From an uncultured Ignavibacteriales bacterium (GTDB lineage: Bacteria > Bacteroidota > Ignavibacteria > Ignavibacteriales > Ignavibacteriaceae), in assembly GCA_903843135.1 (NCBI GenBank), contig CAIMOS010000126.1, positions 17,201 through 81,200 of the forward strand: DNA of 64,000 bases. The letters are read 5' to 3'. Every line of letters begins with the position of its first letter. The stretch's first letter is position 1. The notes under the pieces were generated by a model. That model saw nothing but the letters and a program-made list of their open reading frames with translations. It was not told the origin of the DNA and did not search any database. Both the position numbers and the translations under genes were made by a program. Shown here piece after piece: positions 1-64,000 of the stretch.

Positions 1-21
1 TTTCCGGCTCCAAAATAATTT

Positions 22-1362
22 ATGATAAACAACAAACGCGTCCGCCTGCTTCAGGCGGGTGAGGAGAAAAAAGGCCCTGTGCTCTATTGGATGAGCCGCA
101 GCCAGAGGTTATATGACAACTGGTCCGTGGAGTTTGCGCGGCAGTTGGCAGATGAAAAAGGGGCCGGCTTCGGGATAGTGTTTACGCTCGTCCCGGAATT
201 TCTGAAAGCGACAATCCGGCAATACGGATTTATGCTTAAGGGGCTTAAAAAAGTTGAAGCGCTCTGCGGCGAAAACAATGTGCCCTTCACAATACTGCCG
301 GGGCTTCCGCAGGATGTACTACCTGATTTTATAAATGAGAATAATGTTTCTGCCCTGGTTTGCGATTTTGACCCTCTCAGAGTAAAACGGATATGGAAGC
401 GTGACCTCGCGAAGAAAATCACGATACCTTTATACGAAGTTGATTCCCACAACATAGTTCCTTGTCTTTATGCCTCACCGAAAGAAGAGTGGGGCGCGTA
501 TACGCTTCGCCCGAAAATCACAAAGGCCCTTGATGAATTTCTTGAACCGTATCCCGAATTCATACCCCGGAAAAAAACTAAACTGAAATTCAGCGCTGTG
601 GACTGGGATAAACTTTATGCTTCCCTTAAAGCAGATATGACCGTACCTGAAGTCAGCTGGATCCGGCCGGGATGGGACACGGCGCTTGATATGCTCGAGC
701 AGTTTGTTTCAGAGCGGCTTTCTGATTACGATGAGAAGCGCAATGACCCAACAACTGATTTTCAGTCTGATCTTTCCCCCTATTTACATTTCGGACAGTT
801 GTCATCTCAGACTGCCGCGTTAAGAGTTAAAATGCATAATTTCCGGAACCAAAATTCAGAAGCGTTTCTGGAGCAAGTTATAGTAAGAAAAGAACTGACC
901 GACAATTTTTGCTATTACAATACAAAGTATGATTCGTTCGAGGGATTCCAGCCGTGGGCGAAAAAAACACTGAACGATCACAGGGATGATAAGCGCGATT
1001 TTACATACACGCTTAAGCAGTTTGAAAAAGCACAGACGCACGAAGATCTCTGGAACGCGGCGCAGATGCAGATGGTGAAATCCGGCAAGATGCATAATTA
1101 TATGCGGATGTACTGGGCGAAGAAAATCCTTGAATGGTCTGAATCACCGGAGCAGGCGCTGAAGACCGCAATTTATCTTAACGATAAGTACGAACTCGAC
1201 GGGCGCGATCCGAACGGGTATGTCGGCTGCGCCTGGGCAATCGGAGGGGTCCACGACCGCGCCTGGGGGGAACGGAAGGTTTATGGCAAAATCAGGTATA
1301 TGAACTATAACGGATGCAAAAGGAAATTTGACACCTCCGGTTATATCAGGACCTGGCTTTAG
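22..1362 (+). CDS. phr: Deoxyribodipyrimidine (CPD) photolyase, class II type
   Basis: 446-aa ORF. The N-terminal YWMSRSQRLYDNW motif and the C-terminal FAD-binding region (MHNYMRMYWAKKILEW...GRDPNGY.GC.WAIGG.HDR.W) are typical of class II photolyases. Confidence 0.9.
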   Translation: MINNKRVRLLQAGEEKKGPVLYWMSRSQRLYDNWSVEFARQLADEKGAGFGIVFTLVPEFLKATIRQYGFMLKGLKKVEALCGENNVPFTILPGLPQDVLPDFINENNVSALVCDFDPLRVKRIWKRDLAKKITIPLYEVDSHNIVPCLYASPKEEWGAYTLRPKITKALDEFLEPYPEFIPRKKTKLKFSAVDWDKLYASLKADMTVPEVSWIRPGWDTALDMLEQFVSERLSDYDEKRNDPTTDFQSDLSPYLHFGQLSSQTAALRVKMHNFRNQNSEAFLEQVIVRKELTDNFCYYNTKYDSFEGFQPWAKKTLNDHRDDKRDFTYTLKQFEKAQTHEDLWNAAQMQMVKSGKMHNYMRMYWAKKILEWSESPEQALKTAIYLNDKYELDGRDPNGYVGCAWAIGGVHDRAWGERKVYGKIRYMNYNGCKRKFDTSGYIRTWL

Positions 1363-1449
1363 AGTTTTATGAGGTAAAGTATTTTATATATAATTACTAT
1401 ATTAAATGTTCGTTTTTTCAGCTATAATCATTTTTCTGGTTGATTTGTA

Positions 1450-2151
1450 TTGGATTCTTTATTTACGTGCATAATTGTTGACGACGAGAGCATTTCCCGG
1501 ATGGTAATAGAAAAATTTGTTACCCAGACAGGAATGCTCAGGCTGCTGGCTTCCTGCGATAACGCGATGGATGCTGCCCGCGTATTGCAGGCTGCGGATG
1601 TTGATATTATTTTTCTCGATGTTGAAATGCCCGGCTTAACCGGCATCGAACTGATCAAATCTCTGAGAAATGTACCGTCTGTTGTTCTGATTACCGGAAA
1701 GCGGGATTATGCCGCAGAAGCATTTGAATTCGATGTGGCTGATTATATAGTTAAACCCGTTGAATATCCGCGGTTTCTGAAAGCCGTTATGAAAGTTACC
1801 GAATCCCTCTCAAGAAAACCCCCCGTAAAAGAAGAATCTAACGACAGCCTCTTCATTAAAGTCGACCAGAAGTTTATTTCTATCAATCCGAAGGATATCC
1901 TGTTTATCGAAGCACAGAAGGACTATGCAAAAGTAGTTACAGCCGCAAATAAGTTTCTCACTCTTTCCACAATGAAAAGTGTTGAGGCCAAACTGCCGGC
2001 AAAGGATTTTATACGGGTACACCGTTCTTTCATTGTAAGGATTGATAAGATATCGGACCTGCGGAGTGAGAACCTTCTGATTGGGAAGGAAATTATTCCG
2101 ATCGGCGAATCGTACAAACAGGAATTATTCAAACGTCTCAATATACTCTGA
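1450..2151 (+). CDS. LytTR-family response regulator (REC + LytTR DNA-binding domain), orphan
   Basis: REC motifs IIVDDE, FLDVEMPGLTGIEL and KPV are present. The C-terminal LytTR pattern is IKV....I...DILFIEA..DY....T......L..TMK..E..L....F.RVHRSFIV. The start is TTG. No adjacent kinase. Confidence 0.85.
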   Translation: MDSLFTCIIVDDESISRMVIEKFVTQTGMLRLLASCDNAMDAARVLQAADVDIIFLDVEMPGLTGIELIKSLRNVPSVVLITGKRDYAAEAFEFDVADYIVKPVEYPRFLKAVMKVTESLSRKPPVKEESNDSLFIKVDQKFISINPKDILFIEAQKDYAKVVTAANKFLTLSTMKSVEAKLPAKDFIRVHRSFIVRIDKISDLRSENLLIGKEIIPIGESYKQELFKRLNIL

Positions 2152-2165
2152 GCCCGCGCCCGCCG

Positions 2166-2675
2166 TTAGTATCCGACAATTCTCGGAATAAGAATGGCAA
2201 TCACAAAAAATATTACAGCTATCACCACGCATACAGAAACGATATCCGTCCTGTACTGCATCGCTTCAAAAAAGTTTAATATCCAGTTCCAGTCGTGAAT
2301 CTGGTCGGGCGGGCCGAAGAGATCGATTTTCCGTGTTTCCGCGTCTGCAACATAAACGCTGATATTCAGGAAAGTGTGCCCGAGAAGCAAAAACCCGAGC
2401 TGCAGCCATTTCCGGAGGTAATTAACCATAAAGAATATAATCAGAAGTACCGGGATCAGGATCTGCATAATAGTTCCTCCGAAGATGGAGGGGAAGTCAC
2501 CCATTAATCCGAAAATCGCCTGTCCGGAGAGATGAACTACTTTGTGGAAATAATCGACGTAAGTATATTCAGCCCGGTTCATTATAAAAAACGCGCATAC
2601 CGGGACCAGCAATAAGGATGGGATCCATCTTAAAATCCCTTCATACTTAGAAACTCTTTTAGCGCCTTCCAGCAT
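2166..2675 (-). CDS. Hypothetical multi-pass membrane protein
   Basis: 169-aa ORF with about four hydrophobic helices. I recognise no family. Confidence 0.55.
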   Translation of the reverse strand: MLEGAKRVSKYEGILRWIPSLLLVPVCAFFIMNRAEYTYVDYFHKVVHLSGQAIFGLMGDFPSIFGGTIMQILIPVLLIIFFMVNYLRKWLQLGFLLLGHTFLNISVYVADAETRKIDLFGPPDQIHDWNWILNFFEAMQYRTDIVSVCVVIAVIFFVIAILIPRIVGY

Positions 2676-3023
2676 AAGTGTACTCCTTGATGTCGTTAAT
2701 CTTTGTCGACCGTCTTAACAATCAAAACCAGAAATAATGAAATTTATGATTGCAAGCTGAGTACAAATATAATATTTAAGAATCTTCGAAGTCAAATATT
2801 TATTGAATGTTATTTGTACTGCTTCACAGGAAATTTAATAGTGGTTTGAAAATATTACGATAAGGAAATAGTCCAGGGTGATTAAGATAAGAAGCTCAGA
2901 ATTGGGTGAAAGATTGAAGCTTCAACCTGATCCCGAACATTTCTTTTCTCGGAAATGGCGAAGATTTGAATGTCTTACGGATTAGAACGATAGTTTTTCA
3001 AAAGGGGATAATTTGTAAGCCTG

Positions 3024-3200
3024 ATTACCCTATGCGCCGTGTCTCCAAAAACTTTTTGGATGAAGTGTAATTTGCTTCTTAAAGTATTCTTTTAACTCTA
3101 TCGGAGATAAGTCCTTGATTTCATCATTAATCTTATCACGAATTTGGCGAAGCCGCTGAATAACAGCATCTTCTTCTTTGTGTTTGGTTTTAGTCTTCAT
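3024..3200 (-). CDS. Small charged ORF (58 aa) overlapping the 3' end of the PIN gene; possible cognate partner or antitoxin
   Basis: Hand translation gives MKTKTKHKEEDAVIQRLRQIRDKINDEIKDLSPIELKEYFKKQITLQSKKFLETRRIG. Its ATG at 3200 overlaps the PIN stop (3190-3192) by 11 nt. It is below the ORF-track length cutoff. Confidence 0.3.
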
Positions 3201-3648
3201 ATTCTAAGATTTCTCTTGGTGTCCTTATTTCCAATATTTTATATCCGTATTTATAATTCACGGAGTTATATCCGCGTATCCGGTTGATGTTTACAATATG
3301 CTTGAAATTCCAACTGATCAGGATATCTGCATTATTAAATGTAGCTAAAGCGATATGTAAACAATCAGCCCTGCTCGACTTGCCGACAACATTTTCAATT
3401 AAATATTTTTCGGACAGCTCAGTTGCCGAATCAGTAATTTCAATGAATTCTAAGTGCTCTACCGGAATATCATTTACAAGTTCACGAACATTTCCCGGTG
3501 CAAGGGCTAATTCAATATCTGTTAGGCGTGAATATATTACTCTATATTTTCCTAACCCGATTTTGTTAAAAAGTATTTTTGTCCAAATTTCAAATTCAGG
3601 ATCAAAATACCCTCCAAAAACCGATGTATCAAGATATATCCTATTCAT
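3190..3648 (-). CDS. PIN-domain protein (VapC-like putative ribonuclease toxin)
   Basis: 152 aa. The N-terminal IYLDTSVFGGYF carries the first PIN acidic residue. Later acidic and conserved positions are E..D, ADCLHIA and the SWNFKHIV tail. Confidence 0.7.
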   Translation of the reverse strand: MNRIYLDTSVFGGYFDPEFEIWTKILFNKIGLGKYRVIYSRLTDIELALAPGNVRELVNDIPVEHLEFIEITDSATELSEKYLIENVVGKSSRADCLHIALATFNNADILISWNFKHIVNINRIRGYNSVNYKYGYKILEIRTPREILEYED

Positions 3649-3857
3649 AGAGTAAAGATATAAAAAAATCCGGCTTCAATAAATGTTAATGTGCTGCCTT
3701 TGTCCCTTTGTTGCTGAATCGCCGGATCCTTGTTGCCGCAGGTTTTTTTGTTGATTCATACTAATAAAGGCTTTAAGGCGCGATTGTATGAGTTTTTTTG
3801 GAACCAATTTCTAATTAAATTGATTAATAAAGTGTGTCTGCCATATTAATCGTGAAA

Positions 3858-4514
3858 ATGAAAAAAACAACAATTCTGATTATGATTTTACTTGGCGCCG
3901 GAATTTTTAATTCCTGTGCGCAGAACAAACAACCGTTAAAAAAGGCAAATGATATAATGTACAATTCATCTAAAACTGATACAGTTACTTTCGGCGCCGG
4001 ATGCTTCTGGTGTGTCGAGGCCGTGTTCCAGCGGCTGGACGGAGTCGTAAAAGTCGTTTCCGGCTACAGCGGGGGCGAGACGAAAAACCCGACTTATGAA
4101 CAGGTGTGCACGGGAAAAACCGGCCACGCGGAAGTGTGCCAGATTACATACGATCCGTCGAAAATTTCCTTCCCCGATCTGCTTGAGGTGTTCTTTTCGA
4201 CCCACGATCCGACTACGCTTAACAGGCAGGGAGCGGATACCGGGCCCCAATACCGTTCGGCGATATTCTTTCACAATGGCGCACAGCGGGAACTTGCGGA
4301 AAAATATAAAGCAGAACTTGGAAAATCGGGCGCTTTTAAGGATCCTATTGTAACCGAGATTAATCCTTATACTGTTTTTTACCTTGCGGAAAAGTACCAT
4401 CAGGACTATTTTGATAGTAACCAGATGCAGCCGTACTGTAGTTTTGTGATACGGCCCAAACTCGATAAGTTCACTAAACAATTTAAAGACAAATTGAAGG
4501 CGGAATTAAAATAA
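3858..4514 (+). CDS. msrA: Peptide-methionine (S)-S-oxide reductase MsrA, exported or lipoprotein form
   Basis: The catalytic GCFWCVEAVF motif, GYSGG....PTYE.VC.G.TGHAEV and YHQDY are present. The N-terminus is MKKTTILIMILLGAGIFNSC, a signal peptide with a lipobox-like Cys. The ORF is open from GTG 3834, but the ATG at 3858 is more likely. Confidence 0.9.
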   Translation: MKKTTILIMILLGAGIFNSCAQNKQPLKKANDIMYNSSKTDTVTFGAGCFWCVEAVFQRLDGVVKVVSGYSGGETKNPTYEQVCTGKTGHAEVCQITYDPSKISFPDLLEVFFSTHDPTTLNRQGADTGPQYRSAIFFHNGAQRELAEKYKAELGKSGAFKDPIVTEINPYTVFYLAEKYHQDYFDSNQMQPYCSFVIRPKLDKFTKQFKDKLKAELK

Positions 4515-4550
4515 TTTTGTTATCTTTAGTTCCCCTGCATCGGGTTTTGG

Positions 4551-4581
4551 AACCGCTGCTGGTTTCTGCAGGCGGTTTTTG
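4551..4581 (+). terminator. Putative Rho-independent terminator after msrA
   Basis: The stem is aaccgctgc / tgcaggcggtt with one bulge, followed by a T-run (4576-4580). Confidence 0.45.
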
Positions 4582-4618
4582 CAGTTATAGTCGTTAATAA
4601 TAATATAGGAAAGTTCGA

Positions 4619-4993
4619 TTGATGAAAAAGTTTTCAACCGGGGACATTATTCTTCAGCAGGAAAGTTCGGGTTCTGAGTTCTACATTCTAATGGAGGGGA
4701 AAGTCGGTGTTTATAAAAACGGAACCAAGATTGCCGAATATGACGAGCCTGGAACGGTAATCGGCGAGATCAGCGCTATACTCGGAATTCCGCGTACAGC
4801 CACTATAATAGCCCTCGCAGAAAGCGAATTTATTCTGATCGAAGGCAATGTTGAAGACGAAATCCGCACTCATCCGGATATCATTCTTTATGTTCTTACT
4901 AATCTTGCCGAAAGGTTGAGTTCCACCACCGGGGACCTGGTTACGGTTGCTTCGAAAATGAGTTTGAAATCGCTAAAGGATATAGCCCAGTAA
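4619..4993 (+). CDS. Stand-alone cyclic-nucleotide-binding domain protein (no DNA-binding output)
   Basis: 124 aa. A cNMP-binding beta-roll pattern is present (G..I..Q.......FYIL.EG.V.V.........E...G...GE.S.....PRTAT..A). No HTH follows it. Confidence 0.75.
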   Translation: MMKKFSTGDIILQQESSGSEFYILMEGKVGVYKNGTKIAEYDEPGTVIGEISAILGIPRTATIIALAESEFILIEGNVEDEIRTHPDIILYVLTNLAERLSSTTGDLVTVASKMSLKSLKDIAQ

Positions 4994-5026
4994 GCGAAGA
5001 TAATTAATTTATACTGACCGGTATTT

Positions 5027-5059
5027 CTTCCGAGATACCGGTTTTTTTTATTCCCCCCC
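5027..5059 (+). terminator. Rho-independent terminator
   Basis: The stem is accggtatttc / gagataccggt (about 11 bp including one wobble) with loop ttcc, followed by an 8-nt T-run. Confidence 0.75.
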
Positions 5060-5126
5060 GGTTCAGCCCCTGACTAATTCTTACTATTTATTTGTTGTGA
5101 AATGCACCTTTTTTAATTGATTCATA

Positions 5127-5143
5127 GTGGCAATTATTGACAC
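5127..5143. promoter_or_regulatory. Imperfect 17-bp palindrome GTGGCAAT-T-ATTGACAC, candidate enhancer-binding-protein site
   Basis: 7 of 8 arm positions are symmetric. It lies about 110-125 bp upstream of the TGGCAC element at 5251. Confidence 0.25.
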
Positions 5144-5250
5144 ACGCATCTCTTTTCTCTATATCGGAAAAAATAACTATTTACCTCTCAAAAATGTGAA
5201 AATAAACAAAATAAAGGCTTGTTTTATATTAAAAAACAATAATTAGACTA

Positions 5251-5265
5251 TGGCACATTAATTGA
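5251..5265 (+). promoter_or_regulatory. Candidate sigma-54 (-24/-12) promoter of the oxidoreductase operon
   Basis: The sequence is TGGCAC-attaa-TTGA. The -24 half is perfect and the GG-to-12 spacing is correct, but -12 reads TTGA instead of TTGC. It sits 37 nt before the ATG at 5302. Confidence 0.35.
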
Positions 5266-5301
5266 AAGGTAAAATGTATTAATATTTTAGGAATTACGGT
5301 T

Positions 5302-5538
5302 ATGATAAAAGGTACTGTAAAAATAGCAACGGAGTTGTGCAAGGGATGTGAACTTTGCATAGCTGCTTGCCCCCAGGATTGTCTTACGCTCACAAATAAT
5401 ATAAATTTAAAAGGGTACAAATTCGTTGAATTGAAAAACGATACCTGTACCGGATGCACCAACTGCGCTTTAGTTTGCCCCGATGCCGTATTCACGGTAT
5501 ATCGCCAGCCAAAAGCTTCACTTAAAAAAGCTGTATAA
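5302..5538 (+). CDS. 2-oxoacid:ferredoxin oxidoreductase delta subunit (2x[4Fe-4S] ferredoxin)
   Basis: 78 aa with two CxxCxxCxxxCP motifs (CKGCELCIAACP, CTGCTNCALVCP). It is the first gene of the delta-alpha-beta-gamma operon. Confidence 0.85.
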   Translation: MIKGTVKIATELCKGCELCIAACPQDCLTLTNNINLKGYKFVELKNDTCTGCTNCALVCPDAVFTVYRQPKASLKKAV

Positions 5539-5553
5539 CGGAAGGAAAGAAAA

Positions 5554-6651
5554 ATGACAAAAGAACCGTTGAAACCGCGCGAAGTTAAATTAATGAAAGG
5601 GAACGAAGCTCTTGCTGAGGCGGCCATCCGTGCGGGTATGGACGCTTATTTCGGATACCCTATCACCCCTCAGTCTGAAGTGCTTGAATATCTTACAATC
5701 GAAGTACCGAAGAGGAGCGGGCTTGTTTTACAGGCTGAAAGTGAAGTGGCGGCTATCAATATGATCTACGGCGCTTCAGGTGCCGGCGGAAGAGTAATGA
5801 CTTCCTCCTCCAGCCCCGGAATCAGCCTTATGCAGGAAGGGCTCTCCTACATCGCTTCAGCAGAACTCCCCTGCCTGGTTGTTAATGTCAACAGGGGCGG
5901 TCCCGGACTCGGAACGATACAGCCCTCACAGGGAGATTATTTCCAGTCAACAAAAGGAGGCGGACACGGAGATTATCGCCTGATAGTGCTTGCCCCGGCT
6001 TCAGTTCAGGAAATGGCTGACTTTGTGTTTGACGGATTTGTGCTTGCCGAAAAGTACCGCGGACCGGTACTCATCCTCGCGGACGGCGCTCTCGGGCAGA
6101 TGATGGAAAAAGTTGATCTGAAAGCGGAAGGATCTCTTCCGAAAACTGTTCCGTCCTGGGCGACCAGAGGAAGATCTAAAGACAGGGACCCGAATATTAT
6201 TACGTCTCTGTTCATTCAGCCTGAGAAAATGGAGCAGATCAATATGCGCCTCCAGGCAAAATATAAAATCATTGCTGAAAAAGAAGTTCGGTACGAAGAA
6301 TATCATACAGATGACGCGGATTATATCCTGGTTGCATACGGATTGTCCGCGCGTATCGTAAGAAAGACCGTTGACCTCGCCCGCGAAAAAGGAATTAAAG
6401 CCGGCCTGCTCAGACCGCAGACACTCTTCCCGTTCCCGTCAGTCAGAATTGCTGAACTTGCTAAACACGCAAAAGCATTTCTGGATGTTGAAATGAATGC
6501 GGGCCAGATGGTCGAAGATGTCCGCCTTGCAGTTAACGGAAAAACCGAAGTGTTCTTCAAAGGCAGAATGGGCGGTATCATCCCTTCACCCGAAGAGATA
6601 CTTGAAGAGTTAGAACGAATTGACGAAAAAATTGTTGCATATCAGGAGTAG
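5554..6651 (+). CDS. 2-oxoacid:ferredoxin oxidoreductase alpha subunit (KorA/VorB-type); substrate not assignable
   Basis: 365 aa. The N-terminus G.EA.A.GAI.AG...YFGYPITPQSE and the overall layout are typical of OFOR alpha subunits. Confidence 0.85.
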   Translation: MTKEPLKPREVKLMKGNEALAEAAIRAGMDAYFGYPITPQSEVLEYLTIEVPKRSGLVLQAESEVAAINMIYGASGAGGRVMTSSSSPGISLMQEGLSYIASAELPCLVVNVNRGGPGLGTIQPSQGDYFQSTKGGGHGDYRLIVLAPASVQEMADFVFDGFVLAEKYRGPVLILADGALGQMMEKVDLKAEGSLPKTVPSWATRGRSKDRDPNIITSLFIQPEKMEQINMRLQAKYKIIAEKEVRYEEYHTDDADYILVAYGLSARIVRKTVDLAREKGIKAGLLRPQTLFPFPSVRIAELAKHAKAFLDVEMNAGQMVEDVRLAVNGKTEVFFKGRMGGIIPSPEEILEELERIDEKIVAYQE

Positions 6652-6660
6652 GAGAGAGCA

Positions 6661-7431
6661 ATGGAAGATAATTTAGTATTAGAAGGCCTCGAAGTTGTAT
6701 ACCATAAACCGGATACTCTTACTGAAGCGCCGTTTCATTACTGCCCGGGCTGCGGGCACGGTGTTGCACACCGCCTGATAATGGAAGTTGTTGAAGAGAT
6801 GGGCATCGAGGAGCAGACAATAGGTATCGCCCCCGTAGGCTGTTCTGTTTTTGCTTACCACTATATGAAAATTGATATGCAGGAAGCCGCCCACGGAAGG
6901 GCCTGTGCCGTTGCCACCGGTGTTAAACGCCTGCTGCCCGAAAAATATGTATTTACTTATCAGGGAGACGGCGACCTCGCAGCCATCGGAACCGCGGAAA
7001 CAATCCATACTGTAAACCGCGGAGAAAACCTCGCGATATTCTTTATTAATAATGCCATCTACGGAATGACCGGAGGCCAGATGGCGCCTACATCGCTCTG
7101 CCACCAGGTAACCTCTACCTCGCCTTACGGCAGGGAAGAGAAAGCAATGGGCTTCCCGCTTAAGATGACGGAATTAGTTGCCCATCTGCCCGGAGCGTAT
7201 TATGTAACAAGGCAGGCAGTTCATACTCCGAACGCCGTACGCAAATGCAAAAAAGCGATCAGGAACGCGTTTGAATACCAGAAAGAAAACAAAGGTACTT
7301 GTTTTGTGGAGATAGTTTCCAACTGCCCGTCAGGGTGGAGGCTCACTCCGCTCGATTCGCAGAAGTGGCTCGAAGAAAACATGCTTCCGATGTATAAACT
7401 CGGAGACATTAAACTTCCGGGAAAGGATTAA
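6661..7431 (+). CDS. 2-oxoacid:ferredoxin oxidoreductase beta subunit (TPP-binding)
   Basis: 256 aa. CPGCGHG and the GDGD......NN.IYGMTGGQ TPP and Fe-S motifs are present. Confidence 0.9.
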   Translation: MEDNLVLEGLEVVYHKPDTLTEAPFHYCPGCGHGVAHRLIMEVVEEMGIEEQTIGIAPVGCSVFAYHYMKIDMQEAAHGRACAVATGVKRLLPEKYVFTYQGDGDLAAIGTAETIHTVNRGENLAIFFINNAIYGMTGGQMAPTSLCHQVTSTSPYGREEKAMGFPLKMTELVAHLPGAYYVTRQAVHTPNAVRKCKKAIRNAFEYQKENKGTCFVEIVSNCPSGWRLTPLDSQKWLEENMLPMYKLGDIKLPGKD

Positions 7432-7443
7432 GGAGATTTTACT

Positions 7444-8013
7444 ATGTACAAATCAGATGAAATAATTATTGCAGGATTTGGCGGACAGGGAGTCCTCTCA
7501 ATGGGACAAACCCTCGCTTACGCCGCTATGATCGATAAAAAAGAAACAAGCTGGATGCCTTCCTACGGGCCCGAAATGAGGGGCGGTACTGCCAACTGTA
7601 TCGTTATTGTTTCGGAAGGGCCGATCAGTTCACCGATCGTTACAAAATTTGATTCAGGGATTGTTCTGAACCAGCCGTCAATGGAAAAATTTGAAGAGGC
7701 CATCAAGCCGGGCGGAGTTTTGGTATATGAAGCGTCTACAATTATTACGGCTCCCACCAGAACTGATATAACCGTACTTAAAATCCCTGCAATCGATGAA
7801 GCAAACAAGATGAATAAAAAGCAGGTCGCAAATATGATTATGCTCGGCGCGTTCCTGGAACTTAAACCTATTCTCGCTATGGAGAGTATCCTTAGCGCGC
7901 TGAAAAAGGTGCTGCCCGAAAGGCATCATCATACTATTCCTTTGAATGAGAAAGCAATTTTACGCGGCAGAGAGCTGGCCGCTGAACAATTAACTGTTTC
8001 AAACACTATATGA
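7444..8013 (+). CDS. 2-oxoacid:ferredoxin oxidoreductase gamma subunit
   Basis: 189 aa. The motif I..AGFGGQGV.......A.A........W.PSYGPEMRGGTA is typical of POR_N/gamma subunits. Confidence 0.9.
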   Translation: MYKSDEIIIAGFGGQGVLSMGQTLAYAAMIDKKETSWMPSYGPEMRGGTANCIVIVSEGPISSPIVTKFDSGIVLNQPSMEKFEEAIKPGGVLVYEASTIITAPTRTDITVLKIPAIDEANKMNKKQVANMIMLGAFLELKPILAMESILSALKKVLPERHHHTIPLNEKAILRGRELAAEQLTVSNTI

Positions 8014-8282
8014 CGGGCAGAACAATGAGTGACTCTGAATTAAAATGCCAGCACACCTGCAGGAATTCCTGTGCGATGTTAAATGAAGCGCTCCGTAAAG
8101 AAACCGCCTCAGTCCGCTTTTACGAAGAAGTGTTCGACGAGTGCAATTCACCGGAGATTAAAGAATTTCTCGGCCAGATTATTGACGTGAGAAGGTCGGA
8201 GATACTCAGAATGATTCAGAAACTCAATGAGATCCACGCCCGCTCGCAGTCAACTGACGGTATAGTTTCGAGTTTCAGTTAA
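8010..8282 (+). CDS. Small Cys-rich helical protein, translationally coupled to the gamma subunit
   Basis: 90 aa. Its ATG overlaps the korC-type stop (ATGA at 8010-8013). An N-terminal CQHTCRNSC cluster is followed by predicted helices. I recognise no family. Confidence 0.5.
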   Translation: MTGRTMSDSELKCQHTCRNSCAMLNEALRKETASVRFYEEVFDECNSPEIKEFLGQIIDVRRSEILRMIQKLNEIHARSQSTDGIVSSFS

Positions 8283-8367
8283 TTCTGTTTCGCCCGGCTT
8301 AACGGTACTGCAACAAATCAGTACGGTATTCAGCCGGTGTTGTACGATTAACATTAAATTTAACAGG

Positions 8368-8402
8368 TCCCGCATACGCTATGTGTGCGGGATTTTTTTT
8401 AT
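8368..8402. terminator. Bidirectional hairpin terminator between convergent genes
   Basis: The stem is tcccgcaca-type, tcccgcat...gtgcggga, followed by T8. It lies between the 8282 (+) and 8406 (-) gene ends. Confidence 0.7.
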
Positions 8403-8405
8403 AAA

Positions 8406-8843
8406 TCAATCCTTAAGTTTAAACCTCAGCCTCATCACACCGTTCTCGAAAGAACTGCTGATTATGCTGAAGCGCCCGATTTCGGATGTATTGGAGACGT
8501 GGGGCCCGATGCAGGGGCAGGCGTCGTAATCACCGACATTTATTATTCTGATCTCATCACCGGTTCCCTCGGGGAGCCGTTCAAGATTAAATATATTTTC
8601 TGCCTCGCTTCGTGCAATGAATTTTTCATAAACAGGCAAATTCTGTGAGATTACTTCGTTCACCTTATTCTCGATTGCCCGCCTCTCATCTTCCGTGAGG
8701 TCCCGGTCAAAACGGTAATCGCACTTGGATTTTTTCTTCTCGATATGCGCTGAAAAAGCCCTCCCTCTTTCAAACATTTTTGCCATTGTGCCGTTAAGGA
8801 TATGCTCGGCCGTATGCATCCGCGGATCGTAATCTTTGTTCAT
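8406..8843 (-). CDS. AlaX-S-like free-standing tRNA editing domain (Thr/Ala-tRNA synthetase second additional domain)
   Basis: 145 aa with the zinc motifs HTAEH and C.C.GPH characteristic of tRNA_SAD/AlaX proteins. Confidence 0.8.
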   Translation of the reverse strand: MNKDYDPRMHTAEHILNGTMAKMFERGRAFSAHIEKKKSKCDYRFDRDLTEDERRAIENKVNEVISQNLPVYEKFIARSEAENIFNLERLPEGTGDEIRIINVGDYDACPCIGPHVSNTSEIGRFSIISSSFENGVMRLRFKLKD

Positions 8844-8981
8844 TATTTATTGAATTTAATGTGAATTATTAAGTTTTTGCTTCAATTTAGTGTCTGCCGG
8901 TTCTGTGTTATTAATTTAATCATCACTATATTACCATTAAATTACAAAAAAATTAAAGATTTTTAATAAAACATTATCTAT

Positions 8982-11054
8982 TTGGGTCCCTTTCAAATAA
9001 AAATCCGCATCAATATATTATTTGCGGCTCTCGCGTTTAGCTCGGCAGTTCAGCTCAAAGCGCAGAATAATTCCGACAGTCTTTTTCATATTCTCATTAC
9101 CGGGGACGGAAGCCGAATTACGAAGTTATTAACCTCATACCCTATTCAGTTAGTCAGTGTAAATCCGCTGAAAGTTATTGATCTTGCCGATTCTGCTCTC
9201 CGCTTCTCATCAAATATTAAGAACAAGGACGTTTATACAAAGCTTCTCCGGACGAAAGCTATAGCCCTTACAATGATTTCGGATTATGACTCCTCAAGGA
9301 AAATCCTGGATGAAGCAATGAAGATAAGAGAGGAGAGTGGACTGACTTCTGAATCAGGAAAATTTTACCTGAATTACGGGCATACAGAGGCCCTTTCGAG
9401 TCATTTTCATAAGGCGATTGAATATTATCAATCGGGAATGAAAGCAGCAGAGAAAGAAAACAATAAAGAAGATCTCGCTTACGGTTATACTAATTTGGCA
9501 ATTTTAAATTTTCTTATTAATGAGCCCGAAAAAGCAATGCGCTATAATGAGAAGGCGTTAAAGATCGTCCGGGAAAACAACTACACCTACCTGCTGGGAG
9601 ATGTATATCAGCACTACGTAATAATGTATATAGGCCTCGGAGATTTAAATACAGCAATGAAATATGCTGAAATGGCTGCTGAGGCGTATAAACTGACCGG
9701 CAATAAGATCGGCCTCGGCGGTATCTATGATAATACCGGCCTGATTTTGGGATTTTTGGGTAAGGACAATGAGTCAATAAATTACTTTAAGAAATCATTA
9801 GAGATCAGGGAAGAGATCTCTGATTTAAAAGGAGTGGCAAGTTCTTATATTAATATTGCATCGGCTTTGATAGACCTGAACCGGGTTGATGAGGGGCTGA
9901 AGTACCTGAATGATGCAAATGCGCTGATCGGAAAATATAATGATCAGAGGCAGCTGAGCCAGTCACTCAATAAACTTTCGATTGGTTATGAGAAGAAGGG
10001 CGACTATAAAAAAGCCCTCGAATACTATAAAAAGTTCAAAGCATCCTACGACAGTGTGTTCTCGGGTGAGAGTATCGGGCGTATACTGCGGGTTGAGGCT
10101 CAACACCTTAATGAACAAAAGCAGAAGGAAATCGAATCGCTCAGAGCTATGAAAGAAAAAGATGACCAGATCCGCCTCTTTCTTATCTTAGCCATTATCT
10201 TTGTCGGAGTAGCCGCGTTCGCCGCGGTTAATGCTTTTTTATTCAAGAGAAAAGCCCACCAGAATTTGGGAGAATTAAACCGGCAGCTTCTGAAAAAGAC
10301 GGAAGAACTCGAGCTGCTGAATGAAGAATTAAAGTCTCTCAACCAGGACAAGGATAAGTTTTTCAGCGTCATCGCGCACGATCTCAGGAGTCCCTTCTTC
10401 GCTCTTCTCGGGAACAGCGAACTTCTTGCGCACGACATCGATATTATGACCAGGGAACAGATATCCGAATTTTCTCATAACACTCTTGCGATGACCAGGA
10501 ATATTTATTCCCTGCTGGAAAATCTGCTTGCCTGGTCAACTTATAGCACGGGACGCATCAAGTTCAATCCGGCTGTGTTCGATGCCGCAGCCCAGATAAT
10601 GCAGATTATCGAAGTCAGCCGGGTAACCGCATCTCAGAAATCAATCAGAATTCAGTTCAATCCTGACGGTGAATACAGGGTAAATTCTGATAAGGAAATT
10701 ATTAATCTTGTGGTCAGGAATCTGGTTTCCAATTCGGTCAAGTTCACGCCTGCCGGCGGGAAAATTGATTTGCATATCTTCAGAAGTTCAGACAATACTG
10801 TTATTACGGTATCCGATACCGGAAGCGGTATCCCGGAAGAATCGCTTCTGAATATGTTCACCAATAAAATTAACTCAACAAGAGGAACGGAAAATGAAAA
10901 GGGTACGGGCCTCGGTTTGATGTTGTGCAAGGATATGGCTGACCTGATAGGGGGAAAAATATCTGCGGAAAATCTTCCCGGCGGAGGGGCCCGGTTTACT
11001 TTCGTTGTTCCTGACAGAGTATCACCCGGAAACCATAAGACAGTGTCCGGGTAA
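8982..11054 (+). CDS. TPR-repeat sensor histidine kinase (signal peptide, TPR ectodomain, one TM, HisKA, HATPase)
   Basis: 690 aa. TPR-like repeats span about aa 60-350 and the TM segment is LFLILAIIFVGVAAFAAVNAFLF. The H-box is FFSVIAHDLRSP, the N-box is VRNLVSNSVKF and the G-boxes are DTGSGI and GTGLGL. The start is TTG. Confidence 0.85.
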   Translation: MGPFQIKIRINILFAALAFSSAVQLKAQNNSDSLFHILITGDGSRITKLLTSYPIQLVSVNPLKVIDLADSALRFSSNIKNKDVYTKLLRTKAIALTMISDYDSSRKILDEAMKIREESGLTSESGKFYLNYGHTEALSSHFHKAIEYYQSGMKAAEKENNKEDLAYGYTNLAILNFLINEPEKAMRYNEKALKIVRENNYTYLLGDVYQHYVIMYIGLGDLNTAMKYAEMAAEAYKLTGNKIGLGGIYDNTGLILGFLGKDNESINYFKKSLEIREEISDLKGVASSYINIASALIDLNRVDEGLKYLNDANALIGKYNDQRQLSQSLNKLSIGYEKKGDYKKALEYYKKFKASYDSVFSGESIGRILRVEAQHLNEQKQKEIESLRAMKEKDDQIRLFLILAIIFVGVAAFAAVNAFLFKRKAHQNLGELNRQLLKKTEELELLNEELKSLNQDKDKFFSVIAHDLRSPFFALLGNSELLAHDIDIMTREQISEFSHNTLAMTRNIYSLLENLLAWSTYSTGRIKFNPAVFDAAAQIMQIIEVSRVTASQKSIRIQFNPDGEYRVNSDKEIINLVVRNLVSNSVKFTPAGGKIDLHIFRSSDNTVITVSDTGSGIPEESLLNMFTNKINSTRGTENEKGTGLGLMLCKDMADLIGGKISAENLPGGGARFTFVVPDRVSPGNHKTVSG

Positions 11055-11144
11055 GTTTCATTATTATGATTTTGCTTGCTGCGGTTTACCCGACATTGTA
11101 AATAAAAAAAATCTTTTCTTAATCAAAAATCCGGTCCTTAATTA

Positions 11145-12509
11145 ATGAATTCTAAACTCCTCTTACTGACAATTCTATCTCTACTGCTGAATTATCCGGG
11201 TTCCCCTCAGAATCTCAGAACAAAAATCGGGCAGATGGTGTGGACGGGCTTTACCGGTACACGTTTGCACGATACTATTAAAGCTGACCTTCGGAACCTC
11301 AATCTGGGAGGAGTAATTCTATTCGCCGGAAATATATCAAATCCTTCGCAGGTTAAACTTCTTAATGATACCATAAAAATGTTCGCTGCCACTCCTCCTT
11401 TTATTGCCGTTGACCAGGAAGGCGGCAGAGTAGCAAGGTTAAACAGAAACAATGGTTTCGATACTTCATATACAGCATATAAACTTGGCACGGTATTTAA
11501 CAGGGAAGACTCTACAAGGAAAATGGCTGAGAAAATGGCAGGCTGGCTCCATCAGTCAGGATTCAACGTTGATCTTGCTCCTGTGGCTGACGTGAATGTG
11601 AACCCGCTAAGCCCAGCGATAGGTAAACTCGAGAGGAGTTACTCTGCGGTTCCGGAAAGTGTTTACTGCCACGCAAAATGGTTCTCAGATGAATTCCATA
11701 AGAAGAACATCGCTACTTCTTTAAAGCATTTCCCCGGACACGGAAGCGCGATGCAGGACTCGCATCTCGGATTTACCGATATCACCAATACCTGGACCCG
11801 GTCTGAACTGGTCCCTTATGAAATGCTGTTCGCGTCAGGTTACAATGATTTTGTTATGACGGCGCATATCTTCAATGCAAATCTCGATCCGGTCTACCCC
11901 GCAAGCCTTTCGCATAAAATCGCCTCCGGACTGCTGAGGGACACGCTCGGCTTTACGGGAGTAACAATAACCGACGCTATGGGTATGTCAGCTATAACTC
12001 TTAATTATACATTTGAAGACGCGGCTGAATTCGCAGTGAACGCGGGTAATGATATTTTATTATATACAGCCACGACAAGGAACGGAATATCCTTAACACG
12101 CAATCTGATTGATATCATTGCGCAGAGAGTTGAACAGGGGATAATCCCGCTCGCCAGGATTGATTCCGCCTATAACCGCATAATGAGAATGAAAATGAGG
12201 TACGGACTCATCACTTCCGCCGAAGAATTTGCCGGAAATGTTCTTCATGAAAATCGATTGTTCCAGAATTATCCGAATCCGTTCACGGAAAAAACGCAGA
12301 TGCGTTTTTATGTCGAAGATGATTCAGAAGTAAAAATTGAAGTGTACAACACACTTGGCGAGAGAGTCGCGATTGTTGCTGACGGGCGCTTCAGTAAGGG
12401 CGTCCACGAGATCAGTTTGTCCGCCGGACATCTGCCGCCGGGCGTCTATCTCTGCCGGATGGCAAGCGGGAAGGCCTCCGTGGTAAATAAAATGTTAATT
12501 CTGCGGTAA
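11145..12509 (+). CDS. Glycoside hydrolase family 3 (NagZ-like beta-N-acetylhexosaminidase) with T9SS C-terminal sorting domain
   Basis: GH3 motifs VDQEGGRV, KHFPGHG and ITDAMGM are present. The C-terminus is QNYPNPF...VYNTLGERV...GVYLCR. Confidence 0.85.
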   Translation: MNSKLLLLTILSLLLNYPGSPQNLRTKIGQMVWTGFTGTRLHDTIKADLRNLNLGGVILFAGNISNPSQVKLLNDTIKMFAATPPFIAVDQEGGRVARLNRNNGFDTSYTAYKLGTVFNREDSTRKMAEKMAGWLHQSGFNVDLAPVADVNVNPLSPAIGKLERSYSAVPESVYCHAKWFSDEFHKKNIATSLKHFPGHGSAMQDSHLGFTDITNTWTRSELVPYEMLFASGYNDFVMTAHIFNANLDPVYPASLSHKIASGLLRDTLGFTGVTITDAMGMSAITLNYTFEDAAEFAVNAGNDILLYTATTRNGISLTRNLIDIIAQRVEQGIIPLARIDSAYNRIMRMKMRYGLITSAEEFAGNVLHENRLFQNYPNPFTEKTQMRFYVEDDSEVKIEVYNTLGERVAIVADGRFSKGVHEISLSAGHLPPGVYLCRMASGKASVVNKMLILR

Positions 12510-12517
12510 TCGAATTA

Positions 12518-14425
12518 ATGAATTCTGAAACAACAGCTGTAATCCTCACCGCAAAAGAGCTTCGGGTTGAGTACGGAGATCAGGTCGTATTAGATAATGC
12601 TTCCCTCACGATCCACGAAGGCGACCGGATCGGCCTCTTAGGGAAGAACGGCGCCGGCAAGTCCACATTCCTGAAAATCATATCAGGAATTATGCAGCCG
12701 GATTCCGGCCTCGTCACCACAAAAAAAGATCTGAAGATTGCTTTCCTTTCTCAGGAATTCACACTCGATAATTCAAAAGATGTTTACTGCAACATTCTCG
12801 ACGGGGCTTCGGACCTGATTGCACTTATCGATGAGTACGAAAGCCTGCCGCACGATTCAAACCGTCGCCACATCATTGAAGACGTTATACTTCACAGGGG
12901 CGGCTGGGACCTGGAGAGGAACATTAACATTTTAATTAAGTCTGTCCACGCACCCGAACCGGAGCGTTTGGTGGCGACATTATCCGGCGGCGAGAAAAGA
13001 CGCACCGCTCTATGCCGGGCACTCATCTCACAGCCCGATTTACTGATACTTGACGAACCAACCAACCATCTGGACACTGAAGCCATTGAATGGATCGAAA
13101 ATTTTCTCGCGAACTACAGCGGGACCTGCATCTTTGTTACGCACGACAGGTATTTCCTTGACAGGATCGCGAACCGCATCGCCGAATTATCTGAAGGCAC
13201 TTTCTTTATTCACCAGGGGAACTACACCGATTACCTGATAAGCAAAACGGAAAGGCAGGCAACCAGAGAAAGCGAAGAAAGGCGCAGGCAGAATTTTTTA
13301 AGAAGAGAACTTGACTGGGTGATGCGCGGCCCGAAAGCGAGGCGGACAAAAGCGAAAAGCAGGCTGGATCAGTACAATGAAGTAGCAACGCAAAAAGCTC
13401 CCGAAAAAGAAGTTGATGTCGAACTGATCATTCCGCCGGCCGACCGGCTTGGGCAGAAAGTCCTTGACCTTGCTTCCGTCAGTATGCATTACGATGGTAA
13501 GCCGCTTTTTGAGGCTCTTAACCTCACATTCCTGCCGGGACAGAAAACAGGCGTTGTCGGGAAAAACGGAATTGGAAAAACCACTTTATTAAAAATCATA
13601 CTCGGGGAAGTGATGCCCACGCGCGGCAAAGTTGAAATGGGAGAGAATACAAAACTAAATTATGTCGACCAGGGACGCCTCCTTCTTGATGATGAGGACA
13701 CTGTAATTAAAGCAATCGGTGAAGGCAATGAAACCGTGCAGTTCGGTAAAGATAAAATACCGGTGTGGACCTACCTTCGCAGATTCCTGTTTACCGATGA
13801 CAGAATAAATACCAAGGTCGGTAAACTTTCCGGCGGAGAAAGAAGCAGGCTGACACTTGCGAAGATATTAAAAGCCGGCGGTAATTTCTTAATGCTTGAT
13901 GAGCCGACAAATGACCTGGATCTTCCTACTCTCAGAATTCTTGAAGAAGCGCTCCTGGCATTTGAGGGATGCGTTGTAGTTGTAAGTCACGACCGCTATT
14001 TCCTTAACCGTGTTTGTGACCGGATAATAGCTTTTGAGGGTGAAGGGAAACTGTATGTAAGCGAAGGTAATTATGATTATTACCTGGAAAAAAGATCTGA
14101 GAGCCTCCGGGAAATGAATGCGAAGGAGGCGAAAGAAAAGAAAGCTGATACGAGGGTAAAACCTGCTCCTAAAAAACTATCCTTTAAGGAGGCAAAAGAA
14201 CTTGAAGGAATGGAAACTGCAATACTTGAAGCTGAAGCCGGGGTCTCAGCAATCGAGGCTTTATTCGCTTCCTCTGATTTCTTTATTACACACGCAGCGC
14301 AGACTAAGGAATTAACCGCAAAACACGAAGCCGCCAGGGACAGGGTTAAAGAACTATACGACCGCTGGGAGGAACTCGAACAAAAGAAGAAGGAACTTGA
14401 ATCGGGCAGAAATAATTCTATATAG
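12518..14425 (+). CDS. ABC-F family ATPase (Uup-like: two ABC domains plus C-terminal coiled coil)
   Basis: 635 aa. It has two Walker A sites (GKNGAGKST, GKNGIGKTT) and two signature motifs (LSGGEKRR, LSGGERSR). There is no TM domain, and the tail is Lys/Glu-rich. Confidence 0.9.
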   Translation: MNSETTAVILTAKELRVEYGDQVVLDNASLTIHEGDRIGLLGKNGAGKSTFLKIISGIMQPDSGLVTTKKDLKIAFLSQEFTLDNSKDVYCNILDGASDLIALIDEYESLPHDSNRRHIIEDVILHRGGWDLERNINILIKSVHAPEPERLVATLSGGEKRRTALCRALISQPDLLILDEPTNHLDTEAIEWIENFLANYSGTCIFVTHDRYFLDRIANRIAELSEGTFFIHQGNYTDYLISKTERQATRESEERRRQNFLRRELDWVMRGPKARRTKAKSRLDQYNEVATQKAPEKEVDVELIIPPADRLGQKVLDLASVSMHYDGKPLFEALNLTFLPGQKTGVVGKNGIGKTTLLKIILGEVMPTRGKVEMGENTKLNYVDQGRLLLDDEDTVIKAIGEGNETVQFGKDKIPVWTYLRRFLFTDDRINTKVGKLSGGERSRLTLAKILKAGGNFLMLDEPTNDLDLPTLRILEEALLAFEGCVVVVSHDRYFLNRVCDRIIAFEGEGKLYVSEGNYDYYLEKRSESLREMNAKEAKEKKADTRVKPAPKKLSFKEAKELEGMETAILEAEAGVSAIEALFASSDFFITHAAQTKELTAKHEAARDRVKELYDRWEELEQKKKELESGRNNSI

Positions 14426-14684
14426 AAATATCCTCAGTCCGGTCTGCCCACGCTTTTTTGTCTTTCGTTCGTACCGATTCAATGATGTCCGCGAACTTAT
14501 CATCAATATGCCGCAGGAACCATTCATCAATCAGTGATTTCCTGAATCTCCATTCCTTCCCTATCTTCGCGGCAGGAATTTTTTTCTCCTGCACCCAGGA
14601 GTAAATTGTCTGAGGTTTTACTTTCAGGTATTGCGCCACTTCTTCGAGAGTCATAATATCGTGTATCATATTTTCTAAGATCAC
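14418..14684 (-). CDS. Excisionase/MerR-type helix-turn-helix DNA-binding protein
   Basis: MTLEEVAQYLKVKPQTIYSWVQEKKIPAAKIGKEWRF matches the HTH_17 pattern. The GTG start overlaps the upstream membrane gene stop (GTGA). The true start could instead be an internal ATG. Confidence 0.7.
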   Translation of the reverse strand: MILENMIHDIMTLEEVAQYLKVKPQTIYSWVQEKKIPAAKIGKEWRFRKSLIDEWFLRHIDDKFADIIESVRTKDKKAWADRTEDISI

Positions 14685-15439
14685 TTGTTCAGAAATAATG
14701 AATCCTGTTTAACAGGCTGAGGATAATAATAAGGTTTCCCCGTTTTCTTCTCACCTTCGACCAATTGATTGAAGGAATATATTATCGCTGAATAAAAATT
14801 GCCTTCATAATGCCTGAAGAGAGCAAACGGTTTTCCGTAGTCACCGGTAAACGGGCGCAGGTTCCACGCCAGTTGAATACCGACTAATCCCAGTATGACG
14901 ATCCAGAATTTTGCAACCTCAACTCCGGTTTTAGGATATACTCCCTTTCTTTCGCAGGAATACCTTAACGCATCAATTACGTTTTTCATACCGAAAATAC
15001 CCGAGAGTATAAATATCCCTATATGCAGAAGCTGAAGGAAATAATAGTCCCCGCCTGTCAGCAGGAAAAGAACGACAACCGGAATGAAGGAGACCATTAT
15101 GGAGGTTATCAGAACGAAGCCGCTCAAAATAATATTGATCATCTGACCAAGCCTTAGCCTGGAACCGAGAATAAACTGTATAATAAATAGAGCGGGCAGA
15201 CAGATTATAATACTCAGAGAAAATAATACGGGAACCTTTATTCCCGCGCTGAGCGCCTGCTCGGGGCTATGGTAACTACCCATCGCCAAACCGTAAGCGA
15301 ACGAAAAGGCCAGGACCAGCAAATAAAGATTAACGAATTTCACGGCCTCGTGCTCGTTATTTAACAATTGCTCGAAGTACTCGTCTCTGTTCTGAAGAGA
15401 AGGAAAATATCTGAAACAAAAAATTTCACTGACTTTCAT
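14681..15439 (-). CDS. Hypothetical polytopic membrane protein (about 6 TM)
   Basis: 252-aa ORF, strongly hydrophobic, and co-oriented and coupled with the HTH gene. No family assigned. Confidence 0.6.
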   Translation of the reverse strand: MKVSEIFCFRYFPSLQNRDEYFEQLLNNEHEAVKFVNLYLLVLAFSFAYGLAMGSYHSPEQALSAGIKVPVLFSLSIIICLPALFIIQFILGSRLRLGQMINIILSGFVLITSIMVSFIPVVVLFLLTGGDYYFLQLLHIGIFILSGIFGMKNVIDALRYSCERKGVYPKTGVEVAKFWIVILGLVGIQLAWNLRPFTGDYGKPFALFRHYEGNFYSAIIYSFNQLVEGEKKTGKPYYYPQPVKQDSLFLNK

Positions 15440-15789
15440 AAAACACCTCGATGATTAATGCTTAATATACTGAAATATTAGTATTTAGTCAAGTATAAGA
15501 TTGTTTTTATATGTTTTCTTATGTTTTTTTGGGGAGCGTCAAAACAATTATTGAAGATATTTGCAACATTTTTGGGTACAGATTGTTCTTAAGAAACGGT
15601 TTGACGGATTTTTGTTTTATGGCTAAAAGCTGAGTGGATCAGGTTCTGCGAACCCATACAATTTTTTTGTGGTTCAAGTTCACACAGAACAAGCTTTGTT
15701 CGTTTGAATTTCCACAAGGAAGATGTGCATTAAATATCTAAAAATTACCTATTTTGCATTTTTTGGAAACAAAACTTTAAGCGAGAAGG

Positions 15790-18114
15790 ATGTCACAGGA
15801 AGCAATCAATTTTAAGAAGTTCTTCAATACTCTCACTGATTTTTTATTCATCCTCGATATGCAGGGAAACATAATCGAGATGAATGACGCAGTAGTTAAT
15901 ATTCTTGGATATAGCAGGGAAGACCTTACCGGCCAGAGTATACTTACGGTCCATCCGGCAATCTTCAGGGAAAAAGCCAGGGAAATTGTTGGTGAGATGA
16001 TTGCCGGGCGGCAAAAGTTTTGCAGATTACCACTTATTTCAAAAACCAATGCGCATTTTCTGGTTGAAACAAAAGTTTATGAAACAGAGTGGAACTCGGA
16101 GAAAGCGCTAATAGGTATAAGCAGGAACCTTCTGGACATTCCGCTGACTGAAGGAATTTTTCAGGAAGTGTTCGACAGCAGTCCTGTGCTAACGGTAATC
16201 ACCGAACTTGACTCCGGAATGATAATTTATGTGAACAAACCTTTTGTCAACACTCTTGGATATTCTCAGTCGGAGGCTGTCGGGAAAAGGCTTGAAGATC
16301 TTCAGATCTTTCACGACTATTATCAGCGGCTTGAGATAAAAAGAAAAATCGAAAAGCACGAAAGTATTAAGAGCGACAATGTTGTCTTCCAGGCCAGATC
16401 GGGTGAATTGCTGCATTGTATGCTTACGGCGTCGAAAGTTGAGATCCAGTCCCACGCGTATCTTTTCACATTCCTTGAAAACATTACGGAAGTAAAAGTT
16501 GCCGAAGCCAAACTTCGCCACAATCTGAGGCAGCAGACCCTGCTTGCGGATATTTCAAAGTCCCTTCAAATGACGCAGAACCTTGGCCGCACTGTTAACC
16601 AGATCCTTAAACTGCTCGGCGAGCACACCGGCGTAAGCCGCGTATATATATTTGAAGACGATCCGACCGGGGCTTTGTGCAATAATACCTTTGAATGGTG
16701 CAACAGAGGAATTGAACCGCAGATTAATAACTTGCAGGGAGTGCCTTATGAAATCATACCATCGTGGAAACCGATGCTTGAGAAGGACGGCAGGATCTTT
16801 TCCACCAATATCTACGAACTTCCCGGTGATCTTGTCGAAATACTGGCGCCGCAGGCAATTAAATCAATCCTGATCTATCCGTTATATGTGAAGAAAAAAT
16901 TCTTCGGGTTCATCGGATTCGACGAGTGTACGGTTAATAAAGTCTGGGAACAGGATGAACTTGAACTTTTAAGGACCATCGCAAATTTCCTTTCGAACAC
17001 ATACGAACGCAACCTGTTCCAGGACCAGCTAGCCGAAAGCGAGGCACAGATCAAAATGGCAATTGAAAACACTCAGACAGGTTTATGGGACTGGAACATT
17101 GTTACAGGCGCAGGTTATTACAATGAGACCTGGTGCAGTATGCTTGGATATACCTCCGCGGAAATTGCGCCCCACGTAAGCTCCTGGGAAAAACTCGTAC
17201 ACCCCGATGATATGCCCCGGATACAGCAGGCTCTTCAAAAGCATATGAACGGCGAAACGGAAATTTATGAAAGCACTCACCGCCTGAAAACCAAGTCCGG
17301 AAATTGGAAATGGGTGATGGACAGAGGCAGGATTATCGAACGCGATGCGGCAGGCGCTCCGGTACGCGCTATCGGCACTCATACTGATGTTGACAGTCTT
17401 AAGAATATCGAGTCTGAATATCGTATCGCTAATGCCGCGAATAATAAATTTTTCTCAGTTATTGCCCGCGAACTCAGGGATCCTGTCGGCGCTTTGTCGA
17501 AACTATCGGAACTGGGACAGGGGAGTGGAAAATTGAATGAAAAAACTATTACTCAATTCCTCAATTCAATCAGCGAAATTTCAGGCTCGAAGCTGGCAAT
17601 GCTCGATAATCTTTTCACCTGGGCCGAATTAAAGAGCGAGCAGATAAGCCTTAATCCGCGGAACACAAATCTTAACCAGATAATAAGTGAAAGCCTGGAA
17701 TCTTTTAAATCCCGGGCTGCCGAAAAAGATATTACGGTTAACGCTGATCTTACCCACCAGTTTTCCGTTAAAGCAGATGTGAATACGGTCAAAACAGTTT
17801 TCAGGAACCTTCTTTCCAACGCGGTTAAATTCACCCATAAGAACGGTTCGGTTAATATTAAGATGTCTAACCTGAAAGAAGAAGTTAAGATCGAAATATC
17901 CGATACCGGAGTAAGCATTCCGAAAGATAAAATTGATATCATCTTCTCGCCCGATACCTATTACTCAACTCCCGGAACGGAAAACGAAACGGGAGAAGGG
18001 CTTGGGCTGAAGTTATGTAAAGACTTAATCTCTCTGAACGGCGGGAACTATTTTATAATCAGCGAAGCGGGTAAAGGCACCGTTTTCACTTTTACGCTCC
18101 CGCAAGCTGACTGA
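15790..18114 (+). CDS. Cytoplasmic PAS-PAS-GAF-PAS sensor histidine kinase
   Basis: 774 aa. PAS S-box-like segments and a GAF-like block (RVYIFEDD...FIGFDEC) are present. The H-box-like region is FFSVIARELRDP, the N-box is FRNLLSNAVKF and a GEGLGL motif follows. Confidence 0.85.
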   Translation: MSQEAINFKKFFNTLTDFLFILDMQGNIIEMNDAVVNILGYSREDLTGQSILTVHPAIFREKAREIVGEMIAGRQKFCRLPLISKTNAHFLVETKVYETEWNSEKALIGISRNLLDIPLTEGIFQEVFDSSPVLTVITELDSGMIIYVNKPFVNTLGYSQSEAVGKRLEDLQIFHDYYQRLEIKRKIEKHESIKSDNVVFQARSGELLHCMLTASKVEIQSHAYLFTFLENITEVKVAEAKLRHNLRQQTLLADISKSLQMTQNLGRTVNQILKLLGEHTGVSRVYIFEDDPTGALCNNTFEWCNRGIEPQINNLQGVPYEIIPSWKPMLEKDGRIFSTNIYELPGDLVEILAPQAIKSILIYPLYVKKKFFGFIGFDECTVNKVWEQDELELLRTIANFLSNTYERNLFQDQLAESEAQIKMAIENTQTGLWDWNIVTGAGYYNETWCSMLGYTSAEIAPHVSSWEKLVHPDDMPRIQQALQKHMNGETEIYESTHRLKTKSGNWKWVMDRGRIIERDAAGAPVRAIGTHTDVDSLKNIESEYRIANAANNKFFSVIARELRDPVGALSKLSELGQGSGKLNEKTITQFLNSISEISGSKLAMLDNLFTWAELKSEQISLNPRNTNLNQIISESLESFKSRAAEKDITVNADLTHQFSVKADVNTVKTVFRNLLSNAVKFTHKNGSVNIKMSNLKEEVKIEISDTGVSIPKDKIDIIFSPDTYYSTPGTENETGEGLGLKLCKDLISLNGGNYFIISEAGKGTVFTFTLPQAD

Positions 18115-18239
18115 CGGAGGCATTCTGAGGGGAATATTTCCCCTGGCCTAATGATGGCGTACTTTATTAAGCACGGCCTGTTAAATTGGCCGTTTTCCGG
18201 ATTTTATCATTTTAATTTTTTCATTGGAACTGAAAGATT

Positions 18240-19706
18240 ATGAAAACCATTCAACTGATTATTTGCATTTTATTTATGGCATCGGCTTATTCTTATACCC
18301 AAAACTTTGAAAAGTATTTCGAGGACGCAGTAATGCGTGTTGATTATCACCATACCGGCAACGCGAAAGAAGAAACGTTCAGCGTGGACCGTATCTACCG
18401 GTATAACAAATGGGGCAGAAGTTTTAAGAACCTGACCGATAATTTTAATAACGGTAAATACTATATAAAAGTTTATTCTCTGCCGGATAAAATCCTGCTC
18501 TATTCAAAAGGATTCGATTCTTATTTTGGCGAATACCAGACTTCTGACAAGGCATTGGAAGGGATAAAGAAAAGTTATCACGAGACGGCAGTAATTCCGT
18601 TTCCGAAGCAGAAGGTCCTTTTCACCATTGAGAAGCGCAACCGTAATTATAAGTTTGATTCTTTGTTTGAGGAAGTCATTGATCCTTCGGAAGTTAATAT
18701 TATTGCAGAGTCCCTGAATGATCCTTCCGTAGAAGTGATAAAATCTTTTTCCGGCGGGGACCCTTCGGTTAAAGTTGATGTTGTGATCCTCGCGGAAGGA
18801 TATACAGCGCAGGAGCGTGATAAGTTTGTCCGCGACCTTGATCGCTTCACCGGCTATTTTTTCGAGAATGAACCTTATAAAACACTGAAGCAGAGTTTTA
18901 ACATATACGGCGTATTCAAGCCATCTGTTGAAACCGGAACTGATGAACCGCCGGCCGGAATATTCCGCAACACTGTACTTAATTCCACTTTTAATTCGCT
19001 TGGTTCTGAAAGATATCTGCTCACCGAGGATAATAAAGCAGTCCGCGACCTTGCTGCATACGCCCCTTATGATGCAATCTATATTATGGTTAACCATAAA
19101 AAATACGGCGGCGGAGGAATCTATAATTTTTTCTGCACTTTTTCAGCTGACGCGCAGTTTTCAAAATATCTTTTCATTCACGAATTCGGCCACTCGTTTG
19201 CAGGGCTTGCGGATGAGTACTATACATCATCGACTGCGTATAACGAGTTCTATCCTCTTGGCGTTGAACCGAATGAACCAAATATTACCGCTTTGCCGGA
19301 TAAGAACAATCTGAAATGGAAAGAATCGCTTACACCGGGGATAGAACTTCCTACGCCCTGGGAAAAAGAAGAATTCGATAAAATGGATATTGCGTGGCAG
19401 AAGGACAGGGCGGAATTAAATACCAAAATCGCGCAGATGAAGCGTGAGAATGCCGATCCCGGATTGATAAAAGCAGCTGAAATTGAGTACGCGAAAAAGG
19501 ACAGGAAGAATGCTGAGGTAGTCGATCAGTATTTAAAAAGCAGTAAATATGCGGGAATGACCGGGGCATTTGAAGGCGCCGGATATATTTCGAAAGGAAT
19601 GTTCAGGCCTATGCTGGATTGTATAATGTTCTCAAAAGGTGATAAGCCGTTCTGCAAAGTATGCGGGGCCCACATCGCTAAAGTTATCAGGTTCTATACC
19701 GAGTGA
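18240..19706 (+). CDS. Secreted M64 (IgA-peptidase-like) zinc metallopeptidase
   Basis: It has a signal peptide and the HEFGHSFAGLADEY zinc motif in the context typical of Peptidase_M64 with its N-terminal domain. Confidence 0.8.
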   Translation: MKTIQLIICILFMASAYSYTQNFEKYFEDAVMRVDYHHTGNAKEETFSVDRIYRYNKWGRSFKNLTDNFNNGKYYIKVYSLPDKILLYSKGFDSYFGEYQTSDKALEGIKKSYHETAVIPFPKQKVLFTIEKRNRNYKFDSLFEEVIDPSEVNIIAESLNDPSVEVIKSFSGGDPSVKVDVVILAEGYTAQERDKFVRDLDRFTGYFFENEPYKTLKQSFNIYGVFKPSVETGTDEPPAGIFRNTVLNSTFNSLGSERYLLTEDNKAVRDLAAYAPYDAIYIMVNHKKYGGGGIYNFFCTFSADAQFSKYLFIHEFGHSFAGLADEYYTSSTAYNEFYPLGVEPNEPNITALPDKNNLKWKESLTPGIELPTPWEKEEFDKMDIAWQKDRAELNTKIAQMKRENADPGLIKAAEIEYAKKDRKNAEVVDQYLKSSKYAGMTGAFEGAGYISKGMFRPMLDCIMFSKGDKPFCKVCGAHIAKVIRFYTE

Positions 19707-19791
19707 TTCGTGAAATTTCTCTGATCATTGCCAGCCGGCAGATTTAATTTAGGTTCTTTCACTATTTTTTTTCATCAATACGGAATATTTT

Positions 19792-21813
19792 ATGAAGAAA
19801 TTGATTACAATTGTTTTGATGGCGCTGCTGTCAGTCATCGCATCTGCGTATCCGCGGTTATCGATATTGGAACGGTATACCAATGCCGGATGCGCACCCT
19901 GCGCTTCCCTTAATAATGCCTGGTATACCAATGCGACGCAGAATATGGTAGCTTCAGGACTGATGACACACCTTGTTTATAATGTTGACTGGCCTCAGGC
20001 AACAGATCCAATGTTCCTGCTTAACTCGGCGGATAATAATATCCGGCGCGGAGTTTACGCCGTTAATTCTGTTCCCTGGCTGACAGTAAACGGTTCAACA
20101 ATTTCCGGTACACAGGCCGCACTTGAGGCCGCAGTTAACTCGGGAAATACAATTTTTTCTCCTTTCAGGATTGTAGTAACTCCGGAATTGTTTTCGAACA
20201 ATGTAGTCAATGTTAATGTGAAGGTTTACCGCGACCCTGCGGATGTAACAGTGTTTAATAAAACCCGCCTCTTCATAGCTTTAACAGAGAAGACAGTGGC
20301 CTATGCTTCGCCCCCGGGATCAAACGGCGAATCTGTCTTTTACAGCATCAGCCGTAAAATGCTCCCCGATGGTAAAGGAACAGAATTCCCGGTTCCTGCC
20401 GCCGGCGATTCCGTTGAAATGGACTTCGTCTTTGTACCCTCAGCTTCATTTACCGGCTTGGTAAATATGGACAGTCTTCGGATCCTGTCCTTTATTCAGA
20501 GTATGGATTCAAAATATATTCATCAGTCTGTTTCGGCGGATATAAAAAGATCCACCCGTATAAATGCAGCAATGCAGGCAACTGTTACTCTCGGCGCTGC
20601 GCCGTGCACAGTTAATTTTACAGATTTTTCAACAGGCGCCGCTACGGGAACAATTAACAGCTGGCAATGGGATTTTAACAATGACGGTACAGTAGATGAG
20701 ACCACACAAAATCCTTCATACGTATATACCGGCGAGGGCGCGTACACAGTAAAACTGACCGTCAGCGACGGGACGAATTCTCATACAAGGATACTTTCGA
20801 ACTATATTAATGTCATCGAGGCGCATTCGGACATACTTGTTGTTAACGGAATTGAGTATGCTACCTATCCCGCAGAGATGGCGAATTTCTATAATAATTC
20901 CGCCGGATTCGGTGAACACGAAGTGGATATCTGGGACCTCTTCGGTGACCAGGGATTTGATTATAAAGGCAATACTCTTGTAAAGAAGGCGAATTATTTT
21001 AACAGGTCCGTTCCGATGGATGTACTGAAACTCTACCCGAGAGTTCTGTGGTTCGGAAATAATTACGGCGGCGATTACGTTTTCTGGAATGCACAGCAGG
21101 CGCTTGATTACGTTACTTCAGGCGGCAACTTCCTTATCGCAACAAGGCAGGGCGCAGATTTTCTGACGTCCCCGATTATGACATACTGCGGAATCCAGTC
21201 GATGACCGGATTAGTTGATATTACTTCAGCGCTGCTGCCGCTGCACGACAGTCTCGCGAGTATGACGCCGCTCGCAAGCAATACCCGGAACCAGATGGTG
21301 ACGTTGTCGGCAACTTCCGAGGCTGTACCTATTTTTGATGATAATAATTCGACGGCGTATATCGCAGGATTCAGGATAAAAAAGGACAGCGCCGGTACAT
21401 TTATTTATATTGCCGGAAGGCCGTACAGGTTTGACAACGTTTATTCTGCTTACAACTATAATGCAATTATTAATAACTGGATGACTTATACTCCGGTGGT
21501 TGGCGTAAAGGACCAGACGGAAGCGCCGTCGGCTTTTTCGCTCGAACAGAATTATCCGAATCCTTTCAATCCGTCGACAAAGATAAGTTACAGCCTGCCG
21601 TCAGCAAGTCAGGTTACTTTAAAGATCTATGATATTCTGGGTAATGAATTGGCAGTTCCGGTAAACGGGTCAAAACCGGCAGGAGTACACTCCGTTTCTT
21701 TTGACGCCGGCCGCCTTTGCAGCGGAGTATACATTTACAGGTTAAGCGCGTATCCGGTCTCAGGAGGATCCGGTTCTGTTACCCTGACGCGGAAAATGAT
21801 ACTGACAAAATAG
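19792..21813 (+). CDS. Secreted multidomain protein with PKD domain and T9SS C-terminal sorting domain
   Basis: It has a signal peptide and an N-terminal CxxC-bearing region (YTNAGCAPCA). The PKD block is VNFTDFS...WQWDFNNDGTVD...NPSYVYTGEGAYTVKLTVSDG. The C-terminus is QNYPNPFNPST...IYDILGNE...GVYIYRL. Confidence 0.8.
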   Translation: MKKLITIVLMALLSVIASAYPRLSILERYTNAGCAPCASLNNAWYTNATQNMVASGLMTHLVYNVDWPQATDPMFLLNSADNNIRRGVYAVNSVPWLTVNGSTISGTQAALEAAVNSGNTIFSPFRIVVTPELFSNNVVNVNVKVYRDPADVTVFNKTRLFIALTEKTVAYASPPGSNGESVFYSISRKMLPDGKGTEFPVPAAGDSVEMDFVFVPSASFTGLVNMDSLRILSFIQSMDSKYIHQSVSADIKRSTRINAAMQATVTLGAAPCTVNFTDFSTGAATGTINSWQWDFNNDGTVDETTQNPSYVYTGEGAYTVKLTVSDGTNSHTRILSNYINVIEAHSDILVVNGIEYATYPAEMANFYNNSAGFGEHEVDIWDLFGDQGFDYKGNTLVKKANYFNRSVPMDVLKLYPRVLWFGNNYGGDYVFWNAQQALDYVTSGGNFLIATRQGADFLTSPIMTYCGIQSMTGLVDITSALLPLHDSLASMTPLASNTRNQMVTLSATSEAVPIFDDNNSTAYIAGFRIKKDSAGTFIYIAGRPYRFDNVYSAYNYNAIINNWMTYTPVVGVKDQTEAPSAFSLEQNYPNPFNPSTKISYSLPSASQVTLKIYDILGNELAVPVNGSKPAGVHSVSFDAGRLCSGVYIYRLSAYPVSGGSGSVTLTRKMILTK

Positions 21814-21845
21814 TCCGGATTGCTAAATAATTATCAATTAACTTT

Positions 21846-21872
21846 GAAAGCCCCCTGAGCGGGGCTTTCTTA
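21846..21872 (+). terminator. Rho-independent terminator
   Basis: The stem is gaaagcccc / ggggctttc (9 bp) with a 6-nt loop, followed by a T-rich tail. Confidence 0.6.
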
Positions 21873-22073
21873 ATATATTTGTATACAGTAAAGGCTGTTC
21901 AACGGTTTTAATAAATTAATTTTGTCGATTTATTTTCAAAGAAATCTAATATTTTATTAAATTTTAACTGCTGCATTTTTCATTTCTTTTTTTTGGCCCT
22001 TTATTGATCAGGGCCGGGGGCGTTTATTATTTTTTATATTTAATCCGTATATCCGACTGGACCTTAACTTCTG

Positions 22074-23816
22074 ATGTTAGAAAATCTAAAGAATCTCTTC
22101 CTGGGAAAGAATCCGTTCATTCCTATTGAAAAGCGAATGTTCATTCTCCTGTTAATAATGGCGATTCTGCTTGGGATTATCGGAAGCACCATTAACATAA
22201 TACTGGATTTGCCCGCCATTCTGATCATCGCCGGATTCTCCATCCCCCTGATGATGCTCGTGATTGCCTACCGGGTACTGATTCAAAAAATTGAACGGAA
22301 TTACTCATCTTTAATATTTTGGGTTTTCATCGCCTTTTTTCCGTTGCAGTATACGCTTAACGGCGGACGGAATTCCAATAATTTAACTTTACTTTATGTG
22401 GCAATTACGCTTTTATTTTTTATACTTTCCGGTAAATACGGCAAGTGGTTTTTTGCCGTGCTTGTTACAGAGTACGTGACGCTTAGTATTATCGAATTTA
22501 TGTATCCTCAGATAATAAGCGGATATGCAAGCGAAACCCAAAGGTTTATTGATGTCCTAAGCGGGAACCTGCTGTATCTTTTTATTCTTTTTGTCGCTCT
22601 TTTTATCATAAAGAATGTTTATAATTTTCAGATTCAGCGCGGTATCGTTCAGAATGATCACCTTAAGAATCTGAATAAACAGCTTGCCGAAAATGCCCTG
22701 ATGATCAGGGAAATCAACAGGCAGCTCGAGGAGCGGCGGCAGCAGGTTTCACAAGTACTCGACAGCGTTCCGGCCGTTGTGCTGATAATACAAAACGAAA
22801 ACATTGATAAGGTGAATGAACACGCCGCCGAAATTCTCGGTATTGGCCCTGAAAAATTGACAGGGCAGGGGATTTACAATTATATGTCAGAAGATTCGGC
22901 CTTAATCTTCCGGGAGAACATCCGGAAAGGGAGTAACGGAGAAGAAGTACCGCCTTACGAAATTAATTTGAAATTGCCTCCAAAAGCATTTCTGGTCCAT
23001 ACAACGCCCGTTGCCCTTGCGGTAAACTATCCGGTTTTGATAGTGGTTCTTACGAATATAACAGAACTGAAAGAAAAAGAAAAAGCCCTGAAATCCTACT
23101 CAGACAGGATTGAGAGGGACAATACTGCCAAAGCCAGGTTTATTTCGATACTTTCGCACGATCTGCGGAGCCCATTCCAGGGACTGCTGGGCCTGAGCGA
23201 GATGCTGGCCGAAGAGAGCGGTTTAATGGAGAAGGAGAAATTAAAGCAAGTCAGCGGGTCGCTGCATAACGCGATTCAAACCCAGTATACGCTTCTTAAT
23301 GACATTCTGACCTGGACAGAATTCCAGAGCGATAAAGCGAAGATGGATGTTATAGAAATTGAGTTTTACGAACTGGTAAATTCAGTGATCAGAATTTTTG
23401 ATTCTGCGGTTAAAATTAAATCGCTAAAGATACTGAACCTTGTCCCTGAAAATCTTATAGTAAAAGGGGATGTGAAAATGCTCAGCCTTGTTTTACGTAA
23501 TCTTCTGAGTAACGCTATAAAGTTCAGCAACAATGATGAAGGGATTATAATCGAATACACTGCTTCTCCTCTGAAGCACGTATTTGATATTATTGATAAA
23601 GGAGTTGGGATGAGTCCCGCCCTGCTTGAGAAAATTCGGGCGGGCCAATGGGGATTATCGCAGAAGGGCACGGGAGGAGAGAAGGGTTCCGGTATCGGCT
23701 TGAGCCTGGTGAGAGAAATATTAAGCAAACACGGCGGCGCTCTTGAGATTGAGAGCGGGCCGGATCAAGGCACAACTGCACGGTTTTCTCTGTCACGTCA
23801 GAGTATTTTATTATAG
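22074..23816 (+). CDS. Membrane-embedded sensor histidine kinase (multi-TM N-terminus, PAS, HisKA, HATPase)
   Basis: 580 aa. There are about 6 N-terminal TM helices and one PAS-like segment. The H-box is FISILSHDLRSP, the N-box is LRNLLSNAIKF, and GSGIGL follows. Confidence 0.85.
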   Translation: MLENLKNLFLGKNPFIPIEKRMFILLLIMAILLGIIGSTINIILDLPAILIIAGFSIPLMMLVIAYRVLIQKIERNYSSLIFWVFIAFFPLQYTLNGGRNSNNLTLLYVAITLLFFILSGKYGKWFFAVLVTEYVTLSIIEFMYPQIISGYASETQRFIDVLSGNLLYLFILFVALFIIKNVYNFQIQRGIVQNDHLKNLNKQLAENALMIREINRQLEERRQQVSQVLDSVPAVVLIIQNENIDKVNEHAAEILGIGPEKLTGQGIYNYMSEDSALIFRENIRKGSNGEEVPPYEINLKLPPKAFLVHTTPVALAVNYPVLIVVLTNITELKEKEKALKSYSDRIERDNTAKARFISILSHDLRSPFQGLLGLSEMLAEESGLMEKEKLKQVSGSLHNAIQTQYTLLNDILTWTEFQSDKAKMDVIEIEFYELVNSVIRIFDSAVKIKSLKILNLVPENLIVKGDVKMLSLVLRNLLSNAIKFSNNDEGIIIEYTASPLKHVFDIIDKGVGMSPALLEKIRAGQWGLSQKGTGGEKGSGIGLSLVREILSKHGGALEIESGPDQGTTARFSLSRQSILL

Positions 23817-23869
23817 CCTGAATAAAATTAAAAAACCGCCCCTCCGGACTGCGAAGTTATTTTATAGTT

Positions 23870-23901
23870 AAAGAACTCCGGTCCAACAGCCGGAGTTCTT
23901 T
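23870..23901. terminator. Bidirectional terminator hairpin between convergent genes
   Basis: A perfect 12-bp stem, aaagaactccgg / ccggagttcttt, with an 8-nt loop. The A/T-rich flanks allow use on either strand. Confidence 0.7.
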
Positions 23902-23919
23902 AGATATGTAAACGCAATT

Positions 23920-25140
23920 CTATTTTATCATCATCAGTTTTTTAACTGCAACAGAAGTCCCAACAGATAACCTGTACAAATAAACTCCGGAGTTCAATTT
24001 GCCTGCATTGAATTCTGCCTTATAATCTCCCGGGACCTGGTATGCGTCAACCAGCCTCCCGGTCTCGTTCCCGGTCAGATCATAGACAATTAAACTGACA
24101 CGCACAGGGTTGCTTCCGGGATTTTGCGGTACGGTATAATTTATAAGTGTAGTGGAATTGAAGGGATTCGGATAGTTTTGCTGCAGACTGAATTGATAAC
24201 TGTTCTGCCCGATGATATCTGCCCTGGTCGGCAAGGCAGCTTTAACAATTTTCCCGGATGATCCGACAAGCCATCCGACCGACTGCGAACAGAAACACAG
24301 CCCATACCACGTCCAGCTCGCATAACCGAAAGTAGGTGTGTTTTCTTTTGTCCAGTTAAGCCCTTTATCCACAGATGTGTATACGCCGCCTGTGCAGATC
24401 ATAAATATTTTATCGGAACAGTTGCAGGTAAAATATTCGTAGCTATAGTAAGATGTAAGCGCGATAAATGTCCAGGAGGTGCCACCGTCGGAAGTTTTAT
24501 AAACCCCGCCGGTTGTAGCCATAAGTCCGTTGTTCGCGTCTGAAAACCAGACGTGCTTAAGGTGGGCGCTGCCGAGTTTTGGCATAGAGGTCCAGGTTGT
24601 GCCGCCGTTGGTGGTCTTAAGATTGTTCCCGCTGGCTGCGCTGATGTACCCGGTATTTTCATCTACAAAGAAAATTGAATAGACGCCTCCGCCCCAGGGA
24701 TGTGTCTGTTCGACCCACGTGGCGCCGGCATCCGTTGTTTTCATAACAAAACCAGAGTTACACAGAATCCACCCGGTAGTAGAATTGAGGAAAAACATAT
24801 CTTCCACGTCGTGATAGGCTAAGTTTTTTTCGCTCCACGTTACCCCGCCATCGACAGTCTTGTATACTTTATATCCCCCGATGCAAAACCCAGTGTTAAC
24901 ATCAAAAAATTTGATGTCTTTATTGCCGTATGAATTTGCAGACTGAAGCCAGGTCGTGCCTCCGTCAGTCGTCCTGAGAACTTTTGCGGAAGCTCCGACG
25001 ACCCAGGCGTGGTTCTCATCAACAGAGGTGACGGCGTAAAGGTGGGAAGTAGTACCGCTGGTCTGTTCTATCCATTGAGGATAGGTCAACGGGGAAAGGG
25101 CAACAAGGCCAGAGAGTACCAGGAGTATGAACTTTTTCAT
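23920..25140 (-). CDS. BNR/Asp-box beta-propeller protein (Ycf48/sortilin-like) with T9SS C-terminal domain
   Basis: It has a signal peptide and repeated T.DGG.TW Asp-box motifs (at least 6). The C-terminus is QNYPNPFNSTT...VYDLTGNE...GVYLYRL. Confidence 0.8.
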   Translation of the reverse strand: MKKFILLVLSGLVALSPLTYPQWIEQTSGTTSHLYAVTSVDENHAWVVGASAKVLRTTDGGTTWLQSANSYGNKDIKFFDVNTGFCIGGYKVYKTVDGGVTWSEKNLAYHDVEDMFFLNSTTGWILCNSGFVMKTTDAGATWVEQTHPWGGGVYSIFFVDENTGYISAASGNNLKTTNGGTTWTSMPKLGSAHLKHVWFSDANNGLMATTGGVYKTSDGGTSWTFIALTSYYSYEYFTCNCSDKIFMICTGGVYTSVDKGLNWTKENTPTFGYASWTWYGLCFCSQSVGWLVGSSGKIVKAALPTRADIIGQNSYQFSLQQNYPNPFNSTTLINYTVPQNPGSNPVRVSLIVYDLTGNETGRLVDAYQVPGDYKAEFNAGKLNSGVYLYRLSVGTSVAVKKLMMIK

Positions 25141-25310
25141 AATGGACCTCTCTATACAATAATAAAAAGAAAAAAATAGTCATATAAAAAGAGAATCGAA
25201 AACAAATAAAAGTCAAGTCAAAAAGGAATCTCTTTCTGTGTGTATTAAATATAAGACACTCCTCCGGCCCGGTCACGGGCGCCGGACAGAATTCCAATCG
25301 CGTTATTTAA

Positions 25311-25345
25311 AACAAAAAAACTCCGGCATTCCTGCCGGAGTTTTT
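25311..25345 (-). terminator. Rho-independent terminator of 25364..26674
   Basis: The stem is ctccggca / tgccggag with loop ttcc. A U-run follows on the minus strand (the A-run at 25311-25320 on plus). Confidence 0.75.
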
Positions 25346-25363
25346 CGTAAAGAAGAAAAATTA

Positions 25364-26674
25364 TTACTTGATTAGTGTAAGCTTCTTTGTTGCGGTGAAG
25401 CCGGGTGTTGAGAGTGTATAGTAATAAACACCGCTTGAAAGATCAGCTGCATTGAAGGAAACGTTGTGCTTGCCTGCAGGCATTTCGCTGTTTACGAGCG
25501 AGGCTGCTTCGTTTCCGAGCATATCATAAACTTTTAATGTAACCATTCCGCTTACAGGTATCTGATAGCTGATTACGGTTGAAGGGTTGAACGGATTCGG
25601 GTAATTCTGTCCGAGTTCGAACTGTACAGGAGCTGTTACGTCAACTTCAACTGCTTTTGAATATGTAAAGCTTCCGTCAAGATCGATCTGTTTCAGCCTG
25701 TATGTATATTTACCTTCCGAAAGCTTAGTATCTGTATATGTATAACTTCTGCTTTCAATGGTTGTTCCCGCGCCGTTGATAAACGCGCATGAAGCAAATT
25801 CGCCGTCTGCTGATTTTCTTTCAACTTCGAAACCGCGGTTGTTCTTTTCTGTGGCTGTTGTCCAGGTAAGATTTACATTGTTTCCTGAAGCGCTTGCGTT
25901 AAAGGAAGTCAGTTCGACAGGAAGGAAAGTCTCCCATTGTCTGGAGATCATAATACCGTCAACGACACCGTAAGGAGTGTTGGTTCCCTGGCGGATTGCA
26001 ACGGTTCCGATACTTGCAACTCCGTCGGCAACACCATCACCGACATTCGCTATCGTAACAGCAGGAGTTCCCGGCTCGCCAACAGGCAGTCCAGAATCGT
26101 AAACATAAAGAGATACAACGTCGTCAGTTGTTGTGGCTATGTTGAATGTATATTTAAGTACTACGAGATAAGTCTGTCCGAGGTTTAACACTGTAGCGTC
26201 ATCAACAATAGGAGTACCGGTTTTGCTAAGGCTCATACTGAAACCGGCTCCATTAGCTTTAACGTATACTCTGCCGCGGAAAGTTGTTCCCATCGTATAT
26301 GGGCCGAGGTGGAAAAAGTAATCAGAAGTCGCGCGTGCGGTATCTATGCGCATTAAAAAGCTGGCATAGATATTACTTTGTATAGAAACAGAATCAGAAA
26401 ATTTTCTGCTGACGTCACCGTCTGTAACACCGCTGCCGCCTTTTGTAAACTGAACGCTGCCGCCTACGTTTGAACCGTAGTAACCGGCGTAGGTTAAGCT
26501 TGTTGCCTGGTAAACCGGGCCGACTGCGCCGCTGTGTCTTACCCAGTTGGTAGTTACTGCGGTAATATCCGGATTTCCGGTAGCGCCGTAATCAAAATTT
26601 TCAGTGAGAAACTGCGGGAAAGCTGAAGTTCCTGCCAGTATCAAAAAGAGAAATAAAAGAATATGTTTTTTCAT
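25364..26674 (-). CDS. Secreted protein: unknown N-terminal beta-rich domain + conserved pre-CTD module + T9SS C-terminal domain
   Basis: It has a signal peptide. The C-terminal roughly 170 aa are shared with the neighbouring gene (LPVE.T.F...W.T..EKNNRGFEVERKSADGEF...YRLKQID.DG...). It ends QNYPNPFNPST...VYDMLGNE...GVYYYTL. Confidence 0.75.
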   Translation of the reverse strand: MKKHILLFLFLILAGTSAFPQFLTENFDYGATGNPDITAVTTNWVRHSGAVGPVYQATSLTYAGYYGSNVGGSVQFTKGGSGVTDGDVSRKFSDSVSIQSNIYASFLMRIDTARATSDYFFHLGPYTMGTTFRGRVYVKANGAGFSMSLSKTGTPIVDDATVLNLGQTYLVVLKYTFNIATTTDDVVSLYVYDSGLPVGEPGTPAVTIANVGDGVADGVASIGTVAIRQGTNTPYGVVDGIMISRQWETFLPVELTSFNASASGNNVNLTWTTATEKNNRGFEVERKSADGEFASCAFINGAGTTIESRSYTYTDTKLSEGKYTYRLKQIDLDGSFTYSKAVEVDVTAPVQFELGQNYPNPFNPSTVISYQIPVSGMVTLKVYDMLGNEAASLVNSEMPAGKHNVSFNAADLSSGVYYYTLSTPGFTATKKLTLIK

Positions 26675-26842
26675 TGGGGTCCTTAATAAAGTTTAAATGC
26701 TGAGCTAAATATAATAAGTCCGGAGAAAACCTCGATGTTAAATTTCGGTAAAATTTATACCGGAAATTTTGGAGGGGAAAAAACTGCCTTTTAATTTTAT
26801 GGTCAGGTCAGCTTGCCGGGAGGGCCATTTTACGGAAAGTTT

Positions 26843-26874
26843 AAAATAAAAACTCCGGCGCGGGGCCGGAGTTT
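26843..26874 (-). terminator. Rho-independent terminator of 26897..28480
   Basis: The stem is aaactccggc / gccggagttt with a 5-nt loop, followed by a U-rich run on the minus strand. Confidence 0.75.
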
Positions 26875-26896
26875 GAAATGCAAAATTAGGTTTAGA

Positions 26897-28480
26897 TTAC
26901 TTAAGTAATGTCAGTTTCTTCGTTGCTGTGAATCCAGGGGCAGAGATTGTATAGAAATAGATGCCTGAGGATAAACCGGCAGCGTTGAACTGAACAGTGT
27001 ATTTTCCTGAAACCTGGTTCTGATTTACGAGGTCAGCAACCTGGTTTCCGGTATAGTCATAAACTTTGAGGGAAACGTGTCCGTCAAATTTAATCTGATA
27101 GTTGATTGTTGTTGAAGGGTTGAACGGATTCGGATAGTTCTGTCCAAGTTCGAAATTATCCGGAGTTGTTACGTCAACTTCAACTTCATCTGAATAAGCT
27201 GCGTGACCGTCAAAATCGATCTGTTTCAGCCTGTAGGTATATTTACCTGCAACAACTTCTTTATCAGTGAAAGTATAATTCTTAGCGTCGAGTGATGTTC
27301 CTGCACCCTCGATGAATCCGCGGAGAATAAATTCGCCGTCAGCTGATTTTCTTTCAACTTCGAAACCGCGGTTGTTCTTTTCAGAAGCGGTTGTCCAGTT
27401 CAAAGTAACTTCGTTCTGTGAAACTGAAGTGCTGAAAGCTGTGAATTCAACCGGCAGTGGTGATCCGCCCCATTTCCAGATGATACCGGCATTACCGGCG
27501 GCAAAAGGAACTGCGCCATATTCTGTGACAGAATAGAGTGCATTAGTAGTGGCGAGAGGAGTGATCGGAGTCCAGGTTAAACCGCCATTATCTGAAAGAT
27601 ATGAGGTTCCGGCGCTTCCAACCGCAACATAACGGTTGGTTCCTTTTAAATTAACTATGTGTCTGAAAGCAGCGCCTGTAACTGTTGTTGTCGGGGTCCA
27701 GGTTGTTCCGCCGTCTGTTGTTCTGGTTACGTTACCGGCGAGAGTAACTATCACGCCGTTGTTAGCATCATTCATTGCAATGTAAGCAGAACCCGAAGCA
27801 GCAGTTCCGTTTGCGAATGATCCGCTCTTTGTCCAGGTCAAACCTTTATTAGTTGATTTCCATACTGAATTGTTGGTTCCTGCAACTGAAGAATATCCGA
27901 TGAACCAAACATTATTTCCAACGGCAGACATACCGATTGCAGCACCGTATTCACCGTTAACACTATCGCAGGGAGGTACGTTGTTACGCTGAACTCTTGC
28001 CCAGGTGTTACCGGCATCTGATGTAGTATAGATTTCCCACCAGGCTGATGGCCAAGGATCAGGATCGCCCCAGTAAACGCCGTTATTGGCATCGAACATA
28101 ATAAGTCCGTCACCGAAACCGGCCGGGTTATTGAATTTTGAAACCCAGGTAGTGCCGCCATCGGTAGTCTTCCAGATAGAAACATCTGCTGATCCGCCGA
28201 CTGTTCCGGTAACCCAGGCAGTTGTAGCATCAAAAGCCTGTACCATATAGTTCGTGGCAGTAGCGAGAGTAACAGATTTGGTCCAGGTTGTTCCACCATT
28301 TGTGGTCTTTAAAACTTCACCGGCGTTACCGCAGGCCCAAAGAATCTGGGAATTCACTGCGTGAATGTAACGTTGGCGGTTTGTTGTGCCGCTGGTCTGA
28401 GCGACCCATTGAGCGAACATTGAAGTCGAGAAAAGAACAAAGAAGAGCGAGAAACTGAGTACACGTAAGCGATTTGACAT
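26897..28480 (-). CDS. BNR/Asp-box beta-propeller protein + conserved pre-CTD module + T9SS C-terminal domain
   Basis: It has a signal peptide, multiple T.DGG.TW / S.D.G.TW repeats, and the same EKNNRGFEVERKSADGEF module and Por-type tail as 25364..26674. Confidence 0.8.
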   Translation of the reverse strand: MSNRLRVLSFSLFFVLFSTSMFAQWVAQTSGTTNRQRYIHAVNSQILWACGNAGEVLKTTNGGTTWTKSVTLATATNYMVQAFDATTAWVTGTVGGSADVSIWKTTDGGTTWVSKFNNPAGFGDGLIMFDANNGVYWGDPDPWPSAWWEIYTTSDAGNTWARVQRNNVPPCDSVNGEYGAAIGMSAVGNNVWFIGYSSVAGTNNSVWKSTNKGLTWTKSGSFANGTAASGSAYIAMNDANNGVIVTLAGNVTRTTDGGTTWTPTTTVTGAAFRHIVNLKGTNRYVAVGSAGTSYLSDNGGLTWTPITPLATTNALYSVTEYGAVPFAAGNAGIIWKWGGSPLPVEFTAFSTSVSQNEVTLNWTTASEKNNRGFEVERKSADGEFILRGFIEGAGTSLDAKNYTFTDKEVVAGKYTYRLKQIDFDGHAAYSDEVEVDVTTPDNFELGQNYPNPFNPSTTINYQIKFDGHVSLKVYDYTGNQVADLVNQNQVSGKYTVQFNAAGLSSGIYFYTISAPGFTATKKLTLLK

Positions 28481-28598
28481 ATAAATGCTCCGATAGAAAG
28501 TGAAAAGATAATTAATTAAGTTCTTGTCGCTATAAATTAACTTATTTCATTACTCAAAGCAATATATTTTTATAATAATTTTATGGCGGCAACAATTG

Positions 28599-28734
28599 GG
28601 TTCAAGTGATTATTCGGTGGCATTTTAGAATATGGAATTAAAAATTAACAGTATCAGTTACAGTGTCAGTAACAGTGTCAGTGTCAGTATCAGTTTTTGG
28701 TTCAAGTGATTATCCGGTGGCATTTTAGAATATG
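28599..28734. repeat. Two copies of a 36-bp direct repeat (28599-28634 and 28699-28734, 1 mismatch) with exactly 100-bp period
   Basis: ggttcaagtgattat[t/c]cggtggcattttagaatatg is read twice. The interval between the copies holds the hexamer array. Confidence 0.9.
28649..28696. repeat. Tandem hexanucleotide array (CAGTNN)x8
   Basis: The array reads cagtat cagtta cagtgt cagtaa cagtgt cagtgt cagtat cagttt, directly from the sequence. Confidence 0.9.
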
Positions 28735-29006
28735 CCGTTCAGATGGAACTTGGGATATGTAGTATGGTATCGAACAATACGTGAAACATGAAAGTAAGTG
28801 AACTGAATCTTTACCCAATATTCTTTAGGAGGGGAGAATTATCTCTTAACTTTCTTTTCTATAGATGTAGGAACGACATAATACTTTTGCCACCGTTTTT
28901 TCAGTTGAACCAACAATTGATTGGACAGGCAGTTTATAACGCCTTGGCAATACAGGGAGCTTTTGGGGTGAATTTATTGTTTATTGTATAAAGAGAGAAA
29001 CTTTAA

Positions 29007-29393
29007 TTATTTACTCATTCCGAGGAACATACCCCCGAAATACGGGATTAGCCAGATGAGCCATACGATAATACTGAACCGGTGAAAACTTGTTCTCATT
29101 CTCTCATCCTTTTTAATTACAACCCTGGCAGCCCATACAGCGTGGAAGAGCATAAGCCACAATGCTATCTGTCCGGTAAGAGTATGAGGTTCGGTGATAT
29201 CGAAACGCCCATCCGCGAGCAGGTGCATAGCATAGGTCCCCGAAACATCAAAAATAAATCCGGTGAAGAAAGCGACAGTGTGCCACGGTTTAAGGTACCT
29301 CGCAATTCTCTCTGCCCAAACTCCGAGAGAGTAAAAAAGCAACGCGAGGGTTATTAAGACACTTGAATAAATAATCATTGGATTCATAGGCAA
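29007..29393 (-). CDS. Small 4-TM membrane protein (resembles the TIGR03987/HsmA-type family)
   Basis: 128 aa with four hydrophobic helices and conserved His/Trp-rich faces. The family assignment is from memory only. Confidence 0.55.
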   Translation of the reverse strand: MPMNPMIIYSSVLITLALLFYSLGVWAERIARYLKPWHTVAFFTGFIFDVSGTYAMHLLADGRFDITEPHTLTGQIALWLMLFHAVWAARVVIKKDERMRTSFHRFSIIVWLIWLIPYFGGMFLGMSK

Positions 29394-29535
29394 ATATAAT
29401 TAAATCAGTAAAATCATTAACTCTTTTGGAATCTGAGCTCCTCAGCAAAACCGGGAAAAAACACGGTGGTATATTCAATCTCTCTATTGCGTATATTATA
29501 AGAAATTCATTTTACTATTTTCTGAAATTGAAAAA

Positions 29536-30111
29536 GTGACTGAAATCATCCCGCGCTGGGAATGGCGCACGTTTACAAACGATCTCGGCATTGCCGAAGC
29601 AAATATCAGGATGCATCCTGAGAGCAGGTCCCGTGAAAGCGATGAAGTTTACATTCTGTCGGAAGTAAGCCCGGATAACACGAAAATACGTAACGATATG
29701 ATGGACGTCAAAACTCTCCGGCAGGTAAATGAGGACCGCCTGGAACAATGGTTCCCCTCGATGAAAACCGCTTTTCCGCTCTCCGTGGAAGATATCATTA
29801 AAGTTTTTGAGTGCTTCAGGGTTGCTGTTCCCCATCTTGACCGTGATGAATACAGCAGTACTCAGTTCCTCGATGAGATCCTGCCGCAATCTAAATTATT
29901 AAAAGCAGTAACAGTTCATAAATCGCGCACAGGTTTTTCGATCAATGACTGTTCAGTTGAGATAGCCGAGATCAGGACGGAGGGGAAGGTTATCAAAACC
30001 GCAGCTGTTGAAATGGAAGAGCCTGAACAGGTAATCGAAACAGTCCGGGAACTTAAACTGGATGTTTTCCCGAACATAAATTATTTACGCGGACTGCAAA
30101 AACTTTACTGA
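29536..30111 (+). CDS. Divergent CYTH-like (triphosphate tunnel fold) protein, copy 1
   Basis: 191 aa with a GTG start. It shows an alternating charged/hydrophobic beta-strand pattern. The N-terminal strand RWEWRTF sits where CYTH has ExExK, and the C-terminal K.R.GF.I....VEIAE......K.AAVEME resembles the closing strands of the CYTH tunnel. It is a paralog of 34629..35213. Confidence 0.55.
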   Translation: MTEIIPRWEWRTFTNDLGIAEANIRMHPESRSRESDEVYILSEVSPDNTKIRNDMMDVKTLRQVNEDRLEQWFPSMKTAFPLSVEDIIKVFECFRVAVPHLDRDEYSSTQFLDEILPQSKLLKAVTVHKSRTGFSINDCSVEIAEIRTEGKVIKTAAVEMEEPEQVIETVRELKLDVFPNINYLRGLQKLY

Positions 30112-30129
30112 ATAAAAAAGGACCCTTTT

Positions 30130-30597
30130 ATGGCGCAGGAGATCGAGAGAAAATTTTTAGTTAAAGGTGAATTCAAACATCTCGTAAATAAGTCTGTAAG
30201 GATCGTGCAGGGATACCTCTGTTCGGTACCGGAGAGGACCGTCCGCGTACGGATCAAAGGAGATAAAGGCTATATCACAGTCAAAGCCCTTGGGAACAGC
30301 AGCGGAATTTCCAGATATGAATGGGAGAAAGAAATTCCGGTTGGAGATGCTGAAGAACTGCTCAAAATTTGTGAACCTGGTGTAATCGACAAAGTGAGGC
30401 ACCTTATAAAATCAGGCGAACATATTTACGAAGTCGATTTATTCAACGGAGAAAATGAAGGGCTGACACTGGCTGAGATCGAACTTTCCGCCGAGGATGA
30501 ACATTTCGAAAAACCGGAATGGCTCGGTGAGGAAGTTACCGGAGATCTCAGGTATTACAATGCAATGCTGGTGAAGAAGCCTTACGGCAAGTGGTGA
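30130..30597 (+). CDS. CYTH-domain protein (triphosphate tunnel metalloenzyme, inorganic-triphosphatase-like), copy 1
   Basis: 155 aa. The canonical N-terminal EIERKFLV (ExExK) is present, followed by R.R, E.E.E. and LAEIEL strands. Size and layout match bacterial TTM/NeuTTM-type enzymes. Confidence 0.85.
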   Translation: MAQEIERKFLVKGEFKHLVNKSVRIVQGYLCSVPERTVRVRIKGDKGYITVKALGNSSGISRYEWEKEIPVGDAEELLKICEPGVIDKVRHLIKSGEHIYEVDLFNGENEGLTLAEIELSAEDEHFEKPEWLGEEVTGDLRYYNAMLVKKPYGKW

Positions 30598-30610
30598 AGT
30601 TAACCGGCGG

Positions 30611-31954
30611 TCAGTTCCTTGTCTTCTCGAGTTTGCTGTTCAATGTCGTGCGGGGGATTCCAAGAAGTTTTGCCGCCTGACTTATATTTTCGTTGCTCTT
30701 CTTAAGCGCCCATTCTATTATTTCTTTTTCTCTTTCCTGAATATACTCTTCAAAAGGAGGGTAGGAATCCGGAGTTTTACCGGATAGATTAAATGCTAAC
30801 CTCGTTTCGGGAAAATCAAGCATCGAAAGATCGATTGAACCAAGGAATGAGAGTGCGATGATCCGCTGCACAATATTCTCAAGCTCCCTTACGTTGCCGG
30901 GCCAGTTATAGTTGAGCATCCGGGCATAAATCTCTTCAGTCACAAGTTTGAGTTTTGGTTCACCTCCGTACTTCCTGAAAAAATATTCCACTAGTACGGG
31001 AATATCCTCTTTCCTCTCGCGGAGCGGCGGGATTTTAAGCGGAATAATATTCAGCCTGTAATAAAGATCTTCACGGAACTCTTTCGATTCAACTTTCTTC
31101 TTCAGGTCAACTTTTGTAGCAGCGATGATCCGTACATCGATCCCAATATTTTCAGTGCCGCCGACTCTTGTCAGTTCTCTTTCCTGGATCACGCGGAGGA
31201 GTTTCACCTGCATTATCATCGGAATATCATCAATGTCATCTAGGAATAAGGTACCCTGATTCGCACGCTCAAAATAACCAGTGTGCCTTTTCAGCGCGCC
31301 GGTGAACGAACCCTTTTCGTGCCCGAACAATTCGCTTTCCAAGAGTGTTTCGGGAATACTGGAGCAACTAACTACAACGAAATTTTCATTTTTACGCGGT
31401 CCTGCCTGATGCAGCGCCCGGGCAACCAGTTCTTTACCGGTGCCGCTTTCACCTTCGATAAGTACCGTGGTATCGTTTTGTGCGATCTGCCTGATCATAT
31501 CTGTTAGTTTTTTCATTCCTGCGGAGTTCCCGATGATCATCCGGTTTTCAAGAAGGTCAATCCTTTTCTTTAATTCGATATTCTCTTCGAGGACAACCTG
31601 GAACTGTGTTATCTTCCGCAAGATGGAAATCAATTCTTCCGGGGAGAAAGGTTTAGTCAGATAATCATAAGCCCCGATCTTTAGCGCTTTAACAGCAGTT
31701 TCGACCGTTGCAAAAGCAGTAATAAGAATTACTTTGCAATCCGGTTTAAGAGTCATTACAGTTTCCAGAATTTCCATTCCGGAGAGTTTTGGGAGCCTTA
31801 GATCTGTGATTACAATTTCGGGCATCTCATTCCTGAATATTGCCAGGCCCTCTTCACCGTTTTCGGCAGCATACACGTCAAAACCTTCACTCTTTAAAGT
31901 GTTCGAGAGAGAGATGCGTGTTATTTTTTCGTCTTCAATAATTAAAAGTTTCAT
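30611..31954 (-). CDS. Sigma-54-dependent response regulator (REC + AAA+ + Fis-type HTH; NtrC family)
   Basis: The REC domain starts MKLLIIEDE. Walker A is GESGTGKE, and the GAFTGA-type loop is GSFTGA. ESELFGHEKG and the R-finger region are present, and the C-terminal HTH is ISQAAKLLGIPRTTL. The start is set at ATG 31954, one base after the HK stop. The longer ORF to 32050 overlaps the kinase. Confidence 0.9.
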   Translation of the reverse strand: MKLLIIEDEKITRISLSNTLKSEGFDVYAAENGEEGLAIFRNEMPEIVITDLRLPKLSGMEILETVMTLKPDCKVILITAFATVETAVKALKIGAYDYLTKPFSPEELISILRKITQFQVVLEENIELKKRIDLLENRMIIGNSAGMKKLTDMIRQIAQNDTTVLIEGESGTGKELVARALHQAGPRKNENFVVVSCSSIPETLLESELFGHEKGSFTGALKRHTGYFERANQGTLFLDDIDDIPMIMQVKLLRVIQERELTRVGGTENIGIDVRIIAATKVDLKKKVESKEFREDLYYRLNIIPLKIPPLRERKEDIPVLVEYFFRKYGGEPKLKLVTEEIYARMLNYNWPGNVRELENIVQRIIALSFLGSIDLSMLDFPETRLAFNLSGKTPDSYPPFEEYIQEREKEIIEWALKKSNENISQAAKLLGIPRTTLNSKLEKTRN

Positions 31955-31955
31955 T

Positions 31956-33413
31956 TCAGTTTTCAACCGGCAGATAAACCTTAAATGTTGTTCCCTTTCC
32001 GGGGGCGCTCTCGACTTCAATCTTGCCGTTGTGCGATTCGATGATGCCAAGACAAACAGATAGCCCGAGCCCGGTACCTATGCCAATTTCTTTAGTTGTA
32101 AAAAACGGATCAAAAATTTTCTTCAGAGTTTCGGGATCAATGCCTGAACCGTTATCACTGACTTCAATGAGAATTCTGCCGCCTGTAACTCCGGAAGTTG
32201 AAATTGTAATTGTGCCTTCTTTTTCAATAGCATCAAAGCTGTTCAGCAGAAGGTTCATTATTACTTCCTGGAAAAGATGGTAATCTATTTTGACGGGCGG
32301 TAAGTCTTTCCCATAATTCAGCTTGATTTGAAGTTTATTGTCCTTCAGGCGGTAATCAAAAAGCGTAACAACCTTATCAATTGATTCATTCACGTTTATC
32401 GTTGTTTCCGATTTTGACTGCTGGCGGGCGAAACCGAGAAGTTTTTTTACGACTGTCTCGATATTTTCGATTCCTTCATTGATAAGTTCAGAGTACTCTT
32501 TTGTCTGGACCACATTTCCCGGATCTTTTTTAATCGCGTAAAGACAGGACTTGATTCCGTTCAGAGGGTTGTTAACCTGGTGCGCCACACCTGAGGCAAG
32601 CCTCCCGATGGAAGCCAATTTTTCAGCCTGATAAACCTGTTTTTGTGCTTTCTCAAGATCAGCTTTTGAATTCTCCAGCCTTCTCTTCAGCAATCCGAAA
32701 TTATGATAAAGAAAACCTATCTCATCGTTTTGTACTGGAAGTGAAATGTCCCTGTCAGAAAAGAGATCGATCTTATCCATTTCAACTACAAGTTTCTCGA
32801 GGGAGTACGTAAGGTGGTTCACGGAGTAATAAAGTATCAGAAGGACAACCGAAGTAAGTATAATTGTAGATAATAACAAAATCAAAAAGAGGCTGCTTAT
32901 TTCGTCCCGTATAGGCTGCGCATCGAAACCAATTTTAATAGAACCCCAGTTCTTGCCTGAGAGCAGCATCGGCAGTGTACACTGAATTGTCCAGCCGGAT
33001 TCGGGGTGGTTAAAAATACTCACAACCCCGGCCTGTTCTTTCCCTTCATCAAATTTATCATCGTGCGGAGTGTTAATTCCGGTTCCGCTGACCGAGTGCG
33101 ATGCGATCGGAATAGCGTTCTGGTCGTAAACGGTGACGTATTTTACATTTTCGAGATGGTTAATAAAATCATTGATATATGTCTCAAGAATTTTCTCTTT
33201 CTGAAAAACGCTGTTCTGTTCAAAGATTAGCGCGTCAACGATAGTGACGGTAAAAGTGCGGCTTACCGCGTATGCATTCTCCGTCTCCTTGCTGATGATA
33301 ATATCGCGCCACTGAAGAAGTATAACAACAGAAATCAGAAGCATTAACGTAACAAGTACTGAACCTGTTGAAAACAGAATGCGTGTTTTTAGGCTTGACT
33401 TCAGTATAAACAT
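31956..33413 (-). CDS. Sensor histidine kinase with periplasmic domain (TM - about 150-aa ectodomain - TM - HAMP-like - HisKA - HATPase)
   Basis: 485 aa. The H-box is LASGVAHQVNNPLN (NtrB/AtoS style), the N-box is LLLNSFDA, and the G-boxes are DNGSGI and GTGLGL. Confidence 0.9.
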   Translation of the reverse strand: MFILKSSLKTRILFSTGSVLVTLMLLISVVILLQWRDIIISKETENAYAVSRTFTVTIVDALIFEQNSVFQKEKILETYINDFINHLENVKYVTVYDQNAIPIASHSVSGTGINTPHDDKFDEGKEQAGVVSIFNHPESGWTIQCTLPMLLSGKNWGSIKIGFDAQPIRDEISSLFLILLLSTIILTSVVLLILYYSVNHLTYSLEKLVVEMDKIDLFSDRDISLPVQNDEIGFLYHNFGLLKRRLENSKADLEKAQKQVYQAEKLASIGRLASGVAHQVNNPLNGIKSCLYAIKKDPGNVVQTKEYSELINEGIENIETVVKKLLGFARQQSKSETTINVNESIDKVVTLFDYRLKDNKLQIKLNYGKDLPPVKIDYHLFQEVIMNLLLNSFDAIEKEGTITISTSGVTGGRILIEVSDNGSGIDPETLKKIFDPFFTTKEIGIGTGLGLSVCLGIIESHNGKIEVESAPGKGTTFKVYLPVEN

Positions 33414-33420
33414 AACTGCC

Positions 33421-34383
33421 TCACTTACCTATCTGGCGCAGAATGTTGTAGTCGCTGTCCGAGGCTTCAACAAAACCGTAGATAAATTCGCTGTCCCATT
33501 CTTTCGTAATTATCTGATATGCTGGATTTCTGCCGTTAACATCCATAAGTGACTTTTTAATGGCACTCACTATGCTGGCATCGAAATTTGGGGCCACTAC
33601 TATCGGGGATGTCGGGATGGGGTCCGAATATAAAATAACTCTTATGGAATCCCTGTTCGGAAGATTTTTTACCAGAAACTCCCTTGTTACACCGGCATCG
33701 TAGTAACTGTTGTAGACCTGATATATAACGCTCTGGTGATGAGGGAAATTATCTGCGGAAGCAAGATCGGAGTAGTTAATGCCGTATTTCGGGAACTCGT
33801 GCCTGATAAGCCAGTTTGCCGAGAATGATTCTTTGGAAGGAAGCGCCAGCCTCCGGCCTTTAAGATCTTTGAGGTTATATAAGTTAGATGAACGTTTTGT
33901 AAATAGTACGGTCCTGGAGTAGGGTTCGAAATTTTCGTTCAGCGGCTTTAAAATCGGGAGTACGCCGTACTGTTTATGAGCGTCAAGATATACGTAGGAT
34001 CCAAGAAATGCGGCGGCGGTTTCACCGTTTATCAGCATCCGGACTGCCTCACTGTAATCTGTACTTAGTTTCAGTTCAAAACGGTAACCGGTTTTTGAAG
34101 TCATATAATTCAAAAGAGGCTGGTAACCCCTGTAGATTATATTCGGCGGGTAACGGGATATAACGCCGATATAGACGAGCGGCTTTTTCAGATCAGCTTC
34201 GCTCGGCGGGACAGCGGCATTGCTGACTTTATACTCCCCCGAAATATTGAGCGAATATTTGTAAAACAAAACAGTGAAGACAGATGCTGTTACAAACATC
34301 AGAATCAGCACTGTTACCAGTTTTTTTGTGATCATTTTAAGTCTGGAAAAATCAATTTTATTCAAATACATTGAAAATTCCAT
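33421..34383 (-). CDS. Membrane-anchored PhnD-like (phosphonate-type) periplasmic solute-binding protein, sensor partner of the kinase
   Basis: It has an N-terminal TM anchor followed by a PF12974-like pattern (IGVISRY.P......YQPL..Y......Y.FEL....Y...V..L..GE...AFLGS..Y). It lies 7 bp upstream of the HK gene. An alternative start is at 34335. Confidence 0.75.
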   Translation of the reverse strand: MEFSMYLNKIDFSRLKMITKKLVTVLILMFVTASVFTVLFYKYSLNISGEYKVSNAAVPPSEADLKKPLVYIGVISRYPPNIIYRGYQPLLNYMTSKTGYRFELKLSTDYSEAVRMLINGETAAAFLGSYVYLDAHKQYGVLPILKPLNENFEPYSRTVLFTKRSSNLYNLKDLKGRRLALPSKESFSANWLIRHEFPKYGINYSDLASADNFPHHQSVIYQVYNSYYDAGVTREFLVKNLPNRDSIRVILYSDPIPTSPIVVAPNFDASIVSAIKKSLMDVNGRNPAYQIITKEWDSEFIYGFVEASDSDYNILRQIGK

Positions 34384-34446
34384 ACCAAGATATTTTCATA
34401 GCTAATTGTCAATTTTTCGACGTTTGGTAACGATAAATTCAGGAAG

Positions 34447-34465
34447 TGACGATGAAAAGTCGTCA
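34447..34465. promoter_or_regulatory. Inverted repeat TGACGA-N7-TCGTCA, candidate binding site for the adjacent sigma-54 activator
   Basis: Read directly from the sequence. It is flanked by the direct repeat AAGTGAC x2. It lies in the divergent intergenic region, about 100-118 bp upstream of the TGGTAC element. Confidence 0.3.
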
Positions 34466-34564
34466 AGTGACTAAATTTCGTCATTTTACATATCTACAAT
34501 ATGACTTTTTCTGAAGAAAAGCAATAATTAACGGGCGAATATGGGCTTTTTTCCCGTGATATAG

Positions 34565-34579
34565 TGGTACGATAATTGA
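34565..34579 (+). promoter_or_regulatory. Candidate sigma-54 (-24/-12)-like element upstream of the nine-gene operon
   Basis: The sequence is TGGTAC-gataa-TTGA with correct GG-to-12 spacing. It shares TAATTGAA with the 5251 element. It has two departures from TGGCAC-N5-TTGC, including the -12 C. It sits 50 nt before ATG 34629. Confidence 0.25.
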
Positions 34580-34628
34580 ATTAAAATTGTGATTAAAAAC
34601 TAACAAATTATATATAAGGAAGTTCACT

Positions 34629-35213
34629 ATGGCCGAGATAATACCACGTTGGGAATGGCGCACATTTACAAATGATCTGGGTAAAGCTGAGGAAAACATC
34701 CGGAAGCACCCCGAAGGAAAAACCCGCGAAAGTTCTGAAGTCTATATTTTATCTGAAGTCAGTATGGATAATACTAAAGTCCGTGACGATTTAATGGATA
34801 TTAAAACTCTTCAGCAGGTAAACGAAGACCATTTGGAATTGTGGCTCCCCATAATGAAGGGCTCGTTTCCGCTTCCCGTGGCAGAGATCGAGAAGGTCTT
34901 TAAGTGTTTCAGAGTGTCCCTGCCAAAGTTCGAACGAACCGAATACACCTTCCGCCAGTATATCGATGAAGTGATTAAACCATCCAAATTATTAAGAGCC
35001 GTAGACGTTCATAAAAAAAGAACCGGTTTCACAATTAATAATTGTATCGTAGAGATAGCAGAAGTCACGGTCGACGGAAAAGTGATCAAAACAGCGGCGG
35101 TTGAGATGGAAGATCCCGCATTAGTGATAAAGACCGTCAGGGAATTAGAATTAGATACTTTCCCGAATGTTAATTACCTCCGCGGCCTGAAAAATATGGT
35201 AGGAATGAAGTAA
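34629..35213 (+). CDS. Divergent CYTH-like protein, copy 2
   Basis: 194 aa. By eye about two-thirds identical to 29536..30111, and the first 15 aa are nearly identical (M.EIIPRWEWRTFTNDLG). Confidence 0.55.
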   Translation: MAEIIPRWEWRTFTNDLGKAEENIRKHPEGKTRESSEVYILSEVSMDNTKVRDDLMDIKTLQQVNEDHLELWLPIMKGSFPLPVAEIEKVFKCFRVSLPKFERTEYTFRQYIDEVIKPSKLLRAVDVHKKRTGFTINNCIVEIAEVTVDGKVIKTAAVEMEDPALVIKTVRELELDTFPNVNYLRGLKNMVGMK

Positions 35214-35223
35214 GGATATAATT

Positions 35224-35703
35224 ATGGCAAATGAAATAGAACGTAAATTTTTAGTAAAAGGTGAATTTAAGAATCTCGTCAGCAAGTCGACCCGCATTGT
35301 TCAGGGTTATCTGTCATCGGTTCCCGAAAGAACGGTCAGAGTGCGCATAAAAGGCGATAAGGGGTTTATCACCATCAAAGGTATCGGTAATGCTTCGGGA
35401 GCCTCAAGGTATGAGTGGGAAAAAGAAATTCCGTCTTCAGAAGTTGAAGAACTGCTCAAGATATGCGAACCGGGTGTTATCGATAAGACGCGTCACCTGG
35501 TAATCAGCGGGAACCATACTTTCGAAGTTGATGAGTTCTACGGAGAGAACGAAGGCTTAACACTTGCAGAAATCGAACTTAGCTCTGAAACTGATTCATT
35601 TAATAAGCCTGAATGGCTTGGTGAAGAAGTTACAGGGGACACTAAGTACTACAACTCGATGCTGATGAAGAACCCGTTCAAAAACTGGGGAAAGAATAGT
35701 TAA
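35224..35703 (+). CDS. CYTH-domain protein (triphosphate tunnel metalloenzyme), copy 2
   Basis: 159 aa with the EIERKFLVKGEF start. By eye about three-quarters identical to 30130..30597. Confidence 0.85.
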   Translation: MANEIERKFLVKGEFKNLVSKSTRIVQGYLSSVPERTVRVRIKGDKGFITIKGIGNASGASRYEWEKEIPSSEVEELLKICEPGVIDKTRHLVISGNHTFEVDEFYGENEGLTLAEIELSSETDSFNKPEWLGEEVTGDTKYYNSMLMKNPFKNWGKNS

Positions 35704-35826
35704 AAGGTTAGAGTTAAGAGTGAAGAGTTGCCGGAGAAGCTGCGGGGACAATATGGCTGCATCAAAGGCGGCTCTTATAACTCTTAATGATTATTTCAGA
35801 GAAGCTATCAATCAGAATATTATTAT

Positions 35827-37422
35827 ATGACGCATTTTGATCCGCTCGATATGCACAATTACCGTATCGAGAAACTTCCTAAAAGAGAAAAGACAAAGGT
35901 CCAGAAAATACTCGCGGTTATCGGCCCTGTGCTTGCGGCCGCTGCATTTATTTTACTCAGCTACGTCTTTAAGTTTCAGTTTTTACAATCCATTAATCCC
36001 GCAGATCTTGTGTCGGATGCAGCGAAGGACGCTTTTGATAAAATAGGCGCCGAAGCCTTCAGCAGAAATAATCATATTATGCTTGGGATATTCACGGCAT
36101 CCATTATACTGTGGATGACGGAAGCGATTCCTAACTACCTTACGTCGCTGATACTAATAATAAGCCTGGTGCTTACAGGAGTTCTTCCGGAAAAGAACGC
36201 TTACGCGCAGCTCGGGCATACGGTTATGTGGCTTAATATAATGTCCTTTGTGCTTGCAAGTATGCTCGTTGCAACAGGGCTGGCAAAACGTTTCGCTTTA
36301 TGGTTGATAGTAAAATTCGGAAAAAACGCTAGTACCATTTTTATAAGCTTCCTCATTATAAATGTAATTCTGTCAGTATTTATTTCTGCCACGACTGCAA
36401 AGGCAGCAATATTGCTTCCTATTTTTATGGTTATCGCGGCCATTTACGGAGCTACCGGCGGTGAGAACAAAAACAAATTCGGAAGAAGCATCGTGCTTCA
36501 GAATTTGCTTCACATAAATATCGGAGCGAGCGGGTTCCTGACAGGCTCGGGCGCGAATTTACTTGCCGCGGCACTGATCGGCGGCGCTATCGGCGGAAAG
36601 ATATTTTTCTCTGACTGGATGATGGCGATGTTCCCCGTGATGCTTTGCCTGATGTTCCTGGGCTACATCCTGGCGCTCAAAGTGTTTTTCCCGCTCTCGC
36701 CGGAAGAAAGCGTGCCGCAGATTGAAGGCGGAATGCAGCGCCTGAAAGATGAATATATAAAACTCGGCAAGATGAGCCTGATTGAAATAAGAGCGGCAAT
36801 TATTTTTATTGCTATTCTGACTTTGTGGACAACGGATAAAATGCACGGTATCAGCCCGACCGCGGTTGCTTTTCTCGGAGCGATTATTGCACTGCTGCCG
36901 CGCATCGGAATTGTTAAATGGAACGATGTTGATATCCCCTGGCACCTGATGCTGTTTTCAGCAGGCGCGTATGCGCTGGGCGCGGGGCTGGACGCAACGG
37001 ATCTTCCTTTACTTTCGATTAAGTCTCTTTTTGACGCGCTTGGCATCGGCAGCGAAACACATTTCTCAGTGCTTTATCTTATCCTTACCGGAGTAATGAT
37101 CTTCAGCGCCGTCTTCTTCCAGTCAAAAACTATGCGCGTGATGATCTTTATTCCAATTGCGATCGGGGTTGCAAACCGTTTTGGGTTCAGTATAATAAGC
37201 CTTGCTCTCCCTGTTGCGTTTATGACAGAACACGTTTATGTATTGCCCTTTAACAGCAAACCTGCCGCTTTACTGTATGAAACCGGCCATTATACAATGT
37301 CTGATACATTTAAGTTTGGTTTCACAATTATGGTTGCTGCCTGGCTGCTAAATATAGTCGCCGGAGAAACCTGGTTCAGATTTTTAGGGATTACGCCAAA
37401 CGGCGTATTCGGTTTATTCTAA
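35827..37422 (+). CDS. DASS/SLC13-family anion permease (divalent anion:Na+ symporter superfamily)
   Basis: 531 aa with about 12-14 TM. Duplicated hairpin-type motifs are present (ISATTAKAAILLPI and a second-half equivalent), a layout typical of SLC13/ArsB-NhaD-fold permeases. Confidence 0.75.
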   Translation: MTHFDPLDMHNYRIEKLPKREKTKVQKILAVIGPVLAAAAFILLSYVFKFQFLQSINPADLVSDAAKDAFDKIGAEAFSRNNHIMLGIFTASIILWMTEAIPNYLTSLILIISLVLTGVLPEKNAYAQLGHTVMWLNIMSFVLASMLVATGLAKRFALWLIVKFGKNASTIFISFLIINVILSVFISATTAKAAILLPIFMVIAAIYGATGGENKNKFGRSIVLQNLLHINIGASGFLTGSGANLLAAALIGGAIGGKIFFSDWMMAMFPVMLCLMFLGYILALKVFFPLSPEESVPQIEGGMQRLKDEYIKLGKMSLIEIRAAIIFIAILTLWTTDKMHGISPTAVAFLGAIIALLPRIGIVKWNDVDIPWHLMLFSAGAYALGAGLDATDLPLLSIKSLFDALGIGSETHFSVLYLILTGVMIFSAVFFQSKTMRVMIFIPIAIGVANRFGFSIISLALPVAFMTEHVYVLPFNSKPAALLYETGHYTMSDTFKFGFTIMVAAWLLNIVAGETWFRFLGITPNGVFGLF

Positions 37423-37446
37423 CATTTATTAGGTTGAATTAAAAGG

Positions 37447-38085
37447 ATGTTTCTAAAAAAGACAAAGAAACTTGAGGCCCAGATTGATGAATATCTTGAT
37501 CTTGTCATCAAAGGCGGACTGGTATTCAAGCTCGGAATAAAATGCTATTTTGACGCCCAGCCTGATGACTTTGAAGGCCACTTAAAAGACCTCCGCAAAA
37601 TAGAAGAGCGCGCGGATGACCTGAGGCGGAACATTGAGATAAAACTCTACACGCGCACTTTAATTCCTGAGGCAAGGGGCGATGTGCTCGGTTTGCTCGA
37701 AAGCTGCGATAAAGCCCTTAATATAACCGCGGATACACTCCTGGAATTTTCAGTGGAAATCCCGAATCTGTTCCCTGAACTAAAATCTGATTTCCTTGAG
37801 ATTGCTGAGAGTTCAATCTCCTGCCTCGAAAACACTGTAAGCGGTATCCGCTCCTATTTCAAAAATATCGATGCTGTAAGAGACTATATTATTAAAGTGC
37901 AGTTTTATAAAAAGGAGACCAATAAGATTGCGGAAAAGATAAAGCGGACAATTTTCAGGTCCGAGCACGAACTTAGCAATAAGATACACGCGCGATATTT
38001 CGCATTTCATATTGAGAGGATCGCGGAACAGTCGGAAGATGTTTGCGATAAACTTTCTATCGCTATAATTAAAAGGTTCGAATAG
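37447..38085 (+). CDS. DUF47 / PhoU-like phosphate transport regulator (TIGR00153 type)
   Basis: 212-aa all-helical protein immediately upstream of PiT, with a 2-bp gap. This is the classical DUF47-Pit pairing. Confidence 0.75.
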   Translation: MFLKKTKKLEAQIDEYLDLVIKGGLVFKLGIKCYFDAQPDDFEGHLKDLRKIEERADDLRRNIEIKLYTRTLIPEARGDVLGLLESCDKALNITADTLLEFSVEIPNLFPELKSDFLEIAESSISCLENTVSGIRSYFKNIDAVRDYIIKVQFYKKETNKIAEKIKRTIFRSEHELSNKIHARYFAFHIERIAEQSEDVCDKLSIAIIKRFE

Positions 38086-38087
38086 AG

Positions 38088-39578
38088 TTGGATATCTCAG
38101 TCTGGTTTTACATATCCAGCGGATTATTTCTTGGCTGGTCGCTAGGCGCCAACCACGCCGTGAATGTTTTCGGAACCGCGGTGGTTTCAAAGATGGTGAG
38201 ATTTCGGACGGCGGCCATAATAGCGGGCGTCTTTGTTATACTTGGTTCAGTGGTCAGCGGAGGAGGAACGACAAAAACAATTACAGATCTCGGCGCAATC
38301 AACGCTATCGCGGGCAGCTTTTCTGTTGCGCTTGCCGTCGGTATATCTGTAACGCTTATGACGAAGGCCCAGTTGCCCGTTTCGACATCGCAGGCAGTGA
38401 TCGGGGGAATTATCGGATGGAATTTATTTACAGGCTCACCAACAGACTACAGTTCACTCAACAAGATTTTATTCAGCTGGATTGCAAGCCCTATTATTGC
38501 CGCGATTTTCGCTTTTCTCATCTTTAAGCTTATCAAGCATACTGTTCTGAAATGGAGGATTCACCTCCTTGAACTGGATAACTACACGAGGGTCGGATTA
38601 ATAGTTGTCGGAGCGCTGGCGTCCTACTCTCTCGGAGCCAATAATATTGCCAACGTAATGGGTATGTTCAGTTCAGCGCCTCTTTTCAGCGATCTTAGTA
38701 TTTCGGGCTTCCTGAAAATCACCGGCGTGGAGCAGTTGTTCTTCCTTGGCGGACTGGCGATTGCAATCGGTATTTTTACTTACGGCGACCGCGTGATGGA
38801 AACCGTAGGCACTGACCTTTACAAGATTTCGCCGATAACCGGATTTGTCGTAGTCCTTTCAGAGTTTATTGTGCTTACTCTGTTTACATCCCAGACCCTG
38901 GAAGCGTTCCTCCTGAGGAATAATCTGCCGTCTTTTCCACTTGTTCCGCTCTCTACCACACAGGCGTTCATCGGCGCGATAATCGGTGTTGGTATGGCGA
39001 AAGACCCTCTGTCTATTGATTTCAGGGTGTTAGGGAAAATAGCAATCGGCTGGGTGATTGCCCCTTTAAGTGCAGCGCTGATCACTTTTATTTCGCTATT
39101 CTTTATTCAGAATGTATTTGAACAGAAAGTAGTATACCCGGTGCCGTACGAAATAACCTCTACGGTCATCACGGAGATGAAGAGCGAAGGAATAGATACG
39201 TCCGGATTAGCGGATATTACAGGGAAGAGGTTTTTTAATAAAAAGAACTTCAGGGATGAATTATACGCAAGGAATAAATACACGAACAAAGAAATGTTTA
39301 CCATTTTTAATCTTGCCCTTGTCGACAGTTTTAAAGTTGATACTGTACTGTTCAGGAGTTATCCGGAACTTTACCGTTACACCAGTGATCAGAAAGCTGC
39401 AATTATGACCAGGCAAGGAGAAGCGTTCAGCCATAAGATTGATTTTCATAAAGCAGTTCTCTCTGATTCCGCCTGGAAACAGTCCGGGAATAAACTTTTT
39501 GACAGGGAACTGGAAGACAAAATAAATGCAATTGAAGAACTCTTCAGAGTTAAACCGGATAAAAAACAAATAAAATAA
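38088..39578 (+). CDS. pit: Inorganic phosphate transporter, PiT (PHO4) family, with about 150-aa C-terminal cytoplasmic extension
   Basis: The two PiT signature repeats GANHAVNVFGTAV and GANNIANVMG are present, with about 10 TM and a TTG start. A hydrophilic tail runs from about 39125. Confidence 0.85.
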   Translation: MDISVWFYISSGLFLGWSLGANHAVNVFGTAVVSKMVRFRTAAIIAGVFVILGSVVSGGGTTKTITDLGAINAIAGSFSVALAVGISVTLMTKAQLPVSTSQAVIGGIIGWNLFTGSPTDYSSLNKILFSWIASPIIAAIFAFLIFKLIKHTVLKWRIHLLELDNYTRVGLIVVGALASYSLGANNIANVMGMFSSAPLFSDLSISGFLKITGVEQLFFLGGLAIAIGIFTYGDRVMETVGTDLYKISPITGFVVVLSEFIVLTLFTSQTLEAFLLRNNLPSFPLVPLSTTQAFIGAIIGVGMAKDPLSIDFRVLGKIAIGWVIAPLSAALITFISLFFIQNVFEQKVVYPVPYEITSTVITEMKSEGIDTSGLADITGKRFFNKKNFRDELYARNKYTNKEMFTIFNLALVDSFKVDTVLFRSYPELYRYTSDQKAAIMTRQGEAFSHKIDFHKAVLSDSAWKQSGNKLFDRELEDKINAIEELFRVKPDKKQIK

Positions 39579-39630
39579 AACTAATAATTATCACATACAT
39601 TAAATAAAACTCTAATCAAAGGATGATGTT

Positions 39631-40929
39631 ATGAAAAACAGACACAATTACTTTGCGGTTATTCTGATCGCAATAGTTATGATGAGCTTCGGAAATCTTC
39701 TGGCTCAGGATTCAAAGGTTCCTGGCGGGAAAGAAGCGAAGCCTCTTGGTGCTGAAGTGCGCAACGGTAAACTTGTATTTGAATCTGAAGACGGCGATTT
39801 CCGCTGGTGGTTCGATTCAAGAATCCAGTTTGACGGAGCGATGTATTTTGGTACGGATTTTGTCTCCGAAACTAAAAATGCGATGAGTAACGGTTTCTTC
39901 TTCAGAAGAGCGACTTTCGCGTTGAAGGCAATACTCTATAAGGACTGGGAAGCTGAATTCGATATGGATTTCCGTGAAGACTCGGACGTGGATGAGCAGA
40001 ATGAGATGCGGGATATGTGGATCAAATACAATGTACCTGATATGAATATGTCTTTTATGGTGGGACATTTCAAAGAGCCGTTCGGACTTGAGAGAATTAA
40101 CAGTTCACGGTTGCTTACTTTTCTTGAAAGGTCTTCACTCTCAAGCGCAATCCCGATGGGAAGAAGGGTCGGCGCTTTAGTTCGTTATTGGACGGACTGG
40201 TTCCAGGTATCTGCAGCTCTAATGGGCCACGAACCCGGTACACGCATTGATAAAGGCCAGAGAGATGAAGGGTACTCAACAAACCTCAGAACCAGCTTTG
40301 CTCCGATCAATGATTTCGGGCATACACTTCATCTCGGAGTCGCCGGTTCTTATAAAATTCCTGACGCGACATCTGAGCTGCGCACAAATACAATCGAGGT
40401 AAGTTCTAGAACCGAATCATATATGTTTGACCCCAAATTCTTGCATACCGGTGATATTGCAGACGTAAACTATTATCTGCGCGGCGGCGCTGAATTTATG
40501 TATATCAACGGTCCGCTCTATTTACAGACTGAAGTAATGGGAATGCAAGTCGAGAGATTTTACGGCAAACCGCAGGTTAAACTCGGCGGCGGATACATTA
40601 CTGTTGCATATATGCTTACCGGTGAGACCCGTTACTACTATGTAGATGAAGGCGAAGTCGGACCGATTGAAAAACCGCTCAATTCTTGGGGCGCTTTAGA
40701 ACTTGCTATGAGATACACACACACCGATCTGAATGACCTTGAAGCAGGCGTCAAAGGCGGTATGGTTAATCAGTATACATTAGGATTAAACTATATTCCG
40801 AATCCGAATATTAAAATACAACTTAACTATTCTTTGGTAAATCTTGATCAGTACGCAACCAGGAAGGGAAACCTTATTGGTGATGATGACCACGCGTTCT
40901 TACAGATCAGATTCCAGGCTTCATTATAA
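39631..40929 (+). CDS. Phosphate-selective porin O/P family outer-membrane protein
   Basis: 432 aa with a signal peptide. The Porin_O_P-like pattern is F.W.FDSRIQ.D, FF.RRA....K......W.AEFD.DF, KEPFGLE and a terminal aromatic-rich beta strand. Confidence 0.8.
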   Translation: MKNRHNYFAVILIAIVMMSFGNLLAQDSKVPGGKEAKPLGAEVRNGKLVFESEDGDFRWWFDSRIQFDGAMYFGTDFVSETKNAMSNGFFFRRATFALKAILYKDWEAEFDMDFREDSDVDEQNEMRDMWIKYNVPDMNMSFMVGHFKEPFGLERINSSRLLTFLERSSLSSAIPMGRRVGALVRYWTDWFQVSAALMGHEPGTRIDKGQRDEGYSTNLRTSFAPINDFGHTLHLGVAGSYKIPDATSELRTNTIEVSSRTESYMFDPKFLHTGDIADVNYYLRGGAEFMYINGPLYLQTEVMGMQVERFYGKPQVKLGGGYITVAYMLTGETRYYYVDEGEVGPIEKPLNSWGALELAMRYTHTDLNDLEAGVKGGMVNQYTLGLNYIPNPNIKIQLNYSLVNLDQYATRKGNLIGDDDHAFLQIRFQASL

Positions 40930-40949
40930 TTATTAAAGGAAACTTAAAA

Positions 40950-41870
40950 ATGAGAAAATTATTTTTGGCCTTACTTTTTATTCTTCCTATGGTGTTCACC
41001 TCTTGTTCAAGGGATGAACCTGCATTACCGGTTACTCCTCCGCCTCCTGTTGTGGAGAAAATAAAAATCAATGAAGTGTACTCACGTGGCGATACGACTG
41101 ATGCCGACTGGATTGAAATCTATAATACAGGAAGCAGTGCGATTGATATCTCCGGCTATAAGATTTACGACAATGGAGGGCAGAGTGGTTCTAAACCGAA
41201 AAAAGTATTTCCTGCTGGGACAGTTGTTGCCTCAAACGGATTCTTTGTAATTACGGTTGACGATACCGCCTCTTCCGGATTTGGACTTTCCAGCAGCGGT
41301 GAGCAAGTCTGGCTCGAAAAGGCAGACGGTACGGTTATCGACTCTGTGGTTTTTCCGGCGCTTGGCATAGATTCTACTTATGGGAGAAGAGGCGACGGAG
41401 CCTCTAATTGGGAAATCATTTTCCCGAAAACAAAAGGCATAACAAACGGCGGCGTCAACACTCAGCCTCTGGTAATGAACGAAATATTCTCGCGCGGAGC
41501 GGATCCGAATTTTGACTTCATTGAAATTTACAATCCCAACACCTTTGCTGTGGATCTGAATGGTTATAAAATTTATGACGGCGGCGGAAATGCGGGAACT
41601 AAACCTAAAATGCTGTTCCCCGCCGGCGCTTCAGTTCCAGCCCGTGGATTCTATGTTATAGTTGTTGACGATGCCGCGGTGGAAGGGAACTTCGGAATCG
41701 GCAGCGGCGGAGATGAAGTTTGGTTTGAAAATCCCACCGGTATAGTGATCGATCACCAGATCGTTCCTGCAATGCCGGTCGTGACCACCTCGTATTGCAG
41801 AATTCCGGATGGAAGCACCACCTGGCAAATCGCAAGTACGATAACCAAAGGGCAGCCAAACCAGCCCTGA
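40950..41870 (+). CDS. Lipoprotein with two lamin-tail domains (LTD)
   Basis: The lipobox is VFTSC. There are two repeats of INE.YSRG......D.IEIYN......D..GYKIYD.GG..G.KPK..FPAG..V...GF.VI.VDD. Confidence 0.8.
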   Translation: MRKLFLALLFILPMVFTSCSRDEPALPVTPPPPVVEKIKINEVYSRGDTTDADWIEIYNTGSSAIDISGYKIYDNGGQSGSKPKKVFPAGTVVASNGFFVITVDDTASSGFGLSSSGEQVWLEKADGTVIDSVVFPALGIDSTYGRRGDGASNWEIIFPKTKGITNGGVNTQPLVMNEIFSRGADPNFDFIEIYNPNTFAVDLNGYKIYDGGGNAGTKPKMLFPAGASVPARGFYVIVVDDAAVEGNFGIGSGGDEVWFENPTGIVIDHQIVPAMPVVTTSYCRIPDGSTTWQIASTITKGQPNQP

Positions 41871-41912
41871 TTTTTTTAACGGAGGGCCGGCTAATTCCGG
41901 TCCTCCGATAAT

Positions 41913-42704
41913 ATGATTAGCAAACAAACGATGAAAAAAAATATTTCTATTCTCTATTTCACTGCGATTGTAGTCATCATAATTTACTTGCTTCTGCAGG
42001 CAGGCTGCTCGAGAAATGAACCGTATGTTGCTGTGACACCGTCCACGATTCAGAAAATTATTCCCATCAACACTTATGTGTTGGATGTTTCTGAGCCTTC
42101 CGGTCTGGCGTATAACGCAGTAAATAATACATTGATGGTTATCTCCGACAGCCATCCGGAAATCTATGAAATCAGCCTTAACGGGACTACGCTGAACACG
42201 ATACCCGCTTCCGGCAGTGATATGGAAGGCATAGCCCTTTCTAAAAACTGCGATACAGTTATTGTTGTTGAGGAAAGGATCAGAAGCGTAACATCATTTG
42301 CCCTCAACGGAGCCAAATTAGACACCATTATTGTAGATGTTGCTGTCCTTGGAAATAGCGGACTTGAAGGTGTAACTTTCAATCATACGGGCAGACAAAT
42401 GTTCGTCCTGAATGAGAAAGATCCAAGAATGCTGTTATGTTATGAAAATTTAACTAAGAAATGGCAGAAAAATCTTGATTACACCGGGGATGTTTCGGAT
42501 GTTTGTTATGAAGAATCCACAGGTTTTTTGTGGGTAATAAGTGATGAATCGAGGATGATATTAAAACTGTCATCCACTGGAACACTTATCAAACAGTGGG
42601 AAATTCCATTTTCAAAAGGGGAGGGAATTGCAATTGTTGGGGATAAGATTTACGTGGTAAATGACCAAGACGGAAAAATGTATGTCTTTCATAAACCAAA
42701 TTAA
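41913..42704 (+). CDS. SdiA-regulated (YjiK-like) beta-propeller lipoprotein
   Basis: The lipobox is LLQAGCS. The block EPSGLAYN...NTL.VISD...EIYEISL.G......P..GSDMEGIAL matches the PF06977-type pattern. A probable alternative start is at 41931. Confidence 0.7.
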   Translation: MISKQTMKKNISILYFTAIVVIIIYLLLQAGCSRNEPYVAVTPSTIQKIIPINTYVLDVSEPSGLAYNAVNNTLMVISDSHPEIYEISLNGTTLNTIPASGSDMEGIALSKNCDTVIVVEERIRSVTSFALNGAKLDTIIVDVAVLGNSGLEGVTFNHTGRQMFVLNEKDPRMLLCYENLTKKWQKNLDYTGDVSDVCYEESTGFLWVISDESRMILKLSSTGTLIKQWEIPFSKGEGIAIVGDKIYVVNDQDGKMYVFHKPN

Positions 42705-42743
42705 ATATGTGTTATAATTCAGAATTATTTTAACGGAGATATC

Positions 42744-43898
42744 GTGAAAAAAAATCTAACTCTTTTCTGCGTTCTTATATCGATCTTCTTTGGTGTACAA
42801 AGCGGATTAGCCCAGACTGCGCTTATGAACGAAATTTATTCCAGGGGAATTGTTACAGCTCCTGACTGGATAGAAATTTATAATCCAACAGCGGCAAATA
42901 TTGACCTTACCGGTTACAAAATATACGACAGCGGCGGACAGGCAGGCACAAAACCTAAAAAAGATTTACCTGCAGGTACAATTATTCCGCCATACGGATT
43001 CTTTGTGATGGTTACTGACGATACAACCGCCAGCGGTTTTGGCCTCTCAAGCGGCGGCGAAAAAGTATGGTTGGAGAATGCCTCAGGAACTATAATTGAC
43101 ACTATAACTTTCCCGGCTATGGCTACCGACCAGACTTACGGCCGTTATCCCGACGGAAGTGCTTATATGAAACTGACAAAGAAATTAACGCGCGGTTACG
43201 CAAATGCTTATATCAAAATCAACGAAGCTTACTCACGCGGCGTTGTGACTGACCCGGACTGGGTTGAGATCTATAACCTTTCTCCTGATGCAGTTGACCT
43301 TACCGGTTACAAAATATATGACAGCGGCGGACAGGCAGGCACAAAACCGAAAAAGGAAATACCTGCAGGCACTATTATCCCGGCTAACGGATTCTTTGTT
43401 ATCGTTACTGATGACACTACCGCGAGCGGTTTCGGACTTTCAAGCGGCGGTGAAAAAGTATGGCTTGATGATTCAGCAGGCGTTCTGTGTGATTCTATGG
43501 CTTTCACGGCGATGACCGAGGTTCAGTCCTACGGCAGATATCCTGACGGCACCGCCAATATGCAGATTCTGCCCGTGATCACCCGCGGCACGGCTAATTC
43601 CATCACCGGTATTTTTGATAACGACGGTCTGATAAACTCATTCAGTTTAGGCCAGAATTATCCTAATCCGTTCAATCCATCTACGAGTATCAGTTTTACA
43701 ATTCCTTCAACAGGATTTGTATCTCTAAAGGTTTACAATGTGCTTGGCAAAGAAGTTGCTACGATAATTAACGGAATGAAAAACAGCGGAAGCTATACGG
43801 TTCAGTTTGACGCTCACGGGCTCAGCAGCGGTATCTATTTCTATCAGCTTAATGCGGGTAACTTAACAGCCACAAAGAAATTTGTTGTAACTAAATAA
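42744..43898 (+). CDS. Secreted protein with two lamin-tail domains and T9SS C-terminal sorting domain
   Basis: It has a GTG start, a signal peptide, and two LTD repeats nearly identical in motif to those of 40950..41870. The C-terminus is QNYPNPFNPST...VYNVLGKE...GIYFYQL. Confidence 0.85.
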   Translation: MKKNLTLFCVLISIFFGVQSGLAQTALMNEIYSRGIVTAPDWIEIYNPTAANIDLTGYKIYDSGGQAGTKPKKDLPAGTIIPPYGFFVMVTDDTTASGFGLSSGGEKVWLENASGTIIDTITFPAMATDQTYGRYPDGSAYMKLTKKLTRGYANAYIKINEAYSRGVVTDPDWVEIYNLSPDAVDLTGYKIYDSGGQAGTKPKKEIPAGTIIPANGFFVIVTDDTTASGFGLSSGGEKVWLDDSAGVLCDSMAFTAMTEVQSYGRYPDGTANMQILPVITRGTANSITGIFDNDGLINSFSLGQNYPNPFNPSTSISFTIPSTGFVSLKVYNVLGKEVATIINGMKNSGSYTVQFDAHGLSSGIYFYQLNAGNLTATKKFVVTK

Positions 43899-43941
43899 TC
43901 CTCATCTTAGTGAATTAAGCAGTTCAATCTGCAGAGTGATC

Positions 43942-43968
43942 AAAGCCCCGGTACGCCGGGGTTTTTTA
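43942..43968 (+). terminator. Rho-independent terminator closing the nine-gene operon
   Basis: The stem is (aaag)ccccgg / ccgggg(tttt) with loop tacg and a T6 run. Confidence 0.8.
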
Positions 43969-44009
43969 TTTACCTGATCTGATAAGTGTGTGAATAGCTG
44001 AGATCTGAC

Positions 44010-44774
44010 TTAATTATTTATCACGATACCGTTGCTGAAGATCTCCAGCGTTTGCTGACGGCTGTTTACAACCGCGAATGAATTCTGCTCAGGATTAAAA
44101 GTCATACCGCTGTAATTTTTGCCGGGAAGGTGGATGCGCTGAAGTTCTGCCTTTAAGGGGTTCCATCTGTAGATCATTTCAGACTGATAGCTGAGAAGGT
44201 AATAATTCCCTTTGGTGTTATCGAAATAAATTTCAGAGGCATCCGGAGTGAAATAGAAATTATACTGCTGTTCAATGTTCCCATCGGAATTCATTTTTAT
44301 CATTGAAGGAGGGGCAGCCTCATTCAGTACATAAAGTGTACTTCCTTCACCGCAGAATATTCCGCCCGGTATTTTATTTCCACCTTTTCCGCCGGCAATA
44401 TGCAGCCGTTTCTTAACTTCACCGCTGAGCGAGAGATTCACCAATTCTCTTTTCTTTTTTTCTGTGATCCATAGTGTGCCGGAACTGCGCTCAAGAGAAA
44501 TTGAAGTAATTCTGTTACCCGTATAGGGCAGAACTTCAATAACATTACCTTCAAGGTCCGTTCTAACTATCTTGCTGTTGCCGCCGTCAACGATCCAGAA
44601 ACCGGTATAGTCGATAGTGTAAGTTATCCCGGCGGGATTATCAATGTTCAGCTTAAGTTCCTGAATCTGAGTTAATGCGGGCGAAATAATTTGCCCGTCG
44701 CTTTGCCTGCAGGCAAGGTTAACCAACATCATCGCAGCAGCCAGACCAAACAAGCGTCCATATCTGAAAAACAT
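44010..44774 (-). CDS. Beta-propeller lipoprotein, distantly YjiK/NHL-like
   Basis: The lipobox-like sequence is LVNLAC. Blade-like segments repeat (NPAGITY...G.W.VD......I.R.DL.GNV). It is convergent with the LTD operon. Confidence 0.5.
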   Translation of the reverse strand: MFFRYGRLFGLAAAMMLVNLACRQSDGQIISPALTQIQELKLNIDNPAGITYTIDYTGFWIVDGGNSKIVRTDLEGNVIEVLPYTGNRITSISLERSSGTLWITEKKKRELVNLSLSGEVKKRLHIAGGKGGNKIPGGIFCGEGSTLYVLNEAAPPSMIKMNSDGNIEQQYNFYFTPDASEIYFDNTKGNYYLLSYQSEMIYRWNPLKAELQRIHLPGKNYSGMTFNPEQNSFAVVNSRQQTLEIFSNGIVINN

Positions 44775-44992
44775 AAGCTAAATTTCTTTATAATAATTCA
44801 AAAAATCTTCCTGATATGGATATGCCAAAAACTATGCCAGACAATTTGATCCGGAATCAAAGATATTTTGTTATTTGAGGCGGGGAAAGGGGAATACCCC
44901 TGCAATATATGCACGAATTTGCATTATCGCGCAAAATTTTCGCAGTTTAGAGCTTATCCTCGGAATAATTTCCTAAGATAATTGTTAAAGGT

Positions 44993-46987
44993 TTACAAAT
45001 TTTCGCAGCTAACATTTAATTTATAACCTCTTCCGCACAGAACCGTGAACCAGAAGGTAGCGCCTTTACCCGGATCGTTCTCGAGCCAGATCTTTCCGCC
45101 GTTCTGTTCAATCATTTCTTTACAAAGCAGCAGGCCCAGGCCGGCGCCGCGCTCTCCGTCCGTGCCTTTGGTTGTGACGTGCTCGCCAAGTTTAAAAAGC
45201 TTGTCTGCTACTGCATCCGGCACTCCTGCTCCTGAATTTCTCACACCTATCCGGACAAGGGAGTCCTCCTTAGTAATTAAAATATTTATACTGCCGTTCT
45301 GCGGAGTGAATTTCAGGGCATTCGAAACCAGGTTATGTACCACACTGTATAAGGCAGGTTCATCGGCCACTACCAGGCAATCTTCCGGGATCTCTTCGCT
45401 GAAGGAGATATTTTTGCTGAGAAAAGTGGTCTCAAAAGTTGCTGCTACAGATTTTACTGTCTCCTTAAAAGAGTGGACCGCGGGATTTGGCTTTGCTCTT
45501 TTCATCTGATAAGACGCCCACGCAAGCAGGTTTTCGAGCAGTTTACTCATTCCTTTAAGAGTATCATAAATTTTCCCGACTGCCTCTATTCTCCCCTTGT
45601 CGGAAAGCTCATCATAATCATCCCTGAGGATTTCAGTATAAGACATAACCCCCCACATCGGATTTTTAAGATCGTGCGCAATTATGGAAAAGAACTTATC
45701 CTTTGCCGCATTCAGTTCTGAAAGTTCTTCCCTCTGTGAATCAATTATTCTGTTCTTTTCGTTCAGATTGTCATTTGCTTTCTTTAATTCCCGGCGTCTT
45801 ATGAACTGCAGGGCGGCGATGGTCAGAGCGAGCAGAATTATAAATGAGAGCCCTATTGTTGAATTGATATATGTCTTCTTTTCATAATAAAGTTTCTCTT
45901 CATTGTGCTCGAGTTCACGGTCGACAGACTGCCTCATAAGTTCAAATGAATATTCATTTCTGAGAAGGGCTGTCTGAATCAAGTATGCCTTCGTCAGATA
46001 TTTTAACGCGTTCTCTTCGTCCCCCGCCCGGGTATAGATTTTTGATATACGGTCATAGGATTCAAGATGGAAAATCGGATCCCCGGTCTTTTCCAGCAGC
46101 GTATCTGCTGCCAGTACAGCGTTTACCGCCTGAGCGTATTGGCCTTTCCGGGCCAGCAGATTACTGTAATTCCTGAGTAATTCCATCAGGTTATCTTTTT
46201 GGTTGTTTCGCTCGGCGAGCCGGATTCCCCGGGAAAAAAGCTTTTCTGCTTTTGTGTATTCACCAGTGTGGGTATAGAGCGAAGCAAGAATATTGATATT
46301 GGAGAGCGCGAGGAAGTCCGCCTCCGGAGTTTTTCCGCCGTCAGGAAAAGCTGAAGCGTAATATAAAGTGGAATCCTGGTACAGTTTGTGTATCCAGAGT
46401 TTATTAACGGAATCGTACCGGGCATTTTTATCCGTAGAATCGAAGTGGGCATAAACAGGCTGAAAATTTATCAGCATTTCAAAGTATACTGCCGCCAGGC
46501 GGTTGCAGATTTTCGGCCTGTATTTTTTCAACGCCTCATCATCAGTTTTTTTAAGCGCGGAATATAGATACGCGAGCGCAAGGGGACGCTGGCCGCTTGC
46601 GCGGCAGGTTTCACCCAGATTGCTCAGAATTCCGATTTCCTGGCGCCTGTTCCCGGAATTTCCTGCATACTTAAGAGCGAAATTTAAATTATCGATTGCA
46701 TTAGTGTAGTTCCGGAGCTCAAGCCATTTATTTCCCAGTAAGAGATGCAGTTTCATTATAGTGGAATCATCGCCGGCTTCGCGGGCAATTGCCAGGCCAA
46801 CGCTGGCAAGCGGTATCGAAGTCGAAAGTTTCAGATCATTATCAGATTCAAGGATCCTTACGATTTCGGCAAGTTTATCTTTTTCCGGGCTGATCGCTTC
46901 AATTTTTGCGAGAACGGAATCCAATTCTGCGAACACAAAGGGGGCCAGGAACAGGAACAGTAGTATTGATCTGAAAAATAATCTCAT
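44993..46987 (-). CDS. TPR-repeat sensor histidine kinase (same architecture as 8982..11054)
   Basis: 664 aa with a signal peptide, a TPR ectodomain and one TM. The H-box is FFSIIAHDLKNP, the N-box is VHNLVSNALKF, and GAGLGL follows. Confidence 0.85.
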   Translation of the reverse strand: MRLFFRSILLFLFLAPFVFAELDSVLAKIEAISPEKDKLAEIVRILESDNDLKLSTSIPLASVGLAIAREAGDDSTIMKLHLLLGNKWLELRNYTNAIDNLNFALKYAGNSGNRRQEIGILSNLGETCRASGQRPLALAYLYSALKKTDDEALKKYRPKICNRLAAVYFEMLINFQPVYAHFDSTDKNARYDSVNKLWIHKLYQDSTLYYASAFPDGGKTPEADFLALSNINILASLYTHTGEYTKAEKLFSRGIRLAERNNQKDNLMELLRNYSNLLARKGQYAQAVNAVLAADTLLEKTGDPIFHLESYDRISKIYTRAGDEENALKYLTKAYLIQTALLRNEYSFELMRQSVDRELEHNEEKLYYEKKTYINSTIGLSFIILLALTIAALQFIRRRELKKANDNLNEKNRIIDSQREELSELNAAKDKFFSIIAHDLKNPMWGVMSYTEILRDDYDELSDKGRIEAVGKIYDTLKGMSKLLENLLAWASYQMKRAKPNPAVHSFKETVKSVAATFETTFLSKNISFSEEIPEDCLVVADEPALYSVVHNLVSNALKFTPQNGSINILITKEDSLVRIGVRNSGAGVPDAVADKLFKLGEHVTTKGTDGERGAGLGLLLCKEMIEQNGGKIWLENDPGKGATFWFTVLCGRGYKLNVSCENL

Positions 46988-47321
46988 ATAAAAATTATAA
47001 AGGCCTTATGTAATTAGAAAAAATATTCTGCGTAAAACGGCAATAAATATAAAACTCCTCCCGCCTTGGTACTGAGGGGAAGGTTTGGAGGGATCTCAGA
47101 AACAGAGATATTGCGTATTTCGTTTATACGGTACCGGCTTGTCTGACTTATGAATAAGAGAATGATAAAACGTTTTAAGGGGCCGTCCGGCAGGTACCTC
47201 ATTTCTCAAATCATTTCAGTTAGAAAGCAACAATCCTTTTCCGGTGTAAATATAAGGTATATGCTGTAAACTTAAAAGAGAATATACTTGCTGCCCGGAT
47301 GCGGAGCCGGAATTACGGGGA

Positions 47322-47358
47322 CCAAAATAAAAAGCGGCGCTTTTTACGGCACCGCTTT
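47322..47358 (-). terminator. Rho-independent terminator of 47390..48517
   Basis: The stem is aaagcggcgc / g(c)caccgcttt with one mismatch. A U-run follows on the minus strand. Confidence 0.55.
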
Positions 47359-47389
47359 AAGAAAACTATTTAAGAAATGATTTTACGGA

Positions 47390-48517
47390 TCAGTTTCCGC
47401 TGCTGACAGGGAACCCGTCTACATCAGCGTGGGCAATCACATAAACATCACCGCTAAGGTTGTTCACAGTGAATGTATAAGTTGTAGCGTCAAGCCCTTC
47501 TGCTAAATTCGGATATTTACCCGGTGCAACCGTATAAACATAACCCTGGCCCTGTCTGACATAAGGGATAGCGGTTGAACCTACATACAGGTGGGCAGAT
47601 TTCAAAGTATATGCTTTTTTCGTGACACTGTTTTTGCCGACTAAATTATAAGTAACTGTGGCGGTTGTTCCTGAGTAAACAACGGATATTGTGCCTACGA
47701 CGGTGCCTGCGGCAGTGTTGCAGAGTCCGGCCGCCGCATAAAGGGGCATAGTAACGGTATTAGCGCTTGCTGAGAGCGGACCGTTTGTCCATCCCCATCT
47801 GTTATCGTTCGGGATAAAAGATGAATAGTTGCTGAAACAGCCTGAAATATCGCCGTCGAAAGCAAAAGCAGTTTCTGTTTTGGTTTCAACAGGAGGAGGA
47901 GGAACGATTACATCGCAGCTGAGCACGATAGTGTTATACGTAGCCCAGTTTCCGCGTTCAACAATTCTCGGGCCGGATCCCCAGCCTGTTTCATTCTGGT
48001 ATGTTCCTGTTCCGGCAGGTTTGCGGAGCGCTGCGTGTGCCGCTACAAAATAGGTTTTTTCTCCGCCCGGGCAGGAAAACCCTAAAACAGTAAAAGGAAT
48101 AGTAAAGCTGTAAGTTGTAGCTCCTGTAATGCTGCCTGATTTATAAGGGAACTGGCCAACAACCGGATTTCCTGTTCTTGTGGCAGGCATCTGGCTCAGG
48201 GATGTACCGATAAAAAACTGGGTCTCGACCAATTCCCAGCCATTCGAGGTTGAGTAAGTGATTCTTAATGCATCTTTTACGCCGTTGCCGTCGGTATCAA
48301 TATCTGTATATGTCACTGTGCCGGCGTTGATGGTCTGGCCGGCAAAAAGTGTCTGTGAAGTTACACCCGAACCGGATGTTCCGACATCAACTTTCTGAAG
48401 CTGTGATGAGGCATCAGCAGGTAAAGAAGAAGGGCTTGTGATGGTATCCATCTGTGAATCGCATCCTGTTAAAAACAGTGCGGCTGAAAACAAAAGAACT
48501 GAAAGAAAACGTCTCAT
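47390..48517 (-). CDS. Lipoprotein of unknown function with an internal two-fold repeat
   Basis: The lipobox is LFLTGC. Two roughly 150-aa halves each end in ...TY.FT......G.VYV.AHA. Confidence 0.6.
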   Translation of the reverse strand: MRRFLSVLLFSAALFLTGCDSQMDTITSPSSLPADASSQLQKVDVGTSGSGVTSQTLFAGQTINAGTVTYTDIDTDGNGVKDALRITYSTSNGWELVETQFFIGTSLSQMPATRTGNPVVGQFPYKSGSITGATTYSFTIPFTVLGFSCPGGEKTYFVAAHAALRKPAGTGTYQNETGWGSGPRIVERGNWATYNTIVLSCDVIVPPPPVETKTETAFAFDGDISGCFSNYSSFIPNDNRWGWTNGPLSASANTVTMPLYAAAGLCNTAAGTVVGTISVVYSGTTATVTYNLVGKNSVTKKAYTLKSAHLYVGSTAIPYVRQGQGYVYTVAPGKYPNLAEGLDATTYTFTVNNLSGDVYVIAHADVDGFPVSSGN

Positions 48518-48847
48518 TTATGACTCCTTTTATATGATGAATTCGTTAGATTCTCACGTATATAATTTTATTAATGGTGAAATCTAACGACGAAGCTCTC
48601 GCTGATCGGAGAAAAATCGACAGACAGGGTTATTTAACCGACGGATAGTCTTTTTATTAATATATGAATGATATCAAAAGGCGTGTAAAATGAATACAGA
48701 ACCGGAATGTAGCCGGATAAGGAATTTCGTTACTGCGGCAAAGACGCGGCAACGCGGGTATTCTCACCCCCAACCTCGGAGGTAAAGAGAAATAATAAAT
48801 AACCCGCGCTGCTTCCCCTGAAGAACATACCTTTTCGCGGAAAGGAA

Positions 48848-50491
48848 CTACTTACCGATATGCAGTTTTATTGTCTGAACAAAGTCATTCCGAAGAACGG
48901 GTTTCTGAATATAATCATAGAAGCCCAGCTTGAGAAAAGTATCGCGGTCCTCTTTCACTCCGAAGGCGGTAATGGCAATTACAGGAGCATTATTAAAGTT
49001 CGGCAGCTGCCGTATTCTGTTAAAGGTCTCAATTCCGTCGATGCCGAGGCCAAGATTAATATCCATCAGAATAATATCATAAGTATTGACTTCCGCCATC
49101 GCTATCGCGGTAATTCCGTCTGAAGCCATATCGCACGTGAAGTCCTTATTTAATATACTGTTGAATATAGTCCTGCTGTCTTCATTGTCCTCAACAAGCA
49201 AAATCATCGGCTTGCCCAATGATGTCGATTTTCCCTGGATTGTGATCATAGTCTTTGCCTTGCTTATCTTTGCCAGCAGTTCATTTTCTGTCTGGATGAC
49301 CGGAAGCTTAATGGTGACCGTTGTACCGATTCCCACATTACTTATAACCGAAATTTCCCCCTGAAGTATCTCAACGAGCTGTTTTGCTACCGAAAGCCCA
49401 ACACCCATTCCCTCGTAGGAGCGGTTAAGTCCTTCGCTTATCTGGCGGAAAGGCGTGAATATATTTTCAACTTTTTCCGGTGGAATTCCGATGCCCGTAT
49501 CAGATACGCCTATAACCGCGTAAGGAAGGCCATTGATCACGTTTTGATCAACTGACAAAGCAATTCCGCCGTGGGCGGTGAATTTAACCGCATTATCGAT
49601 AACGTGGTCTATTATTGTCCTTAACAGCCTCGGATCGGTGTAAAGGAAAACCTCATTTGCTGAAATTTTCGCGTCAAAACTTAAGCCGTTGCTTTGGCTC
49701 ATCCGCTGGTAATTACGGGAAATTTTAGTGATAAATTCAGGGAGGTCAATCTTTTCTAAAGATGCTTCTATTTTTTTCTTTTCAATATCGACCAGGGCAA
49801 TAACATCGCTCAGTGTTTTATTCAGCCTCTCCGCTGATGAGTTAATGTTGCGTACGCTTTGAAGCTGGTGCGGATCGTTCAGCTCGAATAAAAGCATCTC
49901 CGAGTATCCGAGGATGGATACGAGGGGAGTCCTGAACTCGTGGCTGATGTTGGCAAGGAAAAATGATTTTAGTTTATCCATATCTTCAACCTTTTTCTTA
50001 GATACGGACAATTCGGTATTAATCTTCTGCAGATCAACGGTGCGTTCGCGGACCTTGAGTTCGAGCAACTGGTTATGTTCCTTAAGCTGCGACATAAGAT
50101 AGACCGAGACTAACAAGTTCTTTATACGCAGACTCACTTCAATCAGATCGAACGGTTTCGTAAGGAAATCATTTGCACCTCCCGAAAGAGCTTTTTGTTT
50201 TGCCTCCGTGGTTGCATCAGCCGTAAGTACTAAAATGGGCATAAACTCATCGGGGGAAAGCTTCCCCTGGATCTGGTCCATTACTTCAAATCCGTTCATA
50301 TGCGGCATCATTAGGTCGAGCAATAAAAGCTCCGGTTTAAAGGAGTCAATAAGGCCTGCCACTTCACGCGCATCGTTAGTGCTCTTAACGTCTGTGTACC
50401 CCTGCTCATTAAGCAGGTCTTCCAGAATCTCTACGTTGTCCGGTTGATCATCTACGATCAAAATCCTGGCATCTTTCAGGTCAGCATTCAT
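48848..50491 (-). CDS. REC-HisKA-HATPase-REC hybrid signalling protein (module copy 1)
   Basis: 547 aa. The N-terminal REC contains ILIVDDQ...DLMMP...KPF. It is followed by a coiled coil, the H-box NISHEFRTPL, G-boxes DTGIGI and GMGVGL, and a C-terminal REC (LLVEDNE...DINLG). Confidence 0.9.
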   Translation of the reverse strand: MNADLKDARILIVDDQPDNVEILEDLLNEQGYTDVKSTNDAREVAGLIDSFKPELLLLDLMMPHMNGFEVMDQIQGKLSPDEFMPILVLTADATTEAKQKALSGGANDFLTKPFDLIEVSLRIKNLLVSVYLMSQLKEHNQLLELKVRERTVDLQKINTELSVSKKKVEDMDKLKSFFLANISHEFRTPLVSILGYSEMLLFELNDPHQLQSVRNINSSAERLNKTLSDVIALVDIEKKKIEASLEKIDLPEFITKISRNYQRMSQSNGLSFDAKISANEVFLYTDPRLLRTIIDHVIDNAVKFTAHGGIALSVDQNVINGLPYAVIGVSDTGIGIPPEKVENIFTPFRQISEGLNRSYEGMGVGLSVAKQLVEILQGEISVISNVGIGTTVTIKLPVIQTENELLAKISKAKTMITIQGKSTSLGKPMILLVEDNEDSRTIFNSILNKDFTCDMASDGITAIAMAEVNTYDIILMDINLGLGIDGIETFNRIRQLPNFNNAPVIAITAFGVKEDRDTFLKLGFYDYIQKPVLRNDFVQTIKLHIGK

Positions 50492-50538
50492 TTTATTATA
50501 ATCTTAATATTTTAATTTAAAAATTAACCCGTTTAAAT

Positions 50539-53500
50539 CTATTTAACAAACTCATCAACCACCTCGAGGAATGAATTCATCTCAATCGGTTTTGTAAGGT
50601 AGTTTTTTGCGCCCGCTTTCATCATTTTATTCACCTGGTTCTGCATAGCGTCGGCAGTGATAATAACTACGGGAATATCTCGCGTAGTTTCATTCCCGCG
50701 AAGTAATTCGATCACCTCTGAGCCGTGTATGTCGGGCAGGTCAAGGTCCAGAAGAATGAGGCCGGGTTTGTGGTCCAACGCAAGGGGGACACATTCTTTG
50801 CCGAACGCGGTTGCTATCAGTTTGATTCCCGGCCTTGTTGAAGATAAGATCTGTTCAATAAGTTCGATGTTTGAGATATTATCTTCAATATACAGTACTT
50901 TCCCCTCTACATCCTTAATTTCCCTGATCTTATCTGACAGTTCTTCCGAGCGCTGAACCCTTTCAAGATCACTTATCGTAAGCGGAAGTTCAAACCAGAA
51001 AGTTGAGCCCTTGCCAACTTCGCTTTCCACCCCGACCCTTCCTCCCATCACGTCAACAAGTTTTTTAACTACTGCGAGTCCCAGCCCGGTCCCTTCGGTT
51101 TCAGTCTTCTCCGCGCCGATACGTTCAAAAGGATTGAATATTTTAGAGATATCAGCCTCCGGGATACCAAATCCGGTGTCGGCTATTGATACCCTTACCG
51201 GGGTGGGGGTGTTATTCTTTATATCTTTCGTCAGCGCGTCTACCCTGATGGTTACATTACCGCCCGAGTGATTGTATTTTATTGCATTGTTAAGAAGGTT
51301 AAGCACAATTTGCTTAAGTCTTTGGCGGTCCGACCTGACGAAAAGATCCATTGTGGTCGGATTTATGATCTCGATTGAAATGCCTTTGGTTGCTGCCAGC
51401 GGAGAGATAGTATCCACCATTTCATTAAGAACGCTGCGGAGCTGAACCGGTTCCAGCGACAGTGTAATGCGCCCTGCTTCTATCCTTGAGATGTCGAGGA
51501 CTTCATTAATAAGTTCAAGAAGGTGTTTTCCGCTCTTCAGGATGTGGCTGAGCCTCCTTTTCTGGTTCGGTTTCAGCTCACCGATCTCCATCAACTGAGC
51601 GAAGCCAAGGATCGAATTCATCGGAGTTCTGAGTTCGTGGCTCATACGCGAGAGGAATTCGCTTTTTGCCAGGTTGGCCTTTTCGGCTTCAATCCTCGCC
51701 TTTAACAGTTCCTCTTCGGCCTCTTTGCGTTTAGTGATATCAATTTTTATCGCGATAAAAGCTGAAACCTCCCCCTCGCGATCAAGGACAGGGGTGATGG
51801 TCAGTTCTTCCGGGTAAACTGATCCGTTTTTTCTTCTGTTAATAATTTCTCCGCTCCAGATTTTTCCGCTTTTTATCGTAGACCACATTCCGCTATAGAA
51901 TTCGTTATCGTGTTTACCCGATTTTATAAGCTTACCGGGAGTAGAACCAATAATCTCGTCCGGCGCATATCCGGAAAGCCGGGAAAAACTGGTATTGGCC
52001 CAGGTAATCTTTCCCGAAGTATCGGTAATTATAATTGCAAGCGCAAATGATTCGAACGCGGCGCTTTGCATTCTGAGCGCTGCTTCTGCTTTCTGCCGCT
52101 CGGTAGTATCGTGGGAAATACCGAACAGCGCATACTCATTGTTCCACTTTCCGGGGAAGACCCGGGTTTCGACAGGAATTAACCGGCCGCTTTTTGTAAT
52201 CAGCGGGATGGGGCAATAGGTGGTTTTCCCCGCGAGCATTTCGTTAACTATATTTCCCGCTTCTTCACGGCGCTCCGGAGGATGGACCTCGAGTACGTGC
52301 ATTTTGAGAAGCTCTTCTTCGCTGTAGCCAAGCCGTTTGCTTACCGCGGGATTGGATTCGATTATATTGCCTGCCGGATCAAGGATAAAAAGGAAGTCAT
52401 CAATTGTATTGAATAACATCCGGAAGTTTTCCCTGCTTGACCTGAGCAGATTTTCGGCATTGATCCTTGAAATTGCGGCGCCGGTCTGCAGCGCAAGTGA
52501 TTCGAGGGGTGCGTGGATCCTCGCGGGAATCTGAGAAACAGTCCTGGAAATCAGATTTATCGTACCGATTACGCGCTTCTCATCTTTAACCGGGAGCAGC
52601 GCAATACACTCAATGCCGTCTCGTTCGACATCCGCGTTTTTATTGCTGATTACGTCTTCAAACCTCCCGTACACTGCGTTCCCCTGCATCAGCGATTTTA
52701 CTCTGTCCGGTTCAGGTGCGTACCCGGAAATTTTCTCAATGAAAAGATCAGAAAAACCATAACTCGCCTGCAAATCGAGTTTTCCCGTTGCAGGATTGAT
52801 CAGGTAAATTCCGCCTGCGTCAATTCCTTCGTAGTTCATAAAAGAATTGATGGTTAAAGTAAGGGCTTCTTTCAGGTCAGAGATCGCGCTCAGCCTTGTC
52901 GCCAGGTCTTTTTGGACATTTATATAAGTTTCAGATAATTTTCTTTCGGTGATATCGTGAGCGGCGCCATAAATTAATTTTCCGACGGGAACACTGTGCC
53001 ACTCGAGGAATCTGTAATCCCTGGATTTGGTCTTGTAGCGGGTAATAAAATTAAGTATCGGTTTCTGCTCGCTCAGGCTCACCAACGCGTTACCGGCCGA
53101 ATCAATGTCATCCGGGTGTATAAAATCCAGATAACTTTTGAATTCCAGCTCTTCGGTTGAAAAGCCCAGCACATCTTCCCAGGTTCTGTTTACTTTAAGG
53201 AACCTGCCGTCCATATCAGAAATACATAATAATTCACCGGCGACTGAGAAGAATGTTTCAAGTTCATCTGATTTTGTTTTTAATGCTGTTTCGACTTTGT
53301 TACGCATATCTATCTCGGTCAGCAATTCTTTATTGATGACTTCGAGTTCCTCTGTTCTTTCTTCGATGCGTTTTTCAAGATTGGAATTAAGTTCCCGGAT
53401 CTCCTGTTCGGATTTTTTACGGTCGGTGATGTCCCTTACAAAAGACAAGAACTTATCATCTTCCAGGGGAACTATTCGCGCTTCATAGGACAACAGCCCC

Positions 53501-55392
53501 GCGGGAGTTGAAACCGAGTATTCATAAGTGACAAGGATTTGCCGGTCAATGCATTCCGAGAATTTTTCAAGCATCATACTGCTTGTTTCTTCATCAAAAA
53601 TATTTTTTAAGTTTGTGCCTATTATGTGTTCCGGCGGAACAAGCAGCAGCTTATCGGCAGAAGCATAATATTCTGAGATTGTACCAAACCTGTCGATAAT
53701 AAAAACAAGGTCAGGCGCCGCGTTCATAATCGCGCTGAGCCTGGAATTCTGCCTGCGGATTTTATCTTCGGCCTCTTTCATATCCGTAAAATCAGTAACG
53801 GTGCCCCTGCCGCCGGCCAATACACCGTTTTCAAAAACCGGTGTTACTGATGAACGTACCCATTTCACATTTCCGTCTTTCGTCAGATATCTGTACTCCA
53901 CATAGGAATTATCTCTTTTCCCGAGTTGTTTGATTTCGTTTATCAGTACGGGCTTGTCCCCGGGATATATGTAATTAAAAAACTTTCTGCCCGTCAGCTC
54001 TGCCGGTTCATATCCGAGTATGCGTTTCACAGCCGGGCTTAAGTAAGTAACAATTCCTTTGACGGTAATTTCGAAAATCACGTCGTTTATGGATTCAACC
54101 ATCCGGCGGAAGGCGGCTTCGGTTTCTTTAAGTTTTTCTTCAGTCTGCTTGCGGGCGGTGATGTCCCGGGTGATCAAAATAATTTTCTGGGGGTTTCCCG
54201 CAGTATCACGGATAAATTCTCCGGTAACTTCAACATCAAAAGTGCTTCCGTCTGCTCTGATGGCCCTGTATTCTTCGGCGCCTTCGGTATTGCCGCTGAA
54301 CATTTTGGCGAAATTCCCGTTTGCTTTCTCGTGGTCTGCCGGGTCTATGTATTCAAGTATGTGGCGCCCTTTGAAAACCTCCAAATTATTAAATCCGAAC
54401 ATAGTCATCGCTTTTTCGGAAGCTGAAAGAATTCTTGCTTCCAGATCCGTGATGATGATAAGATCGGGTGAGGCAGTAAATATTGAGCGGTGGAGCAGTT
54501 CGCTCTCCCGCAGCTGCTGTTCAAAGACCTTCTGGGCGCTGATATCGGTCATAATACCGGTGGCGCTGGTCATTTTTCCGTTCTCCATCACCGGGTTGGT
54601 TGCCGATCTGACCCAGCGTATCCCGCCTGACTTTGAAATAAAACGGTATTCCAAGCTGAGGTAATCTTTTTTATCCAGCTTCATAAATTTTCCCATTACT
54701 ATCTCACGGTCGGGACCATAAACAAATTTCAGGAAGTTCTTGCCCGTCAGTTCAGCCGGCTTATATCCCAATATATGTTCAATCGCGGGGCTGACGAACT
54801 TAATGATTCCCTCGCCTGATATTTCGTAGATAACGTCAATAAGATTATTTACAAGGTGCTTATAACGATCACTGCTGAGGGTAAACTCGTACTCGTTTAC
54901 TTTCATTTTATGATAATTCGCGAGTCTGGTTGCGATGGCAGTGAGAAGGCTCTTTTCTTCTTTGAGAAAGATTTTTTTTGGTTTCTCATTCTTCCCGAAT
55001 GAGCAGCAGACCTTCAGCAGGCCGATTTCTTTTTTACCAGAAAGGATTTTTGCCGATAACGCGGCACTTGTGGCAATGAAGTTTGCTGATCTATACTCAG
55101 TCTTATTGATCTTCAGATATGCTCCGGCTTTTTCAGGGAAGCTGAAGGCTGAGGGAAGCAGGTCAACAACTTGTTGATATGCTTTTTCGGGGGAGAGCAG
55201 GGAATTATTAAACAGAGAGGCTACTTTGTTCTGAAACTCAAATTTTTTTGTTTGTTCAGTAATCCTGGACTTCAGTTCCCTGATCTGATTCTCGTAACCG
55301 TTAATCTTCGTGTCAGCTTTTTTCAGGGCATTAAGTGTTTTCTGCAGATCTTTGACGGGGGAAACAGTTTTTTTAGACGCTTTTTTCATCAC
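50539..55392 (-). CDS. Giant cytoplasmic multi-PAS/GAF hybrid histidine kinase (1617 aa) with C-terminal REC
   Basis: It has an N-terminal coiled coil and at least 7 PAS S-box-like units, each ending in ...DIT.RK..E. A GAF-like block follows. The H-box is RMSHELRTPMNSILGF, the N-box is LNLLNNAIKY, GTGLGL is present, and the C-terminal REC contains VLYIEDN...LDLDLPD. Confidence 0.9.
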   Translation of the reverse strand: MMKKASKKTVSPVKDLQKTLNALKKADTKINGYENQIRELKSRITEQTKKFEFQNKVASLFNNSLLSPEKAYQQVVDLLPSAFSFPEKAGAYLKINKTEYRSANFIATSAALSAKILSGKKEIGLLKVCCSFGKNEKPKKIFLKEEKSLLTAIATRLANYHKMKVNEYEFTLSSDRYKHLVNNLIDVIYEISGEGIIKFVSPAIEHILGYKPAELTGKNFLKFVYGPDREIVMGKFMKLDKKDYLSLEYRFISKSGGIRWVRSATNPVMENGKMTSATGIMTDISAQKVFEQQLRESELLHRSIFTASPDLIIITDLEARILSASEKAMTMFGFNNLEVFKGRHILEYIDPADHEKANGNFAKMFSGNTEGAEEYRAIRADGSTFDVEVTGEFIRDTAGNPQKIILITRDITARKQTEEKLKETEAAFRRMVESINDVIFEITVKGIVTYLSPAVKRILGYEPAELTGRKFFNYIYPGDKPVLINEIKQLGKRDNSYVEYRYLTKDGNVKWVRSSVTPVFENGVLAGGRGTVTDFTDMKEAEDKIRRQNSRLSAIMNAAPDLVFIIDRFGTISEYYASADKLLLVPPEHIIGTNLKNIFDEETSSMMLEKFSECIDRQILVTYEYSVSTPAGLLSYEARIVPLEDDKFLSFVRDITDRKKSEQEIRELNSNLEKRIEERTEELEVINKELLTEIDMRNKVETALKTKSDELETFFSVAGELLCISDMDGRFLKVNRTWEDVLGFSTEELEFKSYLDFIHPDDIDSAGNALVSLSEQKPILNFITRYKTKSRDYRFLEWHSVPVGKLIYGAAHDITERKLSETYINVQKDLATRLSAISDLKEALTLTINSFMNYEGIDAGGIYLINPATGKLDLQASYGFSDLFIEKISGYAPEPDRVKSLMQGNAVYGRFEDVISNKNADVERDGIECIALLPVKDEKRVIGTINLISRTVSQIPARIHAPLESLALQTGAAISRINAENLLRSSRENFRMLFNTIDDFLFILDPAGNIIESNPAVSKRLGYSEEELLKMHVLEVHPPERREEAGNIVNEMLAGKTTYCPIPLITKSGRLIPVETRVFPGKWNNEYALFGISHDTTERQKAEAALRMQSAAFESFALAIIITDTSGKITWANTSFSRLSGYAPDEIIGSTPGKLIKSGKHDNEFYSGMWSTIKSGKIWSGEIINRRKNGSVYPEELTITPVLDREGEVSAFIAIKIDITKRKEAEEELLKARIEAEKANLAKSEFLSRMSHELRTPMNSILGFAQLMEIGELKPNQKRRLSHILKSGKHLLELINEVLDISRIEAGRITLSLEPVQLRSVLNEMVDTISPLAATKGISIEIINPTTMDLFVRSDRQRLKQIVLNLLNNAIKYNHSGGNVTIRVDALTKDIKNNTPTPVRVSIADTGFGIPEADISKIFNPFERIGAEKTETEGTGLGLAVVKKLVDVMGGRVGVESEVGKGSTFWFELPLTISDLERVQRSEELSDKIREIKDVEGKVLYIEDNISNIELIEQILSSTRPGIKLIATAFGKECVPLALDHKPGLILLDLDLPDIHGSEVIELLRGNETTRDIPVVIITADAMQNQVNKMMKAGAKNYLTKPIEMNSFLEVVDEFVK

Positions 55393-55615
55393 AAATTGTC
55401 GTTATATAAAATGGAATCCAGAAAATGGCATTTATTATGCTGGTTAAGATAAACTACCAAACCAGGAATTTGCAGAGCTAATATTATGACGAAGTATCCG
55501 CAATTTAAAGAATTTATTTGTATTAATTGAGAGATTTCGTGATGGCTCGCAAAGGCGGTTAAATGGATTTTTTTGGTGTTTGAAGTAAGTGAATTGCGTC
55601 CTCAGACATATTTCA

Positions 55616-55717
55616 ACTGCGCGGTTGAACAGGACTTCACAGTTCAGTTCGTGACTTGTAATAATTATTCGATCAAACTAATCCGCGGGAGGGGCAAGCC
55701 CCTCCACTACAAATTTG
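55616..55717. repeat. 102-bp intergenic repeat, copy 1 (ends in GC hairpin GGAGGGGC-AA-GCCCCTCC)
   Basis: Hand alignment with 55783-55884 gives 99 of 102 identical positions and a 167-bp period. Confidence 0.9.
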
Positions 55718-55753
55718 CTGATACAATAGAACATTACCGCATAGTTAATTAAT

Positions 55754-55782
55754 TGTTGTAGTGACAGGGCTTGCCCTGTCCG
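55754..55782. repeat. Inverted, sequence-variant copy of the hairpin element (TTGTAGTG-GACAGGGC-TT-GCCCTGTC)
   Basis: Its reverse complement, tcggacagggcaagccctgtcactacaa, aligns with gcgggaggggcaagcccctccactacaa of the two direct copies. The changes in the stem are compensatory. Confidence 0.8.
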
Positions 55783-55884
55783 ACTGCGCGGTTGAACAGG
55801 ACTGCACAGTTCAGTTCGTGACTTGTAATAATTATTCGGTCATACTAATCCGCGGGAGGGGCAAGCCCCTCCACTACAAATTTG
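55783..55884. repeat. 102-bp intergenic repeat, copy 2
   Basis: See copy 1. It ends 6 bp before the stop codon of 55891..57546. Confidence 0.9.
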
Positions 55885-55890
55885 AGGGCG

Positions 55891-57546
55891 CTAAGAGGCC
55901 TGGTTCTTATTAATTAGTTTTTTTATCATTGCTAAAAACTCAAGTCGAACGATTGGTTTCGGGTGGAAATCAGTAAAACCGTAATCAAGAAATCTTTTCC
56001 TGTCTTCATTAAGGCCGTATGCGGTAACGGCAACAACCGGTATTTCGCTATGGTCCGGCATTTGGCGAATGCGCCTGAATGTTTCAATGCCGTCAATGCC
56101 GGGGCCGAGATTAATATCCATCAGGATCAGATCATATTTGTTTACTTCGGCCATAGCCAAAGCAGTAACGCCGTCAGTCGCTTCTTCAACGATATACTCT
56201 TTACTCAGTATTTTTTTGAAGATCATTCTGTTGCCTTCATTGTCCTCAACCAGAAGAAGCCTTGGCTTGCCGCTTTCCGCCGGTATCTCAGATTCAACAA
56301 CGTGGCTCTTCGCAATATTAATTCTGTCACTCATCTCCTGTTCGGTTTCAACAACAGGCACTTTAATTGTGAGCGTGGTGCCTTTCCCTTCTTCGCTGGC
56401 AATGGTGATATCACCGTTAAGCACTTCGGCCAGCTGTTTGGCTACCGAAAGCCCCAGACCCATTCCCTCAAATGAGCGCCCCATCCCTTCGCTGACCTGC
56501 CTGAATGGAGCGAAGATAGTGGTCAGAATATCGGGTGCGATGCCGATGCCTGTATCGGAGACTTCGATACAGGCGTAAGGAACGCCGTCAAAATTTTTCT
56601 GAGCAACATCAATTGTAACTCCCCCTTTTCTTGTGAATTTAACGGCGTTGTCGAAAATATTATCAATGATGGACTTCAGCAGCCCGGGATCAGTGAAAAT
56701 GCGGATATCGTGCCCTTCGAATTTAAGATCAAAAGACAGACCGGAGGTTTGGGCGCGTTTTTGATACTCAGGAGCGAGTTTATCCGTAAATGATTTTAAG
56801 CCGGTTTTTTCAAATGATGCTTCGAGTTTCTTCCTTTCGATATCCACCATCGCAAGAACGTCATTGAGTGTCCTTTGCAGGCGCTGCGCTGACTTATTAA
56901 TAAAGCTGATATTTCTGAGGTGGTCGGGATCGTTAAGTTCGCTGAGCATTATTTCGCAGAAGCCGAGTATTGAAACAAGGGGGGTCCTGAACTCGTGGCT
57001 GACGTTTGAAAGGAAGAAAGATTTAAGTTTATTCATCTCCTCCGCTTTCTGGTTCGCCCTGGTAAGTTCCTGGTTCACGTGCACAAGTTCGGAGGTGCGT
57101 TCAACCACTTTCTCTTCGAGTAAAATATTCTGGTCGGCAAGCTGCGAAACCACATAAACCGTATAAAGCAGATTTTTGATACGAAGGCCCACTTCGACCA
57201 GATCGAACGGCTTAGTGAGAAAATCGCTGGCGCCGCCGGCGAGCGCGCGTTGTTTGGTTCCTGTGGAAACATCGGCCGTAAGAATAAGTATAGGTATAAA
57301 ACCGAACTCAGCCTTGTTTGCTTCAATCAGATCCATCACCTCGAACCCGGTAATATGCGGCATCATTAGATCGAGCAGCAATAGTTCCGGTTTGTATGTT
57401 CTTAGTAAATCCTCAACGTCGCGCGGGTCGGTGGTGCTTTTAAAGTCGGTATAGCCCTGCATCATTAATAGCCCTTCAAGCACGTCAATGTTTGCCGTCT
57501 GGTCGTCTACTATCAGAATCCTTGCGTCTTTAAGGTCCGCGTTCAT
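55891..57546 (-). CDS. REC-HisKA-HATPase-REC hybrid signalling protein (module copy 2)
   Basis: 551 aa. The first 16 aa are identical to copy 1 (MNADLKDARILIVDDQ). The domain order is the same and, by eye, about 60 percent of positions are identical. Confidence 0.9.
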   Translation of the reverse strand: MNADLKDARILIVDDQTANIDVLEGLLMMQGYTDFKSTTDPRDVEDLLRTYKPELLLLDLMMPHITGFEVMDLIEANKAEFGFIPILILTADVSTGTKQRALAGGASDFLTKPFDLVEVGLRIKNLLYTVYVVSQLADQNILLEEKVVERTSELVHVNQELTRANQKAEEMNKLKSFFLSNVSHEFRTPLVSILGFCEIMLSELNDPDHLRNISFINKSAQRLQRTLNDVLAMVDIERKKLEASFEKTGLKSFTDKLAPEYQKRAQTSGLSFDLKFEGHDIRIFTDPGLLKSIIDNIFDNAVKFTRKGGVTIDVAQKNFDGVPYACIEVSDTGIGIAPDILTTIFAPFRQVSEGMGRSFEGMGLGLSVAKQLAEVLNGDITIASEEGKGTTLTIKVPVVETEQEMSDRINIAKSHVVESEIPAESGKPRLLLVEDNEGNRMIFKKILSKEYIVEEATDGVTALAMAEVNKYDLILMDINLGPGIDGIETFRRIRQMPDHSEIPVVAVTAYGLNEDRKRFLDYGFTDFHPKPIVRLEFLAMIKKLINKNQAS

Positions 57547-57593
57547 TTTAATACTTTCTTCTACTGGTTTTCGCTAATATTAATAAGATATTT

Positions 57594-60500
57594 CTATTTC
57601 AGATACCGGTCCAGTACACTAAGGAACAATTCAACGTTAAGCGGTTTTGTCAGATATTCCTCCGCGCCGGCTTTCAGCATCTTCTCGGACTGTGCGGGCG
57701 TTGCGTCCGCGGTTATAATTACGACAGGGATGCTGCTGGTTTCATCCGCCTCCCGGAGCTGCTCCATAACTTCGGAGCCGTGAAGATCGGGAAGGTTCAG
57801 ATCAAGGAGGATCAGGTCCGGTTTGTGCTGCCGGGCAATCTCTATAGACTGCTTTCCGTACATATTTGTTATAAGTTTTACGGCCGGCCGGGAGTTGAAG
57901 AGGATCTGTTCAACAAGTTCGATGTTGGAAATATTATCCTCGATGTAAAGGACAGTGCCTCCCTTCGTCTTTGTTTTCCGGATTTCACCGGTAAGTTCAC
58001 CCGACTGTGTGACGCGGTCAAGTTCCCTTTGTCCCGGAGGAAGTTCTATCCAGAAAGTTGTGCCGGTGCCCTTAACGCTCTCAACGCCGATTCTGCCCCC
58101 CATAAGATCGACAAGTTTCTTTGTTACTGCAAGCCCAAGGCCCGTGCCTTCCGTCGCGGTTTTTTCCGCGCCAATTCTTTCGAAAGGTGTGAATAATTTA
58201 GGCAGGTCGTCAGCCGGTATCCCGGATCCGGTATCGGTCACTGAGATTCTGACCGGGGCAACGCCGTTCTCGTTCACAGGCATTTCAGCGATCTTAATTT
58301 GCACTGATCCGGTCTCTACATTGTATTTAATAGCATTGTTCAGGAGGTTAAGAATTACCTGTTTCAGCCTCTGTCTGTCGGATCTTACATAGATACCGGA
58401 CGGAGGCGCATCGAGCAACTGTATCTTAATATTTCTTTCCCTTGCCAGAGGCGCAACGGTATCGGTCATCTCACCGATAATGCCTGTAGCTTCAACAGGC
58501 TCGAGCGAAATGGAGATCTTGCCCGCTTCAATTCTGGTAATATCAAGCACTTCGTTAATAAGTTCAAGAAGGTGGGTCCCGCTCCTTAAGATGTGCCCCA
58601 CGCCTTTTTTCTGTCCCGGATTCAGGACGCCCATCTCGAGAAGCTGGGCGAAACCAAGGATCGAATTCATAGGCGTTCTGAGTTCGTGGCTCATACGGGA
58701 AAGAAATTCACTCTTCGCCATATTTGCTTTTTCTGCTTCGTTCCTTGCCGCCAGGATCTGGTCCTCATATCTCTTGCGTTCGGTCATATCGCGCGAGATC
58801 CCGAAGAGCGCCGGTTTGGCGTCCCACTCGCCGAGAATGACGCGGGTTTCAACGGGAATAAGTTCTCCGTCTTTAGTACAAAGGGGTACAGGGCAGTAGG
58901 CGGCCCTTCCGGCAAGCATCTCGCCGACAATGAATCCCGCTTCATCGCGCCTTTCAGGCGGGTGGACCCCCAATAAGTGCATTTGCCGGAGTTCCTCTTC
59001 CGTGAAGCCGAGCCTCTTCTTAACAACCGGGTTAGTGGTAACAATCTTTCCTTCAGCGTCAAGGATGAAGAGGAAGTCATCGATTGTATTGAAAAGCAAC
59101 TGGAAGTTCTGTTTGCTGGCAAACAGTTCGTTCTTGGCATAAATTCTCGATATGGCAAGGCCGATCTGCTGCGCGATCACTTCGATCGGGCCGTGGATCC
59201 TTTCCGGAAATTCGGGGCTTGTCTTCGATGCGATATTCAGTCCCCCGATGACCTTCCCCTCGAACTTAATGGGAATGACTGCCAGGCCCCTTACAGATTC
59301 ACGTTTTTCTTCCGGTGTCTTGTCCGGTGCAAGTTCGCCAAAGCCGCCGTAAACGGGATTTCCGGCAAGCACTAATCTTGCCTGCGGAGAATCCATCGTA
59401 TAGCTGGTGTGGTCCCTGACGAAATCTTCTGACAGGCCTGAGTATGCCGCAAGATCCAGAGTATTGGTTTCGTTATTAAGAAGATAAACGCCTCCGGAAT
59501 CAATATCTTCCAGCTTTTGAGCTGTTTCGATAGAGAGGTATAATGCCTTTCTAAGATCCGAGATTGCGTTAAGTTCAGTAGCGAAATCCCTTTGCATACG
59601 CGTGTATTTTTCAGAGTTTATCCGCTCGGTAATGTCACGCGCCGCCGAATATATCAGATCGCCGGATTTCACGGTGTGCCATTCGATGAACTTGTAACTG
59701 CCGTTTTTCGTTTTGTAACGGTTTACAAAATTTCTGACCGGCAGATCCTGAGAGAGCCGGCCCAGTTCTTCGAAACTCATATTCTGATCATCGGGATGAA
59801 TGAACTCCATAAATTTCTTCGAGGCGATTTCCTCAACCGTATAACCCAGAACCTCTTCCCACGCTTTATTAAGTTTAATCAGATTGCCGTTCATATCGGA
59901 AATTGACATAAGGTCTATGGTGACCGAGAAGAATGTCTCTAATTCCTCTGTTTTGGATTTTAATGCCTCCTCAAAAGCTTTGCGCATCTCAATTTCGCTG
60001 ACAAGTTCAGTGTTCTTATCGGCCAGTTCTTTGGTTCTTTCGTCAATGCGCCGTTCGAGATTTACGTTGAGGTCAGAAATTTCCTGCTCTGCTTTTTTCC
60101 GTTCGCTGATATCCTGCTTAATGGCAAGGTAGTTGGTTACCACTCCTGATGCATTGAACACAGGAGTGATGGAAATGCTCTCCCAGTAAAGCTCGCCGTT
60201 TTTCTTTTTGTTAACCCACTCGTTCTGCCATACCTTACCCGCGCCGATAGTATACCAGAGTTTCTCGTAATCCTCCCGGGGGGTTTGGCCTGATTTAAGG
60301 AGACCGATGTTTTTACCTATCACTTCCGAAGCGGTATACCCTGTTGTTTGGTAGAATGCGGGACTGACGTATTGTATAATAGCATTAAGATCAGTAATTA
60401 CGATTGACACGGGACTCTGCTCAATAGCAATCGTGAGTTTTTTGATTTCGTCCTCCGCCAGTTTTTTTGCGGTAATATCAACTGTTACTCCGCTCACTGA

Positions 60501-63500
60501 AATCAGAACTCCGTCTTTAACAACCGGAATAATATAAGAATCTACCCACTTAAAATTTCCGTCATTCATTCTCATCCGGAATTGTGAAGGCTCCCGCCCG
60601 CCTGACGGGATAGTTCGATTCAGATTTTCAATATAGGCTTCCAGATCCTCGGGATGAACCAATGCCCTCACCTCGTCAAGGGAAAGAGGCGGGAGAGAAG
60701 AATCCATTCCCAACAGGTTGTAAAAATTCTTTGACCAGCTTGATTTGTTATTGATGAAATCATACTCCCAGCTGCCCATACCCGAAATCAGCTGTGCGGC
60801 ATTAAGCCGTTCCTCGCTTTTCCGGATCACCTCCTCAGCCGCCTTCTGCTGAGTGATATCGATGGCGGTTGCCCACATAAACTGCGGATTGTTATCATTG
60901 TCTCTAACGATCATAGCGTTCATAAGGGAAGGGAACTCAGAGCCGTCTTTTCTTCTGCGCCAGATCTCAGCAGCCTGAAATTCACCTTTTTCCTTAAGTA
61001 ACCGGATGAATGACCCGACTACTGTCAATTGTTCGGCTGAATGGAGCGCAGACAGATTCTTCCCCAGTAGCGCGGAAATTTCATAACCGTGCATTTTTGC
61101 GAAGGACTCGTTGCAATACAATAAAGTGCCGTCAAGGTCCGCTATAGCATTACCGTAATTTGCCTTATCGGCAATCATACGGAATTTTTTTACTTCCTCC
61201 TCAGCCTGCTTTATCAGCGTCATATCGAGTGAAGTGGAATAAATAAACCTGGGCGCGTCATTATCGTCTTTAATGATCATAGCATTCATCAGAGTAGGGA
61301 AGGGAGTTCCGTCTTTTTTCGCCTGCCAGATTTCCTGCGCTTCAAATCTGCCTTCCTTAAAGAGCACTTCCAGTACTTCCCCGACCCTGCCGAGCTGTTC
61401 CGTTGTATGGCAAACGGAGAGATGCTTTCCTATTAACTCAGAAATTTTCATTTCGTGCATTTGGGCAAAGTGTTCATTAACATAGAGAAGGTTTCCGTCT
61501 ATATCGGAGATAACATTGCCAATGTTCGCGCGGTCAGAAATAATTCTGAACTTGCGCAGTTCTTCTTCGGCGTTTTTTCTGTCAGTAATATCAATATCCG
61601 CGCCGCGGTAACCGATCAGTTTCTTTTTGTCGTCATAGATCGCGGTTCCGTTTGTAGATACCCAGATAACTCTGCCGTCTTTGCGAAGAACCGGATTATC
61701 AAAATCTTTAAGATCAAGCCCGTTTTGAACTATTTCAAGCCCCTTGGCTTTAAATGCCTCTCTCATTTCTTCAGGGTGGAGGTCATAAAAGTGGAACTTG
61801 CCGGTTAGTTCGTCCGGGCGGTACCCGTAAACCAGTTCGCCTGTATCGCTGACAAAAGTATATAGGCCGTTAATGTCAACTTCCCAAATGACAGTGCGGC
61901 TGTAAGCTGCTACTTCGCTGAAGCGTTTTTCACTCTTCCGGAGCGCTTCCTGTATCTGCATACTCCCGGTGATGTCTTCCTTAACGGCGAGGTAGTGCGC
62001 GGGAATTCCGTCACTATTGAGGATCGGCGATACCGTGGATGATTCCCAATAGAGGGTTCCGTCTTTTTTCCTGTTATGAAAGATACCTCTCCATTCCCTG
62101 CCTTCGGTAATATTGTGCCATAATTTGACATACTCATCAGAAGGGGTATTTCCCGATTGCAGTATCCTTGGATTAACTCTCATCAGTTCTTCAAGAGAAT
62201 AACCGGAAGTGGTCAAAGCAGCGGCATTGGCGTATTCGATCTCTCCGTCGAGATTGGTAATCAAAATACTTACCGGGCTTTGCTCGATCGCGCGGGAAAG
62301 TTTTCTGATTTCTTCCTCTGCCTTTTTCCTTTCGGTGATGTCCTGCCAGGTTGTAAACAGAACCGGTTTTCCCTGGTAATCCATAGTGCTCAGACTTATC
62401 TGAGCGATAAACTCCGTTCCGTCAAAACGCGTGTGGACCCATTCAAAGGTATTCCTTCCCTTTTCCATCGTCTCCGATATAAGTTCCGCCGAATAAACGG
62501 TTGATAATTTCCCGTTTGGCTGATACTCAGGTGAAATTTCATCGGGACTTTTCCCGATGATCTGGGCCCGGCTGCCGCGTATTAATTCCTCAGAGACGCG
62601 GTTGCATTCAAAAAATTTACCTTCGTGAATAAGAAGATATCCGTCCGGCGATTCAAAGAACAGCTTTCTGTAATTTTCTTCACTCTGCCTTATTTTTAAT
62701 TCCGCCTCTTTTCTTTCAGTAACATCAGTCGCGACTTCCATCCTTACAATTTTCCCGTCGGACCAGGGGATCGCGCGGTCGTGAATATCATACCATCTTC
62801 CGTTAACCAGGTTTTGGAATTCCCAGATAACGGGTTCCGCGGGGTGGCCGGCAGCGTTCAAGAGTTTTGGGTTAGTGCAGAACTCGCAGGGGCTGTCCTT
62901 TCCCTGGAGCGCTTTGTAACACATCTGCCCGGTGATATTTTCTCCCCAGGCCTTTTTGCCGTATTCATTCACAAATAACAATTCGTAAGTCTGCATATCA
63001 GATATATAAATAAACGCTTCCATACTGTTCATAATGGCAAGCGAACGCCGGTTGGAATCTTTCAGTTCAACCTCGGCGCGCACACGTTCAGTAATATCGA
63101 TACCCATACACTGGAGGCCGACAGGAACATTATTGCTGTCAGTAAGGCAGACAAACTCCCACAGTGTACTGCGTATCGACCCGTCCGTGGCGGGTTTATC
63201 AAGTTCGACTTTTACTATGGTTCCCGGATTAAGGATGCATTTTTCAACTGCTTCTCTGGTTCTCTGGTGGTGATGGCTGCATATGGATGTCAGGGAATCC
63301 GCGGCTGCTATATCCGAGCGATCAAAGATCCATCCAAATACTTCTTCATATTTCCGGTTCCAGTATGTGTGCCGGCCTTGCAGATCGGTGCGAATTACAA
63401 AACTTGTCTGGGAATTTACCAGGTTCCTCAGTTGTTCTTCATTTTCGCGAAGGTTCTTTTCCGCAAGTTTGCGTTCAGTAATTTCCGTGCTCATTCCGCA

Positions 63501-64000
63501 TAAGCCGGTTTTTTCTCCGTTTGAGTCTATTATCGGGAATTTTATGGTCAGGAAGTATCGCGGCCCTGACGGAGTATTCATTACTTCTTCCATCGTGATC
63601 GGGGCGTCAGATTCCATAGCAAGGCGGTCGTTTTCAATGAACTCTTCCGCGTCAGTGCTTCCAAACAGTTCAGTGTCAGTTCTGCCGAGGGTATTCTCGG
63701 ATGAAAGCCCGGTAATTTTTTCCCACATAGCATTAACGGAGATATACCTGCCGTTGATTGACTTTACATAAATAAGCGAACCGCTGTTTTCAATCAGATC
63801 GGCGAGGAACCTGCGGTTCTCCTCAAGCTGCAGTGCCGCATTCTTACTTTCTGTTATATCTGTAAAGGTTGCAAAAACCTGGTAAGGTTTTTCTTCGCCG
63901 TTCTTGAATTGCGGCTCCGCGCTTACCAGTATCCAGACATACCGGTTATCAACAGGGTGATAAACACCCATAACAACATTCATTACAGGTTCACCCGTCT
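57594..64000 (-). CDS. Giant multi-PAS/GAF hybrid histidine kinase (over 2129 aa), 5'-truncated by the window edge
   Basis: The reading frame stays open upstream of the first Met to position 64000 (…TGEPV-MNVVMG). It has at least 12 PAS-like units, a GAF block, the H-box RMSHELRTPMNSILGF, an HATPase domain and a C-terminal REC. The C-terminal roughly 780 aa are paralogous to 50539..55392. Confidence 0.9.
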   Translation of the reverse strand, partial: TGEPVMNVVMGVYHPVDNRYVWILVSAEPQFKNGEEKPYQVFATFTDITESKNAALQLEENRRFLADLIENSGSLIYVKSINGRYISVNAMWEKITGLSSENTLGRTDTELFGSTDAEEFIENDRLAMESDAPITMEEVMNTPSGPRYFLTIKFPIIDSNGEKTGLCGMSTEITERKLAEKNLRENEEQLRNLVNSQTSFVIRTDLQGRHTYWNRKYEEVFGWIFDRSDIAAADSLTSICSHHHQRTREAVEKCILNPGTIVKVELDKPATDGSIRSTLWEFVCLTDSNNVPVGLQCMGIDITERVRAEVELKDSNRRSLAIMNSMEAFIYISDMQTYELLFVNEYGKKAWGENITGQMCYKALQGKDSPCEFCTNPKLLNAAGHPAEPVIWEFQNLVNGRWYDIHDRAIPWSDGKIVRMEVATDVTERKEAELKIRQSEENYRKLFFESPDGYLLIHEGKFFECNRVSEELIRGSRAQIIGKSPDEISPEYQPNGKLSTVYSAELISETMEKGRNTFEWVHTRFDGTEFIAQISLSTMDYQGKPVLFTTWQDITERKKAEEEIRKLSRAIEQSPVSILITNLDGEIEYANAAALTTSGYSLEELMRVNPRILQSGNTPSDEYVKLWHNITEGREWRGIFHNRKKDGTLYWESSTVSPILNSDGIPAHYLAVKEDITGSMQIQEALRKSEKRFSEVAAYSRTVIWEVDINGLYTFVSDTGELVYGYRPDELTGKFHFYDLHPEEMREAFKAKGLEIVQNGLDLKDFDNPVLRKDGRVIWVSTNGTAIYDDKKKLIGYRGADIDITDRKNAEEELRKFRIISDRANIGNVISDIDGNLLYVNEHFAQMHEMKISELIGKHLSVCHTTEQLGRVGEVLEVLFKEGRFEAQEIWQAKKDGTPFPTLMNAMIIKDDNDAPRFIYSTSLDMTLIKQAEEEVKKFRMIADKANYGNAIADLDGTLLYCNESFAKMHGYEISALLGKNLSALHSAEQLTVVGSFIRLLKEKGEFQAAEIWRRRKDGSEFPSLMNAMIVRDNDNNPQFMWATAIDITQQKAAEEVIRKSEERLNAAQLISGMGSWEYDFINNKSSWSKNFYNLLGMDSSLPPLSLDEVRALVHPEDLEAYIENLNRTIPSGGREPSQFRMRMNDGNFKWVDSYIIPVVKDGVLISVSGVTVDITAKKLAEDEIKKLTIAIEQSPVSIVITDLNAIIQYVSPAFYQTTGYTASEVIGKNIGLLKSGQTPREDYEKLWYTIGAGKVWQNEWVNKKKNGELYWESISITPVFNASGVVTNYLAIKQDISERKKAEQEISDLNVNLERRIDERTKELADKNTELVSEIEMRKAFEEALKSKTEELETFFSVTIDLMSISDMNGNLIKLNKAWEEVLGYTVEEIASKKFMEFIHPDDQNMSFEELGRLSQDLPVRNFVNRYKTKNGSYKFIEWHTVKSGDLIYSAARDITERINSEKYTRMQRDFATELNAISDLRKALYLSIETAQKLEDIDSGGVYLLNNETNTLDLAAYSGLSEDFVRDHTSYTMDSPQARLVLAGNPVYGGFGELAPDKTPEEKRESVRGLAVIPIKFEGKVIGGLNIASKTSPEFPERIHGPIEVIAQQIGLAISRIYAKNELFASKQNFQLLFNTIDDFLFILDAEGKIVTTNPVVKKRLGFTEEELRQMHLLGVHPPERRDEAGFIVGEMLAGRAAYCPVPLCTKDGELIPVETRVILGEWDAKPALFGISRDMTERKRYEDQILAARNEAEKANMAKSEFLSRMSHELRTPMNSILGFAQLLEMGVLNPGQKKGVGHILRSGTHLLELINEVLDITRIEAGKISISLEPVEATGIIGEMTDTVAPLARERNIKIQLLDAPPSGIYVRSDRQRLKQVILNLLNNAIKYNVETGSVQIKIAEMPVNENGVAPVRISVTDTGSGIPADDLPKLFTPFERIGAEKTATEGTGLGLAVTKKLVDLMGGRIGVESVKGTGTTFWIELPPGQRELDRVTQSGELTGEIRKTKTKGGTVLYIEDNISNIELVEQILFNSRPAVKLITNMYGKQSIEIARQHKPDLILLDLNLPDLHGSEVMEQLREADETSSIPVVIITADATPAQSEKMLKAGAEEYLTKPLNVELFLSVLDRYLK

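Follow-up and report, generated by a model that had tools for sequence, protein, structure and literature searches.

Characterised hydrolases of the CYTH/TTM family (PF01928) use a two-metal mechanism, for which the first glutamate of an ExExK strand and the ExE motif supply metal ligands (PMC8233210). Among the described members are NeuTTM (NE1496, PDB 2fbl) and CthTTM, both of CYTH cluster 2 (PMC8233210), and also SaTTM, ThTPase and AtTTM3. Loss of the motif does not equal loss of function, since Arabidopsis TTM1 and TTM2, placed in CYTH cluster 7 (PMC8233210), have the TTM fold without ExExK and nevertheless act on pyrophosphate, a shorter substrate; they are therefore a precedent for tunnel proteins with an altered first strand. 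A precedent for the pairing of an active with an altered TTM in polyphosphate metabolism is found in the VTC complex, where the inactive TTM domain of Vtc2 or Vtc3 stacks as a heterodimer on the active TTM domain of Vtc4 (bioRxiv 10.1101/2023.01.27.525886). Finally, CHAD proteins (phosins, PF05235) are accessory polyphosphate-binding modules that occur fused to CYTH, as in YgiF, or in operons of polyphosphate kinases and phosphatases (bioRxiv 10.1101/567040; PMC8233210).

Here we analysed a window of 64,000 nt from an uncultured Ignavibacteriales bacterium (GCA_903843135.1 CAIMOS010000126.1:17201-81200), in which a divergent protein with a predicted TTM fold (A) is encoded directly upstream of a canonical CYTH enzyme (B), twice over. 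A resembles the CYTH/TTM proteins in its predicted eight-strand tunnel fold and helix order, apparently in the collinear positions of KxR, K, KxR, E and ExE residues, and in a C-terminal helix that contains aromatic residues; it differs from them in having two additional helices that separate strands 5 and 6, in lacking significant sequence or profile similarity to PF01928, and in lying always upstream of a hydrolase gene in the loci that we examined. We detected no relationship of A to Arabidopsis TTM1 and TTM2, which are eukaryotic, are fused to a phosphoribulokinase/uridine-kinase-type domain, match PF01928 and lack ExE as well. The VTC complex, unlike A, is membrane-anchored and SPX-regulated and synthesises polyphosphate rather than degrading it, whereas A also partners a non-TTM enzyme, Ppx/GppA. 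A as a VTC polymerase domain was rejected, as PF09359 matched none of 60 family members at E <= 1. The genomic logic of CHAD is the same as that of A, but CHAD folds as a bundle of helices alone and conserves histidines, whereas A is a predicted beta-barrel with a mixture of acidic and basic conserved residues; A1, A2 and the 60 members gave no PF05235 match, which with the predicted barrel led us to reject A as a CHAD module, and no CHAD gene was noted among the scanned neighbours of A.

A duplicated gene pair

The two cassettes (Table 1) have the same gene order, and their A and B genes are separated by 18 nt in copy 1 and by 10 nt in copy 2. An earlier note on this DNA, made from the sequence, had described two such cassettes with short spacers, and the open reading frames agree with it to the nucleotide. 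It had also judged the first genes to be about two-thirds and the second about three-quarters identical, where we measured 68% for A1 and A2 (BLASTP, E 5e-102) and 77% for B1 and B2 (E 3e-92), both far beyond chance. The motifs that it named are likewise present: B1 and B2 begin with M-A-x-EIERKF, and in A1 and A2 an opening M-x-EIIPRWEWRTF is followed farther on by a CYTH-like closing strand, VHK(S/K)RTGF...VEIAE.

Table 1. Features of the two cassettes and of the genes around copy 2 (positions counted from the first letter of the window)
Feature	Coordinates	Strand	Description
A1	29536..30111	+	ORF, GTG start, 191 aa; lineage-specific paralogue, divergent TTM-fold protein (CYTH-like, predicted)
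B1	30130..30597	+	ORF, 155 aa; canonical CYTH/TTM enzyme, EIERKF, NE1496-like
NtrC-type response regulator	30611..32050	-	Receiver + Sigma54_activat + HTH_8 (Pfam); conserved divergent neighbour of the A-B operon; true start probably M33, at 31954
Membrane sensor histidine kinase	31956..33413	-	HisKA + HATPase_c; conserved neighbour
PhnD-like periplasmic phosphonate/phosphite-type binding protein	33421..34383	-	PF12974, E 1.9e-50; conserved neighbour
Sigma-54-type -24/-12 element	34565..34579	+	TGGTACGATAATTGA; begins 64 nt before the A2 start codon
A2	34629..35213	+	ORF, 194 aa; divergent TTM-fold protein (predicted)
B2	35224..35703	+	ORF, 159 aa; canonical CYTH/TTM enzyme
DASS-family anion symporter	35827..37422	+	PF00939, E 1.4e-54; 3' of B2, conserved in the operon
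PhoU_div (DUF47) phosphate-transport regulator-like	37447..38085	+	PF01865, E 5e-17; conserved
PiT/PHO4 inorganic phosphate transporter	38088..39578	+	PF01384, E 3e-62; conserved
Phosphate-selective porin O/P	39631..40929	+	PF07396, E 1.3e-52; conserved

Synonymous divergence between the copies is saturated (dS undefined by NG86), and the duplication is therefore old; together with dN values of 0.22 and 0.20, this saturation argues that purifying selection still acts on both copies. A1 has lost none of the residues with at least 90% conservation across the A family. Judged by its sequence, A2 is the orthologue of a copy conserved across Ignavibacteria, where identity to it reaches 94%, and the copy 1 cassette was seen in this genome only: in the database A1 was matched at 100% by itself in 12 contigs, and the next closest match was 72% identical.

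The B proteins are ordinary members of the CYTH family. Both match PF01928 (B1, E 3.8e-13 and 50.1 bits; B2, E 8.4e-14 and 52.2 bits; cutoff 23.2 bits), and the best-matching structures for B1 were 3typ (E 8e-17) and NE1496 (2fbl, E 2e-16). B aligns end to end with 3typ and has ExExK, RxR, K, KxR and ExE in full; by similarity to NE1496 it would be a metal-dependent CYTH enzyme, an inorganic triphosphatase that converts PPPi to PPi and Pi.

Predicted fold and altered first strand of A

Two independent AF2 models, of A1 (pLDDT 90.5, pTM 0.81) and A2 (pLDDT 95.1, pTM 0.87), are eight-stranded barrels with eight long strands each and the element order beta1-alpha-beta2-5-alpha-alpha-beta6-8-alpha-alpha. 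Every one of the best 31 (A1) and best 33 (A2) Foldseek matches in the PDB is a TTM/CYTH protein, with ThTPase, AtTTM3, SaTTM, 1yem and 2gfg among them (E 4e-6 to 7e-4, probability 1.0, though TM only about 0.5 and rmsd 5-8 Å). The models thus predict an eight-stranded antiparallel tunnel barrel with the TTM order of helices and strands; the earlier note had supposed a CYTH-like fold for the first gene, and each protein modelled alone gave a complete TTM-like barrel rather than an unrelated fold.

This likeness does not extend to significant similarity in sequence. A1 and A2 had no matches in Pfam, NCBIfam or the sequences of the PDB, PF01928 matched none of the 60 A-family members at E <= 1, hmmsearch of A against CYTH gave scores below 10 bits, without significance, and hhalign of the A and B profiles gave P 0.25, so that sequence homology between A and CYTH is not significant. 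When the A profile was compared by sequence, CYTH proteins of known structure appeared below threshold (1yem, E 0.13; 2dc4, E 0.44). The family is large, with 1342 clusters at 50% identity, and from the models we regard A as a member of a large uncharacterised family with a predicted TTM fold, probably sister to CYTH.

Strand 1 of A reads P-R-W-E-W-R-T-F, which gives R-x-E-x-R where CYTH has E-x-E-x-K. The earlier note had pointed to a replaced ExExK strand, and the replacement is a trait of the family: in 60 diverse members, with identities as low as 30%, E9 and R11 never vary, and conservation is 90% or higher at R7, E37, Y39, K50, R52, K59, E70, K129, R131, E142 and E159. In the strand-8 ExE, E159 is among these residues, and E161 is present in A1 and A2 and variable across the family. 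On the predicted strands the conserved residues are spaced i/i+2, and they are collinear with ExExK, RxR, K, KxR, ExD and ExE of B, with K50-x-R52, K59 and K129-x-R131 corresponding in order to R-x-R, K and K-x-R, in an hhalign alignment that is itself not significant. Strand periodicity, rather than geometry, makes the conserved charged residues candidates for lining the tunnel. As the family keeps nearly all the charged positions, including four or five acidic ones, it is not typical of a dead enzyme, and the acidic residues would be as compatible with a catalytic metal site as with a binding site; a regulatory pseudo-enzyme partner, which the earlier note had considered, is a possible role for A.

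Hydrolase partners of A in other genomes

We surveyed gene order in the best-scoring 80 of 589 loci, all of which encode the exact peptide PRWEWRTF; this sample spans at least nine phylum-level groups. In all 78 informative loci a gene on the same strand after A encodes a condensed-phosphate hydrolase, which is a CYTH protein in 42 and Ppx/GppA (PF02541) in 36, and the pairing seen in the window is thus strongly syntenic elsewhere. The gap between A and CYTH was 6-15 nt, or unmeasurable owing to overlapping ORF calls or a run of N, in 36 of the 42 loci; a DUF498 gene intervened in five, and one was fragmentary. Gaps to Ppx/GppA were at most 24 nt in 34 of 36 loci, including one overlapping ORF call (-12 nt), and 200 and 344 nt in the other two. 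The Ppx/GppA partners are short, about 305 aa, and in at least 13 of 20 longer representatives examined A was fused to the N-terminus of Ppx/GppA (nine fusions were identified by Pfam and four by a DxGTNS motif in the sequences).

A was never found alone in the examined loci, and the hydrolase gene was always downstream. Sister A proteins adjoin CYTH proteins of two different deep clades, which indicates that partners have been swapped. In Aminicenantes a porin gene separates A and CYTH; in Acidobacteriaceae A and the hydrolase are adjacent without the transport genes. No other operon gene showed such constancy beside A. There is good support for A as a companion in the hydrolysis of polyphosphate or triphosphate, one that may bind, regulate or catalyse.

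The phosphate operon of copy 2

The order A-B-DASS-PhoU_div-PiT-porin is kept in Ignavibacteria, the same genes are shuffled in Aminicenantes, and TctABC takes the place of DASS in Calditrichia, Spirochaetia and Atribacterota. Of 43 CYTH-type loci, 31 have a sigma-54-type element equivalent to that before A2 (at most 2 mismatches), placed 48-93 nt before A; none of the 36 Ppx-type loci has one, and in random 150-nt windows its frequency is 3.4%. The PhnD-like gene is the first of the divergent regulatory unit, and from this arrangement a sigma-54 promoter, controlled by the PhnD-like protein, the histidine kinase and the NtrC-type regulator, appears to drive the copy 2 operon. No such element was found upstream of A1, and this old copy is therefore presumably expressed under other conditions. 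As part of the best explanation of these data, the A-B pair would serve phosphate acquisition or mobilisation.

Possible roles of A

The reading that we tentatively favour is that A is a tunnel-fold companion which captures substrate or regulates, with little or no two-metal hydrolysis of its own. Each cassette would encode two separate and complete tunnel-fold proteins, and A would have exchanged the first metal-binding glutamate and the lysine of ExExK for arginines while keeping the basic residues of the other strands. It would be dedicated to a degrader of condensed phosphate, which is a CYTH triphosphatase in some lineages and a short Ppx/GppA in others. The tunnel of A itself, the more basic one, might hold triphosphate or a polyphosphate chain, probably complexed with one metal, and A would thereby serve the neighbouring hydrolase as a subunit for substrate capture or regulation. 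Copy 2 places this pair first in the DASS/PhoU_div/PiT/porin phosphate operon. The weakest part of the proposal is that A would perform little or no canonical two-metal hydrolysis.

Somewhat unlikely, but to be weighed seriously, is that A is itself an active hydrolase whose specificity complements that of its partner, with Arg7 replacing metal 2. In one version it would be a pyrophosphatase that finishes the PPi which remains after the action of both CYTH triphosphatase and Ppx; such an enzyme would complement either partner type, and A does share an operon with either. In another it would be an endo-polyphosphatase, giving the partner short chains and new ends. Dead enzymes usually lose the charged constellation that A keeps nearly whole (E9, E37, E70, E142 and E159), but the second glutamate of the strand-8 ExE, a metal-2 ligand, varies across the family, and a housekeeping pyrophosphatase is normally present in cells already. 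The fusions to Ppx point to physical cooperation and not to a second enzyme that diffuses freely. AtTTM2 lacks both ExExK and ExE, as does AtTTM1, yet is a pyrophosphatase in vitro (PMC8233210); against this, the residue replaced by arginine in at least 90% of A members is a metal-binding one in characterised TTM hydrolases (PMC8233210).

It is more doubtful that A represents a new bacterial class of polyphosphate-handling protein, in which a one-metal or metal-2-independent tunnel, with arginine for a metal ligand, threads chains and either cuts them internally or feeds them to an exo-acting CYTH or short Ppx. If this were true, polyphosphate breakdown in bacteria would gain in the A tunnel its missing "endo/processivity" component, and A would mark operons with which bacteria import tri- or polyphosphate from outside and draw phosphorus from it.

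We consider it improbable that A and the hydrolase are mechanistically unconnected and are neighbours only through a shared phosphate-starvation regulon. The entire neighbourhood is phosphate-related, and the Aminicenantes porin gene does part A from CYTH, but a CYTH or Ppx gene directly follows A in most of the 78 informative loci, a constancy that no other operon gene shows, adjacency survives in Acidobacteriaceae, and A-Ppx fusions recur.

Very improbable is a polyphosphate-forming or phosphotransfer TTM paired with a degrader. Co-operonic synthesis and degradation has a precedent in E. coli ppk-ppx, and the tunnel of A would exceed that of canonical CYTH proteins in basic character; however, no PF09359 match was found in 60 members, the phosphate-uptake operon is apparently one for scarcity, when synthesis is least expected, and it would be futile to join a synthase to an exopolyphosphatase in a single chain. 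That TTM tunnels can polymerise is known from Vtc4, whose TTM domain makes polyphosphate (PMC9911596).

Scarcely credible is the heteromeric tunnel enzyme raised in the earlier note, in which A and B each give part of one active site: the genes are tightly linked and kept together in both copies and 42 other loci, but each A model is a full barrel by itself, B is a full-length CYTH protein, alignable from end to end with 2fbl and 3typ, both of them stand-alone proteins, and the partner is interchangeable, being drawn from two deep CYTH clades beside sister A proteins or, about equally often, from the non-homologous Ppx/GppA (adjacent in 36 loci and fused in others), which argues against a tunnel shared with CYTH.

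Many A proteins carry the JGI annotation "exopolyphosphatase/GppA". We rejected this assignment, as neither A1, A2 nor the 60 members matched the ASKHA-fold domain PF02541, which belongs instead to the adjacent gene or to the C-terminal portion of the fusions, and the predicted fold is a different one; the label probably arose from the fused proteins.

Two copies of an A–B gene pair

The duplicated cassette consists of a divergent first gene, A, and a CYTH-encoding second gene, B, present as A1–B1 (copy 1) and A2–B2 (copy 2). Four ORFs coincide exactly with the two same-order cassettes delimited in the earlier note, and the short spacers described there measure 18 nt (A1–B1) and 10 nt (A2–B2). 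The resemblance between the copies, previously judged by eye, was also borne out: A1 and A2 are 68% identical (E 5e-102) and B1 and B2 are 77% identical (E 3e-92). Similarity between A and B is undetectable by sequence comparison.

Features in and around the two A–B gene pairs and elsewhere in the window
Feature	Position	Strand	Remarks
A1	29536-30111	+	ORF, 191 aa, GTG start
B1	30130-30597	+	ORF, 155 aa
A2	34629-35213	+	ORF, 194 aa
B2	35224-35703	+	ORF, 159 aa
Sigma-54-type -24/-12 element TGGTACGATAATTGA	34565-34579	+	Before A2
Second sigma-54-type element TGGCACATTAATTGA	5251-5265	+	About 290 nt upstream of ORF at 5554
Membrane protein	29007-29393	-	128 aa, directly upstream of copy 1
Response regulator	30611-32050	-	ORF from upstream TTG
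Histidine kinase	31956-33413	-	
Two Lamin-tail-domain and two SdiA-regulated/phytase-like beta-propeller proteins	40950-43898; 44010-44774	+; -	Downstream of porin
Sensor and hybrid histidine kinases	8982-11054; 15790-18114; 22074-23816; 44993-46987; 48848-57546		

At the DNA level, the copies share 67.5% (A) and 69.5% (B) identity. Because dN between them is 0.22 for A and 0.20 for B and synonymous sites are saturated, this divergence indicates that the duplication is old and that both copies have been kept by purifying selection. In neighbour-joining trees both A1 and B1 lie at the base of the Ignavibacteria clades, which indicates that the copy 1 genes were duplicated or acquired as one unit. 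A recent tandem duplication is ruled out by the saturated dS together with this basal branching. Of the two, copy 2 is orthologous to the copy that occurs everywhere (A identity up to 94%); for copy 1, no database match other than its own sequence exceeds 72% identity. The locus whose A is closest to A2 among the best 80 of 589 relatives (L001, 94% identical) has both flanks, a BNR-repeat gene and the regulator, without copy 1 and without the small membrane-protein gene adjoining it. Copy 1 and the regulator gene are convergent, with stop codons 13 nt apart. The membrane protein shows a weak cytochrome b561-like match (E 0.006), and no homologue was found in the 80 related loci; its gene may have come in together with copy 1.

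Gene B encodes a canonical CYTH protein

The assignment of the second gene to the canonical CYTH family (PF01928) was confirmed, with matches at E 4e-13 (B1) and 8e-14 (B2). B1 aligns end to end with PDB entries 3typ (E 8e-17) and 2fbl, the Nitrosomonas NE1496 protein (E 2e-16), and against 3typ the EIERKF, QGYL, RxR, K, KxR and ExE motifs are all in place. NeuTTM-type enzymes have been grouped with the inorganic triphosphatases (PMC8233210); from this similarity we infer that B is a triphosphatase.

Gene A: a predicted tunnel fold with an altered first strand

The first gene had been called CYTH-like, a description supported for the predicted fold but not for the sequence. Phmmer and hmmsearch found no significant match to A1 or A2 in Pfam, NCBIfam or PDB sequences, and no Pfam model matched any of 60 diverse A members even at E ≤ 1. 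A profile of diverse members gave sub-threshold matches to the PDB sequences of CYTH proteins 1yem (E 0.13) and 2dc4 (E 0.44) and scored below 10 bits against the B proteins (hmmsearch), and when 41 neighbouring B proteins were assembled into a CYTH profile, its hhalign comparison with the A family was not significant (P 0.25); the end-to-end match obtained in -glob mode is meaningless.

AlphaFold2 predictions, made independently for the two paralogues from different alignments, reached pLDDT 90.5 and pTM 0.81 for A1 and pLDDT 95.1 and pTM 0.87 for A2, and both are built of eight long strands plus five helices, arranged as b1-a-b2-b3-b4-b5-a-a-b6-b7-b8-a-a. When these models were compared with the PDB by Foldseek, the top 31 (A1) and top 33 (A2) matches were exclusively triphosphate tunnel metalloenzymes (TTMs), including thiamine triphosphatase, AtTTM3, SaTTM, 1yem, 2dc4, 2gfg and 3sy3 (E 4e-6 to 7e-4, probability 1.0, TM about 0.45-0.55); next in rank came the TTM-like Mediator Med18/20 and the RNA triphosphatases Cet1/Pct1. 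Furthermore, the relaxed A–B alignment, not significant at the same P-value, is collinear strand by strand: K50-x-R52 of A faces R-x-R of B, K59 faces K, K129-x-R131 faces K-x-R, E142-x-A faces E-x-D, E159-x-E161 faces E-x-E, and in the last helix N-Y faces Y-Y. As the sequence and profile searches were not significant, homology between A and CYTH is argued solely from the predicted fold and the collinear motifs. The models make the fold assignment well supported. CYTH/TTM is the closest fold family, but A lacks the ExExK motif and escapes the family HMM, and therefore we class it as a variant of the TTM fold outside the CYTH family.

The reported replacement of ExExK in the first gene was upheld: strand 1 of A reads R-x-E-x-R where CYTH proteins have E-x-E-x-K. 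Across 60 members, with identity down to about 30%, E9 and R11 are invariant and R7, F13, E37, Y39, K50, R52, K59, E70, W72, K129, R131, E142 and E159 are at least 90% conserved. ExExK has been reported to take part in coordinating metal and binding substrate, and the two Glu residues of the strand-8 ExE to hold metal 1 (first Glu) and metal 2 (second Glu) (PMC8233210). In A, the first strand-1 Glu has become Arg and the metal-1 Glu (E159) is retained; position 161, that of the metal-2 Glu, is variable in the family, yet Glu in both window copies. A keeps the conserved basic positions and gains one more basic residue. Judged from strand periodicity in the models, the conserved residues would line the tunnel. 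The tunnel would still bind a phosphate chain, probably with one metal, and canonical two-metal hydrolysis would be compromised. Because the E-to-R and K-to-R changes have long been fixed while other charged positions were kept, A provides a natural experiment on the role of ExExK.

A large family and its annotation

A full HMMER search over 1.84 billion cluster representatives retrieved 1342 A proteins at E ≤ 1e-3 and 800 at E ≤ 1e-10, so that the family comprises at least 1342 clusters at 50% identity. Members occur in Ignavibacteriota, Acidobacteriota, Calditrichota, Spirochaetota, Clostridia and Atribacterota, together with high-GC sequences that are probably actinobacterial. Their public label is 'hypothetical protein', and JGI names some 'exopolyphosphatase/GppA'. 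Among 20 longer representatives we found fusions with A at the N-terminus of Ppx/GppA (PF02541 exopolyphosphatase); many of these are high-GC gene calls with frameshifts. One further representative is probably an ORF that merges A with part of a sulfate permease, and no A–CYTH fusion was seen in this set. The 806-aa representative P0243 is an example of a natural A–Ppx fusion. Since longer members are fusions with Ppx/GppA, the JGI label probably stems from them, and this misleading automatic annotation of A is corrected here. No description of the family was found in the literature searched; the CYTH classification of PMC8233210 rests on PF01928 and so cannot include it.

A precedes exchangeable condensed-phosphate hydrolases

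To examine synteny, PRWEWRTF-containing relatives were collected from one genome per species with a 17-sequence A alignment as query, and ORFs called in the best 80 loci of the 589 relatives found, a sample biased towards the exact PRWEWRTF peptide, were searched with A, B and a Ppx profile. Two of the 80 loci stop at a contig edge. The pairing extends to other genomes: in 78 of the 78 informative loci a condensed-phosphate hydrolase follows A on the same strand. This partner is a B-type CYTH in 42 loci (one copy fragmentary) and a Ppx/GppA of about 304-309 aa in 36 (PF02541, E 2e-54 and 1e-63), the two being mutually exclusive. The CYTH gene directly adjoins A in 36 of 42 cases, two of them ORF-call overlaps and one a gene broken by a run of N, with gaps of 6-15 nt where measurable; in five Calditrichia loci a DUF498 gene of 133-140 aa lies between A and B. 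Calditrichia-type DUF498 (PF04430) inserts are seen in L035 (6649-7050), L042 (6652-7053), L046 (1566-1967), L052 (4583-5005), L055 (1207-1620) and L083 (6601-7002). The gap between A and Ppx is at most 24 nt in 34 of 36 loci, including one overlapping ORF call (-12 nt), and is 200 and 344 nt in the remaining two.

CYTH partners occur in Ignavibacteria/Melioribacteraceae, Calditrichia, KSB1 and Krumholzibacteria, and Ppx partners in Acidobacteriaceae, Atribacterota, Clostridia, Spirochaetia and one Bacteroidota MAG. In addition, neighbour-joining trees divide the B proteins into two deep clades (phmmer E against B2 of about 1e-40 for one and about 1e-80 for the other), and Melioribacteraceae carry the second clade even as sister A proteins are paired with the first. 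L018, L021, L026, L028 and L029 on one side and L005 on the other (B genes at about 6595-7068) show closely related A genes next to different CYTH clades, which implies that the partner gene was replaced in place. As the choice between CYTH and Ppx follows lineage and CYTH clades are swapped beside sister A genes, comparative analysis indicates that the hydrolase partner has been exchanged repeatedly, with A and its position before the hydrolase constant. A functional linkage between A and the hydrolase is well supported.

Near A–Ppx pairs of Acidobacteriaceae and one Atribacterota MAG, a protein of about 313-330 aa without a Pfam match recurs (L038 7680-8651, L041 9609-10598, L057 10356-11351, L066 4947-5936, L071 8907-9878, L077 8907-9884, L040 5022-5963); in the Atribacterota version it starts with a hydrophobic, signal-like stretch. 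The recurrent protein may represent a further uncharacterised component.

Possible roles of A

Bacterial polyphosphate and triphosphate turnover is usually explained by PPK, PPX/GppA, CYTH enzymes and CHAD binders. To these, A adds a large, widespread family, unrecognised by the domain databases used and genetically tied, in all informative loci among the best 80, to a condensed-phosphate hydrolase from either of the two main classes. As a binder or regulator, A would find its nearest functional analogy in CHAD modules, polyP binders that are fused to CYTH or encoded beside polyP enzymes (bioRxiv 10.1101/567040), and a further one in Vtc2/3, whose catalytically inactive tunnel domains stack on the active Vtc4 domain (bioRxiv 10.1101/2023.01.27.525886). 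Alternatively, A might be a second hydrolase: since AtTTM1/2, TTMs without ExExK, are still enzymes with pyrophosphatase activity (PMC8233210), A may by analogy retain catalysis. The heteromeric A+B tunnel proposed in the earlier note is countered by the repeated exchange of the partner beside a constant A, which argues for A as a general companion of condensed-phosphate hydrolases. If A, as such a companion, alters the substrate range or processivity of the short Ppx or CYTH enzymes, what has been learned in vitro from the lone enzymes would be incomplete.

Operon context and a sigma-54-type element

In Ignavibacteria the gene order is conserved: leftward genes for a sigma-54 response regulator, a histidine kinase and a PhnD-like binding protein are followed by rightward A, B, DASS symporter, PhoU_div, PiT and phosphate-selective porin genes, and the surroundings of copy 2 match this order exactly. 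Aminicenantes have the same gene set in another order (A, porin, CYTH, PhoU_div, PHO4, DASS), and a tripartite TctABC takes the place of DASS in Calditrichia-type, Spirochaetia and Atribacterota loci. Beginning 48-93 nt before the A start, a sigma-54-type element (nGGCAY-N5-TTGn) occurs with at most two mismatches in 31/43 CYTH-type loci, 0/36 Ppx-type loci and 3.4% of random 150-nt windows; copy 1 has none upstream. Consensus scans for terminators and sigma-70 promoters were not above shuffled expectation. Taken together, the arrangement suggests that copy 2 belongs with the transport genes downstream of it to one phosphate-acquisition operon, dependent on sigma-54 and under divergent two-component control, in which A and B would turn tri- or polyphosphate, imported or from internal stores, into usable phosphate. 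This conserved, probably sigma-54-controlled operon may serve condensed-phosphate use under phosphate scarcity.

Starting at an upstream TTG, the response-regulator ORF extends 95 nt into the kinase gene; as the receiver domain begins at residue 36, the start is probably the Met at 31954, with one base between it and the kinase stop. Downstream of the porin, one of the Lamin-tail-domain proteins has a T9SS sorting domain; these and the phytase-like proteins may be secreted organic-phosphate scavenging enzymes of the same regulon. The window is unusually rich in sensor and hybrid histidine kinases, which include a 1617-aa multi-PAS protein and two paralogues, each about 550 aa long, that differ in which end carries the receiver domain.

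Follow-up and report, generated by a model that had tools for sequence, protein, structure and literature searches.

A twelve-gene locus of an Ignavibacteriales bacterium as a candidate substrate-sensing system for the uptake of orthophosphate and probably also of condensed phosphates

Introduction

Di- and tricarboxylates are the best-known substrates of the DASS and TTT carrier families, neither of which is known to include a transporter of condensed phosphates. PiT phosphate carriers, whose usual partner is a DUF47 protein, are reversible, so that net phosphate export is possible as well as uptake. Among binding proteins for related oxyanions, PtxB and HtxB bind phosphite, and ArrX prefers arsenate. 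ArrX is the arsenate/phosphate-binding sensor of the three-component system ArrXSR (PMC5908839). Specific triphosphatases have been proposed to act as metabolite-proofreading enzymes (PMC3440374).

Here we describe a locus in a 64,000-nucleotide stretch of DNA from an uncultured Ignavibacteriales bacterium (hereafter the window) in which members of these families stand side by side. No published description of such an operon was found in the literature. We read the locus as one regulated unit of twelve genes and their cis elements, serving substrate-sensing, non-Pho uptake of orthophosphate and probably of condensed phosphate. From genomic context, we give this explanation, taken as a whole, a probability of about 0.55. 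If it is true, the locus would provide a route for the uptake and splitting of condensed phosphates.

Organization and conservation of the operon

Nine co-oriented ORFs on the + strand span 34629-43898, with successive gaps from ORF1 to ORF9 of 10, 123, 24, 2, 52, 20, 42 and 39 bp. An earlier note on this DNA had reported nine such ORFs with gaps of 2 to 123 bp, and the ORF listing bears this out, as does gene prediction made separately on metagenome contigs of identical sequence, which returns the same nine genes. Its sole convincing terminator, placed after the last gene, is likewise the best terminator-like site within 33000-45500: an intrinsic hairpin (43942..43965, +) with a 10-bp stem containing six G-C pairs, followed by a T-run (TTATTT), between the operon and a convergent gene. 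Every family that the note had assigned (CYTH, DASS, DUF47, PiT, OprO/P porin, LTD, YjiK and T9SS tail) also holds in HMM searches. The nine genes, which it took to be one unit, do form an operon, but 34629 is not where the unit begins: it takes in the divergent regulatory module described below, with the conserved promoter and activator sites.

The earlier proposal had been made to depend on the gene order of relatives, and this order is strongly conserved. Matching order occurs in over 30 species-level genomes belonging to several phyla. All Ignavibacteriota loci show the full layout, and Calditrichota, KSB1, Krumholzibacteria, Holophagales and further lineages have variants of it. The gene order is more than chance adjacency. 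A form consisting of ORF1, Ppx and TctCBA is found in Clostridia, Spirochaetia and Synergistota.

Regulatory genes and candidate cis elements

Upstream of the operon lies a divergent three-gene unit (30611-34383) encoding a binding protein, a histidine kinase and a sigma-54 activator. The binding protein (33421..34383, -; Phosphonate-bd 2e-50) belongs to the PhnD/ArrX type of periplasmic oxyanion-binding proteins and is membrane-anchored. Among solved structures ArrX comes closest, at 6e-18 and a modest 69 bits, followed by PtxB, HtxB and AioX, and 16 orthologues share the pocket motifs (Tyr, Ser-x-Ser, His and Asp). The binding protein probably acts as a sensor, because no ABC permease or ATPase genes lie beside its gene. 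The 485-aa histidine kinase (31956..33413, -; HATPase_c 7e-28, HisKA 7e-8, sCache_3_2 2e-4) has, as judged by eye, a periplasmic Cache-like domain between two hydrophobic segments. The third protein, a 447-aa response regulator and sigma-54 enhancer-binding protein (30611..31954, -; Sigma54_activat 2e-70, Response_reg 1e-29, HTH_8 4e-10), combines receiver, AAA+ and Fis-type HTH domains with GESGTGK and GSFTGA motifs, and its gene is conserved beside the operon in relatives. This regulator architecture is that of AioXSR and ArrXSR (PMC5908839). The earlier statement that the locus does not follow the textbook Pho layout was correct, but it overlooked this module, the actual regulator.

A sigma-54-type -24/-12 promoter, TGGTACGATAATTGA (34565..34579, +), starts 64 nt before the start codon of ORF1. 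Of 35 loci, 31 have a similar element 47-121 nt ahead of ORF1, compared with 5% of shuffled sequences. Two adjacent palindromic candidate activator-binding sites, GACGATGAAAAGTCGTC and GTGACTAAATTTCGTCA (34448..34483), lie a further ~100 bp upstream, and the exact pattern GACGA-N7-TCGTC occurs in the 64-kb window at this place only. The equivalent region of 25 loci contains 93 GACGA/TCGTC half-sites, compared with 10.5 +/- 3.1 in shuffles. The sigma-54 promoter together with candidate GACGA-N6-7-TCGTC sites recurs before the operon in several phyla.

ORF1 and the CYTH enzyme

ORF1 (34629..35213, +; 194 aa) had been called CYTH-like, a label that is right at the fold level only. It matches no family in Pfam or NCBIfam, and its similarity to CYTH in profile-profile comparison is not significant, but its AlphaFold model (pLDDT 90) has the triphosphate-tunnel fold: in a Foldseek search of the PDB, ranks 1-23 are all triphosphate tunnel metalloenzymes (TTM/CYTH), as are most of the 33 matches with E <= 0.001. 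Conserved Arg, Lys and Glu residues alternate along the strands as a full set, the invariant or near-invariant charged positions being R7, E9, R11, E37, R52, K59, E70, K129, R131, E142 and E159, and R-W-E-W-R stands in place of ExExK. By its predicted structure, ORF1 represents a large unannotated triphosphate-tunnel-fold family (1342 representative clusters). It may be a ligand sensor instead of an enzyme, given the missing ExExK and the non-significant profile similarity to CYTH.

In 76 of 81 loci the next gene after ORF1 encodes either a CYTH protein (36 loci) or a short Ppx-GppA protein (40 loci). In other lineages ORF1 is fused to Ppx as the N-terminal domain, and in one metagenomic fragment it lies downstream of a SulP carrier. 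Linked carriers are DASS or TctA in 50 of the 81 loci and PiT or NptA in 36. The combination of ORF1, a hydrolase and either TctCBA or an atypical DASS travels together across at least eight phyla.

ORF2 (35224..35703, +; 159 aa; Pfam CYTH 8e-14) is a CYTH enzyme that resembles the inorganic triphosphatase NeuTTM, whose NE1496 structures 2fbl/3typ match at 1.5e-16. The EIERK (ExExK) motif noted earlier is present, and ORF2 also retains the positions of the NeuTTM Tyr/Lys dyad (PMC3440374).

The earlier reading also missed a second ORF1-CYTH pair at 29536-30597, outside the operon and beyond the regulator genes. The ORF1 paralogue (29536..30111, +; 191 aa), a divergent triphosphate-tunnel-fold protein 68% identical to ORF1, has no Pfam match and no upstream sigma-54 element; the CYTH paralogue (30130..30597, +; 155 aa; Pfam CYTH 3.8e-13) is 77% identical to ORF2.

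Inner-membrane carriers

The third gene encodes a non-canonical anion carrier of the DASS family (35827..37422, +; 531 aa; Na_sulph_symp 1e-54), which scores 210 bits with TIGR00785 'dass' against a cut-off of 198.6. The SNT, SNT and TPPN motifs of VcINDY are changed to SAT, SKT-M/A-R and N/S-S/A-K-P, so that other residues stand in for the two Na+/substrate Asn, and conserved Lys/Arg residues are gained; these alterations are common to both DASS subtypes (19 loci). In VcINDY, N151 of the first SNT motif coordinates both Na+ and substrate (PMC13394699). Because the SNT motifs are lost, the carrier is not a standard Na+-coupled family member. Its closest solved relatives are dicarboxylate carriers and exchangers. 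TctCBA often fills the DASS slot, and replaces DASS in Calditrichota and KSB1. The linked proteins of Calditrichota and Clostridia are 50% (TctA) and 41% (TctC) identical, which suggests one dedicated subfamily.

Next come a DUF47/PhoU_div protein (37447..38085, +; 212 aa; PhoU_div 5e-17) and, after a 2-bp gap, a PiT-family phosphate carrier (38088..39578, +; 496 aa; PHO4 3e-62) that matches the solved PiT 6l85 at 9e-23. The PiT protein bears a cytoplasmic C-terminal extension of ~150 aa, alignable across phyla.

Outer-membrane and surface proteins

An anion-selective outer-membrane porin of the OprO/OprP family (39631..40929, +; Porin_O_P 1e-52) matches OprP at 3.5e-18 and OprO at 1.4e-17, values that do not separate the phosphate from the pyrophosphate type. 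It is followed by a lipoprotein with two lamin-tail domains (40950..41870, +; LTD 4e-32 in two stretches), a YjiK/SdiA-regulated beta-propeller lipoprotein (41913..42704, +; SdiA-regulated 3e-29, Phytase-like 2e-11; 8e-5 with the YjiK structure 3qqz), and a secreted protein that, like the first lipoprotein, has two lamin-tail domains and that ends in a T9SS C-terminal sorting domain (42744..43898, +; LTD 2e-29, Por_Secre_tail 3e-12, TIGR04183 1e-14). Signal peptides and lipoboxes (FTSC in the LTD lipoprotein, QAGC in the propeller) are recognizable at the N-termini. This LTD/YjiK arm is the least conserved part of the operon, and some forms of the cluster lack it. No biochemical activity is established for either LTD or YjiK proteins (PMC6085458).

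Proposed function and alternative explanations

In the proposed mechanism, the PhnD/ArrX-type protein would signal a phosphorus oxyanion to the histidine kinase, which would phosphorylate the response regulator; this, bound at the tandem GACGA-N6-7-TCGTC sites, would fire the sigma-54 promoter of the nine-gene operon. Phosphate-type anions would cross the outer membrane through the porin, and PiT, together with the DUF47 protein, would bring orthophosphate through the inner membrane. The atypical DASS, or TctCBA in other phyla, would carry a second anion of higher charge, with pyro-, tri- or short polyphosphate as the most likely candidates; in the cytoplasm this anion would be cleaved by the NeuTTM-like ORF2 together with ORF1. 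The LTD lipoprotein, the propeller and the T9SS cargo may form a surface arm for binding or processing a phosphorus source that is polymeric or attached to particles. This scheme agrees with the three-part picture drawn earlier, which combined a surface arm with two inner-membrane carriers and with hydrolases of phosphoanhydrides in the cytoplasm.

A system for orthophosphate only, in which the porin and PiT would take this anion up once the sensor detects it, is an unlikely but credible alternative. The DASS or TTT carrier would then move a dicarboxylate, citrate or sulfate, or exchange phosphate for one of these, and the CYTH protein and ORF1 would serve housekeeping proofreading or regulation, removing or sensing tri- or polyphosphate formed inside when phosphate floods in. 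DUF47-PiT and OprO/P are by family orthophosphate/pyrophosphate systems, a proofreading role has been proposed for triphosphatases (PMC3440374), the nearest solved DASS relatives carry or exchange dicarboxylates, and the ORF1-Ppx fusion and the position of ORF1 after a SulP carrier are typical of a regulatory domain. Such a system leaves unexplained, however, why atypical DASS or a dedicated, orthologous TctCBA travels with ORF1 and a hydrolase in at least eight phyla, and why both Asn residues have gone from the DASS site and conserved Lys/Arg have appeared there. Rather doubtful is a reversed energy module as in polyphosphate-accumulating organisms, where stored polyphosphate would be hydrolysed by Ppx, or by CYTH with ORF1, and phosphate or metal phosphate would leave through PiT and the porin, generating proton motive force for organic-acid uptake by DASS/TTT. 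The reversibility of PiT, the classical role of DASS and TTT as carboxylate importers, the loss of the DASS Na+ sites, which fits an exchanger, and the ORF1-Ppx-TctCBA form in fermentative anaerobes of phosphate-rich habitats (Clostridia, Spirochaetia and Synergistota) are consistent with it. Yet the periplasmic oxyanion sensor, the phosphate porin and the secreted and surface LTD/YjiK proteins are better explained by uptake, a linked ppk is absent from every locus examined, and the extra basic residues of the DASS site speak against plain dicarboxylates.

The regulator raises another alternative, that arsenate, or a different oxyanion such as phosphite, is the signal perceived by the ArrX-like sensor, to which the operon responds by adjusting anion traffic. 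The AioXSR/ArrXSR-type architecture and the arsenate sensor ArrX as closest solved structure point this way, but we regard it as improbable: the similarity to ArrX is modest, the structural genes are all of phosphate families, and arr, aio, arx, ars and ptx genes are absent from the window and all related loci. Moreover, the Cys of the ArrX FICTY motif, judging from the ArrX alignment the probable equivalent of AioX Cys106, is replaced by Gly in 17 of 17 sequences, as in PtxB; AioX Cys106 corresponds to PhnD Gly65 (PMC5908839). It is very improbable that the genes form no functional unit and reflect chance adjacency or several independent transcription units. A stable hairpin (35713-35788) does lie in the 123-bp gap between the CYTH pair and the transporters, and the surface-protein genes differ among lineages, but the hairpin has no T-run and is not conserved, the CYTH-DASS gap measures ~40-110 bp in most relatives, the order is kept in more than 30 species of several phyla, and one conserved sigma-54 promoter precedes ORF1.

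Gene content and boundaries of the operon

The operon occupies nine genes, all on the forward strand. It opens with ORF1 (34629-35213, +), which matches no sequence family and has a tunnel fold in its predicted structure, and with ORF2 (35224-35703, +), a CYTH enzyme (Pfam CYTH 8e-14; 52.2 bits, cut-off 23.2). These are followed by a DASS carrier (35827-37422, +; Na_sulph_symp 1e-54, 186 bits against 27; TIGR00785, 210 bits against 198.6), a DUF47 protein (37447-38085, +; PhoU_div 5e-17, 62 bits), a PiT carrier (38088-39578, +; PHO4 3e-62, 211 bits) and an OprO/P-type porin (39631-40929, +; Porin_O_P 1e-52, 179.7 bits). The last three genes encode a lipoprotein with two LTD domains (40950-41870, +), a YjiK propeller (41913-42704, +; SdiA-regulated 3e-29, 102.6 bits; Phytase-like 2e-11) and a second protein with two LTD domains (42744-43898, +), in which a T9SS C-terminal sorting domain is confirmed at residues 306-382 (Por_Secre_tail 47 bits; TIGR04183 54 bits). 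The intergenic gaps measure, in order, 10, 123, 24, 2, 52, 20, 42 and 39 bp. An earlier note, made from the sequence alone, had proposed a phosphate-acquisition operon of nine co-oriented and closely spaced reading frames, and this layout is borne out both by the ORF listing and by independent gene calls on public metagenome contigs identical to the window. Every family named there is recovered by Pfam and NCBIfam profiles, and the lipoboxes and signal peptides lie where it had placed them; the PiT protein scores below the stricter TIGR00153 equivalog cut-off (58.5 versus 104.3). The terminator that it placed behind the last gene is likewise present, as a hairpin at 43942-43965 with a 10-bp stem containing 6 GC, the strongest such site within 33000-45500.

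Textbook bacterial phosphorus uptake relies on PhoBR, Pst and Pit. Like Pho-regulon uptake genes, the operon contains a translationally coupled DUF47-PiT pair (gap of 2 bp) and a porin of the OprP/OprO family (Porin_O_P). Unlike them, and as the earlier note had remarked, it has no phoB/phoR, pstSCAB or phoU at or near it among the larger ORFs of the 64-kb window that were scanned, and its control is apparently exerted by sigma-54 and a ligand-binding sensor.

The 123-bp gap between the CYTH and DASS genes is mostly occupied by a hairpin of 76 nt (35713-35788, +; −33 kcal/mol, z −2.6) with neither a T-run nor an Rfam match. It is not conserved, since the closest relative has a gap of only ~40 nt at this place; a role in processing or stability is conceivable. 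An Rfam scan of the whole window yielded no family at gathering score, and therefore neither the 5′ leader nor this hairpin is a known riboswitch. Beyond the operon, a gene for a second YjiK/SdiA-regulated-like lipoprotein (44010-44774, −; 20% identical to the product of 41913-42704, E 3e-17) converges on the hairpin at 43942-43965, which may terminate transcription in both directions; in one related locus (L020) a second YjiK-like gene lies on the operon strand.

A predicted three-component regulatory system beside the operon

Directly upstream of the operon, on the opposite strand, lie three closely packed regulator genes that the earlier note had not seen. They encode a response regulator (30611-31954, −) with a sigma-54 interaction domain (2e-70) and HTH_8, a histidine kinase (31956-33413, −) and a binding protein (33421-34383, −; Phosphonate-bd 2e-50). 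The activator contains the motifs GESGTGK and GSFTGA, while the binding protein has a membrane anchor at its N-terminus and its gene is adjoined by no ABC permease or ATPase gene. Among solved structures, the binding protein is nearest to ArrX (6e-18), followed by the phosphite binders PtxB and HtxB and then by AioX. ArrX is the sensor of the ArrXSR system and binds arsenate and, more weakly, phosphate (PMC5908839). The combination of sensor, kinase and activator, the missing ABC genes and the proximity of the sensor to ArrX therefore identify a three-component architecture of the AioXSR/ArrXSR type, and the arrangement is kept in 26-28 of 81 loci.

The resemblance to AioXSR, ArrXSR and ArxXSR extends to the grouping of the same three gene types beside the target operon, to a binding protein that has no ABC transporter partner, to a sigma-54 promoter (here predicted from sequence) in front of the target operon, and to ArrX as the solved structure nearest to the sensor. 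The differences concern target and pocket. The known systems serve an arsenic-respiration molybdoenzyme, whereas the presumed target here is an operon for transport and hydrolysis of phosphate compounds. The pocket motifs GYQP, ES-F-S, HHQ and DAGV are kept in 16 orthologues, and in a low-identity alignment the Gly of FLGSY falls on the Cys of ArrX FICTY in all 17 sequences; PtxB likewise has Gly at this position. The position of AioX Cys106 corresponds to Gly65 in PhnD (PMC5908839), and from the sequences we infer that the FICTY Cys is its equivalent in ArrX. By this equivalence, which comes from the ArrX alignment, the binding protein lacks the pocket Cys typical of the arsenic-sensing subfamily.

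Predicted promoter and activator sites

The divergent intergenic region measures 245 bp and contains a sigma-54-type element, TGGTACGATAATTGA (34565-34579), that begins 64 nt ahead of the start codon of ORF1. Two adjoining palindromes, GACGATGAAAAGTCGTC (34448-34464) and GTGACTAAATTTCGTCA (34467-34483), are present about 100 bp farther upstream. A match to GG[CT]A[CT]-N5-[TA]T[GA] occurs 47-121 nt upstream of ORF1 in 31 of 35 related loci versus 5% of shuffled sequences, and the equivalent region of 25 loci holds 93 GACGA/TCGTC half-sites versus 10.5 ± 3.1 after shuffling. In GC-rich lineages the half-sites become GGCGA/TCGCC, and they are kept even in Melioribacteraceae loci in which the regulator genes are not adjacent. 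Judged by its predicted elements, the layout is that of a classical enhancer-dependent sigma-54 promoter, kept across phyla.

The sole other match to the sigma-54 pattern in the window, TGGCACATTAATTGA (5251-5265, +), lies ~300 bp upstream of 2-oxoacid:ferredoxin oxidoreductase genes (5554-8013). In L001, a related locus from Melioribacteraceae, the equivalents of these genes directly abut the regulator gene; therefore ~22 kb have been inserted between them in the window genome. A second ORF1+CYTH pair (29536-30597, +), which shares 68% and 77% identity with its operon counterparts, runs convergently to the regulator genes and, among the loci examined, is present in this species only; neither a sigma-54 element nor palindromes were seen upstream of it.

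Conservation across phyla

One genome per GTDB species was scanned with an ORF1 alignment of 10 sequences, which gave 80 related loci (L001-L080) of ±10 kb each; twelve window proteins, and later also Ppx, TctCBA and NptA, were mapped on them by tblastn. In Ignavibacteriota (L001-L026, L052; ORF1 54-94% identical), all loci with enough flank share one order: regulator, kinase and binding protein, then, on the other strand, ORF1-CYTH-DASS-DUF47-PiT-porin-LTD-YjiK-LTD. The gene order on which the earlier note had staked its proposal is thus clearly kept in relatives. Calditrichota (L028, L034, L040, L043) retain the regulators, ORF1, CYTH, DUF47, PiT, porin, both LTD proteins and YjiK, with a TctC/TctB fusion and TctA in the DASS position (Pfam 1.5e-31, 9e-17 and 1e-157). 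In KSB1 (L029) the order is ORF1-CYTH-TctCBA-DUF47-PiT-NptA, Krumholzibacteria and unnamed lineages (L031, L035, L036, L044, L067) retain the DASS form, and Holophagales (L057, L080) have the same genes in a rearranged order.

Loci with a second DASS subtype (~40% identical to the window DASS) contain an extra gene of ~226 aa between DASS and DUF47 (L001:12644-13324; equivalents in L008, L017, L019, L023-L026, L044, L052 and L067); its product, missing from the window, combines a signal peptide with a C-terminal membrane helix and matches no Pfam model. The Calditrichota loci have a DUF498 (Mth938-like) gene between ORF1 and CYTH (L028:10649-11050, also L034, L040 and L043).

The ORF1 family and its partner hydrolases

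ORF1 has no Pfam match even at E ≤ 1 and no NCBIfam match. Its AlphaFold model, built from 25 sequences (pLDDT 90), predicts an eight-stranded tunnel fold. Foldseek comparison of the model with the PDB returned TTM/CYTH structures at ranks 1-23 and for most of the 33 matches with E ≤ 0.001 (TM ~0.45-0.57), including thiamine triphosphatase, AtTTM3, SaTTM and bacterial 'CYTH' structures. In place of ExExK, its first strand has R7-W-E9-W-R11, which is invariant or nearly so in 39 diverse members. Alternating charges are conserved on the predicted strands (R7, E9, R11, E37, R52, K59, E70, K129, R131, E142, E159), a pattern that would be expected of a tunnel holding a phosphate chain and metal. 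Because profile-profile comparison with CYTH (hhalign) is not significant (probability 0.3%), the argument for homology comes from the predicted fold only. The label 'CYTH-like' that the earlier note gave to ORF1 therefore stands for the modelled fold and fails for the motifs, and the same holds in relation to NeuTTM and CthTTM.

The partner enzyme is easier to place. Along its entire length ORF2 aligns with NeuTTM (NE1496; 1.5e-16), a specific inorganic triphosphatase, and E4-I-E6-R-K8, Y29 and K52 of ORF2 align to NE1496 and are invariant in 14 orthologues. The Tyr-28/Lys-52 dyad is a feature of NeuTTM, whose physiological role, like the physiological substrate of specific inorganic triphosphatases, is an open question in the literature (PMC3440374). 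In size, ExExK motif, Tyr/Lys dyad and later acidic and basic tunnel residues, ORF2 resembles NeuTTM and CthTTM and is a predicted inorganic triphosphatase of the NeuTTM type. Unlike NeuTTM, it is encoded in a transport operon, which suggests a source for its substrate.

An exhaustive HMMER search placed 1342 representative clusters in the ORF1 family (E ≤ 0.001), none of them with a Pfam domain. Across 81 loci, ORF1 is followed by a CYTH gene in 36 and by one for a Ppx-GppA protein (~305 aa; Pfam 1e-54 to 1e-66) in 40, together 76 of 81; the loci with neither are mostly at contig ends. In Clostridia, Spirochaetia, Synergistota, Atribacterota and Cloacimonadota the ORF1-Ppx pair precedes TctC-TctB-TctA, in some cases with PiT-DUF47 or NptA-PhoU as well. 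Calditrichota and Clostridia proteins are 50% (TctA) and 41% (TctC) identical, which, in a very diverse receptor family, suggests one dedicated TctCBA subfamily. Comparison of the loci thus defines a recurrent core of ORF1, CYTH or Ppx, DASS or TctCBA, and a phosphate carrier with a PhoU-like partner.

In most other phyla, these loci share with ppk-ppx operons and stand-alone short Ppx/GppA proteins a Ppx-GppA enzyme of ~305 aa, which ORF1 precedes or to which it is fused. They differ in that no ppk is linked to ORF1, that the hydrolase is coupled to dedicated TctCBA or DASS and phosphate carriers, and that the window has CYTH in place of Ppx. Upstream of ORF1 in Clostridia, Spirochaetia, Acidobacteriaceae and others, the genes are unrelated and variable, and neither ppk nor a shared regulator is found. 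A Bacteroidota locus (L027:6053-11500) has the same regulator trio and the same promoter elements, GGCGA...TCGCC palindromes among them, with ORF1 followed by Ppx instead of CYTH; regulatory module and hydrolase have therefore recombined.

High-GC lineages have ORF1 fused to the N-terminal end of Ppx. It forms the N-terminal domain of Ppx-GppA in a set of fusion proteins from the family search (P0243, P0178, P0188, P0167, P0132, P0205), for which cluster look-ups gave no names, and one metagenomic fragment has it behind the end of a SulP anion carrier. P0243 carries a further uncharacterised domain of ~250 aa behind Ppx; the idea that its C-terminal 251 aa form a third, CYTH-like domain was set aside, as they have neither a Pfam match nor similarity to ORF1.

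Carriers, porin and surface proteins

The DASS carrier belongs to its family by fold and sequence. In a low-identity alignment, the two hairpin-tip SNT motifs of VcINDY, which bind Na+ and the carboxylate substrate, are altered to S/P-A-T-x-A-K/R and S-K-T-M/A-R and its TPPN segment to N/S-S/A-K-P, and these changes are kept in 19 loci with two DASS subtypes only ~40% identical. N151 of the first SNT motif of VcINDY coordinates both Na+ and substrate (PMC13394699). With both SNT motifs changed, canonical Na+/dicarboxylate symport is unlikely and the carrier is probably not such a symporter; the added basic residues would favour a more highly charged anion. A parallel exists in eukaryotes, whose phosphate handling likewise draws on DASS-fold proteins (the SPX-DASS carriers Pho87/90/91) together with a tunnel-fold protein (the polyphosphate polymerase VTC4). 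Within the DASS family, Pho90 is specific for phosphate (PMC13394699), and it is reported to be Na+-driven, whereas the window DASS lacks the Na+-site Asn residues, shows no specific relationship to Pho90 in sequence and is accompanied by no SPX domain; VTC4 is absent among the best 50 Foldseek matches listed for ORF1.

The porin is similar over residues 46-419 to OprP (2o4v, 3.5e-18) and OprO (4rjw, 1.4e-17), appears equidistant from the two by sequence, and retains the FRR arginine-ladder segment. Residues Y62/Y114 of OprP versus F62/D114 of OprO set the preference for phosphate or pyrophosphate. Unlike either type, the window porin has Thr and Lys at these two discriminating positions in a low-identity alignment.

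The PiT protein differs from Pho-regulon PiT in a cytoplasmic C-terminal extension of ~150 aa (residues ~346-496; 39123-39578), which has no Pfam match and no homologues in a word-indexed protein search. The extension is alignable in Ignavibacteriota, Calditrichota and Krumholzibacteria at 22-58% identity versus 50-88% for the membrane core.

At the cell surface, lipoproteins and T9SS cargo are encoded beside an outer-membrane channel, as in Bacteroidota surface nutrient-capture loci, which differ in having a SusC/SusD pair. The YjiK propeller matches the solved YjiK 3qqz over residues 62-263 (8e-5). The LTD domains match those of ExeM-type extracellular nucleases, and unlike ExeM the window LTD proteins have no catalytic domain. 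Neither the LTD nor the YjiK family has an established activity in the literature, and even in ExeM it is not settled what LTD does.

Proposed function and alternative explanations

As function is read from gene context, we put at about 0.55 the probability that the locus is a sensor-switched operon for phosphate uptake and hydrolysis. In such a system, the periplasmic binding protein would sense a phosphorus oxyanion and signal through the kinase to the activator, which would switch the operon on; substrate induction of the known XSR systems fits this by analogy. The porin and PiT/DUF47 would move orthophosphate, the atypical DASS (TctCBA elsewhere) would import condensed phosphate, and the imported compound would be hydrolysed by CYTH and ORF1, or by Ppx and ORF1, while the LTD/YjiK proteins, at the cell surface, might retain or process a source that is polymeric or bound to particles.

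The step that specifically involves condensed-phosphate import is proposed only tentatively; it is suggested by analogy, because catabolic operons usually encode a carrier beside the cytoplasmic hydrolase of the imported compound. To our knowledge, it is not settled how cells exploit external condensed phosphates other than through hydrolysis in the periplasm. ORF1, a hydrolase (CYTH or short Ppx) and a carrier (atypical DASS or TctCBA) might conceivably constitute the first dedicated bacterial pathway for import across the inner membrane of pyro-, tri- or short polyphosphate, which would be split in the cytoplasm. As part of the same speculative joint reading, the pathway would, in FCB-group phyla, be switched on by a periplasmic substrate sensor via sigma-54. 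In a sub-variant, the DASS carrier, free of its Na+ site, may exchange condensed phosphate for orthophosphate.

A system for orthophosphate only, with tunnel proteins in a proofreading or regulatory role, seems to us rather doubtful. A regulatory domain would suit the position of ORF1 N-terminal to Ppx and behind the SulP fragment; ORF1 may be either an enzyme or a sensor domain. It is unlikely that the locus is a module in which polyphosphate feeds the proton-motive force in reverse, as in polyphosphate-accumulating organisms. The proximity of the sensor to ArrX would speak for a response to arsenate or another oxyanion, but no arsenic genes are linked and the pocket Cys is absent, which makes this reading very improbable. 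That the genes form no functional unit is hardly credible. The gene set, its conservation, that of the promoter and activator sites, and the linkage of ORF1 to hydrolase and carrier are all directly observed.

The locus is neither an artefact nor already explained, and a full-text literature search found no description of this gene cluster. Known already are the component families, the regulator type (from arsenic respiration), and DUF47-PiT and OprO/P porins (from Pho regulons); new are the gene combination, its apparent control by a sigma-54 three-component system, the family of ORF1, and the variant subfamilies of DASS and TctCBA that accompany polyphosphatases. Phosphate-carrier genes are here under apparently ligand-sensing, sigma-54-dependent three-component control, and a large unannotated tunnel-fold family is defined whose genes lie nearly always beside a polyphosphatase. 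The SKT-type DASS and ORF1-linked TctCBA are candidate carriers of a new substrate class, and the lineages that carry such loci are common in sediments, soils and wastewater reactors. If condensed-phosphate import or the exchanger proved true, specific triphosphatases such as NeuTTM would gain a missing physiological substrate; if it proved wrong, the architecture of the regulators and the family of ORF1 would nonetheless stand as new and well-supported annotations.

Other features of the window

Outside the operon and its regulators, four hybrid histidine kinases follow one another in a run (48848-63983, −), and two of these are very large, at 1617 aa and >2129 aa, and contain numerous PAS and GAF domains. 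Three T9SS-sorted proteins are encoded in succession at 23920-28480 (−), two of them with BNR/Sortilin-type propeller repeats.
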